From: an uncultured Peptococcaceae bacterium
GTDB taxonomy: Bacteria; Bacillota; Dehalobacteriia; UBA4068
Length of the DNA stretch: 58,491 nucleotides
Assembly: GCA_964368605.1 (NCBI GenBank)
Contig: CAYJBP010000002.1
Coordinates: 1 to 58,491, forward strand
Reading direction: 5' to 3'
A program made the position numbers and the translations under genes. How positions within the stretch are numbered: the first letter of the stretch is position 1; every line of letters starts with the position of its first letter. The notes below the pieces were generated by a model. It had not been told where the DNA came from, did no database searches, and was given only the letters and a program-made list of their open reading frames with translations. Positions 1 through 58,491 of this stretch are shown here, one piece after another.

Positions 1-3000
1 CCAATGGCGGCGGCAATGACCCCGATACCAATGGCGGCGGCAATAACCCCGATACCAATGGCGGTGGCAGTGATGATGATGAGATGCCGGATGTACCAAG
101 CAATAGCCCCGCCCCCAGCCCCAGAAATAGTACCGTTACTATGACTTTGGATTTTGAAGATGATAGTAGGGATTTGGAGCTTGAGGTTGTAATTGGTGAT
201 GTCTATACTATTGATCGGATTGCTAATAATACTGTTAGCGATTTAGATAATTTAGCCAATAAAATTTTGCCCCAAAGCGATGGCCCTGCCGGCGCTTGGC
301 ATTTATTTGGTAAATGGACAGATAACTGGGAAAATTTCTATTCTCCGGAAGCTCCTGATAACAGAGGTACTCTTACTGTTCCCAGCCGCGACTTCACCCT
401 AGAAATTGTTGAAACTCTATTGCCTTTGCCTCAATTAAGCTCTGTTAATTTCAGCTATGAGCAGGTTCTTGCCGGCGAAGGTACATCAACCAGCCCTTAT
501 CTTTTATTAGTGGGCGGAACTTATCAAATTTTCCCCAGATCTACCCAGCCTTTACCCGATAGCCGCATTATTGGTAGCGAAATGTGGCGCGAATTCAGCG
601 GCACAGACTTATATAGCTTTGTTGGTAATCCCAGCACCGGTTATTTTGATGGCGGCACTAATCCCTATTTAACCAGCCAAGGCTATGTGGACGAAAATGG
701 CAATCATTCCGTTTTTGTTAAAGCCGAAAAAACAGGCACAACAGGCAGTATTGCCCTTTCTACCTTCGATCCTAAATATAGTAATGATGGTCGTTGGGAT
801 AGAAGTATTTATCTTCATATCATAAATCCGATCACCGATTTGAAATTTAATGATAGCCTTAATCAAGTTCAATATGATAAAACCATATCTTTAGAAGATT
901 ATCTTACCTTTAGCCCCCAAGATACCAGCGAAACCGCTATTAAATGGGAAGTAGTAAGCAGCACCGATGCCAATGTATCTATTGATGCCAATGGCAATTT
1001 ATATACCGGCGCTAGCGCCGGCATGATCACTGTTAAGGCTACCGCAACCGGCTATGGCCAAGATGCTGACGGCAGTATTAAGGCAGGCATTATCAGTGCC
1101 GAAATTACTATTGATGCTACCCGTGATCCCGATATTTACAATATTACTTTTGACCCGATGGGCGGCAGCTTTATTGATGCCAGCCAGGCAACTGCCCAAA
1201 CCAATAATCAAGGCTATATAACTAGCTTGCCCCAACTTGCAGATCGCAATGCTATGTTGTTTAGCGGCTGGTATCTCGATCCCGGCTATAATGTTCGTTT
1301 TAGCACCGATACCTTGATTACCAATGACTCAACCATCTATGCCGGTTGGGTACAAGGCAATTATGCCACCGTTGAATTCGAGGCCAATCCTCCTGCCGGC
1401 GGTTCGGCAACAGCAGCTCCGCAATTTAAAACTATTGCCAATGGCACTGCTTTTGGTACTTTACCAATCGATATCCCTACCGCCAAAGATAGTAATGGTA
1501 AGGCTTTAGTTTTTGCCGGTTGGTATCCTAATGCCGATGGCAGTGGCGAAGCTTTACAATCGTCTACAATTATTAATACAAATATCACCTATTATGCCAA
1601 ATGGGAAGCATCACGCTCTATTAATGGCGATATCGGCTGGTCGGTAATCGAAGAGGTTCTTGATTTAGGCTCGCCCGATCCTGCCCAAAACCCAACCACC
1701 CCCAATAGCGGTGTTACTCAAAATTGGACAGAAGAGGGTGCTGCCGATGAAGATGCCGGCGATCGTGATTTGCGCTACTTTGAAGTAGAAATTAGCGGCG
1801 AACCTTTAGCCGTTGGCTCGGATATTATTATTGTATTAGATAAATCTACATCGATGCATAATGGTTCTCGCTGGGAGGATGCCGTAGCAGCCGTAGATAC
1901 CTTGGCCGAACAACTTTTTGATGTTGATGAGAATGGTCAAGATAATCCCGATAATTATAATCGGGTGGCTTTAGTTCAGTTTTCCGGCAATACCCGCAGC
2001 AGCTTTAATTTCCAAAACAGTTGGGCCGGCTTTAATAATAATTTTGATCGCGAGCAACCCAATTATAGCGCTCAAGGCTCTACCCCCCCTGCCGCAGATG
2101 ATAATCGTGCCGCAGGCGATGGTACCAATTATACTACCGCTTTACGCCAAGTAATCGAAATTATCGGCTCGCGTTCGGCTGCCGACAGTGCTCGCCCGGT
2201 ACATGTAATCTTTGTTTCTGACGGCAATCCCGAAACTTCGCGCAGCGCCCATGATCAAATCGTACAAGATGCTGCTGGTAATTCCTATGGCCCGGTAGTA
2301 GATAGCAGTGATACCGCCATAGAGTTTTCCCGTACCGACCAAAATGTTGTCGAAGCCCTTGGCTTAACCGGCGAAAAAGAGGCAGCTACTTTAATCGCAA
2401 TGGGCATTAATAGCTATGCGGTTGGTATCGAGCTTGCTCCCAGCAAATATTTAACAGCCATTGCCAATGGCCAGCAAGATAATGTGTTTACCAATGTAGA
2501 TAGCCAAGAACTTACCAATGTATTAACCCAAATCGGCGATTCGGTTATCGCCTATAGTCAACAAGCCCATATCACTTATAATATAGCAACAGCCTTCCCC
2601 AATCATGCTATTATCGATGACGCAGGCAGCGATGCCGAAAAACCGGCCTGGGAAAATGGTATTGGCCTTAATGATCGCCCAGCCAATAATGATTTTGCCA
2701 ACTCCTCGGCCAGCTATCAAATCAATGGCAGCACTATTACCTTTGATGTTAACTCTATACCCGAAGTGGGCTTAACCTTAGGCTTTTATGCGGAATATAC
2801 CCCGGAAGATCCCCCGGTTCCGCCTACACCACCTACTCCGCCCAATCCGCCCGTAAAGCCGCCCACACCGCCTACCATTCCCGATGAGCCTCCGACAGTA
2901 ATCGAAGAGCCGCCAACACCCTTAGCCGGTGGCGTGAATATCGAGGAAGCAGATACCCCCTTGGGCGAAACCCCAACCATTATCATCACCGAAGAAACTC

Positions 3001-3113
3001 CGCTAGGCCAATTGCCGCAAACAGGGGCAATCGGTATTAGCGCCGGCAATCTATTATTGGCTGCCCTAAGCGCCTTAGCCATCTTTGGTTTAAGCTTTAA
3101 AAAACGTAAATAA
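1..3113 (+). CDS. LPXTG-anchored surface adhesin with vWA domain. 5'-partial: the frame is open from base 3, so the true start lies upstream of the window
   Basis: The frame of ORF 84..3113 stays open back to base 3 and encodes 9-aa tandem repeats NGGGN(D/N)PDT. No signal peptide follows the Met at 84. Ig-like Big_2-type segment 'AIKWEVVSSTDANVSIDANGNLY'. Two Listeria-Bacteroides-type repeats ('FDPMGG...SGWY', 'FAGWY...YYAKW'). vWA MIDAS 'DKSTS' plus 'GTNYT' and 'SDGNP'. Pro-rich stalk. C-terminal 'LPQTG' + hydrophobic segment + 'KKRK'. Confidence 0.85.
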   Translation, partial: NGGGNDPDTNGGGNNPDTNGGGSDDDEMPDVPSNSPAPSPRNSTVTMTLDFEDDSRDLELEVVIGDVYTIDRIANNTVSDLDNLANKILPQSDGPAGAWHLFGKWTDNWENFYSPEAPDNRGTLTVPSRDFTLEIVETLLPLPQLSSVNFSYEQVLAGEGTSTSPYLLLVGGTYQIFPRSTQPLPDSRIIGSEMWREFSGTDLYSFVGNPSTGYFDGGTNPYLTSQGYVDENGNHSVFVKAEKTGTTGSIALSTFDPKYSNDGRWDRSIYLHIINPITDLKFNDSLNQVQYDKTISLEDYLTFSPQDTSETAIKWEVVSSTDANVSIDANGNLYTGASAGMITVKATATGYGQDADGSIKAGIISAEITIDATRDPDIYNITFDPMGGSFIDASQATAQTNNQGYITSLPQLADRNAMLFSGWYLDPGYNVRFSTDTLITNDSTIYAGWVQGNYATVEFEANPPAGGSATAAPQFKTIANGTAFGTLPIDIPTAKDSNGKALVFAGWYPNADGSGEALQSSTIINTNITYYAKWEASRSINGDIGWSVIEEVLDLGSPDPAQNPTTPNSGVTQNWTEEGAADEDAGDRDLRYFEVEISGEPLAVGSDIIIVLDKSTSMHNGSRWEDAVAAVDTLAEQLFDVDENGQDNPDNYNRVALVQFSGNTRSSFNFQNSWAGFNNNFDREQPNYSAQGSTPPAADDNRAAGDGTNYTTALRQVIEIIGSRSAADSARPVHVIFVSDGNPETSRSAHDQIVQDAAGNSYGPVVDSSDTAIEFSRTDQNVVEALGLTGEKEAATLIAMGINSYAVGIELAPSKYLTAIANGQQDNVFTNVDSQELTNVLTQIGDSVIAYSQQAHITYNIATAFPNHAIIDDAGSDAEKPAWENGIGLNDRPANNDFANSSASYQINGSTITFDVNSIPEVGLTLGFYAEYTPEDPPVPPTPPTPPNPPVKPPTPPTIPDEPPTVIEEPPTPLAGGVNIEEADTPLGETPTIIITEETPLGQLPQTGAIGISAGNLLLAALSALAIFGLSFKKRK

Positions 3114-3138
3114 TTAATAGTCTTTAAATTAGCTAAAA

Positions 3139-3182
3139 GAGGCTATCGCAAATATAACTGTTTGCGATAGCCTTCTTTTTTT
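3139..3182 (+). terminator. Rho-independent terminator of the adhesin gene
   Basis: 13-bp stem aggctatcgcaaa / tttgcgatagcct followed by tcttttttt, 26 nt after the stop codon. Confidence 0.7.
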
Positions 3183-3276
3183 ATCCATGGGCGTTGTTGG
3201 TTTTTTGCTTGATATTTGGGGCTGTTTTGGCTTCGCCAAAAGGCGCCGGTTTTAAGCCAGCTTTCTTTCCTTTAAA

Positions 3277-3330
3277 ACCTTGGGGCTTTGCCCCAAACCC
3301 CACAATTTTTTGTAAAAAATTGATTAAAAC
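3277..3330. repeat. Intergenic composite hairpin module, copy A
   Basis: accTTGGGGCtttGCCCCAAaccccaCAATTTTTTgtAAAAAATTGATTAAAAC. This is a GC hairpin plus an AT palindrome plus a conserved tail. A near-identical copy lies at 45162-45222. Confidence 0.55.
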
Positions 3331-3390
3331 TTTAAAACATCTACTTTAATATACATTTTTTTAATATATCAAAATATCCCCTTAAAACTA

Positions 3391-3418
3391 TTGTATTTTC
3401 TGCTATTTATGTTATAAT
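3391..3418 (+). promoter_or_regulatory. Putative sigma-A promoter for the 3481 operon
   Basis: TTGTAT, then a 16-nt spacer ending in TGt (extended -10), then TATAAT. It lies about 60 nt upstream of the RBS AAGGAGG. Confidence 0.45.
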
Positions 3419-3480
3419 AGTTGCTAAGCATTTATAATTAGTTTAAATTTTTCGGCAATTTTTTATAAGGAGGATTTATT

Positions 3481-4257
3481 ATGCAGCATGATTTAAATAT
3501 CACAAATATCATATCAAAAAAGCAATATAAATGCTATGGCATGGGTTTAGGTGTTATTTTATTTGATGCAGTTTTTCCTGCTTTTCCCGGCGATGTTCGT
3601 AATGCCAGCGCCTTTCCTTATAATATTCAATACTGTGTTGCCGAGGGCGTAAATAATCACACCTTAATTTTTAATCCCGATAAAGACTTATGCCTAAAAG
3701 CTGCTTTAAATGCAGGTAAATATTTACAGGATTTAGGCTGCAAAGCCTTAATCGGCGAATGTGGCTATTTTGGCCTTTTACAAAAAGAAATGGCCGCCGC
3801 CTTTGATATCCCTGTATTTATGTCTTCGCTTTTGCAAGTAGGCTGGATGCAAAAAATATTAAACCCGAAACAAAAAGTAGGTATTATGTGCGCTCATAAA
3901 AATTCTTTATCGACAGAAGTTCTTAATGCCGTGGGTATTGAAAATAAAGACAGCTTAATCATTGCCGGAACTCAAGATGATTATAATATTAGTGAATTTA
4001 GCAATCTATGGGATGACCGCTTTCGGGAAATTGGCCATTGCGATTATGCCAAGGCCGAGCAGCAATTTGTTGATGCCTGTAAAGATTTTGTAGCCAAAAA
4101 CCCCAATATGGCCGCCTTGGTGCTGGAATGCACCGGCTTTCCCGTATTTGGACGAGCCATTCAGCGTGCGGTGGGTATCCCTGTTTTAAGCTGGTCTACC
4201 TTGATGGATTATGCTAATTCTATAACTGTGCATCGTGATTTTTATGGTCATGTTTAA
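3481..4257 (+). CDS. Asp/Glu/hydantoin racemase-superfamily protein (specific function unknown)
   Basis: About 258 aa with two Cys-containing motifs in the positions typical of this fold ('GECGYF' and 'LECTGF'). Strong RBS AAGGAGG. Assignment is by motif resemblance only. Confidence 0.5.
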   Translation: MQHDLNITNIISKKQYKCYGMGLGVILFDAVFPAFPGDVRNASAFPYNIQYCVAEGVNNHTLIFNPDKDLCLKAALNAGKYLQDLGCKALIGECGYFGLLQKEMAAAFDIPVFMSSLLQVGWMQKILNPKQKVGIMCAHKNSLSTEVLNAVGIENKDSLIIAGTQDDYNISEFSNLWDDRFREIGHCDYAKAEQQFVDACKDFVAKNPNMAALVLECTGFPVFGRAIQRAVGIPVLSWSTLMDYANSITVHRDFYGHV

Positions 4258-4302
4258 AAAAAGAATACTTTTGCAATTATATACATAAAAGGAGGATAAC
4301 AA

Positions 4303-4929
4303 ATGTTGTACACACAAATGGTAGAAGAATTAAAAAATGGCCAAGCCGATAAGGTAGTAGAATTAACCAAACAGGCTTTAGCCGAAGGCTTAACCCCTAA
4401 GGAAATTATCAATGATGGTTTAATGGTCGGCATGAATGTAGTGGGTCAATTATTTAAAGATAATGAAATGTTTGTGCCGGAAGTATTAATGGCCAGCAGA
4501 GCCATGACAGCAGGCATCGAGGTTGTTAAGCCCTTATTAACCGGTGCCGATATGGAAAGCAAAGGCATTTGCGTATTTGCTACCGTACAGGGCGATTTAC
4601 ATGATATCGGCAAAAGATTGGTTACAATGATGATGGAAAGCTCCGGCTATGAAATAATAGATTTAGGCGTGGATGTATCGCCTACGGCAATTGTGGATGC
4701 CGTTAAAGAGCATAATGCCGATATAGTTGGGATGTCGGCCATGCTTACCACTACAATGCAGGCTATGGAGGCTACCATTAAGGCTTTACAAGAAGCCGGT
4801 TTAGATAATGTAAAGGTTATGATAGGCGGTGCGCCGGTTAATGCTGCGTATGCCAAAGATATTGGCGGCCATTATTCGCCGGATGCCAGCTCTGCGATAG
4901 AATTAGCCAATAGCTTAATGAATAAATAA
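4303..4929 (+). CDS. Cobalamin-binding corrinoid protein (methyltransferase cognate corrinoid protein family)
   Basis: B12-binding signature 'DLHDIGK' (DxHxxG), 'SAMLTTT' and 'GGAP'. N-terminal helical cap domain. Size is about 208 aa. Confidence 0.85.
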   Translation: MLYTQMVEELKNGQADKVVELTKQALAEGLTPKEIINDGLMVGMNVVGQLFKDNEMFVPEVLMASRAMTAGIEVVKPLLTGADMESKGICVFATVQGDLHDIGKRLVTMMMESSGYEIIDLGVDVSPTAIVDAVKEHNADIVGMSAMLTTTMQAMEATIKALQEAGLDNVKVMIGGAPVNAAYAKDIGGHYSPDASSAIELANSLMNK

Positions 4930-4989
4930 TTTTTTTAAATAAAAGCATAGCCTATATTAGGCTAGCGTAATCACAAATCGCCTAAACAA

Positions 4990-5026
4990 AAAGGATGTCG
5001 CAAAAAACTTGCGACATCCTTTTTAT
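4990..5026. terminator. Bidirectional terminator between convergent genes
   Basis: Stem aggatgtcgcaa / ttgcgacatcct flanked by an A-run and a T-run. It lies between the corrinoid gene (+) and the MCP gene (-). Confidence 0.65.
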
Positions 5027-5035
5027 TATTAGGTC

Positions 5036-6385
5036 TTAATTTTGAATAGCCTTATTAATAGAATAAAGCTCTTCGGTAATTTCATGGGCGATAGTGGTAC
5101 TTTCGCCTGCGGTGGTTGCTGTTTGGCCGGTAATATTGCTTATATTTTCGATTTGCTGCAAAATATTATTAATGCTCTGCACCTGAATTTGCATAACTTC
5201 GCTAATCTGGCCGGCAATATCGGCCGAATATTGCGAATCGCTAATTACCGAATCCATATCCTTAACCGCTTCTTTTACCAGCTTAACTCCAACTTGTACA
5301 TTGGCAATAGTTTCGTTAACTAAGGCGGCACTATCATTGGCTGCCTCCGAACTATGACTGGCCAGCATTCCTACCTCTTGGGCCACAACCGCAAAACCAC
5401 TGCCTGCCGTACCGGCACGGGCCGCCTCTACCGAGGCATTTAAGGCCAAAATATTGGTTTGAAATGCAATATTTTCGATGGTTTGGATAATACCGCTAAT
5501 CTTTTCGGAAGAAGCTTCAATTTCATTGATTGATATCAAAATATCATGCATCCGCTGATTGCTAAGCTCAAGCTTTTTAACGCTTTGCATGGCCGTATCC
5601 CGGGAATTAATCGTTTTCTCCTGGGTAGAATAAGCTTCCTCCTTCATCGCAGTGCTTTGCTGCAATACATCTTCGATAATCCGATTTTGATCATTAGATG
5701 TTTGGCTAATCGTATTAGCAATATCCAACATCCGCCGCGATGTACCCTCTAAATTATTACTGCGCATCCTAACTTCATCAAAAATTTGCTGCTGCAATAG
5801 GGCATTATTACGGCTTTCGGCCATCTTGGTTTCAACCTGCTTAAGCAAAGATTCGGATTGCAGCTCCTTAGCAGCCGATTGCTCCATAAAAGAACTGCCC
5901 CATTTAACCAAAAAGTAAAGTAATAGTATGCAAAAATTAATGCCCAAAAGGCCACGAATAATATTGCCCAAGTCGACATTGCCATATAATTGAGGGGCAA
6001 AGAATAATACTCCGAATAAAACCAAAGCGCCGATAAGCCATTGCTTAAGAATTAGTTTAGGATTATAATAAAGCCCACCCATGGCCAAAGATGCAATAAT
6101 TAAAGGCAGGGTAGCGAGCAGATTTTGGCTAAGCAAGCCAAAACCTAAAATAAGAATAAACTGCGAATAGGCCAAAATATTGATGCAAATAGAGTATTGC
6201 TCACGCTTTTTAAAAAATTGGCATAGCCCGGTAAGTAACAGCGTAAAGCCTATAATTGCCAAACCGCTGGCAATATTCCCTCCTACTAGATAAAGTGTGC
6301 CATAAAGGGCTGCTCCCGATAGAAGTATTAGTTGATTAACAGTTAATAACTTAAAAGTACCGATAACAGATTTTTTTTCACTCAT
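5036..6385 (-). CDS. Methyl-accepting chemotaxis protein (multi-TM N-terminus, no obvious extracytoplasmic sensor domain)
   Basis: Highly conserved signalling hairpin '[33 protein letters not shown]'. The start was moved to the ATG at 6385, preceded by GGAGG; the 6397 start in the ORF track is a TTG. Confidence 0.9.
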
Positions 6386-6515
6386 ATAAACCTCCAAATC
6401 TGTACACTTATAACAAATGCTACTATAATTTAATTATAGTAGCATTTTAGGATAAATACAAGTAAAAGTTAAAAAAACATTCCAAACTAAGCAATATTTT
6501 TGATTAGTGATTAAG

Positions 6516-7292
6516 CTATAAATACTGCTCGATAGTAATATAAATGCGATCTTTTTTGCTTTTACCACCTATCTCTTTTAGGGCGGCCTTACCATGCCCT
6601 CTTAAAGAGAGAATATCGCCTGCCACCAATTGTTTGATTGTAGATGTGGTTGGACGACTATTAACTAAGCATAAACCATGGCCAATTGCTGCCTGAGCCT
6701 CGCTGCGGGATAAATTAAAAGCGGCGGCTACTACCGCATCCAAGCGCAGCGATTTTACCAAGCTTCTTATTTCCTTAACCCGCTTGGCAGGTGGCAAAAT
6801 CTCGGCAAATTGAGCGGAATTAAGGATAACGGTAGCCCCTCCTACCTGCTGTAAATTGCTTAAAACAAAATCATAAATGCCAACTGTTACAAAGATATAG
6901 CTGCAATTTTCCAAAACCAGAATATCACCCAAGGCCTCGCGCTTTATGCCTAAAGACATTAAACTGCCCAAAATATCACGATGGCTTAAATTGGCTTTAT
7001 AAGTTAGCTTTAAAGGGCGTAAAGGGTAATTTTCTGATGTATTGGCAGGGCTAGGCATGGCGTCCGGGCAAAAAATAAGTAAGCGGCGCTCGGCCTGCTC
7101 ATAGCCGCCGGCCTCATCCAAGGTGCAGCATAAGTATTTTTGAGCACGGCGGCATAATTCCAGCTCGGCCGGGCTTAAAAAGGGGCTAAAGGCATAATAG
7201 CCGCTTTGATCTGCCCGTTTATCCAAATCCAGCAGGCGGCGCAGGAGGATTTTTTCTTGATCGGTTTGCGCCATAGCGAGCAATTTTTCCAT
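6516..7292 (-). CDS. YlmH-like RNA-binding (S4 domain) protein
   Basis: Size and N-terminal pattern match the YlmH family. C-terminal S4-like 'RLDAVVAAAFNLSRSEAQAAIGHGLCLVNSR'. Confidence 0.65.
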   Translation of the reverse strand: MEKLLAMAQTDQEKILLRRLLDLDKRADQSGYYAFSPFLSPAELELCRRAQKYLCCTLDEAGGYEQAERRLLIFCPDAMPSPANTSENYPLRPLKLTYKANLSHRDILGSLMSLGIKREALGDILVLENCSYIFVTVGIYDFVLSNLQQVGGATVILNSAQFAEILPPAKRVKEIRSLVKSLRLDAVVAAAFNLSRSEAQAAIGHGLCLVNSRPTTSTIKQLVAGDILSLRGHGKAALKEIGGKSKKDRIYITIEQYL

Positions 7293-7346
7293 ATAAGGCC
7301 TTTCAGTAGTTAAATTGTTAAATATGTAAGTTGATTGCCAAGCTTT

Positions 7347-8039
7347 TTAATCGGCTATGGCAATCCGGGCGGCGGCTAGGGCATGGATTTGGCTGGTATC
7401 AAAAACCGGCAGGCTAATATCATTTTGATTAATCAAAAGGCCAATTTCCGTGCAACCTAAAATAATGCCTTCTGCGCCTTCGGCCTGCAATTTGGCGATG
7501 ATTTGCAAATACTTTTGCTTGGATTCTGCCTTGATTTGCCCTAAGCATAATTCTTGATAAATAATATCATTGACGATTTCCATGTCGTCGGCATTGGGAA
7601 TAAGCACTTTAAGGCCATTATCGATAAGCTTTTGCTTATAAAAATCTTGGCTCATGGTGTATTTGGTGCCCAGCAAGGCAATTTTAGTGATATTTTTTTC
7701 GATTATCGCCTGCGCGGTGGCCTCGGCAATATGAAGGATAGGAATTTTAATATTTTGTTCTATTTGCGGGGCTACTTTATGCATAGTATTAGTGCAAATT
7801 ATGATAATATCAGCGCCGGCTTGCTCTAAATTAAGGGCAATTTCGGCCAGCATTCGACCACTTTGTTCCCATTCACCTTGGGCCTGATAATGCTCGATTT
7901 CGGCAAAATCTACACTATAAAGCAAAATTTTTGCCGAATGCAGTCCGCCTAATAGCTCTTTAACTCTTTGATTAATCAATTGATAATATGTAACGGTACT
8001 TTCCCAGCTCATGCCGCCGATGAGGCCTATTGTTTTCAT
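7347..8039 (-). CDS. Aspartate/amino-acid racemase
   Basis: 'IGLIGGMSWESTVTYY' N-terminus, 'IIICTNTMH' and 'ILGCTEI' catalytic Cys motifs. RBS AGGAGAA. Confidence 0.85.
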   Translation of the reverse strand: MKTIGLIGGMSWESTVTYYQLINQRVKELLGGLHSAKILLYSVDFAEIEHYQAQGEWEQSGRMLAEIALNLEQAGADIIIICTNTMHKVAPQIEQNIKIPILHIAEATAQAIIEKNITKIALLGTKYTMSQDFYKQKLIDNGLKVLIPNADDMEIVNDIIYQELCLGQIKAESKQKYLQIIAKLQAEGAEGIILGCTEIGLLINQNDISLPVFDTSQIHALAAARIAIAD

Positions 8040-8114
8040 AGTTTTCTCCTAGTTGATATAATTGTGCCATAAAAAATTCTTGGCCGCCTTTTGGCCGAGA
8101 ATTTCCGGCGAGTT

Positions 8115-8157
8115 AAATATGATATAATAATCACTTTGCGATTATTATATCATATTT
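8115..8157. repeat. Perfect 18-bp AT-rich inverted repeat with a 7-nt spacer
   Basis: aaatatgatataataatc-actttgc-gattattatatcatattt, in the divergent racemase/zur intergenic region. Confidence 0.8.
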
Positions 8158-8230
8158 TTGGCCAAAATACCAGTAGCATCAGTAATCAATATTAATTGCA
8201 ATTAATTCGCAAATTACTAGGCGAATTTTA

Positions 8231-8259
8231 TTGACATTATTAAATATTTATGATAATAT
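8231..8259 (+). promoter_or_regulatory. Putative sigma-A promoter of the zur-znuA operon, flanked by TTCGCAA/TTGCGAA repeats
   Basis: TTGACA, then a 17-nt spacer ending in TGa, then TAATAT. The inverted repeat aattcgc-N10-gcgaatt (8204-8227) abuts the -35. atttgcgaa (8262-8270) lies just downstream of the -10. Confidence 0.45.
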
Positions 8260-8297
8260 CAATTTGCGAATGAATACTAAATTTATTAGAGGTAATT

Positions 8298-8696
8298 ATG
8301 GCAAAATATCAAACCGAACAAAGAAAGCGCCTAATATCTTTTTTTGAAAACAGCAATCATCGAACTTTATCTGCGCAGGAAATTTATAGCGAATTGGGCG
8401 ATCAAGATATAAGCATAAGTGCTATATACAGGAATTTAGCCGAAATGGAAAAAGATGGCCTGCTATGTAAGATTAGCGAAAAAAACCGTCAGGGGGCACT
8501 TTATCAGTATGTAAACCCTGATACTTGCATGGGCATCATCCATTTAAAATGCCAAAGCTGCCAATCTACATTTCATTTAAATAAGCATGTTTCGCAAATG
8601 ATTATTGGTTTGGCACAGGATGATTTTAATTTTACCGTTAATGATGCCGCGGCGGTGATTTATGGTCAATGTAAGAATTGTTCGCAAAATCTATAA
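8298..8696 (+). CDS. zur: Fur-family metalloregulator, probably Zur
   Basis: Winged-helix N-terminus with 'CQSC' and 'CKNC' Cys pairs. It lies directly upstream of a zinc-type substrate-binding lipoprotein. Confidence 0.75.
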   Translation: MAKYQTEQRKRLISFFENSNHRTLSAQEIYSELGDQDISISAIYRNLAEMEKDGLLCKISEKNRQGALYQYVNPDTCMGIIHLKCQSCQSTFHLNKHVSQMIIGLAQDDFNFTVNDAAAVIYGQCKNCSQNL

Positions 8697-8720
8697 AATA
8701 AGTTTTTAAAGGGAGCTGTA

Positions 8721-9830
8721 ATGAAAAAACAATTTTTAGTTCTATTAACGGTATTGCTCAGTTTTTGTTTTGCCGCCTGCACAGCCGAAGAGTTGCCTGC
8801 GCCGCAAACCGAGGAGCCGGGTCAAGAAAGCCAAAGTGTAGCTGCCGCGCCGGCTGAATCTAAGCCGATAATTGTGGCATCGGCCTTTCATGAATATGAT
8901 TGGTTGATGCAAGTTTTGGGCGAAAAAGAGGCCGATTTTGAGGTTGAGTTATTGATGGAAAATGGCGTGGATATGCATAGTTTCGAGCCGAGCATGGAGG
9001 AGATTGTGCTGATTTCTAAGGCCGATATTTTAATTTATAATGGTGGACTGTCTCAGGATTGGTTAGGCGATTTGCTTGCTCAATCAGCTACTGATGAGAT
9101 GATAATTATCAATATGATGGAGCGCTTGGGCGATAGTGTGCAGCATGAAGTGCTGGTAGAGGGCATGCAGGCCGATGCCCATGCCCATGCTCATGATGAA
9201 GATGCTCATAATCATGATGAAGGTACACATGCTCATAATGAAGATGCTCATAATCATGATGATGACTCCCATGACCATGCCGATGATGCCCATGCCGATG
9301 AACATATCTGGTTATCTTTAAATAATGCAATTGCCGCTTGCGGCATTATTGCCGATGAGCTGGCTGTACTTGATCCGGAAAATGCAATACTGTATCAGGA
9401 AAATGCTCAAGCCTATCAAGCCGCCTTGCAGGCCTTGGATCAGAGCTTTGAAGCCGCCATTGCTGCCGCCCCACGTGATACCTTAGTTTTTGCCGATCGC
9501 TTTCCTTTTCTTTATTTGATGGGCGATTATCAGATTAATTATTATGCCGCCTTTCAGGGCTGCTCGGCCGAAACCGAGGCCACCTTTGAAACTATTGCCT
9601 TTTTAAGCGATAAGGTTAATCAGCTCGATCTTAATCAGCTTTTAATTTTAGATAATGGCCTGCATGAATTGGCGCAAGCTGTTATTGATAATAGTAATAA
9701 TGAGGGGGTAGCGGTGGCCGAACTTCATGCTATGCAATCGATTACCGCCGCCGAAGTGGCCGACGGTGCCAGCTATTATTCGATTATGGAAAGCAATTTG
9801 CAAATTTTAACAGCTGCCTTGGCAGAATAA
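8721..9830 (+). CDS. znuA: Metal (zinc-type) ABC transporter substrate-binding lipoprotein with a His/Asp-rich loop
   Basis: Lipobox 'FCFAAC', ZnuA/AdcA-like core ('DEHIWLS'), long loop 'HAHAHDEDAHNHDEGTHAHNEDAHNHDDDSHDH'. Confidence 0.8.
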   Translation: MKKQFLVLLTVLLSFCFAACTAEELPAPQTEEPGQESQSVAAAPAESKPIIVASAFHEYDWLMQVLGEKEADFEVELLMENGVDMHSFEPSMEEIVLISKADILIYNGGLSQDWLGDLLAQSATDEMIIINMMERLGDSVQHEVLVEGMQADAHAHAHDEDAHNHDEGTHAHNEDAHNHDDDSHDHADDAHADEHIWLSLNNAIAACGIIADELAVLDPENAILYQENAQAYQAALQALDQSFEAAIAAAPRDTLVFADRFPFLYLMGDYQINYYAAFQGCSAETEATFETIAFLSDKVNQLDLNQLLILDNGLHELAQAVIDNSNNEGVAVAELHAMQSITAAEVADGASYYSIMESNLQILTAALAE

Positions 9831-9842
9831 GGTTTTATACAA

Positions 9843-9888
9843 AAGAGGTTGCCGCCAATATAAATTAGCAGCAACCTCTTTTTTTATT
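9843..9888 (+). terminator. Rho-independent terminator after znuA
   Basis: Stem agaggttgc / gcaacctct followed by tttttttatttt. Confidence 0.6.
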
Positions 9889-9935
9889 TTTGTACAAAGA
9901 CTTAAGCTATGCAGTTGGCTATAGCTTGCAACCGC

Positions 9936-11114
9936 CTATAATAATTCTTTTTTTACTTCGGCAAAGCAATGTAGGGCATGGTCTAAATCGGCTTTACTAT
10001 GGCCGGCGGAAATTTGGGTGCGAATTCTGGCTTTACCTTGTGGCACAACCGGATAGGAAAAACCAACCACATAAACCCCTTTTTTTAGCATCTCGGCCGC
10101 AAATTGAGCCGCTAATTTGGCATCATAAAGCATAACCGCAATAATCGGATGCTCGCCCGGCAAAACATCAAAGCCGATATCGGCTAATTTATTACGGAAA
10201 TAGGCAGTATTATCATGTAATTTATCCCTTAATTCGGTGCTTTCTTTAAGCATTTTAAATACCTGAATCGACGCAGCTGCAATAGCAGGTGCTAAGGTAT
10301 TCGAGAAAAGATAAGGGCGGCTACGCTGGCGCAATAACTCAATAATTTCCTTGCGAGCCGAAGTATAGCCGCCGGAAGCACCGCCTAAAGCCTTGCCTAG
10401 GGTGCCGGTGATAATATCAACACGATCCATCACCTGGCAATGCTCATGCGTGCCACGGCCGCCTTTGCCCATAAAGCCTACGGCATGGCTATCATCAACC
10501 ATAACTAAGGCATCATATTCATCGGCTAAATCACAAATCGCTTTTAGGTTGGCTATATAACCATCCATCGAAAATACACCGTCGGTGGCGATTAATTTAA
10601 TCGGGGCATCTTTGGCTTCTTCCAACTTAGCCCGTAAATCAACCATATCATTATTATTATAGCGATACTTACGCGCCTTGCAAAGCCGTACACCATCAAT
10701 AATACTGGCATGATTTAATTGATCGGATATAACCGCATCTTCCGGCCCTAAAATGGTCTCGAATAAGCCGCCATTGGCATCGAAACAAGAAGAGTATAAA
10801 ATAGTATCTTCCATGCCTAAAAAATCGCTGATTGTAGCCTCTAAATCCTTATGCAATTGCTGCGTACCGCAAATAAAACGCACCGAAGAAAGGCCAAATC
10901 CCCAGCTATCATACGATGCCTTGGCGGCATCAATTAAGCGGCTATCATTGGCTAAACCCAGATAATTATTAGCACACATATTGATTACTTGCTTTGCTTG
11001 GGTAGTATCGATAATGTTTTTTTGGGCACCGGTAATAATCCGTTCGCTTTTATATAAGCCGGCCTCTTTGATATCGTCGATAATAGTTTGATATTTAGAT
11101 AAAGCAGTTTTCAT
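9936..11114 (-). CDS. kbl: Glycine C-acetyltransferase (2-amino-3-ketobutyrate CoA ligase)
   Basis: Alpha-oxoamine synthase family, PLP-Lys region '[14 protein letters not shown]'. Directly downstream of tdh. RBS GAGGAGAA. Confidence 0.9.
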
Positions 11115-11129
11115 ATAAGTTCTCCTCGT

Positions 11130-12173
11130 TTATAGATTTTGCCAATCGAGCACTACTTTGCCGGAATTGCCGCTATTCATGGCTGCAAAACCTTGCTCAA
11201 AATCGGTAGCCTTAAAGCGATGGGTAATAACAGGGTCGATATTAAGGCCGCTTTCCAGCATGGCGCTCATCTTATACCAGGTTTCGAACATTTCTCTGCC
11301 ATAAATACCTTTTAAGGTTAGGCCATTGAGAATAATTTTATTCCAGTTAACCTTAGTATCGGCACTAATAAAGCCAAGTAAAGATATTTTACCATAATTG
11401 GCCATATTGTCGATCATTTGATTAAAGGCCGGAGCAGCGCCGGACATTTCTAGGCCGATATCAAAGCCTTCCTTCATGCCTAAATCGTCCATTACGTCGC
11501 TAAGCCTATCTTTAGCTACATTAACAGCACGGCTAGCACCCATTTGCTTGGCTAAATCCAGGCGATAATCATTAACATCGGTAATAACTACATGCCTAGC
11601 GCCCACATGACGGCAAATAGCGGCAGCCATAATGCCAATGGGGCCGGCGCCGGTAATCAAAACATCTTCGCCGACTAAGTCGAAGCTTAAAGCGGTATGC
11701 ACGGCATTACCCAAAGGATCGAAGCAGGAAATAACATCATCGGAAATTTCCGGGCTGCAACGCCAAACATTGGTATAAGGAATAGCCAAATACTGAGCAA
11801 AAGCGCCATCACGATTTACGCCAACCCCCGAAGTATTGGGGCAATAATGACGGCGGCCTGCTAGGCAGTTACGACATTCGCCGCAAACAATATGCCCCTC
11901 GCCGGATACTCTTTCGCCAATTTTAAAGCCTTGCACATTGCTGCCTAAGGCCGCAATTTCGCCCACAAATTCATGGCCAATAGTAAGCGAAGGCTTAATA
12001 ACCTTTTGTGCCCATTCGTCCCAGTTATAAATATGGACATCGGTGCCGCAAATCGAGGTTTTGGTAATCTTAACCAATACCTCATTGGCCGAAATAGTAG
12101 GTATCGGCACTTCTTTGATAACTAAACCCGGTTGTGCTTTGTCTTTAACAAAGGCAATCATTGTTTTTTGCAT
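11130..12173 (-). CDS. tdh: L-threonine 3-dehydrogenase
   Basis: Zn-dependent MDR family ('CGTDVHIY', 'GHEFVGE', 'CGECRNC', 'GAGPIG'). The start was moved to the ATG at 12173, preceded by AAAGGAGAA. Confidence 0.9.
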
Positions 12174-12304
12174 AGTTTCTCCTTTCGATTTTAGCAAAAT
12201 AAATTCTAAAACAGCTTAACAATTGATACTTTAATTCTATTATAACTTATTTATCAAAAAATACAATAATTAAATAGCAAAAGATATAAAAAAAGACCCA
12301 ACTT

Positions 12305-13318
12305 TTAAGTAAGAGTCTTTTTAAGGGCATTATATAAGATATTTTCGATCTCGTTCAGCGATAAATCTAATTCATGTGCTAAGCTGTTTAAATCTTGCTG
12401 ATCAAAATCATAATGCTCTATGCCAAAACCATAATTTTTTATTACAGATAATTGGCCATAGGGGCTATCAATAAGTAAATTTTGCTGCTTTAAGTTATAG
12501 CGCTCAATTATTTGTTCGTCTAGGCTTAAAATATTACTATGCTTAAAGATTATATCAATAATTCGCAATTTTTGGGGCAGGGCACAAATACAAATTAATA
12601 ATTGGCCACCGGCTTGATTAGGTGTATTAATATATTGGGTATAGGCCTCTATTGCCTCATTAGCTAATAGTTCGGTGAGCAAAAAGTTGATCTTGGCAGG
12701 TGTTATATCGGTAATTACAGAGCTTAACTTAATTAGTTGGCGGCTATTTAGCTTTAATTCGCCAAGATGGGCTAAGATATGATTATTGTGGCTAAAACCA
12801 TAGCCGCTTTTAAATATTTGCATCGGCGGCCGATAATCATATTGGTCTATATAATATTTTAAAATAGCATCTGTTATATGCTCGGTTATGCCATTTGGAG
12901 TATGGGCAATAACTTTTTGGGGCTCTAAATGGGTAAATAAATAACAGTTAATCATGATAATGGCTAATTCTTGCTGCTCGATTAAATGGGGATTAGCAGT
13001 TGAAAGCAAGCTGTTTTTTTCGAATAAAATATGCAGCACTGCCCAAATATCATCTTTAAGCGCAGGGTTTAAAGGATTTAATATAAGGCTGATTTGCTCT
13101 AGATTAAAAGTATTTTGAGGATTGGCTACTTTAATATTTAAAATACGGCCGTTTAAATCCTCTTTTTGTTCTAAATAGCTGTTTATTAGCAGATTTGGCA
13201 AAAGAGCCTGTATATTTGCTAAAACCTGCTGTGGGGCAGGGTAAAGCTCCAATAAAGAAGCGGCCAGCATATCGCCGGTTGCTTCTTTATTGGAGCAATC
13301 TAAATAAATAATAGCCAT
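12305..13318 (-). CDS. LarC-like (DUF111-type) protein, degenerate
   Basis: N-terminus 'IIYLDCSNKEATGDMLAASLLEL' resembles the LarC signature 'LYLDxFSGISGDM..GALLDLG'. Also 'SGYGFS' and a C-terminal domain pattern. His-rich and HxHE-type motifs are absent. Confidence 0.45.
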   Translation of the reverse strand: MAIIYLDCSNKEATGDMLAASLLELYPAPQQVLANIQALLPNLLINSYLEQKEDLNGRILNIKVANPQNTFNLEQISLILNPLNPALKDDIWAVLHILFEKNSLLSTANPHLIEQQELAIIMINCYLFTHLEPQKVIAHTPNGITEHITDAILKYYIDQYDYRPPMQIFKSGYGFSHNNHILAHLGELKLNSRQLIKLSSVITDITPAKINFLLTELLANEAIEAYTQYINTPNQAGGQLLICICALPQKLRIIDIIFKHSNILSLDEQIIERYNLKQQNLLIDSPYGQLSVIKNYGFGIEHYDFDQQDLNSLAHELDLSLNEIENILYNALKKTLT

Positions 13319-13425
13319 AAATTTTGCGCCCTTTCATGCAAAGATATATTTAACTCGCCACTATAACATATCCAAGGGCGGACTTTTTGGTCATTTAGCC
13401 GCAGTGTAGCTTATGCCTGCTTAAC

Positions 13426-14298
13426 CTAACGCTCGCTACCGATATAAAATACTGCAATTGTGCCTTGGCCGGTATGTGCACCGATAACCGGGCCAATTGG
13501 GCAGCAAAGAATATCTTTAACCTTTAGGCGCTCTTTAATTTGGCTAATCAAAAATTCGGCGCTGCTATCGGTATCGGCATGGCTGATAAAGATGATTTGA
13601 TTTTCGATATCTACACCATTTTGCTCTAATTTATCTACTAAGGCAGAAAGTGCCTTTTTGGTGCTTCTTACTTTTTCTCTGGGGACTAAGCGGCCTTCAT
13701 TGTTTATATGGATTAAAGGCTTAATATTTAGCAAAGACCCGGCAAAGGCACTAATACCCGAGCAACGGCCACCACGATGTAAATGCTCTAAATCGTCCAC
13801 CGCTACCCAATGATTTACCTTTAGCTTAATATCTTCTACCCAAAGGGCAATTTCGTCCATTGATTTGCCTTGATTTTTCATCTCGACGGCATAGTGCAGA
13901 ATTAGTCCCTGACCCAAAGATGCCGATAAGGTATCGATATTGATAATTTTAGCCTCGGGATTGGCTGCCATAATTTCCTTGGCGGCTAAAACCCCGGCAT
14001 TAAAAGTGCCCGATAAACCCGACGAAAATCCGATATGCAAAATATCTTGGCCGGCATCGGTAATTTCCTGGAACTTTTCCATAAAATCGGCAGGGCTAAC
14101 CTGTGAAGTAGAAGCTTTTTCGCCGGCTTTAATCCGCCTAAAAAACTCTTTATAGTCCATATCGCGGCCATCTAAATGATTAACATAATTTTCTTCGCCA
14201 ATATGAAAGGTAAGGGGGGCAATAATCAATCCCATATCATCTGCCATCTTAGCAGGTAAATCGCAGGTGCTTTCGGTTACAATTACAAAATCTCGCAT
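13426..14298 (-). CDS. DegV-family fatty-acid-binding protein
   Basis: Typical DegV N-terminus 'FVIVTESTCDLP', 'STSQVSP', 'IGFSSGLSGT'. Confidence 0.9.
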   Translation of the reverse strand: MRDFVIVTESTCDLPAKMADDMGLIIAPLTFHIGEENYVNHLDGRDMDYKEFFRRIKAGEKASTSQVSPADFMEKFQEITDAGQDILHIGFSSGLSGTFNAGVLAAKEIMAANPEAKIINIDTLSASLGQGLILHYAVEMKNQGKSMDEIALWVEDIKLKVNHWVAVDDLEHLHRGGRCSGISAFAGSLLNIKPLIHINNEGRLVPREKVRSTKKALSALVDKLEQNGVDIENQIIFISHADTDSSAEFLISQIKERLKVKDILCCPIGPVIGAHTGQGTIAVFYIGSER

Positions 14299-14338
14299 AA
14301 TTCCTCCTTATATTTAAAAACTTAAATAGAAAACTGTA

Positions 14339-14884
14339 TTAAAAAAATTGTTTAACACCAATAAAAATTAATATAGCCCCGGCAATAAGCAGGGCTTTTG
14401 GGCCTAAAATCTTAGCCATTAAGCGCCCGGCTAGGCCACCGCCTAAGGCCAAAATAAAAGCGGTAAGGCCAATAATTATAGCCGCCAAATTAATATTTAT
14501 TTGCCAAAAGGCCAGGCTAAGGCCAATAGCTAGGGCATCGATACTGGTAATAAAGGCTAAAATTAATAGCTTGCTTAAATTAAGCAGCGGTGGTGTATAG
14601 ATAGTTAGCGGGGTTTTTAGGGCTTCGGTAATCATTTTAAGCCCCAGGATGGTCATAATTAGCAAAATAAGCCAAGATTTAAAGGCCATAAAGGCTGTAC
14701 TAAAAGTTTGGCCAAAAAACCAGCCGCTAAGGGTCATCATATATTGAAATAAACCGCATAATATGGCCATTAATAAGGCCGCCTGCTTAGAAAATTTAGG
14801 ATTTGCACCGCAGGCCATCGCCGCTGCCGCGGCATCTAAGGCTAAGGAAATGGCAATAATTAAGATAATTAAAATAGGCAACAC
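14339..14884 (-). CDS. mntP: Manganese efflux pump MntP family
   Basis: Six-TM 181-aa protein. 'LALDAAAAAMACGANPKFSKQAAL' aligns with the MntP N-terminal 'SMDAFAASIGKG...KFSEAL'. Second 'SIDALAIGLSLAF' half-repeat. GTG start. Confidence 0.8.
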   Translation of the reverse strand: MLPILIILIIAISLALDAAAAAMACGANPKFSKQAALLMAILCGLFQYMMTLSGWFFGQTFSTAFMAFKSWLILLIMTILGLKMITEALKTPLTIYTPPLLNLSKLLILAFITSIDALAIGLSLAFWQININLAAIIIGLTAFILALGGGLAGRLMAKILGPKALLIAGAILIFIGVKQFF

Positions 14885-14923
14885 CTCGGTTTAGCTTATA
14901 TATAATTATAAGCTAAACCGAGG
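14884..14923 (-). terminator. 17-bp perfect hairpin between the upstream membrane-protein gene and mntP, overlapping the mntP SD and start
   Basis: cctcggtttagcttata-tataat-tataagctaaaccgagg. The U-tract on the minus strand is weak (tgttgcctatttta). Confidence 0.45.
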
Positions 14924-14931
14924 CAAATATG

Positions 14932-15468
14932 CTAAGACCTTTTAAAATAAATACGATCGGCCGCAATTTGCAAAGGTTTATAAATGGGGATAACAATAAT
15001 AGCCGCCATAATTACTTGGCTAATATTGGGCATAATCGAAACCACAGGGGCTAACCAATTGCCATAAATGATAGCTTCGGCAATATAATAGCCGGTAACT
15101 TTAATTACAGTTAGAGCAAGTAAGGCCAGCATAATAGCCAAAAATGTTTGCTTTTTAGCAATAAGGCCAATCACATAGCCGCTAATTAGGCCAATAATTA
15201 AGGTAGAAGGGGCCCAAATAATATAGGGCGATAATAAATCAAATAAAGCCATGCCAACCCCGCCGGAAATAGCGCCTACCCTAGGGCCAAAGATGATGGC
15301 GGCAATTATCATCGGTACATTGCCTAAATGAACCAAACCACCGGGTAAACCGATAGGGTTGATACTGATTAAAGTAAATAGATAGACCAAAACAATAAAT
15401 AATGAGCTTAAAACCATTTCCTGATTACGGGATAAACTATGAGAATTACAAACTAAGTTCTGAGGCAT
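14932..15468 (-). CDS. Small polytopic membrane protein resembling an ECF-transporter S component
   Basis: 178 aa, about 5-6 TM, 'GGLVHLGNVPMIIAAIIFGPRVGAISGG' pattern. RBS AAGGAG. Substrate unknown. Confidence 0.4.
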   Translation of the reverse strand: MPQNLVCNSHSLSRNQEMVLSSLFIVLVYLFTLISINPIGLPGGLVHLGNVPMIIAAIIFGPRVGAISGGVGMALFDLLSPYIIWAPSTLIIGLISGYVIGLIAKKQTFLAIMLALLALTVIKVTGYYIAEAIIYGNWLAPVVSIMPNISQVIMAAIIVIPIYKPLQIAADRIYFKRS

Positions 15469-15492
15469 TTTTTAACTCCTTTAATTGGTTTT

Positions 15493-16053
15493 TTAAGATA
15501 AGGGCAGATTTTGACCCAGCTTAGTAGCCTCGGCTACGGCCGGATGGAATTGGGCTTCGCCTTGCTCGGCTAGGCCAATGGCGATAATTTCTCCTAAATT
15601 ATCTAAAGCCAAATAGTCGCAGATTAAACCATAATGGCCAATAATGCTGTCGGTAATAAATTCATCCTGATTAGCTGCCGTACAGATAAGGCCTAAATAT
15701 TTTAACTTTGCATTGGCACCTTCTCTATCGCGCTTAAAATGGGGCTTAGCATAAAGGCGATCAATAGCCAATTTTAGCTGGGCACTAAAGCCAAAATAAT
15801 ATAAAGGTGTGGCCAAAACCAAGGCCTCGCTTTGCTCTAGGGCTTGGTATATTTGCTGCATATCATCATTTTGGCAACAATTATCATTATTACGGCAATA
15901 ATCGCAGGCCGTACATGGGTTGATTTTAAGCTTGGCTAAATCAAAAATCTTAACTTGATGCCCGGCCGATATTGCCCCTGCCGCAAAGGCATCGGCTAAA
16001 AAACGGCTATTAGATGCCGGCCTTGGGCTTGAACTTAAAAGGGTTATTTGCAT
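15493..16053 (-). CDS. NADPH-dependent FMN reductase / iron-sulfur flavoprotein family
   Basis: 'ITLLSSSPRPASNS', Cys cluster 'CTACDYC', 'LVLATPLYYF'. Confidence 0.75.
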   Translation of the reverse strand: MQITLLSSSPRPASNSRFLADAFAAGAISAGHQVKIFDLAKLKINPCTACDYCRNNDNCCQNDDMQQIYQALEQSEALVLATPLYYFGFSAQLKLAIDRLYAKPHFKRDREGANAKLKYLGLICTAANQDEFITDSIIGHYGLICDYLALDNLGEIIAIGLAEQGEAQFHPAVAEATKLGQNLPLS

Positions 16054-16065
16054 AATAAAACACTC

Positions 16066-16500
16066 CTAGTCGATTTCTAAGCGCTTATTAATATGGCGCA
16101 CAAACTCTAAAGCGCTTTTAAAGGATTGACGCTGTTTATTATCTTGCCAAACAATAGTTCCTTGCCAGGAAGTATTTTGCCTGGTAATAATACTTAATTC
16201 CAGGGTAGCTAAGGCTCCTAATTGTTCTTCTACAAAATCTTTGCTCATCAAATCGCCTTCAATTTCGGCTGCCGGTGGGCGAGAGGGCAATTCCTGCTGA
16301 GCAAAGCTGCGTCGCCTTTGAAAAGCACGTGGAAAATTTTGTTTATCCAAAAGCGCATCAATCATCAGAATGAAATTAAGTAAGTCGTCAAAAATAAGCG
16401 TATTTTCTAAACGCTGGCCAAAAACACGTCCACCGATTTGGCCATTATTATTTTTATCAATACAAATACGCAAAACCGCATTAACATGATTTAATTTCAT
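16066..16500 (-). CDS. Hypothetical protein (144 aa), co-transcribed after pilT
   Basis: RBS GAGAGG. 19-nt gap from the pilT stop and 12-nt gap to the next gene. No recognisable motif. Confidence 0.5.
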   Translation of the reverse strand: MKLNHVNAVLRICIDKNNNGQIGGRVFGQRLENTLIFDDLLNFILMIDALLDKQNFPRAFQRRRSFAQQELPSRPPAAEIEGDLMSKDFVEEQLGALATLELSIITRQNTSWQGTIVWQDNKQRQSFKSALEFVRHINKRLEID

Positions 16501-16519
16501 GATAAAAACCTCTCTAAAT

Positions 16520-17587
16520 TTAAGTGATAGAAGCTAGTCTTTTTTGCATTTGTTCGCTATTTGTGCTATGATGAACCGCCATATTAGGGGCGATAATGCC
16601 ATTTTTAACCATATTAAATAGATAAGTATCCATAGTAACCATGCCTTCGGCTGCCGAAGAATAGATAACGCTATCAATTTGATGAGCCTTTGATTCACGG
16701 ATCAGATTGCGAATAGCACTATTGGCCACCATAATCTCAAAAGCCGGCACAATGCCACCTGTTGGCTTAGGTATTAATTGCTGCGAAACCACCCCTTGCA
16801 CAACCATGGCCAACTGCACCCTGATTTGCTGCTGCTGCTGGGGCGGAAAACTATCTACAATGCGGTCGATGGTATTGGCTGCCCCAATGGTATGCAAGGT
16901 TGATATTACCAAGTGGCCGGTTTCGGCGGCGGTAATGGCGGCCTTAATTGTTTCATAATCGCGCATTTCGCCCAAAAGAATTACATCGGGCGCTTGGCGC
17001 AGCGCTGCCCTTAAGGCTTTTTCATAGCTCATGGTATCACTTGATAATTCTCTTTGCGTAACCGCACTTTTAATATGACGATGTAAATACTCGATTGGAT
17101 CTTCGATAGTGATAATATGGGCGCTGCGATTATTATTAATTTCGTTAATAAGGCAAGCTAGGGTTGTTGATTTACCGCAACCTGCCGGCCCGGTTACTAA
17201 AACCAAACCTTTATTAAAATTAGCAAAATTGATAACCGCATCGGGAATATGCAATTGCTCACGATTGGGTAATTCGAAGGATACTATTCTGATTACCGAG
17301 GCCAAAGAACCACGCTGACGCATTGTATTTACCCTAAAGCGGGAAAGGCCGGGCAAAGAAAAAGAAAAGTCATCATCGCCTTCGATTAGCAAACGCTCCA
17401 TCGAGCGATTATCGGCTAAAACATAAATCTCCTCCACTAAGGCTTGAATTGTTTCCGGCAAAAGGCGCTCGCCATCTTCTTTTAAAATCTGATTATTGGC
17501 TTTATAAGCAATCGGCAAGCCGGCAATTAGCAAAATATCTGCTGCATTATGGGCTACCGCCTGCTTAAGAATTTCCATCATGTTCAT
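16520..17587 (-). CDS. pilT: PilT-type type IV pilus ATPase (retraction-ATPase family)
   Basis: Walker A 'GPAGCGKST', 'IITIEDPIEY', 'ILLGEMRD', 'AAETGHLVISTLHT', 'AIRNLIRE'. The ATG at 17587 overlaps the upstream stop (ATGA). Confidence 0.9.
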   Translation of the reverse strand: MNMMEILKQAVAHNAADILLIAGLPIAYKANNQILKEDGERLLPETIQALVEEIYVLADNRSMERLLIEGDDDFSFSLPGLSRFRVNTMRQRGSLASVIRIVSFELPNREQLHIPDAVINFANFNKGLVLVTGPAGCGKSTTLACLINEINNNRSAHIITIEDPIEYLHRHIKSAVTQRELSSDTMSYEKALRAALRQAPDVILLGEMRDYETIKAAITAAETGHLVISTLHTIGAANTIDRIVDSFPPQQQQQIRVQLAMVVQGVVSQQLIPKPTGGIVPAFEIMVANSAIRNLIRESKAHQIDSVIYSSAAEGMVTMDTYLFNMVKNGIIAPNMAVHHSTNSEQMQKRLASIT

Positions 17588-18087
17588 AGAACGGGAATCT
17601 CCTCTCCAAGTTCTTCGGTCCATACCGGTAGCGAGTCAAAAATAATTACCTCGCCTACTTCGCTTACCATTTGCCACTGAAAAATTTGCCATCTGTTTTC
17701 CTGGTCGGGTGGTAAAAGTACCATATCTAATTGCAAATGTTGCGTATCGTTTAAAGGCAAGTCGGCATAAATAGCCAAGCCTTGCTCATAATCGCTAATA
17801 TAAATATTTTCGCCATAAGCCTCCTGCAAGGCGGCTTCTAGAGCTAAGGCATCGGGCTTTAAGCCTTCTTCCCAGCTAGCGGTTGCCGTGGCCATAATTT
17901 GATTAGCCATGCCATCAAGCTGATAGTATTCGGTAGCAGCCTGAGCTGTTTTTTGGCTAAGGCGTAAATCGGCCTGTGCCGAGGATAATGCCAAAACGGC
18001 AAAAATGGTTAAGCCTAATACCAGTAAAACGGTTAATAAGGTTACACTGCCGATGCCAAATAAAGGCGAAGCTTTTTTATCGCTCAT
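17584..18087 (-). CDS. N-terminally anchored pseudopilin/PilX-like protein (167 aa)
   Basis: Single N-terminal hydrophobic helix 'GSVTLLTVLLVLGLTIFAVLAL'. TAATG overlap with the upstream gene. RBS GGAGGTG. Confidence 0.55.
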   Translation of the reverse strand: MSDKKASPLFGIGSVTLLTVLLVLGLTIFAVLALSSAQADLRLSQKTAQAATEYYQLDGMANQIMATATASWEEGLKPDALALEAALQEAYGENIYISDYEQGLAIYADLPLNDTQHLQLDMVLLPPDQENRWQIFQWQMVSEVGEVIIFDSLPVWTEELGEEIPVL

Positions 18088-18488
18088 TATAACACCTCCG
18101 GCTTATAAATATTGGTATCTAGGGTGTAAATAATATTTTCGCCCTCTATAACTTCGATTGATAAATCATATAAATAAGGGGAATTTTGCTCAAGCGTATA
18201 GATTAAATCGAAAGTATCCGGCGAGCCCGATTTTTGCCAATCCTTATCATAATATATATGCATGGGCTCATTGGTAAACTGAATAGTTGTGGATTGGCCA
18301 AAGTTGGTTAAACTTTCGGCCACTTCTTGGGCGGCAAAAACGGCTTGATTTAGGTTTTTGCTATCCTGAATATCCTGGTAAGCAATAGCAAATAGGCTAA
18401 TACAAACCGTAGAACAAAGCACAAAAATGGTTAAGGCCAATACCACTTCGGTTAAAAAGATGGTAGAGCGAGAATTAGTACGCTTCAT
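18087..18488 (-). CDS. Pseudopilin-like protein with a degenerate class III leader (133 aa)
   Basis: 'RSTIFLTEVVLALTIFVL' resembles G/FTLxE but lacks the Gly. TAATG coupling on both sides. Confidence 0.55.
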   Translation of the reverse strand: MKRTNSRSTIFLTEVVLALTIFVLCSTVCISLFAIAYQDIQDSKNLNQAVFAAQEVAESLTNFGQSTTIQFTNEPMHIYYDKDWQKSGSPDTFDLIYTLEQNSPYLYDLSIEVIEGENIIYTLDTNIYKPEVL

Positions 18489-18985
18489 TATATTCCCCCC
18501 TCGGCCATAATTTGACTGTGAATGGTATAAAATGCCTGCTCGATATGGCCATCCGCAAATTGAAAATCGATGGTAAGCAGGCCATCTTCCAGATAAAAAG
18601 CAAGGGATTGCATATCCATAAGAGGAGTGCCAAAACTAGGCTCTACCTCGTATCCTTGCTCTACAAACTGCTCATAAAGTTTGCCTTCATGGCAGTATAA
18701 ATAGGTGATATATTGATAGCCATCATAATTTTGTTTTAAAAGTAAAGCCTCGGTATCAAAAAGCTGGCCAACTTCCAGCGAATCGGCCAAATCGGCGCGG
18801 CGTATTTGATTGCTAAAATAGGCCAAAGCCACGCGGCTTTGATCATTTTGATTGGAGGTTTCGACAATATTATGATAAATAGAGCCACCAAAAACGACTA
18901 GGCCGATTGATAAAAAAAGGAAAATCGCACCCAGCATAAATACGGCTATACTATCTATTTTGAAGCGATGTTTATCTTTAAACAT
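18488..18985 (-). CDS. N-terminally anchored small protein of the pilus-like operon (165 aa)
   Basis: One TM 'IAVFMLGAIFLFLSIGLVVFGG' followed by a beta-rich domain. Translationally coupled. Confidence 0.5.
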   Translation of the reverse strand: MFKDKHRFKIDSIAVFMLGAIFLFLSIGLVVFGGSIYHNIVETSNQNDQSRVALAYFSNQIRRADLADSLEVGQLFDTEALLLKQNYDGYQYITYLYCHEGKLYEQFVEQGYEVEPSFGTPLMDMQSLAFYLEDGLLTIDFQFADGHIEQAFYTIHSQIMAEGGI

Positions 18986-19000
18986 AGCGGCTCCTTTCCA

Positions 19001-19321
19001 TTATTGTAGGGGGAAAACATCAATAGATGGCATTAAATTTTCGCCAATATACTGATAATGGACAACAAACCGATCGGTATCCGGCCTAATGCCATAATTA
19101 TCGATTAAGTATTGTAGGTTTTGGGCATAAGCCCCTTCTAAAGCATAGCATTGCACGGCTGCCCTTTGCACTGAAGAAAGGGTAATATTAAGTGCTTCTT
19201 CATAGGCGGCCTCCTGCGAGGAGCTTGTGGCTGCAATAAAAGCCACAAAAAGGGCAGCACTTAAAATTAGATAAGTTAAGGGCTTAAGCAGGCTTTTAAC
19301 TTTATTTTCTTTTAAGAACAT
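19001..19321 (-). CDS. N-terminally anchored small protein of the pilus-like operon (106 aa)
   Basis: One TM 'LTYLILSAALFVAFIAA'. First gene after the platform protein. No G/FTLxE motif. Confidence 0.5.
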   Translation of the reverse strand: MFLKENKVKSLLKPLTYLILSAALFVAFIAATSSSQEAAYEEALNITLSSVQRAAVQCYALEGAYAQNLQYLIDNYGIRPDTDRFVVHYQYIGENLMPSIDVFPLQ

Positions 19322-19370
19322 AAATTTCTCCTATTTTAATGGCCAACTTAAATGATTAATTATGCCGGCC

Positions 19371-20426
19371 TTAACCACCGATAGAGTTCATCATTGCCAA
19401 TAAAGGTAGCATTACCGAGAGCAAAAGCATGCCCACTACTACCACCAAAAATACCACCAACATCGGCTCGATTCTGGCCATAATCTTGGCTAAAATATCT
19501 TCGGTTTGATTATGGCAACGGCGTGCCAATTCGGCCATCACATTTTCTGATGAACCGGAGCGGAAACCGGTGGCGATTAAGCCAACCTCCAGGCCGCTAA
19601 AAATGCCGGTTTTTTCAACTGCGGTGGCAAAGCTGGCCCCTTCTTCCATCAGGCCGGCGCATTTGTCGATGGCGGCCTTCATCTTAGTATCTGCAACTAA
19701 GCTTTGGGCTTTTTCCAGGGCTTGATTAATATTTAAGCCGCTGGCCAAGGATAAAGACATAGCCGAAGCAAAATGCTCACGGGCTACCGAAATGCCTAAT
19801 TTACCACGGAAAAATATTTTATCGGCCATGGCACGCAAGCGCTCTTGCCCTGTTACCGAGCGAGAATTGATAAATAAATAGGCAGCTAACAGTAATAATA
19901 AAACGGCAAATACAATAGCGCCTTGCTGAGTAAATACGCCTAAATCGAGCAAAGAAGCTGCCCAGGGGCTTAAATCCGAACCCAATTGCTGCAATACCTG
20001 CTGGAACACCGGCAAAACCTGGGTAACCAACACAAAGGTAACCACGGCAATAATTACAGCCAACCAAGAAGGATAAACAATAACCTGACGCATGCTTTGA
20101 CGCAATTCATGCTCTTGTTCATAATGGCTGGCTAAAGCGGCAAGCACCTGCTCTAGGCGGCCGGTATCCTCGCCGATTTGAACCATGCGCAAAGAATGCT
20201 CGGGAAAGCAGCCGGCTTTTTCTAAGGCCGCATTAAAAGGAGCGCCAATTTCTAATTCGTCGCCGATTTTTTCTAAAAGCAGTTTTTCTCTTTGCGATGC
20301 GGCATCGGCTGCCAAAAGCGAAATGCCGTCTACCGGCAAAATCCCTGCTTTAAGCATCATCGAAATCTGCACAAAAAACATCGATAATTCTTCAGCGGTT
20401 AATAAGTTATTTTGCTTATTCGTCAT
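19371..20426 (-). CDS. Type II secretion / type IV pilus platform protein (GspF/PilC family)
   Basis: Two T2SSF-type repeats ('MLKAGILPVDGISLL...', 'SLASGLNINQALEK...') and three TM segments. Confidence 0.85.
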   Translation of the reverse strand: MTNKQNNLLTAEELSMFFVQISMMLKAGILPVDGISLLAADAASQREKLLLEKIGDELEIGAPFNAALEKAGCFPEHSLRMVQIGEDTGRLEQVLAALASHYEQEHELRQSMRQVIVYPSWLAVIIAVVTFVLVTQVLPVFQQVLQQLGSDLSPWAASLLDLGVFTQQGAIVFAVLLLLLAAYLFINSRSVTGQERLRAMADKIFFRGKLGISVAREHFASAMSLSLASGLNINQALEKAQSLVADTKMKAAIDKCAGLMEEGASFATAVEKTGIFSGLEVGLIATGFRSGSSENVMAELARRCHNQTEDILAKIMARIEPMLVVFLVVVVGMLLLSVMLPLLAMMNSIGG

Positions 20427-20452
20427 AATAAATCCTTCCTTAATAGTATAAA

Positions 20453-21208
20453 TTATTCTACGGCAGCTATATATTCAAAATCTTCGGCATAGGGAAAAAT
20501 TTGATCCAGCTTGCCATGAGCCACAATTCTTTGATTGGCAATTCCAATCGGATGACAAGAGGTAATGGTTACCGCCGAATAGCCTTGACTATAAATCGGC
20601 CCCCAATCATCCTGTTCTACAATATATGTTTCTTGGTATAAATAGCGATAAATATTATTGGCATCTGCTAAGTAAATATAATCGCCATCGACTAGGGTAT
20701 CGATATAATAAAAGGGTGCATTATCGGTAATTATCCCTCCTATGCTGGTATTACGATGCCCGGCAATGCTAACATTGCGATTAATGCCTTCGCCCGGCAA
20801 TTGCGAATAATCATATAAACCTGCTCCATCGCGCAAATCATCTTCGGTAACCCCGGCTTTAAGTGGCAAAACCTTGCCCAGCTTAGGGATGACCAATACT
20901 ACCTGCCCTTCCTGATAAGTTTGCCGATCGGCGGTGATAAACAGCTTATCGGTGGGCCAGTTTAGGGTGGGATCTGTTACTTCTTCTATTTCAGGTTGAG
21001 CGATAACGGGTTCTTCTGGCGCATCTTCTAAAACTACCACTTCTTCGGCAGGCGGCGGGATGATGATAGCCGGCATGGCGCCGCCAAAATCATCGGCTTG
21101 CGAGCGAGAATTTTCGTAGAAGATAATCCCACTATAAATGGCCGTGGCCAAAAGCAAGCATATACCATAAGTAGCAAGACCATTGCGTAAATATTTTTTA
21201 TTAGCCAT
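20453..21208 (-). CDS. Sortase (transpeptidase) with N-terminal membrane anchor
   Basis: 'SIAGHRNT' (His), 'VTITSCHP' (Cys), downstream 'NQRIVAHG' (Arg). 2-nt gap from the regulator gene stop. Confidence 0.85.
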   Translation of the reverse strand: MANKKYLRNGLATYGICLLLATAIYSGIIFYENSRSQADDFGGAMPAIIIPPPAEEVVVLEDAPEEPVIAQPEIEEVTDPTLNWPTDKLFITADRQTYQEGQVVLVIPKLGKVLPLKAGVTEDDLRDGAGLYDYSQLPGEGINRNVSIAGHRNTSIGGIITDNAPFYYIDTLVDGDYIYLADANNIYRYLYQETYIVEQDDWGPIYSQGYSAVTITSCHPIGIANQRIVAHGKLDQIFPYAEDFEYIAAVE

Positions 21209-21210
21209 AA

Positions 21211-22455
21211 TTAATCCTCTAAAAATGTTTGTTCCAATTCCAATTGTTGCAATTTATAAGCAATTTTAAGGAAATTTTTGCGATGACGTTGATAAAATGT
21301 ATTAACAATGCGATCTAAAACCAAAATACCATCTTCATAGTTGGCAGTAGGCAGCATCATTACAAATTGGGCGCCACTATAGCGAGAAATGATATCGCCA
21401 CGCCTTAAATTATCCCTTAAAACATAAAGTAATTGTTCCATTGTGGTGTTAAGCAGGCCTAAAGCTGGCGTGCAGCCATTAGGCAAGGAAATGGTAATTA
21501 GAGCCACATGCACGCAAGAGCCTTGCCTGGCCGCACGGCGTGCCTCTAGGCGATAGGCTTCTCTAAAAAAGCCGTATTCGCAAACAAAAGCACCGGGGCG
21601 CGAGGCTGTTTCTCGCAAATCATTTTGAATGATGCCCAAATCTGTTTCCAGATTTTTTTGCTCTTTCATAATTTCCTGATACAAAGACCGTAATTCCTCA
21701 GAGGGCTTAACCCCTAAATTGCGGTAGAGCAAATCGGTGGCTGTTTCGTAGTGGTTTAGGGCAGCCATGGAATTACCCAGCTTTAATAAAGCCTTAATTT
21801 GAAGAGCATGTAATTCCTCGTCATAGGGCTCTACCTGGATTGCAGCTAGGCTGATATCGGCTACAATATCATATTGCTCATCTTCTTCGAGTAAAGAGGC
21901 ATAGGTCATCACCCCCTTGATATACAAAGAATGATAATAAGAAGCCAAGGGAATAACCCATAATTGGTCGGCCAATTTCATTAAAAAGTCGTGCTGATAT
22001 AGGGCGATGGCCTCGGCATATAATTCTTTGCGTTTTTCGCGCTTTAAATCGGGCTCGGCTGCTTTTTGGATAAGCAAGGCAAAATCCTCGGCATCCACAT
22101 GGCAATCGATAGAGCGATTCCAAGAATAAGAGCCACGCTGCGAAAGAATTAGCTGCGGTTCATCACCAATTAAGGGCAATAAAACTGCCCTGGTTCGATA
22201 AAGTAAGGTTTTTAAAGCACTGGCCGGGTTTTGGCTATCCTCATCAGGCCACAAAACATCGATTAACTCTTTTTGGGGTATATTGCGGTCACGATTAACA
22301 ATTAAGTAGGCCAGCAAATTCCACATTTTTTGCGAGCGGCTAATATCATCACCCAAAACCACATTGCCAATATAAATTTTAAAATCACCGAGCATTTCAA
22401 CCCTAATCCCGGAATTGATATCAAAAAAAGTAGCGGGCGGTGAGTTTTTTGCCAT
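21211..22455 (-). CDS. SARP/BTAD-family transcriptional regulator fused to a degenerate GGDEF domain
   Basis: OmpR-like winged helix ('KMWNLLAYLIVNRDRNIPQKELIDVLWPDE'). BTAD/TPR-like region ('EELHALQIKALLKLGNSMAALNHYETATDLLYRNLGVKPSEELRSLYQEI'). In the C-terminal GGDEF fold the signature is 'SGAQF' ('RRGDIISRYSGAQFVMMLPT'). Confidence 0.75.
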   Translation of the reverse strand: MAKNSPPATFFDINSGIRVEMLGDFKIYIGNVVLGDDISRSQKMWNLLAYLIVNRDRNIPQKELIDVLWPDEDSQNPASALKTLLYRTRAVLLPLIGDEPQLILSQRGSYSWNRSIDCHVDAEDFALLIQKAAEPDLKREKRKELYAEAIALYQHDFLMKLADQLWVIPLASYYHSLYIKGVMTYASLLEEDEQYDIVADISLAAIQVEPYDEELHALQIKALLKLGNSMAALNHYETATDLLYRNLGVKPSEELRSLYQEIMKEQKNLETDLGIIQNDLRETASRPGAFVCEYGFFREAYRLEARRAARQGSCVHVALITISLPNGCTPALGLLNTTMEQLLYVLRDNLRRGDIISRYSGAQFVMMLPTANYEDGILVLDRIVNTFYQRHRKNFLKIAYKLQQLELEQTFLED

Positions 22456-22585
22456 AAATATATACCTTCCTTTTATTACCTAAATTTCTGTTGCTGTTTT
22501 ATTTACAATAAAAACAAGTCATTCTTCATTATAACGTATTTTGCTTGAAAAAAAAAGTCTAAAATTGCTAAAAGAAAAATATTTT

Positions 22586-23692
22586 TTATTTTGAAGCTAA
22601 ATAGTTTAAAATAATATCTCTAATTTGCAAAGAAGCTGTGCCATCACCATAAGGGCTAATAGCCTGCGCCATTTGTTGATAGGCTGCTTGGTCTTCGATT
22701 AATTGGCCGGCTTTGGCCAAAATTGCCTCCTGCTTAGTGCCAACTAAGCAAGCTACACCGGCCTCAATAGCCTCCGGCCTTTCCGTTGTTTGGCGCAAAA
22801 CTAAAACCGGTTTGCCAAAAGCGGGGGCTTCTTCTTGCAGGCCGCCACTATCTGTCAACACCATATAGCAGCGCTTAAGCACATTGCACATTGGCAAATA
22901 ATCCAAAGGCTCGCATAAATAAAGGCGAGGCGTATCGGCCAATAATTCTTGTACCTGATTACGGATTAGCGGATTACGATGCATGGGGAAGATAATCTGT
23001 ACATCTTCGTATTTAAGCAAAAGCTGCTTGATAGAGCCAAAAATTTGCGCCATCGGTTCGCCCCAATTTTCCCGACGATGACAAGTAAGTAAGATAACCT
23101 TTTTTTGCCAATCAATATCGCCAAGGTTTAAATCGGGCATATCTTGCTTTTGAATTAAATGAAGGGCATCAATAACAGTATTACCTGTAATAAAAACTCT
23201 ATCTTTAGGAGCGTTTTCCTGCAAAAGATTGGCAGCAGCCATAGCCGTTGGCGCAAAATGTAAATCGGCTAAGGGCATAGTAAGGCGGCGGTTAATTTCT
23301 TCGGGGAAGGGCGAGTATTTATCGGCAGTGCGCAGGCCGGCCTCTACATGGCCAATAGCAATTTTATGATAAAATGCAGCTAAAGATGCTATAAAGGTAG
23401 TAGATGTATCGCCATGTACTAAAACTAAATCGGGTAATTCTTGGGTTAATACTTGGTCTATTTGCGCTAAGGCCTGCGCCGAATAGGCAGCCAGGCTTTG
23501 ATTAGGGCGCATTAAGTTTAAATCATAATCGGGTTTAATAGCAAATAATTGTAAAACCATATCGAGCATTTCTCGGTGCTGGGCTGTAACACAAACCCTA
23601 CTTTGTATGCCGGGTGTGGCCGCCAAAACTTTAATTAAAGGCGCCATTTTAATCGCTTCCGGCCTAGTGCCAAAAATAGATAATACTTTCAT
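22586..23692 (-). CDS. wecB: UDP-N-acetylglucosamine 2-epimerase (non-hydrolysing)
   Basis: 'MKVLSIFGTRPEAIKMAPL', 'VLVHGDTSTT', 'VEAGLRT', 'DSGGLQEEAPAFGKPVLVLR'. Confidence 0.9.
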   Translation of the reverse strand: MKVLSIFGTRPEAIKMAPLIKVLAATPGIQSRVCVTAQHREMLDMVLQLFAIKPDYDLNLMRPNQSLAAYSAQALAQIDQVLTQELPDLVLVHGDTSTTFIASLAAFYHKIAIGHVEAGLRTADKYSPFPEEINRRLTMPLADLHFAPTAMAAANLLQENAPKDRVFITGNTVIDALHLIQKQDMPDLNLGDIDWQKKVILLTCHRRENWGEPMAQIFGSIKQLLLKYEDVQIIFPMHRNPLIRNQVQELLADTPRLYLCEPLDYLPMCNVLKRCYMVLTDSGGLQEEAPAFGKPVLVLRQTTERPEAIEAGVACLVGTKQEAILAKAGQLIEDQAAYQQMAQAISPYGDGTASLQIRDIILNYLASK

Positions 23693-23694
23693 TT

Positions 23695-24168
23695 TTATTC
23701 CTCGGCTGCGGTTTGGGGTACAAGGTCGGCATAACGTATTAATTCCATGCCGGCCTCGGCCGCTAATTCGCAGGCTAATTGGTCGGGATAATCGCTATCA
23801 AAAATTACCTTGGCAATACCGCAGGTAACCATAGCTTTTACGCAGGTAGTACATGGTTGGGCGGTAACATACATGGTGGCCCCTTCTAAGGCTAGGCCAT
23901 GGCGAGCCGCAAAATTACAAACATTGGCTTCGGCATGTTGGGCACGGCACATTTCCTGCCTTTGGCCGGATGGTATACCCAGTTTTTGGCGGATGCATCC
24001 TGCTTCTTCACAATGCTTTACCCCGGGCAAGGCGCCATTATAACCGGTACCCAAAACCCGCTTTTGCGGAGAAACAGCCACTGCTCCTACATGCCTGCGC
24101 AGGCAGGTAGAGCGGGTTGCGGCATGATGTGCCATCGTCATAAAATATTTATCCCAGGATTGGCGCAT
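23695..24168 (-). CDS. comEB: dCMP deaminase (ComEB family)
   Basis: Cytidine/deoxycytidylate deaminase zinc motifs 'HAEANV' and 'PCTTCVK'. Confidence 0.85.
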   Translation of the reverse strand: MRQSWDKYFMTMAHHAATRSTCLRRHVGAVAVSPQKRVLGTGYNGALPGVKHCEEAGCIRQKLGIPSGQRQEMCRAQHAEANVCNFAARHGLALEGATMYVTAQPCTTCVKAMVTCGIAKVIFDSDYPDQLACELAAEAGMELIRYADLVPQTAAEE

Positions 24169-24196
24169 AAATTTACCCCCTTATTTAAAGTTTAAC

Positions 24197-25423
24197 TTAA
24201 TAAAGTGCAAATGAGGCGGTTAACTGATTAACAATTGCCTTGGCCTCGGCCTCTTTATCGCTTAAGGCTAAATTGATGGCTAGGGCTACTTGGCGCAGAT
24301 CATCTTCTTTTAGGCCACGGGTGGTAACTGCGGCCGTACCTAAGCGGATACCGCTGGTAACGGTGGGCTTTTGCGGATCAAAAGGTATAGAATTTTTATT
24401 GCAGGTGATACCGATATTATCCAGGCGCAATTCGGCATCATGGCCGGTAATTTGCTTGGATCTTAAATCAACCAAGAGCAAATGATTATCGGTACCGCCC
24501 GAAACTAAACGCAAGCCATGCTCGGTTAAAGCCTCGGCAAAGGCGGCGGCATTTTTAACAACTTGCTGTTGATATTGTTTGAAATCGGGCTGCAAAGCTT
24601 CGCCAAAGGCCACGGCCTTGGCAGCGATTATATGCATTAAAGGGCCGCCTTGCAAGCCGGGGAAAACGGCTTTATTGATGGCCTTGGCAAATTCCTGTTT
24701 AGCAAAAACGGCACCACCTCTGGGCCCACGCAGGGTTTTATGAGTGGTGGTGGTAACAATATCGCAGTAGGGGATAGGGCTTTGATGGCAACCGCCTGCT
24801 ACCAGGCCGGCAATATGAGCCATATCGGCCATTAAATAGGCACCACAGGCCTTGGCTATTTCGCTAAATTTGGCAAAATCTATGGCTCGCGGATAGGCCG
24901 AAGCACCGGCCACAATCAGCTTAGGCTTAATTTTTAGGGCTTGATCCATCAAGGCCTGATAGTCGATTTGTTCACTATCGGGATTAACACCGTAAGCGGC
25001 AAAATTATACCATTTGCCGGAAAAGTTAACCGGGCTGCCATGGGTTAAATGACCACCATGGGCTAAATTCATGCCTAAAATGGTATCGCCTTGCTCCAGT
25101 AGGGCAAAATAGGCGGCCATATTGGCTTGAGCGCCGCTATGCGGCTGTACATTGGCATATTCGGCAGCAAATAATTGCTTGCCACGCTCGCATGCCAAAT
25201 CCTCAACAATATCTACATATTCGCAGCCACCATAATAACGATGCCCGGGATACCCTTCGGCATATTTATTGGTTAAAACGCTGCCTTGGGCGGCCATTAC
25301 CGCCTTGCTGGTAAAGTTTTCGGAAGCGATTAATTCTAATTTAGAACTTTGCCTTTGCAATTCTTGTTCGATGGCTTGGGCTATTTTAGGGTCGGCTTGC
25401 TTTATATAATCTAAGCTAAACAT
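24197..25423 (-). CDS. glyA: Serine hydroxymethyltransferase
   Basis: '[10 protein letters not shown]', '[14 protein letters not shown]', '[15 protein letters not shown]'. Confidence 0.95.
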
Positions 25424-25449
25424 ATAAATCCTCCCATTATTTACTGAAT

Positions 25450-25893
25450 TTAGCGAAATTCATGCTCTAAATCACGAATCATTTTTAGACGACGGCTATG
25501 GCGGCCACCTTCGAATTCGGTTTTAAGCCAAATTTCGGCAATTTCTTTCATTTGTTCTTGCGAGATAATTCTCGCACCCATCACTAGGATATTGGCATCA
25601 TTATGCTGGCGTGTAGCCTTGGCCGAAAAGGGATCATGACATAAAGAAGCCCTAATATCGGAAATTTTATTGGCCGCAATACTCATGCCAATACCTGTAC
25701 CACAGATTAAAATGCCAAATTCACATTCGCCTTTGGCTACAGCCTTGGCAACCGAAGCCCCATAAATTGGGTAATCGACACTTTCTTCTGTATAACAGCC
25801 AAAATCATGGGCGATTAACCCCATTTTTGATAATTCTGTTTTTAAATATTCTTTAGCTGCAAAGCCGGCATGATCACTGGCAATAGCTATCAT
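25450..25893 (-). CDS. rpiB: Ribose-5-phosphate isomerase B
   Basis: '[10 protein letters not shown]', '[17 protein letters not shown]'. The start was set at the ATG at 25893, downstream of GGGAGA. Confidence 0.9.
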
Positions 25894-26025
25894 AAAAATC
25901 ATCTCCCACAAAAATTTTGCTTTAATTTATAATTTATCTCATAGTATATTATACCAAAAAAAATTACAAATTACTAGCCTTTTTAACGCTTTTAGATGAA
26001 AAAATTAAATAAATATCTGCCAAAA

Positions 26026-26493
26026 TTAATCCAATAATGAATTTTTAGGCTTGCTTTCGGCAGCTTTAAATTTGGTTTGACCAAAATTTTCCATCATAAT
26101 ATAATTCCATCTTTGCATGGCAACAATGCCCTGGTCATAAAGGGCATCGATTTTTTTATAGCGAGGCAAATCTGCTACAGAGTCTTTTGGGAAGCTATCT
26201 AAATAGATTTTTGCTGCCAAAAAAACTTCGCAAACGGCGGTTAAACGGTCATTAAAACAGTCGTCATTAAAAAAATCAGTGCCAATTTGCTCATAAATGG
26301 CACTAATAATAAAATCAACCGCAAGCTGCGGCCAAATATGGCTTGCCATAGCCTGTTGATCTTGCATGCAAATATCTTCCAGCAAGGTAATAGGCATGAT
26401 AAAATAGGCCTGGTTCCTCGCTTTATAATTGGCATTAAGCTGCGGCCATTGCCTTAAATAGCGACTATTTTGCTGGTCATCAAGGTTCATCAT
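26026..26493 (-). CDS. Hypothetical protein (155 aa)
   Basis: Uninterrupted ORF in the same orientation as the upstream operon. No recognisable motif. Confidence 0.45.
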   Translation of the reverse strand: MMNLDDQQNSRYLRQWPQLNANYKARNQAYFIMPITLLEDICMQDQQAMASHIWPQLAVDFIISAIYEQIGTDFFNDDCFNDRLTAVCEVFLAAKIYLDSFPKDSVADLPRYKKIDALYDQGIVAMQRWNYIMMENFGQTKFKAAESKPKNSLLD

Positions 26494-26637
26494 AAAAAGT
26501 CCTTATAATACTTAAATTTTCTTATATATACTTCAACTTTTTATGGCTGATACCTGCAAAATTGCTTAAAATTCGACAATAAAAAGCTATAAAATCTTTA
26601 CTTTTTTAAAAAAACGTAAATAAGAAAGCGGAGGTTT

Positions 26638-27624
26638 TTATCCTAGTTTTAGTTGGTCGCGTTTTAGGTCTGGATTCTCTTTTAATTCCAAATTAGGATA
26701 GAGCTGTTTAAGATACTTATAAATGCGGTTCTTTTGGCCGCAAATTATTGAGCGGTCGGCAGGCGAATAATAGATAATTGGCCTTTGATCTGCCATATTA
26801 ATTAAGCCGATTATTTGCCTTAGCTTTATTTGGCTTTTTACCAATTGGCCAAATGATGGATGATAAGGCCCTGCTATAAATGCTTGATCTAGCGATGTTG
26901 ATGGCTGCAATCCTAGGCGTGCAACCGGGATTTTTGCCTTTTGGGCAAGATATAGCATATCGGCGCATAATAATACCGCCTGGCTTAATGTTTGTGGCTT
27001 AAAGTGGTTTTTTTGGTACATGTCGGCTAAGGGGGTATCTTTGATAATTAGGGTGGGATATATTCTTAATAAAGCCGGCTTTATTTGACAAGCTTGTTTA
27101 AGGGAATTAAGTGCCGATTGGCTGCTTTGTTGGGGCAAGCCACACATTAGTTGAATACCTAAGTCTAGGCCGGCCTTTTTGATTTGTTGGCAGGCAGCAA
27201 TGGCCTGCTCGGGATGATAATTGCGGCCAGAGGCAGCCAAAACATTAGGCTCGAAGGATTGAATGCCCAGCTCGATTACCTTCACTCCTTGATTCTTTAA
27301 AAAGAGTAGGCTTTTTTCATCTATTAAATCGGGGCGGGTAGAGATGCGAATGCTATCGATTTTATTTTGGCTAAAGCCAATAGCGGCTGCTTGCAAATAA
27401 TAGCTTTGCTCGGCCTTAGTTAAGGCGGTAAAGCTGCCTCCATAAAAGGCAATTTGGGCAGGGCTTTCGCCTTGATAGGCCTCGATAGCAGCCTTAATAT
27501 GGCTTGCCTTGGGCAAATCTAGGCTGCCGCTAATCCGATGTTGATTACAAAATACACATTGATTGGGGCAGCCTTGCATGGCTATAAAAAAGGGGATTAT
27601 TGTTTTTTTAAGCGCCGCTTGCAT
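26638..27624 (-). CDS. Radical SAM protein (ELP3/MiaB-like core, no acetyltransferase domain)
   Basis: 'CPNQCVFCNQ' CxxxCxxC cluster near the N-terminus and a TIM-barrel-type core. It overlaps the upstream gene by 17 nt. Confidence 0.8.
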   Translation of the reverse strand: MQAALKKTIIPFFIAMQGCPNQCVFCNQHRISGSLDLPKASHIKAAIEAYQGESPAQIAFYGGSFTALTKAEQSYYLQAAAIGFSQNKIDSIRISTRPDLIDEKSLLFLKNQGVKVIELGIQSFEPNVLAASGRNYHPEQAIAACQQIKKAGLDLGIQLMCGLPQQSSQSALNSLKQACQIKPALLRIYPTLIIKDTPLADMYQKNHFKPQTLSQAVLLCADMLYLAQKAKIPVARLGLQPSTSLDQAFIAGPYHPSFGQLVKSQIKLRQIIGLINMADQRPIIYYSPADRSIICGQKNRIYKYLKQLYPNLELKENPDLKRDQLKLG

Positions 27625-28585
27625 GGATGCCTCCTGTTATGGCGCCCTGTTTTTGGACGCTATCTAAGGCAAGGGCGGCAATGCCTACCGCATTATCACA
27701 GGCCAATTGGGGCTGAGCAAATTGTAAATCAAAATTAGGCAATTCGGCTTTAAGCCTACCCTTGATTAAAGAATTGGCTGCTACACCGCCTACCAATAAT
27801 ACCTGATAACAATTTTTTTGTTTGGCCAGAATTTGCAAAGCCCTGGCCAGTGAGCGGCCAATATTAAAAAATACTGCCTGGGCGATGGCCGCCGGCTGTT
27901 GCTTATCGATTAAGCGTTGGGCAGCGCTTTCGGCCCCGGAAAAAGAGATATGATTGCCTTTAACTGCTGTTTTTAGGCGCAAATCGCTAGCCGGCATACT
28001 AAGTGCCAATTGCTCTAAGGCTTTGCCTGCCGGAAAATCAAGCCCCAAAGCTACGCCAATACGATCGACAAATTGGCCGGCTGCCAAATCGCAATCGGTA
28101 CAAATTTCGATATCCAGGCCTTTATCTTGTGGTTTAACATATAAAATTTCGGTAGTTCCGCCGGAAATATGAATGGCTAAAAATGGTTTTGTCCATTTTA
28201 GATTGGCGCTATAAAGGCCTGCTGCAATATGCCCTTCTTGATGCGAAAACCGATAATTTGGCCTTGCTGCTACCATGCTTAAATTTAAGGCTAAATTGGC
28301 GCCGGCCATAAAAACCGGCATATAAGAACCTGCCTGCGGCCTGGGTGTGGCCGAAGCGGCAAAAAATTTGATTACACCTGCTTGCAGTGCCTTGGCCTCG
28401 GTTAAGGCTTCTTCTAAAAGTTGCGGCAAATTTTGATTATGCTGAAAAAAAGCCTCGCTTTGACGTAAGCCTAAATTCCCCTTTTTAACATGCAAAAGCC
28501 GCTGCTTATTGCTAAGCAAACGGCCATCTAAATCCATAATTGCCACCGAGGTGGTATAACAGGAAGTATCAAATGCTAAAATCAT
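27608..28585 (-). CDS. TsaD/Kae1-family (glycoprotease M22-like) paralogue
   Basis: 'ILAFDTSCYTTSVAI', metal motif 'HQEGHI', 'HISGGTTE', 'LLVGGVAANS', 'ACDNAVGIA'. The canonical TsaD 'SCDET' and 'GGVVPE' motifs are altered. The ATG at 28585 (RBS AAGGA) lies 1 nt after the nusB stop. Confidence 0.7.
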   Translation of the reverse strand: MILAFDTSCYTTSVAIMDLDGRLLSNKQRLLHVKKGNLGLRQSEAFFQHNQNLPQLLEEALTEAKALQAGVIKFFAASATPRPQAGSYMPVFMAGANLALNLSMVAARPNYRFSHQEGHIAAGLYSANLKWTKPFLAIHISGGTTEILYVKPQDKGLDIEICTDCDLAAGQFVDRIGVALGLDFPAGKALEQLALSMPASDLRLKTAVKGNHISFSGAESAAQRLIDKQQPAAIAQAVFFNIGRSLARALQILAKQKNCYQVLLVGGVAANSLIKGRLKAELPNFDLQFAQPQLACDNAVGIAALALDSVQKQGAITGGIHASGA

Positions 28586-28586
28586 T

Positions 28587-29054
28587 TTAATTATCCTTTG
28601 CTTGCTTTTTATGCACGGCATCGAGTACCGCATTTACAAATGCCGGGCTGGCATCATCGCCAAATTTTTTGGCCGCCTCGATAGCCTCGTTAATAATAAT
28701 GGTAGCCGGGGTTTGGTCTAAATTAAGCTCGGCTAAGGCATAGCGTAAAATGGTTTTATCTACGGCAAATAAGCGCTCGAAATCCCAGCTATGGCTATAT
28801 TCTTTAATAAGCTGATCTGCCTTTTCCATATAATCGATGCTGGCTAAAAATAATTGCTTAGCAAAAAAATCATATTCCTCGTTTAGGCCAATTTCGGCCA
28901 AGCGATTAATAGCCATTTGCTTTTGCTGATCGCCAAAACTATATTGATAAAGCATAATCAGCACTGCTTCCCGTGCTCTTTTGCGGCCGCCCGGGGCTAA
29001 AAGTTCAAAATCCAAACTTAATTCGGCCGGATTATCGGCTGGTAATTTTGTCAT
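28587..29054 (-). CDS. nusB: Transcription antitermination factor NusB
   Basis: 'RKRAREAVLIMLYQ', 'AVDKTILRYALAEL', 'INEAIEAAKKFGDD...FVNAVLD'. Confidence 0.9.
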   Translation of the reverse strand: MTKLPADNPAELSLDFELLAPGGRKRAREAVLIMLYQYSFGDQQKQMAINRLAEIGLNEEYDFFAKQLFLASIDYMEKADQLIKEYSHSWDFERLFAVDKTILRYALAELNLDQTPATIIINEAIEAAKKFGDDASPAFVNAVLDAVHKKQAKDN

Positions 29055-29066
29055 ACTTCCTCCTGC

Positions 29067-29285
29067 TTAATTACGGAATATATCGTCTACCTTTTTTTTA
29101 ATATCTACTTTTTGATCAATTTTGCGGCCGATAAATAAGCCGCCTAAAACGCAAATCGCAATAAATAGTGATTGCCAAAAGCCAAATTCCAAAACTAATA
29201 CCGCAAAGGCAAAGCCGATAATAATACCCATCGATTTGCCTTTATGATTGCGCCAAGTATTGGCTAAAACCTCAAAAATATCCAT
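29067..29285 (-). CDS. Small integral membrane protein of the Asp23 locus (DUF2273-type)
   Basis: 72 aa, two TM segments, in the conserved position between amaP-like and nusB. Confidence 0.6.
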   Translation of the reverse strand: MDIFEVLANTWRNHKGKSMGIIIGFAFAVLVLEFGFWQSLFIAICVLGGLFIGRKIDQKVDIKKKVDDIFRN

Positions 29286-29305
29286 ATCGCACCTCTTTTG
29301 CCGCT

Positions 29306-29905
29306 TTATTTTTCGGATGTTTGTTTGATTACAATTTGATTGCTTTGATTGTTGTGATTGCTGCCTTTGTTAACTTTTGCGGCAGGCTTAGCATTGATAA
29401 TCATAATTTCTACCTGATTAACGCTAAGGCCGGTAATGTTTTCTACCTGGGTTTTTACCATTTCTTTGGCCTTAGTTGCCAAATCGGGAACCTTAACATC
29501 ATCATCTAAAACCAAAGAAAGTTCGATTAAAATTCCTTGCTCTAAAAGGCGGATTTGTGATTTAAGATCAATGATTTCGTCGATGTTGGCAATTGTTTTA
29601 TGCACTACATCATCAATAGCGGCCATGCTGATATTAACATGTCCGCCGTCGCCAAGACTAAGCGGGGCATAGCTGGGTTTGGTTTTATGGGCAAAGGCAA
29701 TATATATTCCACAGCCGCCCAAAGCCAAAACAATTAAGGCAACTAATAATAATAAAGGCAAGGCAATGGTACTAATTAATTGTTGCAAATTATCCAAAAA
29801 AAGCTTAGACAATGAATTATCAAAGCTAAAAACCACAATTGCCGAGCCCAAAGCAATAATTATCAAGCTAAAAATAGCTAATAATAAACGCCGCAGGGCA
29901 TTCAT
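29306..29905 (-). CDS. Alkaline-shock-response membrane anchor protein (AmaP-like)
   Basis: Two N-terminal TM segments, an Asp23-like C-terminal fold, and a position immediately after asp23. Confidence 0.6.
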   Translation of the reverse strand: MNALRRLLLAIFSLIIIALGSAIVVFSFDNSLSKLFLDNLQQLISTIALPLLLLVALIVLALGGCGIYIAFAHKTKPSYAPLSLGDGGHVNISMAAIDDVVHKTIANIDEIIDLKSQIRLLEQGILIELSLVLDDDVKVPDLATKAKEMVKTQVENITGLSVNQVEIMIINAKPAAKVNKGSNHNNQSNQIVIKQTSEK

Positions 29906-29967
29906 AAGCCATCCTCCTCGTTTCGATTATAAAAAGGCGGAGCTTTAGCCCCGCCTTTTTTGGGCAT

Positions 29968-30375
29968 TTATTCTTCTTCTTTTTCGCTAGGCAAGCCTTG
30001 GGGGAAGGCCACGCCTTGAACATGTACGTTTACGGCAGATGTAATAAGGCCGGTCATATTTTCTACAGCGTTTTTAACTTTGGTTTGAACATCGGATGCA
30101 ACTTGGCTGATGCTAATACCATATTCTACGATACAAAAAATTTCGATTACGGTATCTGCTTCGTTAATCTCTACTTTAACGCCTTTGGTTAGGTTTTTAC
30201 GACCCAACATTTCGGCGATACCGCCGGAAAAACCGCCGCTCATGCCGGCAATGCCTTCTACATCGGCAGCCGCTAAGCCTGCAATGGTTGCTACAACATC
30301 ATTGGCTATTTTAATAGTACCAATGCCATTGCCTTCCAAATCATTCTCAACAACTTTTTCTTCAATATCAACCAT
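29968..30375 (-). CDS. Asp23/Gls24-family envelope stress protein
   Basis: 'IKIANDVVATIAGLAAADVEGIAGM', 'VIEIFCIVEYGISISQVASDVQTKVKNAVENMTGL'. The start was set at the ATG at 30375, after GGGAGG. Confidence 0.9.
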   Translation of the reverse strand: MVDIEEKVVENDLEGNGIGTIKIANDVVATIAGLAAADVEGIAGMSGGFSGGIAEMLGRKNLTKGVKVEINEADTVIEIFCIVEYGISISQVASDVQTKVKNAVENMTGLITSAVNVHVQGVAFPQGLPSEKEEE

Positions 30376-30621
30376 AATAATTACCTCCCTAGTATTTTTA
30401 TAATTTAGGTGCATGGAATTTAGAGCTTATCCATAGCATTGTAATTATTATACCATCATTTCAGCCATTATTCAAATAAAATTATCAAATATCTCAAAAT
30501 TATTATTTAAGTCTTAAAAAAATAGTTTTTTAGACATCTGCTTTTTGAGTTTTAATTGTAAATAGGTGGGGTATATGTTATACTAAAAATAATGTTAATA
30601 TAATAGGTAAAGGAGATCAAT

Positions 30622-31815
30622 ATGAAAATCACCAAAATTAAAGTAACTCCGGTACGTGCGGCTTTAACAACACCTTATATGTGGAGTATGGGCTTATTTG
30701 AAGGCAGTTCGCGGGCGATAATCGAAATCGAAACCGATCAAGGCATTACCGGTATTGCCGAAGCCGGCAGTGCGTCTTTTACCAAAGATATCGAAGCCTT
30801 GGGCCAAAGGCTTATTGGCTTAGATCCGCTTAAACTTGCCGATTGCGAGCGGCGAGCAATTTTGGATCAGCGGTTTTTAAATGTAACCGGCGGCCATAAT
30901 GCGATTAAATGCTGGGGCGCTATTGATATTGCTTTATGGGATATTAAAGGCAAGGTTTTTGGACTTCCTCTTTATCAATTATTAGGTGGGGCTTATCGTA
31001 AAGATATTGCCTTTACCGAATATTTCGGTTTTGATAGCGGCCTAAAGCCGGATGGCACGGTAAATCCTGATTTGCGCCCCGAAGCCATAGCCGAATACTG
31101 CTTGAAGATGAAAGAGGAGCATGGCAGTACCATGTTTGAGGGCAAATTATGCACAACCGAAAATATTAACTTGGATTTGCAAACAGTAAAGCTGATTAGG
31201 CAGGCCATTGGCGACGACGATATGTTACGTTTGGATTGTAATTATGGTTATAGCATGATGACGATGAAGCAGGTGCTTAAAAAGGTTGAGCAATACAATA
31301 TTCGCAGTATTGAAGACCCTGCTTTAGGCTATGATGATATGATGGAGTTAAAGCAGCATACCTCTATTCCTTTTTCTACCCATATGATAGATATGCGTCA
31401 TGCCATTGCCCATGGCGGTCCCGATGCTTTTGTGATAACGCCTGCTAACTTAGGTGGCATAATCAATACTATTAAATTTATCGGTGCTTGCGAAATCTTT
31501 AATAAAGGCTGCTGGTTTTATAGTGGTTGCATGGGCATTGCCACTGCCTCTTATCTGCATTTTTCGGCGGCTTTTCAGCATCTTAGCGAGCCTAGCCAAT
31601 CTTTATTCCGTTGGCAAAATGAGGATATTATTGAAGGCGGACAATTTCAGGCTAAAAACAATGTGGTTGCGGTGCCGGAAGGCCCGGGCTTAGGCGTAAC
31701 TATCGATCCTGCCGCCATGGAGCATTTACGCCGATCTTTGCTGGACTTAGGGCCTGCGGTATCTTTTTACAATTTTAGTGATAGTAGTCTTTTGCCCCGC
31801 TTACCGCGGGCTTAA
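30622..31815 (+). CDS. Enolase-superfamily enzyme (mandelate racemase / muconate lactonizing enzyme family)
   Basis: 'MKITKIKVTPV', capping-domain pattern, 'AIDIALWDIKGK', 'LRLDCN', 'IEDP'. RBS AAGGAGA. Confidence 0.8.
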   Translation: MKITKIKVTPVRAALTTPYMWSMGLFEGSSRAIIEIETDQGITGIAEAGSASFTKDIEALGQRLIGLDPLKLADCERRAILDQRFLNVTGGHNAIKCWGAIDIALWDIKGKVFGLPLYQLLGGAYRKDIAFTEYFGFDSGLKPDGTVNPDLRPEAIAEYCLKMKEEHGSTMFEGKLCTTENINLDLQTVKLIRQAIGDDDMLRLDCNYGYSMMTMKQVLKKVEQYNIRSIEDPALGYDDMMELKQHTSIPFSTHMIDMRHAIAHGGPDAFVITPANLGGIINTIKFIGACEIFNKGCWFYSGCMGIATASYLHFSAAFQHLSEPSQSLFRWQNEDIIEGGQFQAKNNVVAVPEGPGLGVTIDPAAMEHLRRSLLDLGPAVSFYNFSDSSLLPRLPRA

Positions 31816-31980
31816 AGGCAAAAAGCGCTAATATTCAAATAACATATTTGATTTTGGAGGATATTGGTAAATTTTGTCGAAATTTTTAATAAGGCTAATT
31901 ATGCAAAATTATATTAAGTCTGTTATGTTGTTAATTTATTAACCCAGCGGAATCTGTATTCATTTTGGAAGGTTGATAAC

Positions 31981-33060
31981 ATGCCCGATTTAAAAAGAAA
32001 GAAGATGTTGATAGTTGATGATATTCCCATTAATAGGGTTATATTAGAAGACTTGTTTTGTGAAGATTATGAAATTATCGAGGCCGAAAATGGGCTAGAA
32101 GCTTTAGCCAAAATTCAACAGTATAAAAATGATTTGGCTATTGTTGCCTTAGATATTGTGATGCCCAAAATGGACGGTTTTGGTGTTTTAAAGCAGATGA
32201 ATGATAGCGGCCTTATTGATAGTATCCCGGTTGTGATGATTACCGGCGAAAATGATGATGAAAATATCTTTATGGCCTATGATTTAGGGGCTGCCGATTT
32301 AATCAATAAGCCTTTTAATCCTAATATTGTTATTAAGCGGGTAAACAATGTAATTTCATTATATTCGCATAAAGAGAATTTAGAAATTCAATTGCGCCTG
32401 CAAAAAGAGCAATTGGAGGATCAGGCTAAAAAACTTAAATTAAGCAATCAATTTGTAATTGATGCTCTTTCGACCACGGTAGAATTTAGGGATTCGGAAT
32501 CGGGCGATCATATTAAAAGAATTCGCAGTTTAACCAGGCATTTATTAAATGCGGCTCGTAAAGATTATGATTTAAACGAAGACCAAATAGATATGATTGT
32601 TAATGCTTCGGCTATGCATGATATTGGTAAAATAGCAATTGCCGATGCTATTTTGCTTAAACCCGGGCGTTTAACCAAAGAAGAATTTGAGATTATGAAA
32701 ACTCATACTATTCGTGGCTGCGAGATTTTGCAGAGTTTAAACTATGCGCAGGAAGAGGATTATTATAATTATTGCTATGAAATTTGTCGCCATCATCATG
32801 AGCGTTGGGATGGTAGCGGTTATCCTGATGGTTTAAAGGGCGACGAAATTTCGATTTGGGCGCAAGCAACGGCCTTGGCCGATGTTTATGATGCCCTAAC
32901 TTCTAAGCGTGTTTATAAGGATGCCTATAGCCATGAAAAAGCGGTAAGTATGATTTTAAATGGCGAGTGCGGCATGTTTAATCCCCAGCTACTACGTTAT
33001 TTTAATGAGGTAGAGTATATACTTTGCCAACAGGTGCAAGACACTAAACTTAAGTTTTGA
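31981..33060 (+). CDS. Response regulator with HD-GYP domain (c-di-GMP phosphodiesterase type)
   Basis: REC domain ('LIVDDIPINR', 'LDIVMPKMDG'). HD-GYP motifs 'HDIGKI' and 'HHERWDGSGYP'. Confidence 0.9.
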   Translation: MPDLKRKKMLIVDDIPINRVILEDLFCEDYEIIEAENGLEALAKIQQYKNDLAIVALDIVMPKMDGFGVLKQMNDSGLIDSIPVVMITGENDDENIFMAYDLGAADLINKPFNPNIVIKRVNNVISLYSHKENLEIQLRLQKEQLEDQAKKLKLSNQFVIDALSTTVEFRDSESGDHIKRIRSLTRHLLNAARKDYDLNEDQIDMIVNASAMHDIGKIAIADAILLKPGRLTKEEFEIMKTHTIRGCEILQSLNYAQEEDYYNYCYEICRHHHERWDGSGYPDGLKGDEISIWAQATALADVYDALTSKRVYKDAYSHEKAVSMILNGECGMFNPQLLRYFNEVEYILCQQVQDTKLKF

Positions 33061-33074
33061 TTTAAAGAAAATAA

Positions 33075-33118
33075 AGGGGTTGTCGCCAATACCGGCGACA
33101 ACCCCTAAAGTTTTTTTT
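33075..33118 (+). terminator. Rho-independent terminator
   Basis: 13-bp stem aggggttgtcgcc / ggcgacaacccct followed by tttttttt. Confidence 0.75.
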
Positions 33119-33157
33119 GATTCTTTTTAAAAAAAGAATGGTCTTGAGTGGCAAAAC

Positions 33158-33958
33158 CTAATGTAGATTTTGCCAGGCTGCGTCAACAATAGCATCAATA
33201 TCAATAGCTGCCGATTCTTTGTTCTTTTCGGCAAATAATAAATATTCAATATTACCATTAGGCCCCGTTATTGGCGAATAATCAAGCATTTGCACCGCCA
33301 ATTGCCAATCTTGACAAGCATCTATAATTTTGCTAATTACTTCTTTATGCACATTTTGATCACGAACAACACCTTTTTTGCCCACATTTTCCTTGCCGGC
33401 CTCAAATTGTGGCTTGATTAAGCAAATTAAAGCCCCATTATCCTTTAAAAGATGCTCAATAGCTGCCGGTAAAGCCAATGTTAGCGAAATAAAGGCCACA
33501 TCGGCGGTGATAATATCAACTTTTTCGGTAATTATCGTATTATCTAAATAGCGAGCATTGGTTTTTTCCAGGCAAACCACTCGCTGATCATTGCGCAAAC
33601 TCCAGGCCAATTGATTATAACCCACATCAACGGCATATACTTTTTGGGCGCCGTTTTGTAAAGCGCAATCAACAAACCCCCCGGTAGAAGCCCCAATATC
33701 CAACATTATTTTATCCTTGATATCATAAGGAAAAATTGTCAAGGCCTTGGCCAGCTTAAGGCCACCACGGGATACATAGGGCAAACGTTCGCCTAAAAGC
33801 CTAATCTGGCTGTCGATGGCAAATTCGCTGCCGGCTTTAGTAGCTTTTTCATTTTCTACCAGCACCTCGCCGGCCATAATTGCCGCCTTGGCTTTTTCCC
33901 GGGAGCTAAAAAAGCCCTTTTCTATTAATAATAAATCTAAACGCATTTTAGCTGCCAT
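33158..33958 (-). CDS. tlyA: TlyA-family rRNA 2'-O-methyltransferase
   Basis: S4-like 'RLDLLLIEKGFFSSREKAKAAI', 'YVSRGGLKL', SAM motif 'LDIGASTGGF'. The start was set at the ATG at 33958, after GGAGA. Confidence 0.9.
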   Translation of the reverse strand: MAAKMRLDLLLIEKGFFSSREKAKAAIMAGEVLVENEKATKAGSEFAIDSQIRLLGERLPYVSRGGLKLAKALTIFPYDIKDKIMLDIGASTGGFVDCALQNGAQKVYAVDVGYNQLAWSLRNDQRVVCLEKTNARYLDNTIITEKVDIITADVAFISLTLALPAAIEHLLKDNGALICLIKPQFEAGKENVGKKGVVRDQNVHKEVISKIIDACQDWQLAVQMLDYSPITGPNGNIEYLLFAEKNKESAAIDIDAIVDAAWQNLH

Positions 33959-35837
33959 CTTTTTCTCCAAACCAATTTGTTTTAACTCTAGCCGCTATTT
34001 GGCTAGGTAAATAGCCATGTTGTTCTAGTAAAATTGCCTGCGAGCCATGCTCGATAAAACAATCGGGAAAAGCCAAAATATCGGTTAAAAGCGGCTGATT
34101 GCTAAATAGCTCCAAGCAAGCCTGGCCAAAGCCACCCAGCTTGACATTTTCTTCAAGAATTAATACTTTGCCACAGTTTAATGCCTGCTCAAGGAATAAA
34201 TCATGGTCAAAAGGCTTGATAAAGCGCGCATTGATTACTGCCGCCTCTATGCCTTGTGCAGCCAGAATATCTGCTGCTTGGTTGGCTAGGTTTACCGTTG
34301 AACCGGCAGCTAGCAATAATAAATCTTTGCCTTGTCGCAATAAATCGGCTTTTTGTGGCGCAAAAGGGATGGTGGTTGGCAAATCTTGCGGCGGATAACC
34401 GCGCGGATAGCGAATTGCTACCGGCCCTTGCTGCTCAAAGGCATAGGCTAGCATCGCCTGTAAATCGGCGGCATTGGCCGGGGCTAAAATTTGCAAATTG
34501 GGAATGGGTTGCAAAAATGATAAATCAAAAATACCCTGATGGGTAGCACCATCCTCGCCCACTAAGCCGGCACGATCGATTGCCAAAACTACCGGCAAAT
34601 TGGGTAGGCAAATATCATGAATTAGCTGGTCATAAGCCCTTTGCAAAAAGGTGGAGTATAAGGCTACCACCGGCCTTAAACCGCCTTTAGCCAGGCCGGC
34701 GGCAAAGGTTAGGGCATGTTGTTCGGCAATTCCCACATCAAAAAAGCGTTGGGGATAAGCTTGGGCAAATGCTTGTAGGCCAACTCCATCGGGCATGGCA
34801 GCGGTAATGGCTGCTATTTTTGAATTGGTAGCGGCCAGCTCAACTAGGCTATTGCTAAAAACTTTGCTATAACTATCAAGCTTAGAACTTTTTTTGATGC
34901 GGCCACTGGCCAAATCAAAGGGAGCAGTGCCATGGAAAAAGCAAGGATCATGCTCGGCCGGCAAATAGCCACGTCCTTTGCGGGTTAATACATGGATTAA
35001 AACCGGCTTATCAATATGCTTGGCTCGCTCAATCATTTTTTCGACCAGGGGTAAATCATGGCCATCGATCGGGCCTAAATAAACAAAGCCTAATTCTTCA
35101 AAAAGCATTTGGCTCATAAACAGGTACTTAATGGCATCTTTGCTGCGCTCAATCATCTTTTGCAGGCCGGGGCCAATGCCCGGTAATTTTTCCAAAAGCG
35201 CATCAGCTTTACGCTTTGCCCCAAAATAACGGGGATGGGTGCGCAGTTTTATCAAATAGCGCGAGATTGCTCCCACATTATCGGCAATGCTCATCTCATT
35301 ATCATTTAAGATGACCATTAACTTAGTTTGCCTATCGCCAATATGATTTAAGGCCTCATAAACCATGCCGCCTGTTAAAGCACCATCGCCGATAACAGCA
35401 GCTACATGATGCTGCTCCTGATTTAAATCCCTAGCCATAGCAAGCCCCATGGCCACCGAAACCGAGGTGCTGCTATGGCCGGTGGCAAAGCTATCAAAAT
35501 CGCTTTCGGTAGGCTTAGGAAAGCCGCTGATGCCGCCAAATTGGCGCAAAGAAGCAAAGCGCTCTTTACGACCGCTTAAAATTTTATGGGTATAACATTG
35601 ATGCCCCACATCCCAAACAATTTTGTCCTGGGGCAAATTTAGCGCACGGTGCAGGGCAATTGTTAATTCAACCACCCCTAAATTAGAGGCCACATGCCCA
35701 CCATTGGCGGCTAAGGTGTTTAGCATAAAATCTCTAATTTCTGATGCTAATTGCGGTAATTGCTCGGCCGTTAAGGCACGCAAATCTGCAGTATTATTTA
35801 TTTGATCAAGCAAGTTGCTCAAAACAGTTCCCCTCAT
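33948..35837 (-). CDS. dxs: 1-deoxy-D-xylulose-5-phosphate synthase
   Basis: 'GGHVASNLGVVELTIALH', 'WDVGHQCYTHKIL', 'GDGALTGGM', 'DRAGLVGEDGATHQG'. The true start may be the TTG at 35822, preceded by GAGGGGA. Confidence 0.95.
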   Translation of the reverse strand: MRGTVLSNLLDQINNTADLRALTAEQLPQLASEIRDFMLNTLAANGGHVASNLGVVELTIALHRALNLPQDKIVWDVGHQCYTHKILSGRKERFASLRQFGGISGFPKPTESDFDSFATGHSSTSVSVAMGLAMARDLNQEQHHVAAVIGDGALTGGMVYEALNHIGDRQTKLMVILNDNEMSIADNVGAISRYLIKLRTHPRYFGAKRKADALLEKLPGIGPGLQKMIERSKDAIKYLFMSQMLFEELGFVYLGPIDGHDLPLVEKMIERAKHIDKPVLIHVLTRKGRGYLPAEHDPCFFHGTAPFDLASGRIKKSSKLDSYSKVFSNSLVELAATNSKIAAITAAMPDGVGLQAFAQAYPQRFFDVGIAEQHALTFAAGLAKGGLRPVVALYSTFLQRAYDQLIHDICLPNLPVVLAIDRAGLVGEDGATHQGIFDLSFLQPIPNLQILAPANAADLQAMLAYAFEQQGPVAIRYPRGYPPQDLPTTIPFAPQKADLLRQGKDLLLLAAGSTVNLANQAADILAAQGIEAAVINARFIKPFDHDLFLEQALNCGKVLILEENVKLGGFGQACLELFSNQPLLTDILAFPDCFIEHGSQAILLEQHGYLPSQIAARVKTNWFGEKDGS

Positions 35838-36004
35838 ATAAACAAATTATAGTCTAAATTTGATTTTAACATATTGGATACGATTTTTCAAGTAATCGGG
35901 AAGTAAAAAATCTATTTTTTTGAATAGCAAATATCTAAACAAAGAAAATCAGCATGATTGTCGATATTTTAAAAAGCAAAATAGTGGCAAGTTTTTAGCT
36001 AAGT

Positions 36005-37216
36005 TTAAGAAAATAAACCCATAATGGCCGCATATAGGGTGGCAATTAGCATATATGGCACTAAAAGCTTGATGTTTTTACGTACGATTATGCCAAATCG
36101 GGAGTCGAAACAATCGGCAGCAATAAAAAGGCAAATATGGGTTGGTGAAAACTGCATAGCCGCATAAGACATCGCCAGCAAGAACACAATCAGGATTAAG
36201 CCGCCATCGGGGATGGCCAATAGGGCCATGGGCAGACAAATCGTAACAATGGCCGTGCTGCCGCTGATTATTGTGCCAAAGAAAAAAATCAAGGCAAAAA
36301 TTAAAGGCAGCGGAATCGGAAATTGATTGAAAAATTCGGGCAGACTATAGATAACCCCGGTATGGGCAATGATGTCCTTAAAAATTAAAATCAGCACCGT
36401 ATTTAATAATAAAGGTGCTTCGAAGGCGCTAATCAATAGGGTAGGGATTTCGGCTAATTTAAATTTATCGACAAAGAAGTTTAGGATAAATACCACCGGG
36501 GTTGCTATATAAACCGGCAAATTAAAGGCGGTAATGGCAATAATTAAGGCAAGTATGCTCCAAATGCTGCGTATAAACAGCCATAAATGACGTTTTTTGG
36601 CAGCAGGGGCGGTTTTGGTGGCCAATTTTGGCAATTTTCTTAAATAAACCAGATAACCGATAATATATAAAGATGCCACCAAAGGCAACATGCCCAGCAC
36701 AAAACTGCCGGCACCGATGCCGGCCATGGTAAGGGCAATCAGAATATTAGAAAAAGCCGGGAAAAATGATTCGGGAATATGACGATAAAAGCTGGTTATG
36801 CTGGCTAAATCATCTTTGTCAAAAGTATCTTCGCAGGTAGAGCGAATAATTGCCGCACATAAGGGCATAGCGCCGATGGAAGGTAATAGCCCAATTATAG
36901 AAGGCGCTACCGAAGCGCTGATGCGCCTGCTATTAAAAATATCGCTTAATGCCTGCTCGGATGCCTTGATATGCTGCTTTTGTTCGAGCATGCGCTGCAA
37001 TACCGTAACCAAGTAAAAACTGCCAACCACAATAATGGTATCGGTGGCGATGATGGCCTGGCCGGCCAGGTTTAGGGCGGTTAAGAAGGGGATTTGATAT
37101 AAGAAAACAGCCACGATTATTGCTATGATTATAGCTTGATAAGGTGGCCGTTTAAGTGCAAGTAAAATTACGATTAGCAGAAAGACTAAGCATAAATTGA
37201 TGATAAGACTATCCAT
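36005..37216 (-). CDS. Polytopic integral membrane protein (putative transporter, function unknown)
   Basis: 403 aa with about 10-12 hydrophobic segments. No catalytic motif recognised. Confidence 0.55.
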   Translation of the reverse strand: MDSLIINLCLVFLLIVILLALKRPPYQAIIIAIIVAVFLYQIPFLTALNLAGQAIIATDTIIVVGSFYLVTVLQRMLEQKQHIKASEQALSDIFNSRRISASVAPSIIGLLPSIGAMPLCAAIIRSTCEDTFDKDDLASITSFYRHIPESFFPAFSNILIALTMAGIGAGSFVLGMLPLVASLYIIGYLVYLRKLPKLATKTAPAAKKRHLWLFIRSIWSILALIIAITAFNLPVYIATPVVFILNFFVDKFKLAEIPTLLISAFEAPLLLNTVLILIFKDIIAHTGVIYSLPEFFNQFPIPLPLIFALIFFFGTIISGSTAIVTICLPMALLAIPDGGLILIVFLLAMSYAAMQFSPTHICLFIAADCFDSRFGIIVRKNIKLLVPYMLIATLYAAIMGLFS

Positions 37217-37305
37217 AAAATTTTAAACTCCTTGAGGGGGGTAAAGCCCGATAATAGGCAAGATATCGACAAAGCTCGTTTTGCCATAGCATAGCTTGAT
37301 GATGG

Positions 37306-38433
37306 CTACTTAACCAAAATCCCCTCAATCGCCTTGCTAATTTGCTGCAAAGCGGCGGTTGGGTTTAAATCTTTGCTTAAAATATCGGCCTCCATTTGCT
37401 GATAGGCCTGAATAAAAGTAGGGTTTTCGTAAATTAATTTATGAATATATTGCTCGGTCATATCTTCTACCCAGTTTAGGTTTTGGCTTTTACGCCTTAA
37501 ATCTAGCTGGCCGCTGGCCAACATTTGGGCATGAAATTGCTCGATAATCTGCCATATTTCGGCCACACCTTCGCCGGTTAAGGCCGAGGCCGTATAGGCT
37601 TTTGTTTGCCAATCGGCACTGGCCGGGCGCAAATAATGTAATACCTGATTATATTCGGCCTGGGTTATCAGCGCTTTTTGCTTATTAGCGCCATCGGCTT
37701 TATTAACCAAAATGGCATCGGCCAATTCTAAAATGCCTTTTTTAATGCCCTGTAAATCATCGCCGGCACCGGTAATAACCAAGGCCAGGAAAAAATCGAC
37801 CATCGAGCGCACGGTGGTTTCGTTTTGGCCTACACCTACGGTTTCGACCAAAATTGTATCAAAGCCGGCCGCTTCGCATAAAATCATCGTTTCGCGGCTT
37901 TTGCGGGTAACGCCGCCTAAAGTACCGCCGGAAGGCGAGGGGCGGATAAAGGCCTCCTTCTTTTTGGATAATTGCTCCATCCTGGTTTTATCGCCTAAAA
38001 TACTACCTTTTGATACAGTAGAGCTGGGGTCTACTGCCAAAACAGCTACCTTTTTGCCCTGGGCTAATAAGTTTAAACCCAAAGCTTCGATAAAGGTGCT
38101 TTTGCCTGCTCCCGGTACACCGGTAATGCCCACCCTAACCGCTTTACCGCTATAAGGCAAAAGCTGCTCGATAATTTGGCGCCCCAATTCAAAATGGCGT
38201 GCCGCATTGCTTTCGATTATGGTGATGGCTCTTGCCAAAATCATTCTATCACAAGCCAATACCCCATTAATATAGTCCTCGGCCTGCAATTTAGGCGGCG
38301 GGGCACTTTTGATTTGGTCTTTGGCCAGCAAATGGCTTTCCTTTTCTTTCATGCCGCCCATCACATAAGAGGTGAATTTTTGATTATCTTCAGCAGGTGC
38401 CCATTCGGGCTTAAATTTATCATAAGAATTCAT
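37306..38433 (-). CDS. meaB: MeaB/ArgK-type G3E GTPase (methylmalonyl-CoA mutase-associated chaperone family)
   Basis: P-loop 'GITGVPGAGKST', 'LAVDPSS', 'ETVGVGQ', 'VNKAD'. Confidence 0.85.
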   Translation of the reverse strand: MNSYDKFKPEWAPAEDNQKFTSYVMGGMKEKESHLLAKDQIKSAPPPKLQAEDYINGVLACDRMILARAITIIESNAARHFELGRQIIEQLLPYSGKAVRVGITGVPGAGKSTFIEALGLNLLAQGKKVAVLAVDPSSTVSKGSILGDKTRMEQLSKKKEAFIRPSPSGGTLGGVTRKSRETMILCEAAGFDTILVETVGVGQNETTVRSMVDFFLALVITGAGDDLQGIKKGILELADAILVNKADGANKQKALITQAEYNQVLHYLRPASADWQTKAYTASALTGEGVAEIWQIIEQFHAQMLASGQLDLRRKSQNLNWVEDMTEQYIHKLIYENPTFIQAYQQMEADILSKDLNPTAALQQISKAIEGILVK

Positions 38434-38479
38434 CGGCTCATGTCCTTTATTATATAATAGTAATTATATAATACCATAA

Positions 38480-40162
38480 TTACTCCTTAATCGGCAAGGT
38501 TATTGTTGAAGTTGTTCCCAAATTTTGTTCGGAATAAATATTTAAACCATACTCATTGCCAAATAAGGAAATGATTCGCTTTTGAATATTAGGTAATGCT
38601 ACCTGTTCTAAGCCAACCTCATTCCAGCCTTGTGTGGCCGAAATCTCTATTTTTTGATGTAAATCGGCCAATTGCTCGAAGCCCATTCCTTGGCCATTAT
38701 CGATAACCGAGATAATAATTTGCTCATTAGCAATCTGGGCAGTAACCTTAATTTGGCCATCTTGCACATTAGCCAAACCATGCACAATTGAGTTTTCGAT
38801 TAAAGGCTGAATTAGCATTCTGGGAATCAATAAATCAGCCAGCCTATCATCCATATCAAACTCAATATTAAAACGTTCAGGATAGCGTATTGCCATAATA
38901 TCGGCATATTTTTGCAGAAAAAACATCTCGTCCCAGGCATTTATATATTCGCCGCCATCATTGGCATAACGCAGTAAATGCGAAAGGCCATCGCACATTT
39001 CGCCGGCTTTTTCATTTTCGCCAATATCATTTAGCCTTTTGATAACATTTAAGGTATTAACGGTAAAATGGGCATTAATTTGCTTTTTTAAAGAAACTAT
39101 CATTGCTAGCTGGCGCTTTAACTCTACATCTTGCATTTGATATTGAATTTCATAAAGAGCATGGCTTTGTTCATTAAGGCTTTTAATCATCATATTAATT
39201 TGGCCAACCAAATTATCAAATTCTTGCTGGCCGGTTTCGCTAAGTATGGTGTCGGCATAGCTATCGATACCGATTTCACGCACATTATCCATAATCACCA
39301 GCATCGGCCTAAAAAACAGGCGATCCAAAAAGCGATAGAAAAAGATAAAAAGTACAATCATCAAAACAGCAATCGTAATCGACATCCAAAAAAATGATAG
39401 CTGGCTGGTATTAATAGCCGCATCATAGGCCACCGCAATCTGAAAAGGGCTTAAACCAATTTGCCTAATAGTATAGCTGTGGGTACTATCGGCCATTTGG
39501 GCAATATCGCTACCTAGCAGCCTGCTATCTAAGCTGGCCGCAATTTTTTGATCGGCTACCAGGGCAATTTGAATATTTTGATCGCTATCATAGCTGCTAA
39601 AAAGCCGATTTAGGCTGCTATCTTTAAGTAAAAAAACCACATAGCCCAAGTTTTGGTTTAGGCTGTCGGAAATTGCATTAATATAGCCGATATAGGCAAT
39701 TCCTTCCAAGTTTACCAGCACATGTTGCGAGGGTAAATCGGTATTGATTAAATAGCTTATCCGCTCGGCAGCGGTATTGCCTAAGGTGCCGCGCAAACGA
39801 TAAAAAACACCTTCGTTATCATAGATTAAAATATCGTCTACCAGGCCATCCGGCTGATAGTTTGCTGCAAGTATTTCGTCAATGGCGGCCGCTTTTTGAT
39901 GATAGGCCATAATATCTTGCTCTTGCAAAAAATCATGAACCTGCTCATTAGCGGCCAGGCTAATTGCTACATGCTCTAAATGCAAAAAGGTGCTTTCTAA
40001 AGTATCGATAATCCGATCCGATACCTGATTAATATAGCTGCTGTTTAATTGATTAACAATACTGTTAGAGCGTGCATAAAAAAGCCCTAAACTAATCAAA
40101 AACATCAGGCAAAATAGGCTTAATAAACTATATAGTTTAATTTGCAGACGGGTTTTAGCCAT
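38480..40162 (-). CDS. Sensor histidine kinase (YesM/LytS-type, two TM + HAMP)
   Basis: His-kinase region 'QINAHFTVNTLNVI', ATPase 'LIENSIVHG', 'DNGQGM'. It abuts a cognate AraC-type response regulator. Confidence 0.85.
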   Translation of the reverse strand: MAKTRLQIKLYSLLSLFCLMFLISLGLFYARSNSIVNQLNSSYINQVSDRIIDTLESTFLHLEHVAISLAANEQVHDFLQEQDIMAYHQKAAAIDEILAANYQPDGLVDDILIYDNEGVFYRLRGTLGNTAAERISYLINTDLPSQHVLVNLEGIAYIGYINAISDSLNQNLGYVVFLLKDSSLNRLFSSYDSDQNIQIALVADQKIAASLDSRLLGSDIAQMADSTHSYTIRQIGLSPFQIAVAYDAAINTSQLSFFWMSITIAVLMIVLFIFFYRFLDRLFFRPMLVIMDNVREIGIDSYADTILSETGQQEFDNLVGQINMMIKSLNEQSHALYEIQYQMQDVELKRQLAMIVSLKKQINAHFTVNTLNVIKRLNDIGENEKAGEMCDGLSHLLRYANDGGEYINAWDEMFFLQKYADIMAIRYPERFNIEFDMDDRLADLLIPRMLIQPLIENSIVHGLANVQDGQIKVTAQIANEQIIISVIDNGQGMGFEQLADLHQKIEISATQGWNEVGLEQVALPNIQKRIISLFGNEYGLNIYSEQNLGTTSTITLPIKE

Positions 40163-40939
40163 CTAATTAGCCCCTTCTAATTGGCTTTGTAAATAGTTTT
40201 GCATATAATTGGTAGGCGAATTGCCATAATACTCTTTAAACATTTTGCAAAAATAATAATAATCATTATAACCGCATTCGATGGCAATTTGTTTATAGGC
40301 CATTTTAGTTGTTTTCATCAAAAGCAGGGCATTTTCCATTCTTTTTTTGGTGATATAACGGGTTAAGGTAGAATTATAATGTTTGGCAAATAAATTGCAA
40401 ATATAATTGGGATTTATATTAAATCGCTTAGATAGCGAATCTAAGGTATGTTTTTGCTGATAATTAAGATCGATAAATTCCACTAATTCCCTAAACAAAG
40501 GCTTTAGCGAATTATCGGCTGCATCGTTGCCATTATCATCACCGGCCGCATTTTCGGGTTTTTGCGCCGATAATTTGGCAGCTAAGCGCTCTAATACGAT
40601 TTGCACTTCCTGTTGTTGCAGTGGTTTAAGTATATAATCAAAGCCATTTAGCCTAAAAAAGCGGCGGCTATCATCAAAGCTGGAATAGGCACTTAGCATA
40701 ATAAATTGGCAATTTACATTTTGCTTTTGCAAAGCGGTAATCAAATTAACCCCATCATAATCAGGCATTTTTAAATCGGTAAAAACTACATCGGGTTTTA
40801 GGTTGATAATTTGCTCTATGGCATTGGCCGAAGATGTTGTATAACCAATAACCTCAAAACCATTATCGAGCCAGGGAATGGTATTAACAATTTCGTCTAA
40901 AATTAAATGATCATCGTCTACAACAAATACAGTATGCAT
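40163..40939 (-). CDS. Response regulator with AraC-type DNA-binding domain (YesN-like)
   Basis: REC ('VFVVDDDHLI', 'FTDLKMPDYDG') and a C-terminal HTH_AraC ('IAIECGYNDYYYFCKMFKEYYGNSP'). Confidence 0.9.
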   Translation of the reverse strand: MHTVFVVDDDHLILDEIVNTIPWLDNGFEVIGYTTSSANAIEQIINLKPDVVFTDLKMPDYDGVNLITALQKQNVNCQFIMLSAYSSFDDSRRFFRLNGFDYILKPLQQQEVQIVLERLAAKLSAQKPENAAGDDNGNDAADNSLKPLFRELVEFIDLNYQQKHTLDSLSKRFNINPNYICNLFAKHYNSTLTRYITKKRMENALLLMKTTKMAYKQIAIECGYNDYYYFCKMFKEYYGNSPTNYMQNYLQSQLEGAN

Positions 40940-41053
40940 AATAGCCTCCAGGGGTTTATTTACTTATTATTATACACCTGTTTGGTTAATAATACAAATG
41001 GTTTAATTTGTATTATCTTCACAACTTGTTGTAGTATTCTCACATTTAAAAGC

Positions 41054-41086
41054 AAAAAATAGGGCTATCGCATTTGCGACAGCCCC
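41054..41086 (-). terminator. Rho-independent terminator of the permease gene
   Basis: The minus strand reads gggctgtcgca-aa-tgcgatagccc followed by tatttttt. Confidence 0.6.
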
Positions 41087-41094
41087 ATTTCTTA

Positions 41095-42501
41095 TTATTC
41101 TTCATTAATTTCGGCTTGTAATTTTTCTAGCGGGATGGTTTTAAATAGCGGTACTTTCATCTTAAACTTAACCCAGCAAATACTCCAAATTGCCGATATT
41201 ACAATTACTACGCCGATAAACTGCCAAATCAAAATTGAGGTTTCATTAATCGGATTACCGGTGGCATCGGGTAAGATATAAACCATCATATATAGCAACG
41301 AAACGATGCTGATAATCGGTAAAACAATACCGCCCGGTACTTTAAAGGCACGATTAGCATTCGGATACTTTTTACGTAAAATGATAACATTGATATGGGC
41401 GATAATATAGGCAGTCATCCAACCGATACAACCGGATAAGATAAAGGTATTAATCATGCCTAAAGCAGTATCACCGCTAAAGAAGATTAATAAGATTACG
41501 GTAATAACCCAAACTAGGATAACACCATTTTGCGGTGAACCTTTGGCATTTAATTTGCCAAAAGCCTTGGGGAATTGCCCTTCTTTAGACATACCATAAA
41601 GCATACGAGGAATAGCTGCAATAAAGGTGTTTAAGGTAGAGCAGGTGGCCATAAGGCTAATAATACCAATCCAAACTTGGCCGGTGCGCCCTAAAATGGC
41701 AGTGGCTGCATCAATATGTGGGGTGGTGGATGCTGCTAATTCGTCGGTAGGTAAGAATTTTAAGGCAGCAAAACCAAAAAGCATATCGCTAACAAAAATA
41801 ATGGCTAAGCCCATAATCATGGCTAAGGGAATAAATCTACGTGGGTTTTTAACTTCTTCGGCCATGGGGCAAACAAATTCTAAGCCAACAAATAGCCAAA
41901 AAGCAATACCTAACATGCTAAGTACGCCACCGCCGGCTGCCATATCCAAGCCCCATTGCGGTGTTTCCAGCGGGGTGCCGCTGCCTAAATCGAATAAACC
42001 GATGCAGGAAAGAACAATCATCGAACCAATCATGGTAGCGGTAAAAATAATTTGCGAAATAGCAAAAGATTTAACCCCAAATAGGTTGATAGCTGCTAAA
42101 ACAGTCATCATAATTAAGGCCCAAATTTGCGGCGGTAAGCCGGTGCTGCCAAAGAATACTTCGTAAATAACGGTGCCTGCTACCATAGATTCGGCAGCAT
42201 TCGATAAAATAGATACCGAAAAATAACCGGTTACTACGGCAAAAATACCCATCATCGGGCCCATTGCCGGCAAGGTGTAGTGATTAATACCGCCTGCCGA
42301 AGGCAAAATGCTGGTTAATTCTGCAAAAGAAAAAGCTACACATAGATTAGTAAAAGCTGCAATCACCATAGCAATTAAAAATGCGGTGCCGCTTAAACCA
42401 AAGCCCTGACCCATCATTAATAATGCCGAAGACGATACAACAATACCTACTGCGGTAGCAACTGCTGGAGCTAAACCTAATTCCCTTTTAAGTTGAGACA
42501 T
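41095..42501 (-). CDS. APC-superfamily amino acid permease
   Basis: 468 aa, 12 TM, N-terminal 'LKRELGLAPAVATAVGIVVSSS' typical of the APC family. Confidence 0.85.
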   Translation of the reverse strand: MSQLKRELGLAPAVATAVGIVVSSSALLMMGQGFGLSGTAFLIAMVIAAFTNLCVAFSFAELTSILPSAGGINHYTLPAMGPMMGIFAVVTGYFSVSILSNAAESMVAGTVIYEVFFGSTGLPPQIWALIMMTVLAAINLFGVKSFAISQIIFTATMIGSMIVLSCIGLFDLGSGTPLETPQWGLDMAAGGGVLSMLGIAFWLFVGLEFVCPMAEEVKNPRRFIPLAMIMGLAIIFVSDMLFGFAALKFLPTDELAASTTPHIDAATAILGRTGQVWIGIISLMATCSTLNTFIAAIPRMLYGMSKEGQFPKAFGKLNAKGSPQNGVILVWVITVILLIFFSGDTALGMINTFILSGCIGWMTAYIIAHINVIILRKKYPNANRAFKVPGGIVLPIISIVSLLYMMVYILPDATGNPINETSILIWQFIGVVIVISAIWSICWVKFKMKVPLFKTIPLEKLQAEINEE

Positions 42502-42780
42502 AAAAACCCTCCCTTTATTTACAAAAATTTGCCTGCCAAAATATTGGCAATTTTGCCTTAAACCAAGCTTAGATAATTAATTTATTGCAATAATATCAAC
42601 TGCTAAGGATAATATAAATTTAACCTTTAAAGCCTGGCTTGCAGTTTAACTGCTTTTATTCTCACATGCTAGATATATTTTATTCTATAAACCATGGTAT
42701 ATGTCAAGCGAGAATATTCAGTAAAATAAAATAAAAGGTTGTTTAATATAACTTTTTGCCGATGTTATGGTACAAATAAT

Positions 42781-42809
42781 AAAAACCTAAAGTTTACTTT
42801 AGGTTTTTA
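42781..42809 (-). terminator. Terminator hairpin after the APH-like gene
   Basis: aacctaaag-ttta-ctttaggtt flanked by A- and T-runs. Confidence 0.6.
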
Positions 42810-42846
42810 GATGAGTAAAGACGCTATGGGATATATATAAGTTTAT

Positions 42847-43668
42847 TTATTCTAATTCCTTTTTAAGCCTGATAGTTTCTTGGCTAATAACTTGGCTTAA
42901 ATACAGGCGATCTTCTTCGGGGGCAATTTCAAAATAGGCAGCCGCCAAAGGCAAAAGCCAAGATCTATAGTTTTTAATATTTTTTTGCGCCAAACTACTA
43001 TAGCGTTGCAAATAAAGATGCTTTAATATAAAATAAACCGCTTTCTTTTTTAATCGGCCCAAAAAAGGTAAACTGCTAAAATTGGAAGGCAATGAAAGCA
43101 ATAAATAAGTTTGCCAAACATCGGTTAAATAATGGCCGCGCCCTCCGGAAAGCCAATTTAATATGGCCGGGCTTTTCGGGGCATCAATAATATTTTCAGG
43201 CAAAAAATTCATATGGCAAATACTATTACCATTTGGCAACTTGGCCAGATGTTGCAAAATATATAGCTTATCCAGCTCTTTAGGTAAATTGGTATCCCTA
43301 ATAATTTGCTGCAAGCGATCTTTAATCGGCGGCAAATGCTCGCTAATTTGATTATGAATAATAAAGTGAAAGGCCGCCATTTTTTTGGCAATGCCAAAAA
43401 CCTGCACGGCATCATCATCGATGATTTTATGCCAGCTACTGCCGCTTACCTGGCCAAAGATAATACCGGGGCGATCATTAAATCTAATTTGCTCATAGGC
43501 CTTAGGGGTGGGCAAATTATAAACGTTAATATAGGAAGCAAGCTTATATTCTAAATCACAAAAATCCGCATACTCGTCATGATAAAGCTTCATCACACGG
43601 CCGCGGTCATAGCTATAAATATCGGCAATTTTTCCGGAAATTAATTTTTGATATTTAGTATTAAGCAC
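42847..43668 (-). CDS. Aminoglycoside-phosphotransferase/choline-kinase-fold protein with substituted catalytic residues
   Basis: The kinase-fold Brenner region reads 'CHMNFLPEN' (HxDxxxxN with D to N). The metal-binding 'IDW/F' position reads 'ILNW'. GTG start after GGGGAG. Confidence 0.6.
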   Translation of the reverse strand: MLNTKYQKLISGKIADIYSYDRGRVMKLYHDEYADFCDLEYKLASYINVYNLPTPKAYEQIRFNDRPGIIFGQVSGSSWHKIIDDDAVQVFGIAKKMAAFHFIIHNQISEHLPPIKDRLQQIIRDTNLPKELDKLYILQHLAKLPNGNSICHMNFLPENIIDAPKSPAILNWLSGGRGHYLTDVWQTYLLLSLPSNFSSLPFLGRLKKKAVYFILKHLYLQRYSSLAQKNIKNYRSWLLPLAAAYFEIAPEEDRLYLSQVISQETIRLKKELE

Positions 43669-43809
43669 CTAAACTCCCCTTTTTGATTATTTGACAAACA
43701 TATTAATTCGACAAATTCAGATATTCACCTGCCTAATAATGATGAATTTACAGGAATATTAGTTTCCTAAAGGCCATATATTAAGTAAAAAGCTAAAACG
43801 GAGGTTATT

Positions 43810-44988
43810 ATGGCCGAATTTCAAAATAGTCTTAATGATAAAGCCAGCCGTAAAATTTTGGGCATGGCCGTATACAGCATAGCCGAAGGGCAAAACTTAG
43901 GGCTAATTAAAGGTCTGATTATCGATGGTAAAGAACATAGTTTGCTGGCTTTGGTCGTCGAAAAAAAGCGTTTAACCAAAGATGAGCGCATTTTGCCTTT
44001 TAAGGCGGTAAGCAGCATCGGGGATGATGTAATTACGATTGAGCGGCTGGGGCTTTTAGAGCGGCCGGGGGCAAATCAGCAGCTAATCAAGGCTATTCGT
44101 CGCCCAATTCAGCCCTTAGGCGCACGATGTTTTACCGCCGATGGCAAAACCATGGGTAAGGTTGAGGAATGTTATTTTAATGCCGCCGGCCAAATTTCGC
44201 GCTTAGAAATTAGCGAGGGCGGCTTATTTAAGGGGCGCCTTTATTTGCCTGGCGAGCTAATAATTGCAATGGCACCGGCTACAATTATGCTTAAAGAGCA
44301 GGCCATTAAGTATATTAACCAAAACGAGAACAATTTAATCGCTTCTATGGAAATGGCTCGTGATAAGGCAGCAGCCATCTCGCGTGGCACGGTTAATGCT
44401 TTAAACAGCTCCTTGCAAAAAATTCTGCCGCCCAAGGAGGAGTTTGAAATTAGCGCTAAGGCTTTGCCCGGCGAGGATGCTCTGTTAATTGCCCAGGAAG
44501 ATCCTAATATTAAACCGGCTAATGCTAAAGATTCCTTGCCTAATACCAGCGAGGAAGCGGCTTTACTTAATCAGCAGGAAATCCTGCTTAAGCAGGAGAT
44601 TGCCTCTGCATCACCATCACATAATGCGGAATTGAGCTTGCCTTTGCTAAGTTCGCCTAAGCCTAAGATGTCGCCGATTATGGTTTCTGTGCAAAATCCG
44701 GAGGATATTGATGAGCATGCTTTATCAGTGAATTTGGAGTTGGCCGATCGCTTAAAAGTAGAGGCCGATTTAGATGATATTGCTGATGCTGGTGATGAGC
44801 ATGCTTTGCTTGAGCATGGTAATCTTAAGGTGGAGCAGTTGGATTTGCCGCTTGCAGAAACTACGGCGGAGCTGGTATCTGATGCTGCTTTGGGCGATAA
44901 TGAGCCGCTTGCAGCTGCTGATGATACTATTGCTAAGACTGTTAAGGCTCGGCGTAGCCGTAAAAGTGTGCGTGGGTTTATTGGTTAG
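43810..44988 (+). CDS. PRC-barrel domain protein (two PRC-like modules) with a long acidic low-complexity tail
   Basis: 'ILGMAVYSIAEGQNLGLIKGLIIDG' and 'LGARCFTADGKTMGKVEECYFNAAGQISRLEI' resemble YlmC/YmxH-type PRC barrels. The C-terminal 180 aa are rich in E/D/A/L. Confidence 0.55.
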   Translation: MAEFQNSLNDKASRKILGMAVYSIAEGQNLGLIKGLIIDGKEHSLLALVVEKKRLTKDERILPFKAVSSIGDDVITIERLGLLERPGANQQLIKAIRRPIQPLGARCFTADGKTMGKVEECYFNAAGQISRLEISEGGLFKGRLYLPGELIIAMAPATIMLKEQAIKYINQNENNLIASMEMARDKAAAISRGTVNALNSSLQKILPPKEEFEISAKALPGEDALLIAQEDPNIKPANAKDSLPNTSEEAALLNQQEILLKQEIASASPSHNAELSLPLLSSPKPKMSPIMVSVQNPEDIDEHALSVNLELADRLKVEADLDDIADAGDEHALLEHGNLKVEQLDLPLAETTAELVSDAALGDNEPLAAADDTIAKTVKARRSRKSVRGFIG

Positions 44989-45161
44989 GGTGGCTGATAT
45001 AATCCGAACCCAGCCCAGCCTTGGCTGTTTTTGATTTGTTTTGTAGGGAATGGTCTTGACCATTCCGCTGTTTGGGTTATTGTTACCTATTGTTAGCTGG
45101 ATTGTTTTAGTCTTTTGCTGCTGGTTGTTAGTTGGGTTATGGGCTATTAATGTTTTTTAAG

Positions 45162-45222
45162 ACCTTGGGGGGCTCTGCCCCCCAATCCCCCTGCAATTTT
45201 TTTGAAAAAAATTGATTAAAAC
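45162..45222. repeat. Intergenic composite hairpin module, copy B
   Basis: accTTGGGGGGCtctGCCCCCCAAtccccctgCAATTTTTTTgAAAAAAATTGATTAAAAC. It lies between convergent genes, with stops at 44988 (+) and 45226 (-). Confidence 0.55.
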
Positions 45223-45225
45223 TAT

Positions 45226-46275
45226 TTATATTTTGCCAATTAGTTGCCAAATTTTAAATAGTTGATATGCATAATTATTTAATTCTTGGCTATATTTAAT
45301 GCTAAATTCGCTTAGGGATAGGCGCAAATTTACCAGGGCATTTTCTGCCTGCGGATACTGCCGGCAATAAGCTTTAATCGTTTTTACGGCAATTTTTAAA
45401 TGCTCTAAATCTAAAATAGCTAATAGCTTAGCAGGTTTTTTAGCATCCTCAATAGTACAATCTTTTAATAGGTTAATGCTGTCTATCAGGCCATTAATAT
45501 AAACTGCTTGGCAAAAATACTGATTAAAATTATTGCTTTTTAAATCGCTAATAGCTAAAAATTGCTCAATAGTTTGCTTTAAAAAATGGTCGGCAAACTC
45601 CCTGCCTTCTTTAAAATCATGGCTGGCGCTGGGCTGGCCTATTCGATAATGATAGCCAATATCAGGCATAATGCCTAAACTTTGCGCCCCTTTTAAAATT
45701 TCCAGCGCAAAATAGGTATCCAATCCATAGCCACCACAGCAATTAGGATTAGGAAAATGATCTTTAATCTTATTATCAAAAAGGCTGCTTGCTATTAATT
45801 TGCCCCATATGCTGCGAAAGAAGGGGAAATAATAGGCAAAAGCCAGGCCAAAATTAGGCTTTTTAATAATAATTTCTTCGGGCATAGCACGGATTAAACC
45901 AAGATTTTGGCCGTTTTGGTCGATGCCTGCTACCGAGCAGCAACCGATATCCAGATTATTCTTTTCACAAAATTCTACTTGCTTAGCTAAAAAATCATTT
46001 GCCCAAATATCATCGCCATCAATAACGGTTAAATAGGTGGCCATTTTTGCCAATTCTTGATATTGATATAAAAAACCGGCCTGCCTGCTATTATTAAGAA
46101 TAATTTTGATATGCTTATCCCCTGCTACAAGATCTGTTAGCAGGGGATAAGTTATATCATTTGCTTCTATATAATAGTTAAAATCAGTATAACTTTGCTT
46201 TTTTACACTTTCGATGCAAGCTGCAATATGCTCATTTTTACGCATTATTTGGGAAAAAACAATCACTTTAGGCAT
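45226..46275 (-). CDS. Family 2 glycosyltransferase
   Basis: 'SVKKQSYTDFNYYI' and 'VIDGDDIW' (DxD). It overlaps the upstream GT2 gene by 13 nt. RBS GAGGTGG. Confidence 0.75.
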   Translation of the reverse strand: MPKVIVFSQIMRKNEHIAACIESVKKQSYTDFNYYIEANDITYPLLTDLVAGDKHIKIILNNSRQAGFLYQYQELAKMATYLTVIDGDDIWANDFLAKQVEFCEKNNLDIGCCSVAGIDQNGQNLGLIRAMPEEIIIKKPNFGLAFAYYFPFFRSIWGKLIASSLFDNKIKDHFPNPNCCGGYGLDTYFALEILKGAQSLGIMPDIGYHYRIGQPSASHDFKEGREFADHFLKQTIEQFLAISDLKSNNFNQYFCQAVYINGLIDSINLLKDCTIEDAKKPAKLLAILDLEHLKIAVKTIKAYCRQYPQAENALVNLRLSLSEFSIKYSQELNNYAYQLFKIWQLIGKI

Positions 46276-47183
46276 ATTTCCACCTCGTAAACTGCTAAAT
46301 TTGCTTTTTCTGTATTGCTTAAGTAGGGGCTTTGTTTGAATAGTTGATAATTATCAGCCAATATTGATAAAATTTGCGGCCTTAATGCTTGGCAATCGTT
46401 TAAATTATGCTTGTCGATTTTGCTCAGCATCGATAGCATAAAAGAGCAATAATAATAGCTAAATGCCTCAAATTGATTAGGAAAACGGCTGCATAGAAAA
46501 GCATGACGCTTACCATAGGCCTGAATATATTCGGCTAAAATTGCATTGTTGAGCAGGGAATAGTCATCAGTCCAGGCCGAATTATTGCCGCTATGGCGGC
46601 TAATATGATATTTCAGCAAGCCATGATAGGCAACTATATTAGCCTTGGCTAATAAGCGATAAGTTAACCAAATATCATCAAATTGGCTATGGATTGGAAA
46701 TTCCAGCCCCTTAAATAATTGCTTTCGCCATAGTTTTGCCGGCAGGCCTACTGTATATTTTTGGCGTTTAAGTAATTCCAAAACAGCATTTTCGGCATTA
46801 AAGTGTTCTTTTTGGGCGAATTGGCGACCGCTAATACCGCAAATTGCGCAATCGGCTGCATTTTCTTGGATTAAATCAGCTAAAAACTGTAAAAAATCAG
46901 GCTCGGCATGGTCGTCATCATCAAAAAAGGTGATATACTGCCCTTTAGTCAATGCTAATCCTTGCTTGCGAGCGGCGGCAATGCTCGTTTGCGGCTGATG
47001 ATAAAGCTTAATACGGCTATCTTGTTTTTGATAATCGGCGGCAATTTGGGGGCTTAAATCACTAGATCCATTTTCGATAATTATTAATTCAAAGTTGGTA
47101 TATGTCTGTTTTAGCAGGCTATTTAATGCGCGTGGTAAAAAATGCTGCCGATTATGGCTGATTAAAATCACCGAGATTTCCAT
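46263..47183 (-). CDS. Family 2 glycosyltransferase
   Basis: 'ISVILISHNRQHFLPRALNSLLKQTYTNFELIIIENGSSD' and 'FFDDDDH'. It starts 3 nt after the spoIIIAH stop. Confidence 0.85.
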   Translation of the reverse strand: MEISVILISHNRQHFLPRALNSLLKQTYTNFELIIIENGSSDLSPQIAADYQKQDSRIKLYHQPQTSIAAARKQGLALTKGQYITFFDDDDHAEPDFLQFLADLIQENAADCAICGISGRQFAQKEHFNAENAVLELLKRQKYTVGLPAKLWRKQLFKGLEFPIHSQFDDIWLTYRLLAKANIVAYHGLLKYHISRHSGNNSAWTDDYSLLNNAILAEYIQAYGKRHAFLCSRFPNQFEAFSYYYCSFMLSMLSKIDKHNLNDCQALRPQILSILADNYQLFKQSPYLSNTEKANLAVYEVEICLK

Positions 47184-47186
47184 AAA

Positions 47187-47831
47187 TTATTCCCGATTGA
47201 TAATAATCACATTTTCATAGTCCACCCCGGTAACCCCGGCCACCGCTTCGGCTATTTGAGCAGATTTTAAATCATCCATGATAATGGAAACCACCACTGT
47301 AACAGTGCCCTCGCCAATCATCACTACCGTTTCGCCAAAATTTTTGGCGGCCAACACATTTTCGGTCATCAGCTCATATTCCAGATTACGGGCTATATTT
47401 AGTTTTTGTTTGGTGGCCGTATCACGCATCTCTACCGAGGAATGAGGATCGTCTACAATGCTCTGTAGCAGCTCTAAGGCCTCGGCACGCACTTTTTCTC
47501 GCTCTAGGCGATACTCGCTATAAAAAGAATCAAGCTCTTCTATGGCCTCTGTTTCGGCCATGGCAGCTTCTGTATCAGGGGCTATCTCTTGATTGGCCGC
47601 TTGATCAGCCTGAGCATCGTTTAGTTGCTCCTTTGGCTCGGGTATGGTTTGCGGATTTAGCAACATGCCTGCTACAGGAGCTTCGGCCGGTAAAGAGCCT
47701 TGGATTTGACTATGTACAATATCATAGATAAAAAGTCCGATGCTTAACATGACAATAATTGTGGTAATTAATTTGATTTTGCTTAGCCTTTTTTTCTCTC
47801 GCCCACCATTAAATTTTACTTTTTTCATCAT
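47187..47831 (-). CDS. spoIIIAH: Stage III sporulation protein AH
   Basis: Last gene of the conserved spoIIIA order, with an N-terminal TM and 'FYSEYRLEREKVRAEALELLQSIV' in a YscJ/FliF-like C-terminal region. Confidence 0.85.
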   Translation of the reverse strand: MMKKVKFNGGREKKRLSKIKLITTIIVMLSIGLFIYDIVHSQIQGSLPAEAPVAGMLLNPQTIPEPKEQLNDAQADQAANQEIAPDTEAAMAETEAIEELDSFYSEYRLEREKVRAEALELLQSIVDDPHSSVEMRDTATKQKLNIARNLEYELMTENVLAAKNFGETVVMIGEGTVTVVVSIIMDDLKSAQIAEAVAGVTGVDYENVIIINRE

Positions 47832-47849
47832 ATTGCCTCCTTAAAAAAA

Positions 47850-48419
47850 TTAATTTTCTGCTGCTAAAACTTGAATTCGATTTAAGCTAAGCCCGGTTAA
47901 AGTTTGGGTTGCCAAATAAATTTTTTCCCTAATTTGGCTATTTTCCGCCCCCACAGCCACAATTACAGCTCCATTTACAAGGGGCATATTTTCTTTAAGC
48001 AAAATCGGCTGCGAATTAATTTCGGCAATGGTTAGGCTTTGATCGCTTTGATTGGCAGTTGATATGTTTTGATTATCATTATCGGTATCATCACTGATAT
48101 TAGTGCTGGTCTGACTATTTACTGCATACTCGTAGCTGCTGCTTTGGCTATAGGTTAAGGCAACTTCCACAGCACCCACCCCGTCGATTGCTTCTATAAT
48201 TCTTAATAACTTAGCTTCCATATCATCGCTTATTATGGCTTGTTCGCTATTTGCTATGGGTGTATTTACTGCTAAATCATCCTGCTCAGTATTAAAAAAC
48301 CCCGAGCCATACATTAATGTTATTCCTAAAATTGCCAAAGCCATTATCCTAATAAATAATTTGCGGTCGGCAGCATTTAGGCGCTGCCAAAAGCGATTTT
48401 TAGTTTCCGTTTGGCTCAT
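47850..48419 (-). CDS. spoIIIAG: Stage III sporulation protein AG
   Basis: Position, size, N-terminal TM and C-terminal 'GAVIVAVGAENSQIREKI' pattern. Confidence 0.8.
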   Translation of the reverse strand: MSQTETKNRFWQRLNAADRKLFIRIMALAILGITLMYGSGFFNTEQDDLAVNTPIANSEQAIISDDMEAKLLRIIEAIDGVGAVEVALTYSQSSSYEYAVNSQTSTNISDDTDNDNQNISTANQSDQSLTIAEINSQPILLKENMPLVNGAVIVAVGAENSQIREKIYLATQTLTGLSLNRIQVLAAEN

Positions 48420-48423
48420 AATA

Positions 48424-48930
48424 TCACCTCGTAATAAAATTTAACTGATTATTTGATAATCCAAAAAAATTGTACATTAAAGTGGTAATTTTTTGTATAG
48501 AATCGGCTTGGTTGGCTGTGTCTGCAAGCTCTAATTCAATATTCAGTGCTTGCAATAATCCCTGGCTATCCAAATCGGCCTTAACTATGGCCGATATTAT
48601 TTGATTATCCATCAAAATTAAGGAGCTTGCTTGCTGTTCGATATCCTGGGTATATATGAGCATGCTTTCGGAGTTCATACTATCCAAAATTTCCTGCCCC
48701 TGATCAAAAGTGCTATCAATATCTAAATTTGGTATTTGATTATAGTTTTTTAGATTGAAATTTAAGTTTATACCATTACTAATGGGCACAATTATCAAGG
48801 AAATTAATAATAAGCCGATGATTAGGCGCACCATACCTCGCAATTTGCCGGCTGGTGCCAAAATTTCCCAAAAAGAACTTATCAGTACCAAAAGTGCAAT
48901 ATTACGGACAATGCTCAAAACAGTATCCAT
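48424..48930 (-). CDS. spoIIIAF: Stage III sporulation protein AF
   Basis: Position and size. Two N-terminal TM segments ('ALLVLISSFWEILAP...'). Confidence 0.75.
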   Translation of the reverse strand: MDTVLSIVRNIALLVLISSFWEILAPAGKLRGMVRLIIGLLLISLIIVPISNGINLNFNLKNYNQIPNLDIDSTFDQGQEILDSMNSESMLIYTQDIEQQASSLILMDNQIISAIVKADLDSQGLLQALNIELELADTANQADSIQKITTLMYNFFGLSNNQLNFITR

Positions 48931-48933
48931 AGT

Positions 48934-50070
48934 TCACCTCATCATCATGGTTAAATTACCCATGCCAATTAAAAGGGCGATTGCAAAAAAGCAAAATAAT
49001 CCGCTTAGGGCTAAACAGGCAAATAGCCATAATAAAGATTGGCTAAGTCCACTTAAAACGCTAGATAGTTGTTCTTCGCCCAAAGGTTGTAAAATGGCGG
49101 CCGCCAAGCGATAAATAATTACCTGCGCCAAAATTGCTATGGCCGGCCAGGCGCAAATTAAAATAATGGCTAATGCGCCGATTAAACCAATAACATTTTT
49201 TAACATAAGAGCTGTACCTAAAACACTATCTAAAGCGTCAGCTAAAGAGCGTCCGACAATAGGGATAAAAATGCCACTGGCCGACTTAACAGCTTTAATG
49301 GCCAAGCCGTCAAAAGATGATGAAGCAATGCCCGATATGCTTAAAAAAGCGATGAAAACAGTGGTGGCAATTGTCATTATTCCCAGTGCCACATCTTTAA
49401 GCAAGCCTGCTATTTTATCTATGTTAAACTTAGGCGAAATATGCCCGATAATTCGCAGTATCGCCGAAAAATAAAGCAGCGGAAAAATAAAATTGCGCAT
49501 TAAATCCATAATTAGGGAGATGGCAAATAATAGCGCCGGCTGCAAAAAGGCAACTGTGCTTACGCCGCCTAAAGCTATTAATAATGGTAAAAGCAAAGGT
49601 AAAGTAGCATAGATTAAATCGCTCATTTGGGCAATTGCATCACGTGCGCTAGTCATGGCCAGGCTAAAAGAATTAAGGGCAATCGCCGCCAGCAATAAAA
49701 AAATTACGGCACGGCCAATCTGGCTGATATCGCTTTGGGCAAAACTATCCTTTAAAGTGTTTAATAAAACCGAAAGCATAGAAAGCCCCACCAATTGGGC
49801 AAGCAAAGCCCCCGATTGCACAACTTGCTGAAAAAATAAGCGGCTAAATGCCTGCACAAGTAGTCTTAAATCAAAATTAAGCTCGCCATTTAGCCAATCC
49901 TGCCAAAGATTGCTTAAGCTAAATCCTTCTAAATAAGTATTAAGCTGGCTATCAATTTCGCCCAAAATTAAATCTAATTGAGAGGTATCGATATATTGCT
50001 CCGCAGCCCAGGCTTTAGCCGGAAAAAAGATAAAAATAGCTATGGTTAAAAGCAAAATTAACTTTTTCAT
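48934..50070 (-). CDS. spoIIIAE: Stage III sporulation protein AE
   Basis: Signal peptide plus a polytopic 378-aa permease-like protein in the conserved position. Confidence 0.85.
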   Translation of the reverse strand: MKKLILLLTIAIFIFFPAKAWAAEQYIDTSQLDLILGEIDSQLNTYLEGFSLSNLWQDWLNGELNFDLRLLVQAFSRLFFQQVVQSGALLAQLVGLSMLSVLLNTLKDSFAQSDISQIGRAVIFLLLAAIALNSFSLAMTSARDAIAQMSDLIYATLPLLLPLLIALGGVSTVAFLQPALLFAISLIMDLMRNFIFPLLYFSAILRIIGHISPKFNIDKIAGLLKDVALGIMTIATTVFIAFLSISGIASSSFDGLAIKAVKSASGIFIPIVGRSLADALDSVLGTALMLKNVIGLIGALAIILICAWPAIAILAQVIIYRLAAAILQPLGEEQLSSVLSGLSQSLLWLFACLALSGLFCFFAIALLIGMGNLTMMMR

Positions 50071-50465
50071 GATAATAATCCCAAAATGGTCTGGCTAATT
50101 CCCGATATAATCGGCGTTGCCAATAGCAGAATGATAATTTTGGCGGCAAATTCAATTTTTAGCGCTAAAGAACCTTGTCCGCAATCCCTACATAATTGGC
50201 CGCCAAATTCGGCTATGTAAGCTATGCCGATAACCTTAATAATTATGGCCAAATATTGATCGGAAATACCCGTTAAGGCACTTAAATCGCTAAAAATGGC
50301 AATTAAGGCATTTAAGGAGGGCAAAAGGAGAATAAAGATAAGGCTACCTGCTGCTAAGACTAAAATTAAAGCCAAGCTGGGCAGGCGGCTTTGCTGCAAA
50401 AATAGGCCAAAGATGGCACTGATTAAAGCCAGCCCAACTACGGTGATTATCGATATCGAGCTCAT
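50067..50465 (-). CDS. spoIIIAD: Stage III sporulation protein AD
   Basis: 132-aa hydrophobic protein with 'IAEFGGQLCRDCG', typical of SpoIIIAD. Confidence 0.85.
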   Translation of the reverse strand: MSSISIITVVGLALISAIFGLFLQQSRLPSLALILVLAAGSLIFILLLPSLNALIAIFSDLSALTGISDQYLAIIIKVIGIAYIAEFGGQLCRDCGQGSLALKIEFAAKIIILLLATPIISGISQTILGLLS

Positions 50466-50473
50466 ATTTCACC

Positions 50474-50671
50474 TCAATATAATTTAAAAACGGCCTGCAC
50501 CCCGGCAAAAAGCTCACGGATAATCGGTAAAACCCGTAATAAGGCGATGGCCAGGCCTACGATTAGGGTTAAATAGGCAAATTCATCACGGCCTGCTTGC
50601 TTTAAAAATGTATGCAAAACGGTAACGGCAATGGCCAAAGCTGTAAGAAAAAAAATTATTTCGGTTTCCAT
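50474..50671 (-). CDS. spoIIIAC: Stage III sporulation protein AC
   Basis: 65-aa two-TM protein in the conserved position. Confidence 0.8.
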   Translation of the reverse strand: METEIIFFLTALAIAVTVLHTFLKQAGRDEFAYLTLIVGLAIALLRVLPIIRELFAGVQAVFKLY

Positions 50672-50685
50672 AAAAGGCCTCCTTT

Positions 50686-51195
50686 TTAGACTAATAATAA
50701 AATCAGTGCCAAGGCGCAGGCAATTACCAGGCTTTTATATACTTTGGCCTGCTCAGCATGCTTTTGGATGGCTTTTTTCTCGGCGGAGGCCATTTTTAGG
50801 CGAATTAATTCTAGGCATTTAAGCTGATGCTTACTATCCGATAATCCTAAATTGAGGCCAAAGGCCAGTAAATCGGCATATTCATCGGGATTAAGCCGGG
50901 CTTGATGCGGTTTTAAGGCTTGTTCCCAGGCAAAATCGGCGCTAACTCCTAGATTTTCGGACAGTATTTTTGCGGTTTTGGCAAAAATATCGGCTGCGCT
51001 GCCGGCACCCTTAGCGGCCAAGTTTAAGGCCAAAGGCAAGGGGTTTTGCATAAAAGCAATCTCTTTTTCTAATAATAAAAAGCCTTGTTGCAAGTCGGTT
51101 AAAAGTAGGCGATGCTTTAAAAGGCCGGCTGTTAAAAGGCGGCCAAGGGCAATAGCGGCAATGGCTATCAATAGAGCTCCGCTAATTTTTAGCAT
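50686..51195 (-). CDS. spoIIIAB: Stage III sporulation protein AB
   Basis: 169 aa with N- and C-terminal TM segments and a GspF-like soluble domain. It overlaps the spoIIIAA stop. Confidence 0.8.
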   Translation of the reverse strand: MLKISGALLIAIAAIALGRLLTAGLLKHRLLLTDLQQGFLLLEKEIAFMQNPLPLALNLAAKGAGSAADIFAKTAKILSENLGVSADFAWEQALKPHQARLNPDEYADLLAFGLNLGLSDSKHQLKCLELIRLKMASAEKKAIQKHAEQAKVYKSLVIACALALILLLV

Positions 51196-52154
51196 AAAAT
51201 ATCCCCCCTAAGCAGCGGTTTTAAATTGCCATCATAAATAGATTCGATAGTACCCGGCCCTTTGCGCCTGGATAAAAAAATGATGCGCTCAAAATCCCCA
51301 GCCTTTAATATATCACTTAATACGGGGCGGCTCATTAGCTGCTCCGGGCTATCACCATGAGCCGTGGCCAGCACTTTTATGCCGGCATTAGCTGCCTCGC
51401 GCAGGGCTAAGGCATCCTCCATACGGCCGATTTCATCGCAAGCAAGCACCTGTGGCGACATAGATCTAATCATCATCATCAGCCCCTCGGCCTTGGGGCA
51501 GCCATCTAAAATATCGCTACGCTTACCTATATCTAGCTGGGGAATTCCTCGATATAAAGCCGCCAATTCCGAACGCTCGTCAACTACTCCCACCCGTTTG
51601 GGCATTAAATATGTACCCTCGGAAAGTTGATAAATCAAGTCCCTGAGCAAGGTGCTTTTGCCGGCACGGGGCGCCGCCACGATAAGGCTGCTGCCTATAT
51701 CGGTACCTATTGTTAAATAAGGTAGTAGTTTGAGAGCCGATCCATATATTGGTCGTGCCAAGCGGATATTTACTGATGAAATATCCCTAATGCCTTTTAC
51801 CAGGCCATTTTCTAAAGTAACTCGTCCGCAAAGGCCGGCACGATGGCCACCCGGCAGGGTAATATAACCACGTCGCAATTCTTCGTCTAAGGCATAAAAG
51901 GAGTTATCGCTGATTAATAGCAGCAAACTGCGCATAATTTCATTGTCGCAAATTATCGGCTTTTCGTCCGCAATGACTAAGCCGTTTTCAGCCTGTAAAA
52001 AGCCCTCTTGATCATTAAATCGTAAAAGCAAAGGGCTATTAATATTAAAGCGAATTTCCTCAATGGTGGCCTGTTGCATTGGGCTAAGATCGGCAATTGC
52101 TTGCTTAATTAAAGGCGGCAGATAATTGTTTAGCTGGGCTAATTCTTTATTCAT
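51189..52154 (-). CDS. spoIIIAA: Stage III sporulation protein AA (secretion-type ATPase)
   Basis: Walker A 'AAPRAGKSTLLRD', 'VGVVDERSE', 'ACDEIG'. First gene of the operon. Confidence 0.9.
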   Translation of the reverse strand: MNKELAQLNNYLPPLIKQAIADLSPMQQATIEEIRFNINSPLLLRFNDQEGFLQAENGLVIADEKPIICDNEIMRSLLLLISDNSFYALDEELRRGYITLPGGHRAGLCGRVTLENGLVKGIRDISSVNIRLARPIYGSALKLLPYLTIGTDIGSSLIVAAPRAGKSTLLRDLIYQLSEGTYLMPKRVGVVDERSELAALYRGIPQLDIGKRSDILDGCPKAEGLMMMIRSMSPQVLACDEIGRMEDALALREAANAGIKVLATAHGDSPEQLMSRPVLSDILKAGDFERIIFLSRRKGPGTIESIYDGNLKPLLRGDILC

Positions 52155-52277
52155 GCTAGGCCTCCTTTTTTAGCTTATATAGATGATTATGAATTAAAGA
52201 CAGGCTTTAGAACTGTTTTTTGCATAAGTCTAATTAATTAGGGCAAGCTATAAATAATGATGGCTTAAGGAGGCTTT

Positions 52278-53786
52278 ATGGTCTGGCGTAAACTAACAAA
52301 AGGCGAGCTATCGCCTAATATAGAAGCCAATATTAGCTATATTAAAGGGCAAATGGCCGAAGGGCTGGATATTATTTATCGCGAATTTCGCTTAGGTAAT
52401 GGGCAAAAGGCTTTTGCTTTCTTTTTAGAAGGCCTGGTTAATAGGGATATTTTGGATCGTGATTTATTCCGCCCTTTGATGTTAGCGCAGGATAAGGGTT
52501 TTTATCAAATTGAGGAGCTGGCTGAACAAATTTTGCCGGCGGCCTCGGTAAAAACTTGCCCCGATTTGGATACTTTAATCGAGGGAGCTTTACAGGGTTT
52601 AACGGTGCTTATTGTTGATGGCAATAGCCTTGGCCTGCATGTTGAGGCCGTGGGTTGGCAGCAGCGTGGCATTAATGAGCCTTCTACGGATATTGTAATT
52701 CGTGGCCCACGCGAGGGTTTTGTCGAAACAATGCGTATTAATATTGCGATGATGCGCCGCAAAATTCATCATCCCAGCCTAACGGTGGAAACGATGCGCT
52801 TAGGCCGCCTTAGTAAAACCGATTTAGCAATAATTTATATTGATGGAGTTGTCAATAAAAGTGTGCTTAAAGAAGCTAAAAGGCGTTTGGCTAAGATTGA
52901 TATTGACGGTATTTTGGATTCCGGCTATATCGAACAATTAATTCAGGATACCCCTTATTCGGCTTTTCCCACGATTGGTATCACCGAAAAGCCTGATATT
53001 GCCGCTGCCCGTATTTTGGAGGGGCGATTGATGCTGATTATCGACGGTTCGCCGGTTGCCCTTACTATGCCGATGTTTTTTATCGAAGGTTTGCAAAGCC
53101 CGGAGGATTATTATACCCGTTTTTTTTATGCCAGTTTTATACGCTTGATCAGGGGTTTAGCCTTAATAATTGCTTTGCTTTTGCCGGGATCTTATATTGC
53201 GGTGGCCAGTTATCATCAGCAATTAATTCCTGTAAATTTGATGTTTTCGATGCTATCGGCCGAGGCTAATACGCCGTTTTCGGCCGGCACTTCAATTGTA
53301 TTAATCAGTTTGGCTTATGAAATCCTGCGCGAGGCAGGGGTGCGCTTACCAAGGCCGGCCGGGCAGGCGGTAAGCATTGTGGGGGCAATTATTATGGGCG
53401 ATGCCGCTGTTAGTGCCGGTTTAATATCAGCGCCAATTTTAATTGTGTTGGCAATTACGGTAATATCTTCTTATATTGCGGCCAATTTGGTGGATGCGGT
53501 AACGATTTTGCGTCTGGCTTTTATTGCTTTAGGTTGGTCTTTGGGGATGTTTGGTATTTTATTTGGCATCATAACTTTGATGATGTATTTAAGTAGCCTG
53601 CGTTCTTTTGGCATCCCTTATTTTAGCCCCTTTGCCCCCTTGGCAACCAGCGGTTTGCAGGATAGTTTTGTGCGTTTTCCGCTATTCAAAATGATTAAAA
53701 GGCCGACCTTTTTAAGCAAAAATAGACAAAGAATGAGCCCCGATATGCGCCGGGAAATGTTTAAGGGGGTAGGGGATGAAAACTAG
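52278..53786 (+). CDS. Spore germination protein, GerA-family A subunit
   Basis: 'IRGPREGFVETMRINIAMMRRKI' and 'GYIEQLIQDTPYSAFPTIGITEKPD', followed by a C-terminal TM bundle. Confidence 0.9.
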   Translation: MVWRKLTKGELSPNIEANISYIKGQMAEGLDIIYREFRLGNGQKAFAFFLEGLVNRDILDRDLFRPLMLAQDKGFYQIEELAEQILPAASVKTCPDLDTLIEGALQGLTVLIVDGNSLGLHVEAVGWQQRGINEPSTDIVIRGPREGFVETMRINIAMMRRKIHHPSLTVETMRLGRLSKTDLAIIYIDGVVNKSVLKEAKRRLAKIDIDGILDSGYIEQLIQDTPYSAFPTIGITEKPDIAAARILEGRLMLIIDGSPVALTMPMFFIEGLQSPEDYYTRFFYASFIRLIRGLALIIALLLPGSYIAVASYHQQLIPVNLMFSMLSAEANTPFSAGTSIVLISLAYEILREAGVRLPRPAGQAVSIVGAIIMGDAAVSAGLISAPILIVLAITVISSYIAANLVDAVTILRLAFIALGWSLGMFGILFGIITLMMYLSSLRSFGIPYFSPFAPLATSGLQDSFVRFPLFKMIKRPTFLSKNRQRMSPDMRREMFKGVGDEN

Positions 53787-54960
53787 GGTTTTATTGCCGA
53801 TTTTGCTGATATTAAGCTTGCCAATAATGTCCTCTTGCTGGGATCAAAGGCAATTGTCGGATATGGCTTTGGTTTTGGGATTGGCCATTGATTTGGCCGA
53901 AACCGAATCGGGTGAATCGCAAATGCTGCTTACCGTGGAGATTGCCGATATTAGCGATAACCCAACTGCCGCCACAGCCAAGGTTTTTAGCGCCCAAGGG
54001 CCTACAATTATGGCTGCAATTGGTAATTTGGCGCAAACTGTTGATAAATACCTGCATTGGGGGCATATGCAAAGCTTGATTATTAGTAGCGATGCGGCCA
54101 GCCAAGGTTTAGATCAGTATATTAATATTTTCTTTAATGATCATGAAATGAGCCCGCTAATTTATATCTTTATCAGCGAAGGAGCAGCTAAAGACGTTCT
54201 TGATGGTCAATTAGGGCTTTCGCGCTATTTGGCAGGCGGCCTGCGTACTTTAATCGGCAAAAAAACCAATATTAGCAATGGCTATATTAGCGGTATTAGT
54301 ATTCATCGCTATATGGAAGATAGTAATATGGAGAATTGCGGACTGTTATTACCATTGGTTAGTGAATATAAAGAACCACAATTGGTTACTGGTGGTTTGA
54401 CAAATGATCCACATGATGATGATCAAAAAACAGCCTATTATTTGCGAGGAATGGCCATTATTGATGAAGATAATAATTATAGCGGCTATTTGCAAGGTAA
54501 TGAAAATTTGGGAGCATTGATGATAAATGGCCGGGTAAACGATTTTGAATTGATATTATATGATCCTAAAAATAAAATTACCATTAGTTTGGCTGTTAAT
54601 GATTGGCAATTGCAAAAAGATTGGCAAATTGATCGGCAAACCGAGCAGTTAAAACTAAACTTGCAAGGCAAGGCGGCAACTATTTTAAATGAAGAGCAAA
54701 AATATTTGAATTATTATCAACCTGAACAAAGGCAATATTTGCAGGACTTGGCTGCTGCGGAATTAGAAAGGATAATGTTACTGGCCTTTAAGCAAGCTCA
54801 AGATTTAGAAAATGATTTTTTGCTTTTGGGTCGTGATTTATGGCGTTATCATTATCAGGATTGGCAGCAGATTAAAGAGCAATGGCCTAAGGCGATGGCT
54901 AATATTGATTTAAGCTTTGATTTGGATGTAAAGGTTGAATTTAGTGGTCAGGGAAATTAA
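53776..54960 (+). CDS. Spore germination lipoprotein, Ger(x)C family
   Basis: Lipobox 'IMSSC' followed by 'WDQRQLSDMALVLGLAID', typical of GerAC-type proteins. Confidence 0.85.
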   Translation: MKTRVLLPILLILSLPIMSSCWDQRQLSDMALVLGLAIDLAETESGESQMLLTVEIADISDNPTAATAKVFSAQGPTIMAAIGNLAQTVDKYLHWGHMQSLIISSDAASQGLDQYINIFFNDHEMSPLIYIFISEGAAKDVLDGQLGLSRYLAGGLRTLIGKKTNISNGYISGISIHRYMEDSNMENCGLLLPLVSEYKEPQLVTGGLTNDPHDDDQKTAYYLRGMAIIDEDNNYSGYLQGNENLGALMINGRVNDFELILYDPKNKITISLAVNDWQLQKDWQIDRQTEQLKLNLQGKAATILNEEQKYLNYYQPEQRQYLQDLAAAELERIMLLAFKQAQDLENDFLLLGRDLWRYHYQDWQQIKEQWPKAMANIDLSFDLDVKVEFSGQGN

Positions 54961-54991
54961 ATGCAATAAATGAATTAAAGGTGGGGTATAT

Positions 54992-56074
54992 GTGACGAAA
55001 ATTGTTATAGCGCCTTATCAAGGCTTGATTTTAATTGCTTTAGGTGTTTTATCAGGTATTATCCCTCTTTATGCAATTGGTAGCAATTTGGGGCATAATA
55101 TCTGGTTAGCTTTTATTTTTAGCCCACTTGCGGCTATTATGCTTTATTTTTTGTATAAAAGGCTTAATCACAAAATGCAGGGCATAAGCCTGGATATAAT
55201 ATTTAGCAGGCATTTAAGCCCTGCTGTGGGCCGGTTTTGTGCATTATTATTTATTCTTTGCTTGGCTATAATAAGCTCATATTATTTATTTTCGGCTTTA
55301 GGTTATTGGCAAATAATGATTATGCCGCAAACCCCTTTTGGCATATATTGCCTATTATTTTGGGGATTAAGTCGCTTTATCAGTGCCCTTGGCTTAGAGG
55401 TTTTGGGGCGTGGTTTATTAATTTTTGTTATAGGTTTTGCTTTTATCGCTACAGTTGATAGCCTGTTTTTAATCAGCGAGATGGATTTTGCCCGTTTTTT
55501 GCCTATTATTACCGCCAAGCCCGCCCAAATTGGCTTAAGTGCGGGGGCGGCAATGATTTTTTTATTCGCCTTAAGCCCGATTATTTTCTTTATTTATCCG
55601 CATATTGAATTGAAAGAAGGGTCAAAATCGGCGCAGATGCTCTTTTGGGGCTTGCTTTTGCCTGTTGGCTATTTTATGTTGGCGGCCTTGCGCAATACGG
55701 CGGTTTTTGGCGATGCCTTGATTTTTAGCGATTTTCCTACTTTGGAGGCGGTTAGGATTATTGAATGGGGGCGTGGCATTGCCAGATTGGAATTGATAGC
55801 CCTTTTATCTATCGAAAGCATAGCTATTTTAGCTGCGGTTTTGATATCGCATATCATCTCGCGATTAATAAACTGCCTGGCAAATGGCCTAAGCAAATAT
55901 GCCGACAGTTTAGGTAGCCTATTAGTTGCCTCCTTAACTTTTTTATGGCATCAGTTTAGTAATTATATAAATAATAGTTGGGTTTTAATTACTTTTTTGA
56001 TTTGCTTAATAACTATGTTATTAATCGCCTCTATTAGTATAATAAAATTTTATAAAAGTGATTGTCAAATATAA
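54992..56074 (+). CDS. Spore germination protein, GerA-family B subunit (APC-like permease)
   Basis: 360 aa with about 10 TM, adjacent to the A and C subunits. GTG start after AGGTGGGG. Confidence 0.8.
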   Translation: MTKIVIAPYQGLILIALGVLSGIIPLYAIGSNLGHNIWLAFIFSPLAAIMLYFLYKRLNHKMQGISLDIIFSRHLSPAVGRFCALLFILCLAIISSYYLFSALGYWQIMIMPQTPFGIYCLLFWGLSRFISALGLEVLGRGLLIFVIGFAFIATVDSLFLISEMDFARFLPIITAKPAQIGLSAGAAMIFLFALSPIIFFIYPHIELKEGSKSAQMLFWGLLLPVGYFMLAALRNTAVFGDALIFSDFPTLEAVRIIEWGRGIARLELIALLSIESIAILAAVLISHIISRLINCLANGLSKYADSLGSLLVASLTFLWHQFSNYINNSWVLITFLICLITMLLIASISIIKFYKSDCQI

Positions 56075-56145
56075 AACTATATGTTATAATTAAAACACAT
56101 ATAATGTAACAATTTGTAGAGTTATAATAAAAAGGGGGCACCACT

Positions 56146-56442
56146 ATGGGTTTTGAAAGTCGCTTTAAAAATGATAGTATTGATGAACTTTTTAAAGGAA
56201 TTTTATTATTAGATAGCGAGGATGAATGCTATCGTTTCTTTGAGGATTTAACCACAATTCCGGAGATTAAATCCTTGGCACAGCGCTTGCAAGTGGCCAA
56301 AATGTTGGTCGCTAATGAAACATATACAGCCATATCCGAAAAAACCGGCGCATCTACTGCAACGATTAGTCGTGTAAAAAATTCCTTGCATTATGGGGCG
56401 GATGGTTATAAGTTAGTTTTGGAAAAACTAGGCATACTTTAA
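56146..56442 (+). CDS. YerC/YecD (TrpR-like) family DNA-binding protein
   Basis: 98 aa, 'LLLDSEDECYRFFEDLTTIPEIKSLAQRLQVAKML' and 'YTAISEKTGASTATISRV'. Confidence 0.85.
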   Translation: MGFESRFKNDSIDELFKGILLLDSEDECYRFFEDLTTIPEIKSLAQRLQVAKMLVANETYTAISEKTGASTATISRVKNSLHYGADGYKLVLEKLGIL

Positions 56443-56478
56443 GTTTTTTCGGTTTTAGGTTGATATTGTTATTAGCAA

Positions 56479-56516
56479 GCAAGCTGCATCATATAAAGAA
56501 GCAGCTTGCTTTTTTT
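56479..56516 (+). terminator. Rho-independent terminator
   Basis: gcaagctgc-N13-gcagcttgc followed by ttttttt. Confidence 0.65.
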
Positions 56517-56661
56517 AGCTTTTATGATCTTCATTAAAAAGTTGCAGTGTTTTAATGTTTATTTGGCATTTTATTGGCTAAGTAAGCTGTTAAATTGCTA
56601 ATTATTACATTTTGCTGTTTTATGTTGCAGAACCCGGCAATTATTTTAAAGGAGGTATTTT

Positions 56662-58047
56662 ATGGAGCAGCTTAAAAAGAAAAGAGAATTTCCCCATGCT
56701 TTTGTAATTTTATTGGCGATTTTGGCTTTAATCACTATCCTTACCTGGGTAGTTCCGGCCGGCCAATATACCAGGGAAACCATCGACGGCGTAACTGTAG
56801 TAGATCCTGATAGCTTTCAGTTTGTAGATCAAAAACCGGTTGGCTTTATGGCAATGATGGAGGCCATCCCAAGCGGTATAACAGGTGGTGCAGCACTTAT
56901 TACCATGATTTTTACAATCGGGGCGGCAATTGGTCTTATTGATAGTACGGGTGCTATCAGAGCAGGCGTTTTAGCCTTGAACGACAAATTGGGCGCCAAG
57001 AGCAATAAGCTGGTTTTAATCGGAATTATGATTTATTTTTCTTTTATTGGCGCGTTTCCTTCGATGCTTGAAGGGGTAATTCCTTTTGTGCCAATTTGTA
57101 TTGGTATTGCTCTTATGCTGGGTTATGATGTTATTACCGGTATTGCAATAGTTTTGATTTCCGATATTATTGGTTGGGCAGCCGGCCCCACCAATATGTG
57201 GACGGTTGGAAATGCCCAGAATATTGGTCAACTCCCTTTATTTTCGGGCATCGAATATCGCTTAGTTTGCTTGGTTGTATTTATGATTGTTTCGATAGCT
57301 TATGTAATTCGCTATGCCGAAAAAGTTAAAAAAGATCCATCTTTAAGTACATGTTTTGGCATGGATACTTCGGGCTTGGAATTCGATAGCAAGCAAAAAG
57401 TTGAATTTACCATGCGCAGAAAAATTATCTTAATTTTATTCTGCATCACCATTTTTCTGGTGGTTTTTGGCTCTTTACAATGGGGCTGGGGCTTGGTAGA
57501 AATGTCGGCAACCTATATTATTTGTGGCATTGCTTGCGGTATTGTGGCCGGTTTTAAAAGCGGCCAAATTGCTGATAAAATGCTCGAAGGTGCGCAATTA
57601 GTATTTATTGCGGCAATGGCAATTGGTTTGGCAAGGGCTATTTCGATTGTTATGGAAAGTGGCTTAATTATCGATACTTTTGTATTTTACCTGGTAGCTG
57701 CCGTAGAACAAATGCCTGATGCTTTGGTTGGTATTGCCATGTTTGCTATCCAAACGATTATCAATTTCTTTATTCCATCGGGTAGTAGCCAGGCTTTGGT
57801 AACTATGCCTATTTTAATGCCAATGGCCGAAATTACCGGCTTAAGTAAGCAGTTAACCATTTTGGCCTTCCAGTTTGGCGATGGTTTAAGCAACTTAGCA
57901 TTCCCCACTATGGGTACTTTAATTGCCTGCTTAGCTTGCGGTAAGGTTACTTTTGATAAATGGTTTAAGTTTGTATGGCGTTATTTGATTTTGATTTCGG
58001 TTGTGGCTTGTGCTTTAATTGTTATTGCTGCTTTAATTGGCTATTAA
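56662..58047 (+). CDS. YfcC-family (DcuC-like) membrane transporter
   Basis: 461 aa and polytopic. N-terminal 'FPHAFVILLAILALITILTWVVPAGQY' is typical of the YfcC family. RBS AAGGAGG. Confidence 0.75.
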   Translation: MEQLKKKREFPHAFVILLAILALITILTWVVPAGQYTRETIDGVTVVDPDSFQFVDQKPVGFMAMMEAIPSGITGGAALITMIFTIGAAIGLIDSTGAIRAGVLALNDKLGAKSNKLVLIGIMIYFSFIGAFPSMLEGVIPFVPICIGIALMLGYDVITGIAIVLISDIIGWAAGPTNMWTVGNAQNIGQLPLFSGIEYRLVCLVVFMIVSIAYVIRYAEKVKKDPSLSTCFGMDTSGLEFDSKQKVEFTMRRKIILILFCITIFLVVFGSLQWGWGLVEMSATYIICGIACGIVAGFKSGQIADKMLEGAQLVFIAAMAIGLARAISIVMESGLIIDTFVFYLVAAVEQMPDALVGIAMFAIQTIINFFIPSGSSQALVTMPILMPMAEITGLSKQLTILAFQFGDGLSNLAFPTMGTLIACLACGKVTFDKWFKFVWRYLILISVVACALIVIAALIGY

Positions 58048-58098
58048 TGTATAATTGCCGATATTGATTATAAGGCAAGACTATTTAAAAAAATGAGC

Positions 58099-58127
58099 TT
58101 GACAAAATTGTAGTAAAATGCTATGCT
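58099..58127 (+). promoter_or_regulatory. Putative sigma-A promoter of the riboswitch transcript
   Basis: TTGACA, a 17-nt spacer, then TATGCT. Confidence 0.5.
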
Positions 58128-58130
58128 TGA

Positions 58131-58263
58131 CAGGCATACATAGGGAAAATGCGTAAAGTGTCCTTTGTCATGGGGTTGACAAGGGAACGAAAGGCTTGGC
58201 CATTTGCTTCTAATCTGGAAGGAATAGGTGGCCAACCTGCGGTATTTTCCTATATCCCGCTTG
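58131..58263 (+). promoter_or_regulatory. THF (tetrahydrofolate) riboswitch aptamer
   Basis: Conserved blocks uagGGAAAAU-GCGUAAAGUG-[hairpin UCCUUUGUCA UGGGGU UGACAAGGGA]-ACGAAAGGC...CUGCGGUAUUUUCC-uAUAUCCCGCUUG. These closely parallel my recollection of the E. siraeum THF aptamer (GCGUUAAGUG / loop AUGGGAUG / ACGAAGC / GCGCGGU / AUCCGC). P1 is caggc/gcttg. The loop GGGGU can form the pseudoknot with AUCCC. Confidence 0.8.
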
Positions 58264-58273
58264 ATAAAAAACT

Positions 58274-58311
58274 AGGGATAGATTGTATTTGACAATCTAT
58301 CCCCTTTTTTT
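58274..58311 (+). terminator. Intrinsic terminator (expression platform of the THF riboswitch)
   Basis: agggatagattg-tatttga-caatctatcccc followed by ttttttt. The 5' arm GGGATA can alternatively pair with the aptamer 3' segment UAUCCC. Confidence 0.75.
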
Positions 58312-58491
58312 ATTTAAGGTTAGCATAAAAAGACTCGAACCAAAACGGTTTTGCACTCAAAATCAGCGGCATCTAGCGGCCTTGCCGGCACTTCCCGTAG
58401 CTCCACTACGAAAAGCACCGTCAAGTCCACTATCTATCCCCTGATTTTGGCGCAAAACTGCTTCGCACCCTTATTTAGGCTGCAAAAATAT

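What the first reader, a model, noticed from the sequence alone, without database searches (positions are those of the whole stretch)
16066..22455. Sortase-linked, pilin-less type IV filament-like operon: candidate undescribed surface-assembly system
Ten minus-strand genes are packed with gaps of 0-49 nt, several of them with ATGA/TAATG start-stop overlaps. In order they are a SARP/BTAD-GGDEF* regulator, a sortase, a GspF/PilC platform, four small N-anchored proteins (106, 165, 133 and 167 aa), a PilT-type ATPase, a 144-aa unknown and an FMN reductase-like flavoprotein. Type IV filament machines and sortase-dependent covalent pili are normally separate systems. Here a sortase sits between the regulator and the platform gene in what looks like one transcription unit. 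The window contains no PilB/GspE extension ATPase, no prepilin peptidase and no protein with a canonical G/FTLxE class III leader. The only obvious sortase substrate in the window is the LPQTG/vWA adhesin about 17 kb away.
Basis: partly seen in the sequence, partly recalled or inferred. Interest (0 to 1): 0.78.

Follow-up and report, generated by a model that had tools for sequence, protein, structure and literature searches.

The report
Divergent type IV filament operon with sortase
This is a real, widely conserved but apparently undescribed gene cluster of gut Clostridia that joins a stripped-down type IV pilus-like machine (one PilT-type motor, one platform, four unusual pilin-like proteins) to a regulator and, in about half of the cases, to a sortase that probably anchors a large adhesin.

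Summary
The order regulator, sortase, platform, four small proteins, PilT ATPase, 144-aa protein recurs in more than 40 distinct loci of Oscillospiraceae and related Clostridia at only 40-55% protein identity. It is not a chance juxtaposition.

"Pilin-less" is wrong. The four small proteins are divergent pilin-like proteins. One folds as a pilin "lollipop". One carries a class III-like leader with the conserved Glu5 but a degenerate cleavage site. The other two resemble ComGF/GspJ and GspK/ComGG.

The sortase is a frequent partner, not an obligatory one. In an unbiased sample, 11 of 30 modules have this sortase and 4 more have a different sortase next door. The same regulator-sortase pair also occurs without the machine. 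It then lies beside large LPQTG adhesins like the one at window 3-3113.

The near-constant partner of the machine is a secreted transglutaminase-like enzyme, which this window lacks. The regulator keeps a c-di-GMP I-site next to a dead GGDEF motif.

My best reading is a c-di-GMP-controlled adhesion regulon that combines a sortase-anchored adhesin with a new, minimal type IV filament variant. I found no paper or curated family that describes it.

The parts
21211..22455 (-). REG: SARP-type transcription regulator (winged helix + BTAD) with a C-terminal degenerate GGDEF domain. The active-site motif is SGAQF, and an RxxD I-site (RRGD) lies 5 residues upstream.
   Evidence: Pfam BTAD 2.3e-18, Trans_reg_C 1.2e-5, GGDEF 6.4e-4 below cutoff. 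RxxD is kept and GGDEF is degenerate across 76 homologues. Orthologues head the T4F-containing loci and the sortase-only loci.
20453..21208 (-). SRT: membrane-anchored sortase of a divergent subfamily. Catalytic His151, Cys218 (TITSC) and Arg227 are intact.
   Evidence: PF04203 1.6e-19 and TIGR01076 65.5 bits, above the 39.35 cutoff. All class models (A-F) fall below their cutoffs; class E scores 70 against 160. The catalytic residues are invariant in 20 homologues. PDB sortases of all classes score only 22-47 bits.
19371..20426 (-). GSPF: PilC/GspF-type inner-membrane platform, 351 aa, with two T2SSF domains.
   Evidence: PF00482 1.5e-37 with 2 stretches. It scores below the cutoffs of the GspF, HofC, PilC and ComGB equivalogs.
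19001..19321 (-). Protein A (106 aa): small pilin-fold protein and candidate major subunit. It has no G-1/E+5 leader. The motif VQCYALEG is invariant.
   Evidence: AF2 pLDDT 87.6: helix 7-62, helix 69-76 and two strands. The best Foldseek hit is the T. thermophilus type IV pilin PilA4, at E 1.4, which is not significant. No Pfam or NCBIfam hit. 311 relatives in metagenomes, always located between GSPF and B.
18488..18985 (-). Protein B (165 aa): DUF4860, an N-anchored protein resembling the ComGF/GspJ minor pilins.
   Evidence: PF16152 5.9e-23. 36 of 36 orthologues hit DUF4860. ComGF is hit weakly by the window protein (0.0049) and by 4 of the 144 A-D proteins scanned together. Alignment.
18087..18488 (-). 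Protein C (133 aa): minor pilin resembling GspI/ComGE. Its class III-like N-terminus is RS-T|IFLTE. The Glu is conserved, but position -1 is Thr here.
   Evidence: ComGE 1.4e-5, below cutoff. Glu is nearly invariant and position -1 is variable in the family. 782 representative clusters. The recurrent weak hits (more than two members) of 149 relatives are all to pilin-class families: GspI 9, ComGE 7, ComGF 6, PilV 3, plus PilA 2 and N_methyl 1. The other weak hits are one- or two-member matches to unrelated families.
17584..18087 (-). Protein D (167 aa): GspK/ComGG/PilX-like protein. Its N-terminus is SPLFGIGSVTLLTVLLVL without Glu5. Its acidic C-terminal tail carries an LPVW-type motif.
   Evidence: Family alignment. 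Among the 144 A-D proteins scanned together there is one PilX_N hit and one ComGG hit. The assignment rests mainly on N-terminal similarity to known families and is inferred.
16520..17587 (-). PILT: PilT-family hexameric ATPase, the only T2SSE-type ATPase in the cluster and in the window. The AIRNLIRE motif is present.
   Evidence: TIGR01420 413.5 bits, above the 319.1 cutoff. Full-length match to A. aeolicus PilT at 325 bits, against about 90 bits to PilB/GspE.
16066..16500 (-). Z (144 aa): cytoplasmic protein made of two beta-beta-beta-alpha domains (signature RQNTSWQG...F.S.LE). It travels with the regulator rather than with the T4F genes.
   Evidence: AF2 pLDDT 79, pTM 0.73. No fold match and no Pfam or NCBIfam hit. 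It is present in sortase-only loci, and single-domain paralogues lie between adhesin and regulator genes.
3..3113 (+). Large surface adhesin (Flg_new repeats, Big_2, VWA) with the C-terminal sorting signal ...PLGQLPQTG + TM + KKRK. It is the probable substrate of the sortase. The gene is cut by the contig start.
   Evidence: The same type of signal, P(L/S)GxLPQTG, ends the large proteins encoded divergently 1.6-2.1 kb upstream of REG-SRT in about 14 other loci. The link in this window is inferred.

Best explanation
The region is one operon-like unit built from three modules that recombine across Clostridia.

1. Regulatory module. It consists of a SARP-type activator and the small protein Z. 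The activator's C-terminal GGDEF domain is catalytically dead but keeps the RxxD inhibitory site, so it probably senses c-di-GMP.

2. Anchoring module. This is a divergent but catalytically intact sortase. It probably attaches large LPQTG adhesins to the cell wall, here the vWA protein at 3-3113.

3. Filament module. This is a minimal, divergent type IV filament machine with a PilC/GspF platform, a single PilT-family ATPase and four pilin-like proteins.

Proposed mechanism:
- High c-di-GMP activates the regulator, which transcribes the operon.
- The PilT-type motor turns the platform.
- B, C and D form a GspJ/I/K-like priming or tip complex.
- The small pilin-fold protein A polymerises under that complex into a short pilus or endopilus.
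- None of this needs prepilin-peptidase cleavage, because the cleavage-site residue is not conserved and no peptidase gene is linked.
- In parallel, the sortase fixes the adhesin in the wall, so both products serve attachment.

Shown: gene content, conservation, modularity, the PilT identity of the ATPase, the pilin-like fold of A, the pilin-class leader of C, the intact catalytic residues, and the I-site.

Inferred: c-di-GMP sensing, the roles of A-D, filament formation, the adhesin as substrate, and the adhesion function.
For: - Gene calls and domains.
- Conserved order REG-SRT-(TGA)-GSPF-A-B-C-D-PILT-Z in 39 loci, plus the window and L007.
- PilT identity.
- Protein A has a pilin lollipop fold at pLDDT 87.6, and its top Foldseek hit is a type IV pilin.
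- Protein C has the leader [KR]S-x|LFLxE with a near-invariant Glu, and its recurrent weak hits are confined to pilin-class families (GspI, ComGE, ComGF, PilV, PilA, N_methyl).
- B is DUF4860 with weak ComGF hits, and D has a GspK/PilX-like N-terminus.
- No PilB, PilD or other conserved gene occurs in the flanks of about 130 loci.
- The regulator has RxxD exactly 5 residues before the degenerate SGAQ[FY] in about 74 of 76 homologues.
- The sortase catalytic triad is invariant.
- LPQTG adhesins lie next to REG-SRT both with and without T4F genes.
- The window adhesin carries the same signal.
- A precedent exists for a PilT motor that promotes extension: PMC9815625, title and abstract.
Against: - No experiment exists and no filament has been seen.
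- The Foldseek match of A is not significant (E 1.4), and A has no conserved G-1/E+5.
- All pilin-family HMM hits are below curated cutoffs.
- Profile searches of B, C and D against PDB sequences found nothing.
- A PilT-family protein acting as the sole assembly motor is unusual. PilB, PilD and a canonical major pilin could be encoded elsewhere in the genome, which could not be checked. L128 has a canonical N_methyl pilin 2 kb upstream of its regulator.
- The window lacks the transglutaminase-like gene found in nearly all other modules, so this copy may work differently or be impaired.
- The adhesin is 17 kb away in this window.
Confidence: 0.55

Rival explanations
1. Hybrid machine. The sortase is a mechanistic part of the type IV filament system. 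It would covalently anchor or polymerise filament subunits, or tether the filament base to peptidoglycan. In other loci the transglutaminase-like enzyme would do the same job.
For: - The sortase sits between regulator and platform with gaps of 2 and 26 nt.
- The adjacency is conserved in 41 loci.
- Unrelated sortases lie next to other copies of the module: a true class B sortase in L162, a class F-like one in L099 and an unclassified one in L141/L160.
- Almost every module has at least one extracellular Cys acyl-transfer enzyme, either TGA or a sortase. The window and L007 have only the sortase.
- D has a semi-conserved C-terminal LPV[WFY][DE]G tail.
Against: - None of A-D ends in an LPxTG + TM + basic-tail signal.
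- The tail motif of D also occurs in sortase-free loci.
- 19 of 30 assessable modules lack this sortase, and 15 lack any adjacent sortase.
- The same REG-SRT pair occurs without T4F genes in at least 12 loci, next to classical LPQTG substrates.
Confidence: 0.13
2. T2SS-like piston of a monoderm. The A-D endopilus, driven by the platform and ATPase, pushes the secreted transglutaminase-like enzyme and/or the large adhesins through the thick wall. On this reading the module is a secretion or surface-display device rather than an adhesive pilus.
For: - The set A + B/C/D mirrors GspG + GspJ/I/K. GspI is the most frequent family hit among C relatives, and the best NCBIfam match of the platform is GspF.
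- The secreted TGA gene is almost always the first gene of the module.
- Adhesin genes are frequent neighbours.
Against: - The ATPase is PilT-like, not GspE-like.
- All family scores are below equivalog cutoffs.
- No T2SS has been established in monoderm Clostridia to my knowledge. Denise et al. found T2SS only in diderm Clostridia.
- The window copy lacks TGA yet keeps an intact module.
Confidence: 0.15
3. A divergent ComG-type competence pseudopilus for DNA uptake.
For: The weak HMM hits of the window proteins are to ComGE and ComGF. One homologue among the 144 A-D proteins scanned also hits ComGG. ComGB and ComGA models are matched below cutoff. The hosts are monoderm Bacillota.
Against: - ComGA scores 139 bits against a cutoff of 300, while PilT scores 413 against 319.
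- There is no ComGC-type major pilin with a class III leader.
- No comEA, comEC or comF genes recur in the flanks.
- The cluster is co-regulated with adhesin, sortase and transglutaminase genes, which does not fit DNA uptake.
Confidence: 0.08
4. Chance juxtaposition of unrelated genes, or a decaying remnant of a type IV pilus locus.
For: The window lacks the TGA, PilB and PilD genes and a canonical pilin. Tight spacing continues into unrelated downstream genes, namely the FMN reductase, an ECF S-component and MntP.
Against: - The same order occurs in more than 40 distinct loci at 40-55% identity.
- All ORFs are intact and the catalytic motifs are conserved.
- There are 311 metagenomic relatives of A and 782 representative clusters of C.
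Confidence: 0.02

Closest known systems
ComG competence pseudopilus of Bacillota (ComGA-ComGG)
   Same: It is a monoderm host system with a compact operon. That operon holds one short ATPase, one platform, one small major subunit and three or four minor pilins. The weak HMM similarity of the window proteins is to ComGE and ComGF, and one homologue also hits ComGG.
   Different: The ATPase is a PilT-family protein, not ComGA. It comes last in the operon, not first. No subunit has a cleavable G|FxxxE leader. No model reaches its cutoff. The partners are a transglutaminase-like enzyme, a SARP-GGDEF* regulator and often a sortase, rather than competence genes.
Type II secretion endopilus (GspE/F + GspG-K)
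   Same: It has a platform of the GspF type. Its subunit set resembles GspG plus the GspI/J/K tip complex, including one Glu5-bearing small subunit (C) and one Glu5-less cap-like subunit (D).
   Different: There is no GspE, no GspL/M/C, no secretin and no outer membrane. The motor is PilT-type. The scores are below the equivalog cutoffs.
Type IVa pili of Clostridia and streptococci (PilB, PilC, PilD, PilMNO, PilT, canonical pilins)
   Same: It has a PilC-like platform and a bona fide PilT-family ATPase with the AIRNLIRE motif, together with pilin-like subunits.
   Different: The cluster has no PilB, PilD or PilMNO in any of about 60 loci. The pilin leaders are degenerate.
c-di-GMP-controlled adhesion in Clostridioides difficile (type IV pili plus sortase-anchored adhesins). 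This comparison rests on my own knowledge and was not tested here.
   Same: A second-messenger signal co-induces a type IV filament and sortase-anchored surface adhesins.
   Different: In C. difficile the control is by riboswitches and the genes are dispersed. Here a protein regulator with a degenerate GGDEF domain heads a single cluster, and the filament machine is of a different, minimal type.
Systems in which one ATPase both extends and retracts: the V. cholerae MSHA pilus with PilT (PMC9815625) and the Tad CpaF motor (own knowledge)
   Same: They are precedents for a filament that works with a single motor or with a PilT-assisted motor.
   Different: MSHA still has a dedicated extension ATPase. 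Tad motors belong to another ATPase clade.

Membership tests
Type IV filament superfamily (generic definition of Denise et al. 2019: ATPase + IM platform + major pilin) | PilB/PilT/VirB11-class hexameric ATPase encoded with the system | tested here: met
   T2SSE 1.5e-45; TIGR01420 413.5 bits
Type IV filament superfamily (generic definition of Denise et al. 2019: ATPase + IM platform + major pilin) | GspF/PilC-type polytopic platform protein | tested here: met
   PF00482 1.5e-37, two domains
Type IV filament superfamily (generic definition of Denise et al. 2019: ATPase + IM platform + major pilin) | Subunits with a class III signal peptide (type IV pilins) | tested here: inconclusive
   C has a class III-like leader with conserved Glu5 but a variable -1 residue. 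A has a pilin-like predicted fold but no leader motif. All HMM hits are below cutoffs.
Type IV filament superfamily (generic definition of Denise et al. 2019: ATPase + IM platform + major pilin) | Prepilin peptidase (may be shared with another system) | tested here: not met
   None found in the window or in the conserved flanks of about 130 loci. The rest of the genome is not testable with these tools.
Type IVa pilus | Dedicated PilB extension ATPase plus PilT retraction ATPase | tested here: not met
   There is only one T2SSE gene, and it is PilT-type. PilB models score 123 bits against a cutoff of 676.
Type IVa pilus | PilM/N/O alignment subcomplex | tested here: not met
   No further conserved genes occur in or beside the cluster.
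ComG competence pilus | ComGA, ComGB, ComGC and ComGD-GG equivalogs | tested here: not met
   ComGA 139 bits against 300; ComGB 121 against 240; ComGE 25 against 49; ComGF 17 against 80; no ComGC hit.
Type II secretion system | GspE ATPase, GspF, GspG-K, GspL/M/C, secretin | tested here: not met
   GspE 133 bits against 630; GspF 166 against 424; only weak GspI hits in relatives; no other components.
Sortase (peptidase C60) | Sortase fold with the His / TLxTC Cys / Arg catalytic residues | tested here: met
   PF04203 1.6e-19; TIGR01076 65.5 bits, above 39.35. H151, C218 and R227 are invariant.
Class E sortase (the label given by some source annotations) | Score above the NF033747 cutoff; LAxTG substrates | tested here: not met
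   70.4 bits against a cutoff of 160. SrtE1 is among the weakest PDB matches at 21.9 bits. The neighbouring substrates carry LPQTG, not LAxTG.
Sortase-assembled (covalent) pilus | Class C sortase plus pilin subunits that carry LPxTG and a YPKN pilin motif | tested here: not met
   Class C scores 57 bits against a cutoff of 160. The window adhesin has no YPK(N) motif. There is a single large, modular adhesin rather than a set of pilin subunits.
SARP/AfsR-type regulator | OmpR-type winged helix followed by BTAD | tested here: met
   Trans_reg_C 1.2e-5, just below cutoff; BTAD 67.4 bits, above 22.1.
Diguanylate cyclase (GGDEF) | GG(D/E)EF active site | tested here: not met
   The motif is SGAQF here and degenerate in all 76 homologues. 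The RxxD I-site is retained. Pfam GGDEF scores 20.0 bits against 23.8.

The most novel reading that the evidence does not exclude
The module is a new class of Gram-positive surface filament. On this reading it has three unusual properties:
- A lone PilT-type motor assembles type IV pilin-like subunits.
- No prepilin peptidase is needed.
- An extracellular Cys acyl-transferase then cross-links the subunits covalently or fixes them to the wall. That enzyme is usually the transglutaminase-like protein. In this window it would be the sortase.

This would be a mechanistic hybrid of the two pilus paradigms, type IV and sortase-dependent, which are thought to be separate. Several observations fit this but do not prove it:
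- Nearly every module has a TGA or a sortase.
- At least three unrelated sortase lineages have been recruited independently.
- Protein A has invariant Gln and Cys residues in VQCYALEG.
Probability: 0.13. Interest if true: 0.9.

Novelty: new variant of a known kind. Interest (0 to 1): 0.62.

Why it matters
Type IV filaments are among the best-studied prokaryotic nanomachines. Censuses of them rely on HMMs for PilB-type ATPases and canonical pilins. This cluster is common in gut Clostridia, including cultured human commensals (Pseudoflavonifractor, Intestinimonas, Lawsonibacter), and in relatives from other metagenomes. It would probably escape such censuses, because its subunits do not match pilin models and its only motor is PilT-like.

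If it makes a filament, two things follow. A PilT-family ATPase can be the sole motor, and prepilin-peptidase processing is dispensable. Both touch open questions on how these machines assemble.

The constant transglutaminase-like partner, the recurrent sortase linkage and the c-di-GMP-type regulator also give a testable handle on how abundant but poorly understood gut anaerobes attach to surfaces or hosts. Several carriers are cultured type strains, so the predictions can be tested directly.

Tried and rejected
- Profile searches of the B, C and D families against PDB sequences gave no pilin hits. This is expected, because most crystallised pilins lack their N-terminal helix. I treat it as uninformative rather than negative.
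- Foldseek of Z against the PDB gave no credible match. A PilZ-like or other known regulatory fold could not be supported.
- The look-up of encoding contigs for window proteins returned "not on record". I therefore checked the window by selective Pfam scans instead.
- The DUF4860 (B) alignment was too divergent to scan the metagenome collection. I used protein A instead.
- The promoter and terminator scan found nothing above shuffle expectation and no intergenic terminator inside the cluster. The single-transcript claim therefore rests only on spacing.
- Clustering all unassigned flank ORFs to find further conserved partners (PilD, PilB, competence or sporulation genes) returned only antisense artefacts and variable adhesins.
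- I rejected the flavoprotein as a member of the system. It is present only in the window and its 88%-identical relative.
- I rejected "class E sortase" as a classification.
- I rejected a sortase-pilus backbone role for the adhesin, because it has no YPKN motif.
- I rejected A-D as classical sortase substrates, because they have no C-terminal sorting signal.
- Seven literature searches found no description of the cluster or of DUF4860.

Full report
**1. The observation**

- Pfam and NCBIfam confirm the assignments:
  - a regulator with Trans_reg_C, BTAD and a weak GGDEF match;
  - a sortase;
  - a two-domain T2SSF platform;
  - four small proteins, each with one N-terminal hydrophobic segment;
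  - a PilT-family ATPase (TIGR01420 413.5 bits against a cutoff of 319.1);
  - a 144-aa protein with no family;
  - an FMN_red flavoprotein.
- Only the 165-aa small protein hits a family, DUF4860.
- The intergenic distances are 2, 26, 49, 15, -1, -1, -4, 19 and 12 nt.
- The flavoprotein (15493-16053) lies outside the coordinates given.
- The ATPase most likely starts at 17587, giving an ATGA overlap with the preceding stop.
- No second T2SSE or T2SSF gene is in the window.
- None of the ten ORFs tested with two or more predicted TM segments (nine of them with five or more) is a prepilin peptidase.
- The LPQTG/vWA protein is real and is cut by the contig start.

**2. The arrangement is conserved**

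Sortase homologues at 40-55% identity are common in Clostridia MAGs. Three of them looked up in their contigs gave two loci with the same gene order and one with only the regulator and sortase.

A scan of one genome per species with the sortase alignment returned 77 loci. I built HMMs from the window and two distant loci. With them I found the order REG-SRT-TGA-GSPF-A-B-C-D-PILT-Z in about 40 of those loci. The carriers include:

- Pseudoflavonifractor capillosus ATCC 29799
- P. phocaeensis
- Lawsonibacter hominis
- Intestinimonas
- Harryflintia
- Marasmitruncus

TGA is a secreted transglutaminase-core protein of about 300 aa. Its Cys/His/Asp motifs are intact in 84 of 86 copies. Among loci with the filament module, only the window and its 88%-identical relative L007 lack TGA. 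The flavoprotein follows the cluster only in those two.

**3. The cluster is modular**

A second architecture holds the regulator, the sortase and Z-type proteins but no filament genes. It occurs in at least 12 loci, in Lachnospiraceae and some "Peptococcaceae" MAGs.

In both architectures, a large protein is often encoded divergently 1.6-2.1 kb upstream of the regulator. It is 650-1400 aa long and ends in P(L/S)GxLPQTG + TM + basic tail. The passenger domains of these proteins are unrelated to each other. The window's vWA protein ends in PLGQLPQTG, the same type of signal, although it lies 17 kb away.

For an unbiased view of the filament module I scanned metagenomes with protein A. That gave 311 relatives, of which 80 loci were kept.

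- TGA-GSPF-A-B-C-D-PILT is essentially invariant.
- After deduplication, 30 modules can be assessed:
  - 11 have the orthologous sortase upstream of TGA;
  - 12 have the regulator directly next to TGA;
  - 7 have neither.
- Four of the 19 "sortase-less" modules carry a different sortase next door:
  - a true class B enzyme right after PILT in L162 (169.8 bits, above the 153.75 cutoff);
  - a class F-like one after Z in L099;
  - an unclassified one upstream in L141 and L160.

The sortase link is therefore recurrent and has arisen more than once, but it is dispensable. The regulator is the element shared by the sortase/adhesin module and the filament module.

**4. The four small proteins are pilin-like**

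- **Protein C.** It starts with a basic, Ser-rich stretch followed by LFLxE[LV][IL].
  - The Glu is nearly invariant.
  - The residue at the position of the prepilin cleavage-site Gly varies among the 76 scored members: S 20, R 17, G 10, T 8, N 7 and others. It is Thr in the window.
  - The Harryflintia/Marasmitruncus lineage has a canonical KSG|LFLxE.
  - The family is large, with 782 representative clusters.
  - Among 149 of them, the recurrent weak family hits are all to pilin-class models: GspI 9, ComGE 7, ComGF 6, PilV 3, plus PilA 2 and N_methyl 1. The remaining hits are one- or two-member matches to unrelated families.
- **Protein B.** It is DUF4860. The window protein gives a weak ComGF hit, and 4 of the 144 A-D proteins scanned together also hit ComGF.
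- **Protein D.** Its N-terminus is SP.G[IV]G..[ST][IL].TVLLVL, without Glu5, as in GspK, PilX and ComGG. The pooled scan gave one PilX_N hit and one ComGG hit.
- **Protein A.** It has no family hit.
  - AlphaFold2 with 35 homologues predicts a 56-residue N-terminal helix, a short helix and a beta hairpin, at pLDDT 87.6. This is the pilin lollipop.
  - Its best PDB fold match is the full-length type IV pilin PilA4 of Thermus, but at a non-significant E of 1.4.
  - Its membrane segment is poorly conserved, whereas VQCYALEG.YP in the helix is invariant.

"Pilin-less" is therefore not correct. The accurate statement is that no subunit has a canonical, conserved cleavage site. No prepilin peptidase gene is linked in any locus either.

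**5. The motor**

The ATPase aligns over its full length with A. aeolicus PilT at 325 bits, including AIRNLIRE. It scores only about 90 bits with PilB and GspE. It is the only ATPase in every copy of the module. A PilT that promotes extension has a precedent in the MSHA pilus (PMC9815625).

**6. The regulator and Z**

In 76 regulator homologues the GGDEF signature is replaced by SGAQ[FY] or similar. An RxxD motif (RRGD in 50, RKGD in 10, RQGD in 5) sits exactly five residues upstream. That is the position of the c-di-GMP inhibitory site in active cyclases (the interpretation rests on established knowledge of GGDEF I-sites). I infer a c-di-GMP-responsive SARP activator.

Z is predicted as two beta-beta-beta-alpha domains with no known fold relative. 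Single-domain paralogues sit between the adhesin and regulator genes. Z follows the regulator, not the filament genes.

**7. The sortase**

Its catalytic His, Cys (in TLTSC/TITSC) and Arg are invariant. It reaches only the generic sortase cutoff. It is about equally distant from all structurally known classes. The "class E" label in some records is not supported.

**8. Mechanism and rivals**

The best-supported reading is a c-di-GMP-controlled adhesion regulon. It combines a sortase-anchored LPQTG adhesin with a minimal type IV filament, which is primed by a B/C/D tip complex and built from A by a platform and a lone PilT-type motor.

- **Hybrid machine.** The sortase or transglutaminase would act on filament subunits. 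This is not excluded and is the most novel option. Classical sorting signals are absent from A-D, and half of the modules have no adjacent sortase.
- **T2SS-like piston for TGA or adhesins.** This remains possible.
- **ComG-like DNA-uptake pilus.** This fits poorly, because ComGA and ComGB score below cutoffs, the motor is PilT-type and no competence genes are linked.
- **Chance.** This is excluded.

**9. Novelty**

No paper in the library mentions DUF4860 or this gene combination. NCBIfam has no models for A-D or Z. The census of Denise et al. requires an HMM-detectable major pilin even for its "generic" class. Systems like this one were therefore probably missed.

I rate it a new variant of a known kind, the type IV filament superfamily. 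The main caveat is that PilB, PilD and canonical pilins elsewhere in the genomes could not be checked with the tools at hand.

Noticed in passing
window 16066-16500; L026 8171-8335, L050 5040-5264 and many other loci: Z contains a previously unnamed domain of about 45 aa with a beta-beta-beta-alpha fold (signature RQN[AT][ST]WQG..W....F[RK]S.LEL). It occurs twice in Z and once in proteins of about 60 aa that lie between the adhesin and regulator genes. It has no Pfam, NCBIfam or PDB relative.
   Followed up: partly
L001 10871-11782, L050 10519-11430 and about 85 other loci; absent from the window: A secreted transglutaminase-core/DUF553 protein with intact Cys/His/Asp motifs is the first gene of nearly every filament module. 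Only the window and L007 lack it, and both have the sortase.
   Followed up: partly
L162 12799-13554; L099 13542-14291; L141 212-1099; L160 141-1088: Sortases unrelated to the window's subfamily sit directly beside filament modules that lack the orthologous sortase. One is a true class B enzyme, one is class F-like and one is unclassified. This suggests repeated recruitment.
   Followed up: partly
window 17584-17640 (C-terminus of protein D) and D orthologues: The acidic C-terminal tail of D carries a semi-conserved motif, L[PS]V[WFY][DEQ]G (SLPVWTEE in the window). The motif is also present in sortase-free loci. Its meaning is unknown.
   Followed up: no
window 19130-19160 (protein A residues 56-63): VQCYALEG is invariant in 35 homologues and includes the only conserved Cys and a Gln in the exposed half of the long helix. 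This is unexplained. It could be a cross-linking or contact site.
   Followed up: no
L128 4192-4644: A canonical type IV pilin (N_methyl 5e-9, KQNGFTLMEVL) lies 2 kb upstream of the regulator of one sortase-free module, next to an LPKTG protein. Some systems may therefore also use canonical pilins.
   Followed up: no
window 45226-52154 and 52278-56074: A spoIIIA-like operon (Spore_III_AE and SpoIIIAH confirmed) and spore-germination genes (Spore_permease confirmed) are present. The organism is an endospore former.
   Followed up: partly
window 31981-33060: A response regulator with an HD_5/HD (HD-GYP-type) output domain is a likely c-di-GMP phosphodiesterase. This shows that c-di-GMP signalling genes exist in this genome fragment.
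   Followed up: no
P0180 (1836 aa; hit of protein C): A large protein matches residues 99-132 of protein C eleven times. This may be a repeat built from the C-terminal hairpin of C, or it may be a compositional artefact.
   Followed up: no
L011 9695-10612 (same MAG as L007): The closest relative of the window's organism encodes a second, longer paralogue of this sortase subfamily (306 aa). It has no regulator or filament genes nearby.
   Followed up: no

Follow-up and report, generated by a model that had tools for sequence, protein, structure and literature searches.

Four small anchored proteins between a GspF-like platform and a PilT-family ATPase: candidate subunits of a minimal type IV filament-like machine

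Are small membrane-anchored proteins that lack a canonical prepilin leader nevertheless filament subunits when their genes lie between a pilus-type platform and a pilus-type ATPase? This question is raised by the window analysed here (the whole stretch of 58,491 nucleotides), in which four such proteins, currently annotated as 'hypothetical' or DUF4860, are encoded on the reverse strand within the following gene set.

21211..22455, reverse strand: SARP/BTAD regulator with a degenerate GGDEF-like C-terminus (BTAD and GGDEF matches)
20453..21208, reverse strand: sortase (PF04203)
19371..20426, reverse strand: GspF/PilC-like inner-membrane platform (PF00482)
19001..19321 (ORF 19321-19001), reverse strand: p106, 106 aa, bitopic
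18488..18985 (ORF 18985-18488), reverse strand: p165, 165 aa, DUF4860, putative ComGF/GspJ-like degenerate minor pilin
18087..18488 (ORF 18488-18087), reverse strand: p133, 133 aa, ComGE/GspI-like, pilin-type
17584..18087 (ORF 18087-17584), reverse strand: p167, 167 aa, putative PilX/GspK/ComGG-like, cap-type pilin-like protein
16520..17587, reverse strand: PilT-family hexameric ATPase (TIGR01420), its start overlapping the p167 stop (ATGA)
16066..16500, reverse strand: p144, cytoplasmic protein, no family match

The first-pass annotation saw in each of the four a single N-terminal hydrophobic helix followed by a soluble domain, and this holds throughout: Lys/Arg-rich leaders of 8-14 residues precede hydrophobic stretches of 21-29 residues. 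Its three overlapping junctions are also borne out by the sequence, with stop and start codons overlapping as TAATG at 18488 and 18087 and an ATGA at 17587-17584 leading into pilT. The pilT start at this ATGA corresponds to Met13, an internal residue of the 367-aa PilT ORF as listed, on which the alignment to the pilT_fam model begins at residue 15. The p106-p165 junction has no overlap and consists of a 15-nt spacer with its own GGAAAGGAG. Among relatives, 4-nt overlaps recur in 35/79 loci between p165 and p133 and in 41/79 between p133 and p167, and coupling across p165-p133-p167-ATPase is real and conserved. The overlaps would fit 1:1:1 production of p165, p133 and p167 as an initiation or tip complex, a stoichiometry that we infer. 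Scans for promoters and terminators gave nothing above background.

The gene order GspF-p106-p165-p133-p167-PilT was kept in all 12 relatives fetched and was unchanged in 78 of 80 further loci, which were drawn from at least 350 species genomes. This fixed synteny links the four proteins, at the level of genes, to a type IV filament (T4F) platform (GspF/PilC) and a T2SSE-family ATPase. GspF-like platform, four small proteins and PilT-family ATPase thereby make up a fixed cassette with the four at its core. Carriers include many Clostridia of gut, rumen, termite gut and digester, some of them cultured. Literature searches found no description of the cassette, and 'DUF4860' occurred in no paper. 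What emerges is a pilus-like machine that is widespread in Gram-positive anaerobes and apparently undescribed so far, with the PilT-type motor as its only ATPase and seemingly in no need of the usual prepilin peptidase.

Class III prepilins have a short basic leader that ends in Gly(-1) and is cut by an A24 prepilin peptidase; the hydrophobic alpha1N segment that follows, about 20 residues long, carries Glu at +5. The first-pass annotation reported this motif as absent from all four proteins. The complete motif is indeed found in none of them, but the signal is better described as eroded: Glu +5 is present in p133 (80/80 orthologues), persists as a relic before the transmembrane (TM) stretch in p165, and is absent in p167 and p106, and the sole invariant Gly of the set is Gly13 of p167 (80/80).

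This erosion is clearest in p133, where 'RSTIFLTEVV' had rightly been described as having the Glu and no Gly: read as 'RST|IFLTE', it places Thr at -1. Position -1 varies freely across the 80 orthologues (R in 22, G in 12, N in 8, and others), Arg being the commonest residue, and Leu+3 and Phe+2 are found in 78/80 and 68/80, respectively. The protein matches ComGE (E=1.4e-5, 25 bits vs a cut-off of 49) and GspI (E=0.13), both sub-threshold, and its family profile matches pilin N-termini in the PDB (E=1.1e-4). Other members give sub-threshold matches to ComGE, GspI, XpsI and PilA, with one reaching E=9.7e-6 against TIGR02532, and the orthologue in relative G013 carries a canonical 'KG|FSLVE'.

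The invariant Gly13 of p167, overlooked in the first pass, sits just ahead of the TM helix ('LFGIG|SVTLL') in a protein with no Glu. PilX, GspK and ComGG are cap-type pilin-like subunits without Glu5, and PilX_N is the top Pfam family for p167 in 11/80 members (best E=0.0014, sub-threshold), while ComGG_2 matches 4/13 members, also sub-threshold. The lollipop fold of pilins has a helix of about 50 residues at the N-terminus, the C-terminal half of which packs on an antiparallel beta-sheet; the AlphaFold model of p167 (pLDDT 88.6), with a 60-residue helix (12-71), a second helix (80-91) and a four-stranded sheet, fits this order of secondary structure. A Foldseek search of the PDB returned no significant pilin match for p167 (best hits cystatins, E at least 0.14), and its family profile against the PDB gave noise only. 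Residue pattern and predicted topology together point to p167 as a PilX/GspK/ComGG-like cap.

DUF4860 membership of p165 is clear (PF16152, 81.1 bits, E=5.9e-23, gathering threshold 25 bits), and the family is large, with 3625 representatives at 50% identity. Its likeness to ComGF is weaker: NF041002 aligns residues 23-155 of the protein to model positions 14-138/139 with E=0.005 and 17 bits against a cut-off of 80, and ComGF matches 3/13 members sub-threshold (best E=1.9e-4). The family has no conserved Gly at the leader end; an acidic residue (Asp/Glu) directly precedes the TM stretch in 58/80 orthologues and in 120/150 family representatives. In G013 the orthologue reads as a canonical 'NKKG|HSLVEMLL' and still matches PF16152, and the p165 family profile against the PDB gave noise only. 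These features suggest a degenerate minor pilin with a weak likeness to ComGF.

Might these N-termini instead be ordinary Sec signal peptides or anchors, on unrelated secreted or anchored proteins that lie by chance between pilus-type genes? Column statistics reveal small residues past the hydrophobic stretch of p106, p165 and p167 that might be taken for signal peptidase I sites, and none of these three has a significant fold or PDB match. Yet the hydrophobic stretches continue unbroken into the ectodomain helix in the AlphaFold models, p133 has an invariant charged Glu inside its helix together with a match to pilin N-termini, some orthologues bear canonical prepilin signals, and synteny with platform and ATPase is absolute. 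We consider chance neighbours of this kind highly improbable. The pseudopilin nature proposed in the first pass is upheld, as ancestry, for p165, p133 and p167, while p106 is without demonstrable pilin homology. The fold searches that the same annotation had called for did not bear it out, and because Foldseek gave no significant pilin match with the p106 and p167 models, the structural side of the pilin claim rests on topology. Every pilin-family HMM match of the four proteins lies under its curated cut-off. In hhalign comparisons, the family profiles gave non-significant matches to the genome's own canonical PilW-like, PilX-like and PilA proteins (probability at most 36%), and comparisons among the four families likewise did not exceed 36%.

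In the remaining protein, p106, a Lys-rich leader and a TM segment at roughly 15-35 are followed by a conserved ectodomain with the motif V-Q-C-Y-A-x-E-G-x-Y-P. It has no conserved Gly at the leader end and no Glu +5, and all of its at least 1388 clusters at 90% identity are named 'hypothetical'. Its AlphaFold model (pLDDT 88.4) comprises a long helix (7-62) and, as a small alpha/beta head, a short helix (69-76) with two strands, which fits the lollipop order loosely; despite this shape, the first-pass view of p106 as a pilin-type protein finds no detectable homology to back it. Its family profile against the PDB gave noise only. By eye, 'CYAxEGxYP..L..L' resembled the ComGC/GspG post-helix motif, a resemblance unsupported in NCBIfam and Pfam scans of 81 members.

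As candidate roles for p106 we suggest stalk subunit or assembly factor. In the second role it would be a small bitopic protein of assembly or alignment, comparable in function to PilN, PilO or GspM, and the machine would then build only a three-protein stub of p165-p133-p167. That Pfam and NCBIfam gave no pilin match in the 81 members, with T2SSM the sole secretion-related sub-threshold match (3/81), speaks for this possibility, as do the strong conservation of the ectodomain, with six invariant residues (V56, C58, Y59, A60, E62 and G63), the lack of translational coupling to p165/p133/p167, and the fact that in G013, with canonical forms of the other three subunits, p106 is still non-canonical. 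On the other hand, p106 lies directly after the GspF gene in 80/80 related loci, the slot of comGC and gspG behind their platform genes; it is ComGC-sized at 106 aa; its N-terminal helix is continuous over 56 residues and bears a small head, with a full-length pilin as top Foldseek match in the PDB (6xxd_A, E=0.65, not significant); and this head is too small for the ferredoxin-like domain of PilO or GspM. We regard this non-pilin role of p106, and the three-protein stub with it, as possible but rather unlikely. The conservation of the p106 ectodomain is in itself unusual for a major pilin.

The ATPase belongs to the PilT/PilU family (TIGR01420, 413.5 bits, E=6.8e-124, cut-off 319). It is 49-51% identical to canonical PilT (51% vs this genome's own) and about 60% identical within the cassette lineage, and 75 of 76 cassette ATPases are closer to the ATPase of this locus than to the genome's canonical PilT. 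The platform matches PF00482 (E=1.5e-37, two domains), falls under every equivalog cut-off, and shares 24% identity with the canonical PilC of the genome.

PF01478 (A24 peptidase) was unmatched in 3/12 and 11/50 cassette genomes, 14 in all, many of them MAGs of unknown completeness; G038 (98% complete) is among them, as are two cultured isolates, Christensenella hongkongensis HKU16 and Negativibacillus massiliensis. In the 13 peptidase-less genomes checked (every one but G018), no T2SSE-family ATPase other than that of the cassette is present, and thus the machine is autonomous and independent of prepilin peptidase in those genomes. The idea, already raised in the first-pass annotation, that processing is not by the canonical peptidase gains support from these carriers. 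Gly or Ala occupies -1 of p133 in 0/11 peptidase-less genomes vs 11/38 peptidase-positive ones.

The host genome does encode a single PilD, within a canonical T4aP cluster on contig C18, and cleavage of p167 after Gly13 is possible in this genome. It is conceivable that all four proteins are ordinary prepilin-peptidase substrates, with a PilD that tolerates odd -1 residues, and serve as minor pilins that feed or prime the canonical pilus. In keeping with this, both PilD and a complete T4aP cluster are present, the invariant Gly of p167 is correctly placed, the p165 and p133 orthologues in G013 are canonical prepilins, and an A24 peptidase is found in 39/50 cassette genomes. But p133 has Thr at -1 here and most commonly Arg across its family, no candidate site is seen in p106 or p165, platform and ATPase of the cassette form a lineage of their own, and the cassette is the sole T4F-like system in 13 genomes without any A24 peptidase or PilB. 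We consider this reading quite improbable. We infer that cleavage does not occur in this organism, and that the subunits probably keep their short basic leaders.

A transglutaminase-like lipoprotein is encoded in about 76/80 loci, usually upstream; here, its slot is filled by the sortase (PF04203, E=1.6e-19), a gene present in 28/80 loci. The SARP/BTAD regulator (BTAD E=2.3e-18; GGDEF E=6e-4, sub-threshold) is a frequent neighbour (48/80), and p144, for which family searches gave no match, is a frequent accessory with homologues in 28/80 loci, behind the ATPase or next to the regulator. No sortase substrate signal was found in the four proteins: none has an LPXTG motif with anchor, and the C-terminal 'LPVW' of p167 occurs in loci with and without sortase. 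Six LPQTG proteins of the genome are ordinary candidates for the sortase. A bolder proposal would set the cassette apart as its own branch within the type IV filament superfamily, without prepilin-peptidase maturation, in which the PilT-lineage ATPase alone drives uncleaved subunits and an extracytoplasmic Cys-His enzyme (the transglutaminase-like lipoprotein, or in this genus the sortase) processes, cross-links or wall-anchors them; the nearly invariant Gln-Cys pair in VQCYAxEG of p106 would be the candidate reactive site. We think this doubtful.

The reading that we favour, and consider more likely than not, is that the products of the four genes, three of which descend from minor pilins, are the filament-type subunits of a minimal type IV filament-like machine that is self-contained. 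The machine is known from genes and predictions: gene content, synteny, motif conservation, peptidase absence in some carriers, and predicted topology. In this scheme the ComGF/GspJ-like p165, the ComGE/GspI-like p133 and the PilX/GspK/ComGG-like cap p167 would together form an initiation or tip complex, while p106, translated separately, would either repeat along the stalk as its subunit or act as a small adaptor in the membrane. The GspF-like platform would load subunits and the dedicated PilT-family ATPase would drive the machine. The class III signal has eroded in most lineages including this one, leaving the p133 Glu, the p165 Asp/Glu relic and the p167 Gly as survivors, and owing to this erosion the subunits are probably left uncut by prepilin peptidase. 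With leaders uncut, a short pseudopilus or piston tethered to the membrane would be more plausible than a long pilus, and piston action is conjectural.

To our knowledge, two traits are treated as universal to type IV filaments: an A24 prepilin peptidase that matures the pilins, and an assembly ATPase of the PilB/GspE type. The cassette appears to have neither, yet is strictly conserved. If functional, it would offer a natural test of whether a PilT-type motor alone can power assembly, and of the roles of Glu5 and Gly(-1), which persist after peptidase loss. It will also escape annotation pipelines and TFF-finding models that demand a recognisable major pilin.

Among known systems, the ComG pseudopilus of monoderm Bacillota consists of the ComGA ATPase, the ComGB platform, the major pilin ComGC, the minor pilins ComGD-GG and the ComC peptidase. 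The cassette resembles it in its monoderm host, its compact single operon, its platform with one ATPase of about 350 aa, and its small pilin-type subunits, and the best sub-threshold matches of p133, p165 and p167 are ComGE, ComGF and ComGG. It differs in an ATPase of the PilT family (413 bits) instead of ComGA (139 bits vs a cut-off of 300), in having the ATPase gene last in the operon rather than first, in four subunits instead of five with no match to a ComGC-type major pilin, in the lack of a canonical class III signal and of a requirement for a ComC/PilD peptidase, and in the associated transglutaminase-like lipoprotein. With ComGA, ComGE and ComGF scores below their cut-offs and some carriers peptidase-less, the cassette does not belong to the ComG system. 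The GspH-I-J-K tip of T2SS and the FimU-PilVWX complex of T4aP are likewise small co-translated pilin-like sets, in which p167 would correspond to the caps GspK and PilX without Glu5, p133 to GspI with Glu5, and p165 to the J/W-like member. Unlike those systems, the cassette shows no major pseudopilin bearing a class III signal, no secretin, no GspL/M or PilMNOP and no GspE/PilB extension ATPase; the signal of its subunits is eroded, and it seems to work without a peptidase. Finally, its motor passes the family model of the PilT/PilU retraction ATPases of type IVa pili but forms its own orthologous lineage and, as the sole ATPase of its machine, must do all the work needed, beyond retraction.

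The four small proteins, named here by their lengths in residues (p106, p165, p133 and p167), lie between a platform gene and a PilT-family ATPase gene downstream of p167, and we refer to these six genes as the cassette.

Genes of the cassette and its surroundings in the window
84-3113, plus strand: very large surface protein with an LPQTG or LPQTD sorting signal
16066-16500, minus strand: p144, an orphan protein of 144 aa
18087-17584, minus strand: p167, 167 aa (ORF listing and sequence)
18488-18087, minus strand: p133, 133 aa (ORF listing and sequence)
18985-18488, minus strand: p165, 165 aa (ORF listing and sequence)
19321-19001, minus strand: p106, 106 aa (ORF listing and sequence)
20426-19371, minus strand: GspF/PilC-like platform gene, upstream of p106
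upstream of the platform gene: sortase gene (family scan)
21211-22455, minus strand: SARP/BTAD regulator whose tail is GGDEF-like but degenerate; it lies upstream of the platform gene

The ORF listing and minus-strand sequence agree with the first-pass annotation that these are four consecutive small ORFs, each with an N-terminal hydrophobic stretch; a basic leader of 8-14 residues precedes a hydrophobic stretch of 21-29 residues in all four. The TAATG overlaps it read at 18488 and 18087 are present in the minus-strand sequence, and its ATGA junction between p167 and the ATPase (17587-17584) holds provided that translation of the ATPase begins at Met13 of its longest ORF; the alignment to the pilT_fam model sets in at residue 15. 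Translational coupling of the p165-p133-p167 trio is seen in the window and in about half of all loci, while p106 is translated from a separate ribosome-binding site just behind the platform gene; a further Shine-Dalgarno sequence lies in the 15-nt spacer between p106 and p165.

This arrangement is widely conserved. The p165 protein belongs to Pfam DUF4860 (E=5.9e-23), which was found in 14 of 61 relatives, and the order GspF-p106-p165-p133-p167-ATPase was kept in all 12 loci fetched. A p106 motif scan, with one genome per species, found p106-relative genes in at least 350 genomes; in the best 80 of these matches, 78 loci carry the identical six genes in identical order, and the other two are interrupted by contig ends. 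The 80 loci span Oscillospiraceae, Christensenellaceae, Lachnospiraceae, Family XIII and Saccharofermentanales, and include isolates of Youxingia, Neobittarella, Diplocloster, Intestinimonas, Mordavella, Christensenella hongkongensis, Negativibacillus and Pseudoflavonifractor. The DUF4860 profile gathers 3,625 representatives at 50% identity and the p106 profile at least 1,388 clusters at 90% identity, the latter all unnamed and without Pfam domains; every relative of p167 is labelled 'hypothetical'. Accessory genes in the 80 loci include a sortase (28), a SARP-type regulator (48) and p144 (28). The genes for p144 and the SARP/degenerate-GGDEF regulator are mutually adjacent in several loci.

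The first-pass annotation found no canonical prepilin motif in the four proteins. The complete motif is indeed missing, but across 80 orthologues the signal is eroded rather than absent. In p133, the +5-equivalent Glu (numbered from the prepilin cleavage site) is invariant (80/80), Leu+3 is kept in 78/80 and Phe+2 in 68/80, and the leader ends in a conserved S-[KR]-[ST]; the -1 residue is unconstrained (R in 22, G in 12, N in 8, then S, A, V, T, K and H) and is Thr in the window. In p167, Gly13 directly before the helix is invariant (80/80), Glu is missing, and a conserved 'LSSA.AD..LS.K.A...YY.AD' comes next, the pattern seen in the cap pilins PilX, GspK and ComGG. No Gly is conserved in p165, which has Asp or Glu at the helix start in 58/80 orthologues and 120 of the 150 best representatives; when its consensus 'K-R-H-I-V-D-I-L-F' is read against 'G-F-T-L-I-E', this acidic residue may be a relic of Glu5. 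Neither Gly nor Glu is conserved in the p106 alignment.

The window's genome (2.39 Mb, 174 contigs) also encodes a complete canonical clostridial T4aP cluster (contig C18; locus L005, 4060-16466), with PilB, PilT, PilC, PilA ('KG|FTLVE', the bar marking the cleavage site), PilD, PilMN, PilO and minor pilins with 'G|FTLIE' or 'G|LTLVE' signals. Since this organism does employ the standard motif in other proteins, the lack of it in the four small ones is genuine. Also encoded in the T4aP cluster are a PilM-PilN fusion, a PilX-like protein of 722 aa and a minor pilin of 428 aa.

Canonical prepilin signals occur in the most divergent relative, the one-contig genome G013. Its orthologues of p165 ('NKKG|HSLVEMLL', still matching PF16152), p133 ('NEKG|FSLVEIII') and p167 ('ENG|AASVLVIL') provide the strongest evidence for the descent of these three proteins from true prepilins, and the variant appears to be an ancestral type of cassette. 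The p106 signal is non-canonical even in G013, which is the chief reason to suspect that p106 was never a prepilin; no extra pilin gene was found in the flanks of this cassette. In G013 the ATPase gene lies upstream of the platform gene (L031, 7522-11690).

We also sought the prepilin peptidase (PF01478, Peptidase_A24) in cassette-bearing genomes. No match was found in 3 of 12 relatives, G038 (98% complete) and G044 (92% complete) among them, or in 11 of 50 further cassette genomes, among which are the isolates Christensenella hongkongensis HKU16 and Negativibacillus massiliensis. The majority of these genomes are MAGs, and a peptidase that has diverged strongly would escape PF01478. In the 13 peptidase-less genomes checked (G018 was left out), the sole T2SSE-family ATPase lies inside the cassette locus; these genomes have no type IV filament-like system besides the cassette and lack PilB/GspE as well as the peptidase. 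A Gly or Ala at -1 of p133 occurs in 0/11 peptidase-less genomes versus 11/38 peptidase-positive ones, while the p133 Glu and p167 Gly are kept in those 11 despite the missing peptidase.

Family scans point the same way for three of the proteins. The window's p133 has sub-threshold matches to ComGE (E=1.4e-5), ComGF and GspI, and its p165 a nearly full-length, sub-threshold match to ComGF; p106 and p167 matched nothing. Member-by-member scans, all below curated cut-offs, gave ComGE, GspI, XpsI and PilA for p133, ComGF for p165 (3/13, best E=1.9e-4), and ComGG_2 (4/13) for p167, with PilX_N as its top Pfam family (11/80 members, best E=0.0014). Sub-threshold as they are, these matches are mutually consistent, and their order is the one that a set of minor pilins should show. 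The p133 family profile also matches the N-termini of solved pilins, including geopilin and M. xanthus PilA (E=1.1e-4); PDB profile searches with p106, p165 and p167 returned nothing significant. AlphaFold models from alignments of 80-81 sequences show helices 7-62 and 69-76 and two strands for p106 (pLDDT 88.4), and helices 12-71 and 80-91, four antiparallel strands and a disordered tail for p167 (pLDDT 88.6). Foldseek found no significant PDB match for either, the top ones being Thermus pilin PilA4 for p106 (E=0.65, TMq 0.47) and cystatin-type helix-on-sheet folds for p167. A profile-profile comparison (hhalign) with the genome's own canonical pilins was likewise non-significant, and the structural case therefore rests on topology and not on a statistical match.

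The cassette ATPase passes the TIGR01420 PilT/PilU model (413 bits) and fails those for ComGA, GspE and PilB. It is 51% identical to the same genome's canonical PilT, and 75 of 76 cassette ATPases are nearer to it (median 60% identity) than to canonical PilT (49%). The platform protein has two T2SSF domains and is 24% identical to the genome's canonical PilC.

Clustering of all neighbouring ORFs revealed a seventh component, a lipoprotein of ~320 aa with a Transglut_core domain (PF01841, E ~1e-24), encoded directly upstream of the platform gene in ~76/80 loci (66 by clustering, 10 by tblastn). In the window and the same-genus locus L032, a sortase occupies this slot. The orthologue in the window's genome (C162, a 2.6-kb contig, 1113-2039; 308 aa, 55% identical to that of L033) adjoins an ArsR-like gene, unlinked from the cassette, and has a Sec-type signal, not a lipobox. 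Six surface proteins, all very large (1009-2193 aa) and carrying LPQTG or LPQTD signals, in the window and on contigs C10, C53, C71, C89 and C98, are ordinary candidate substrates of the sortase, and a second sortase on C17 is 61% identical to it in the catalytic domain. The C-terminal tail of p167 (window 17584-17660) is modelled with low confidence and is probably disordered; an 'LPVW' motif (variants LPVF, LPVY, LNLW) lies a few residues from the C-terminus, and occurs in many orthologues with or without a sortase gene in the locus. That an extracytoplasmic enzyme of transglutaminase fold accompanies the cassette almost without exception, its slot being taken by a sortase in this genus, suggests putative processing or cross-linking outside the membrane, or remodelling of the wall there. 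The adjacency of p144 and the SARP/degenerate-GGDEF regulator in several loci suggests that they form a regulatory pair.

Overall, the evidence best supports reading the cassette as a minimal type IV filament-like machine that is complete in itself. Its p165, p133 and p167 would together be the counterpart of the GspI-J-K, PilV-W-X or ComGE-F-G initiation/tip complex, with p106 as either repeating subunit or adaptor. Because uncleaved leaders with several Lys/Arg could not be buried in a classical filament core, we infer a short membrane-tethered pseudopilus or piston, with the PilT-lineage ATPase as its likely motor.

No mention of DUF4860 and no published description of the cassette were found in the literature searched. 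The 'generic' model with which Denise et al. (2019; PMC6668835) surveyed the TFF superfamily needs a recognisable major pilin, which the cassette would not supply. In its working, the cassette is nearest to a ComG or T2SS-type pseudopilus. It falls outside the ComG system on ATPase family, equivalog cut-offs and peptidase dependence, and it has neither the secretin nor the GspL/M or PilMNO components of T2SS and T4aP. We rate it as a variant form within the type IV filament superfamily.
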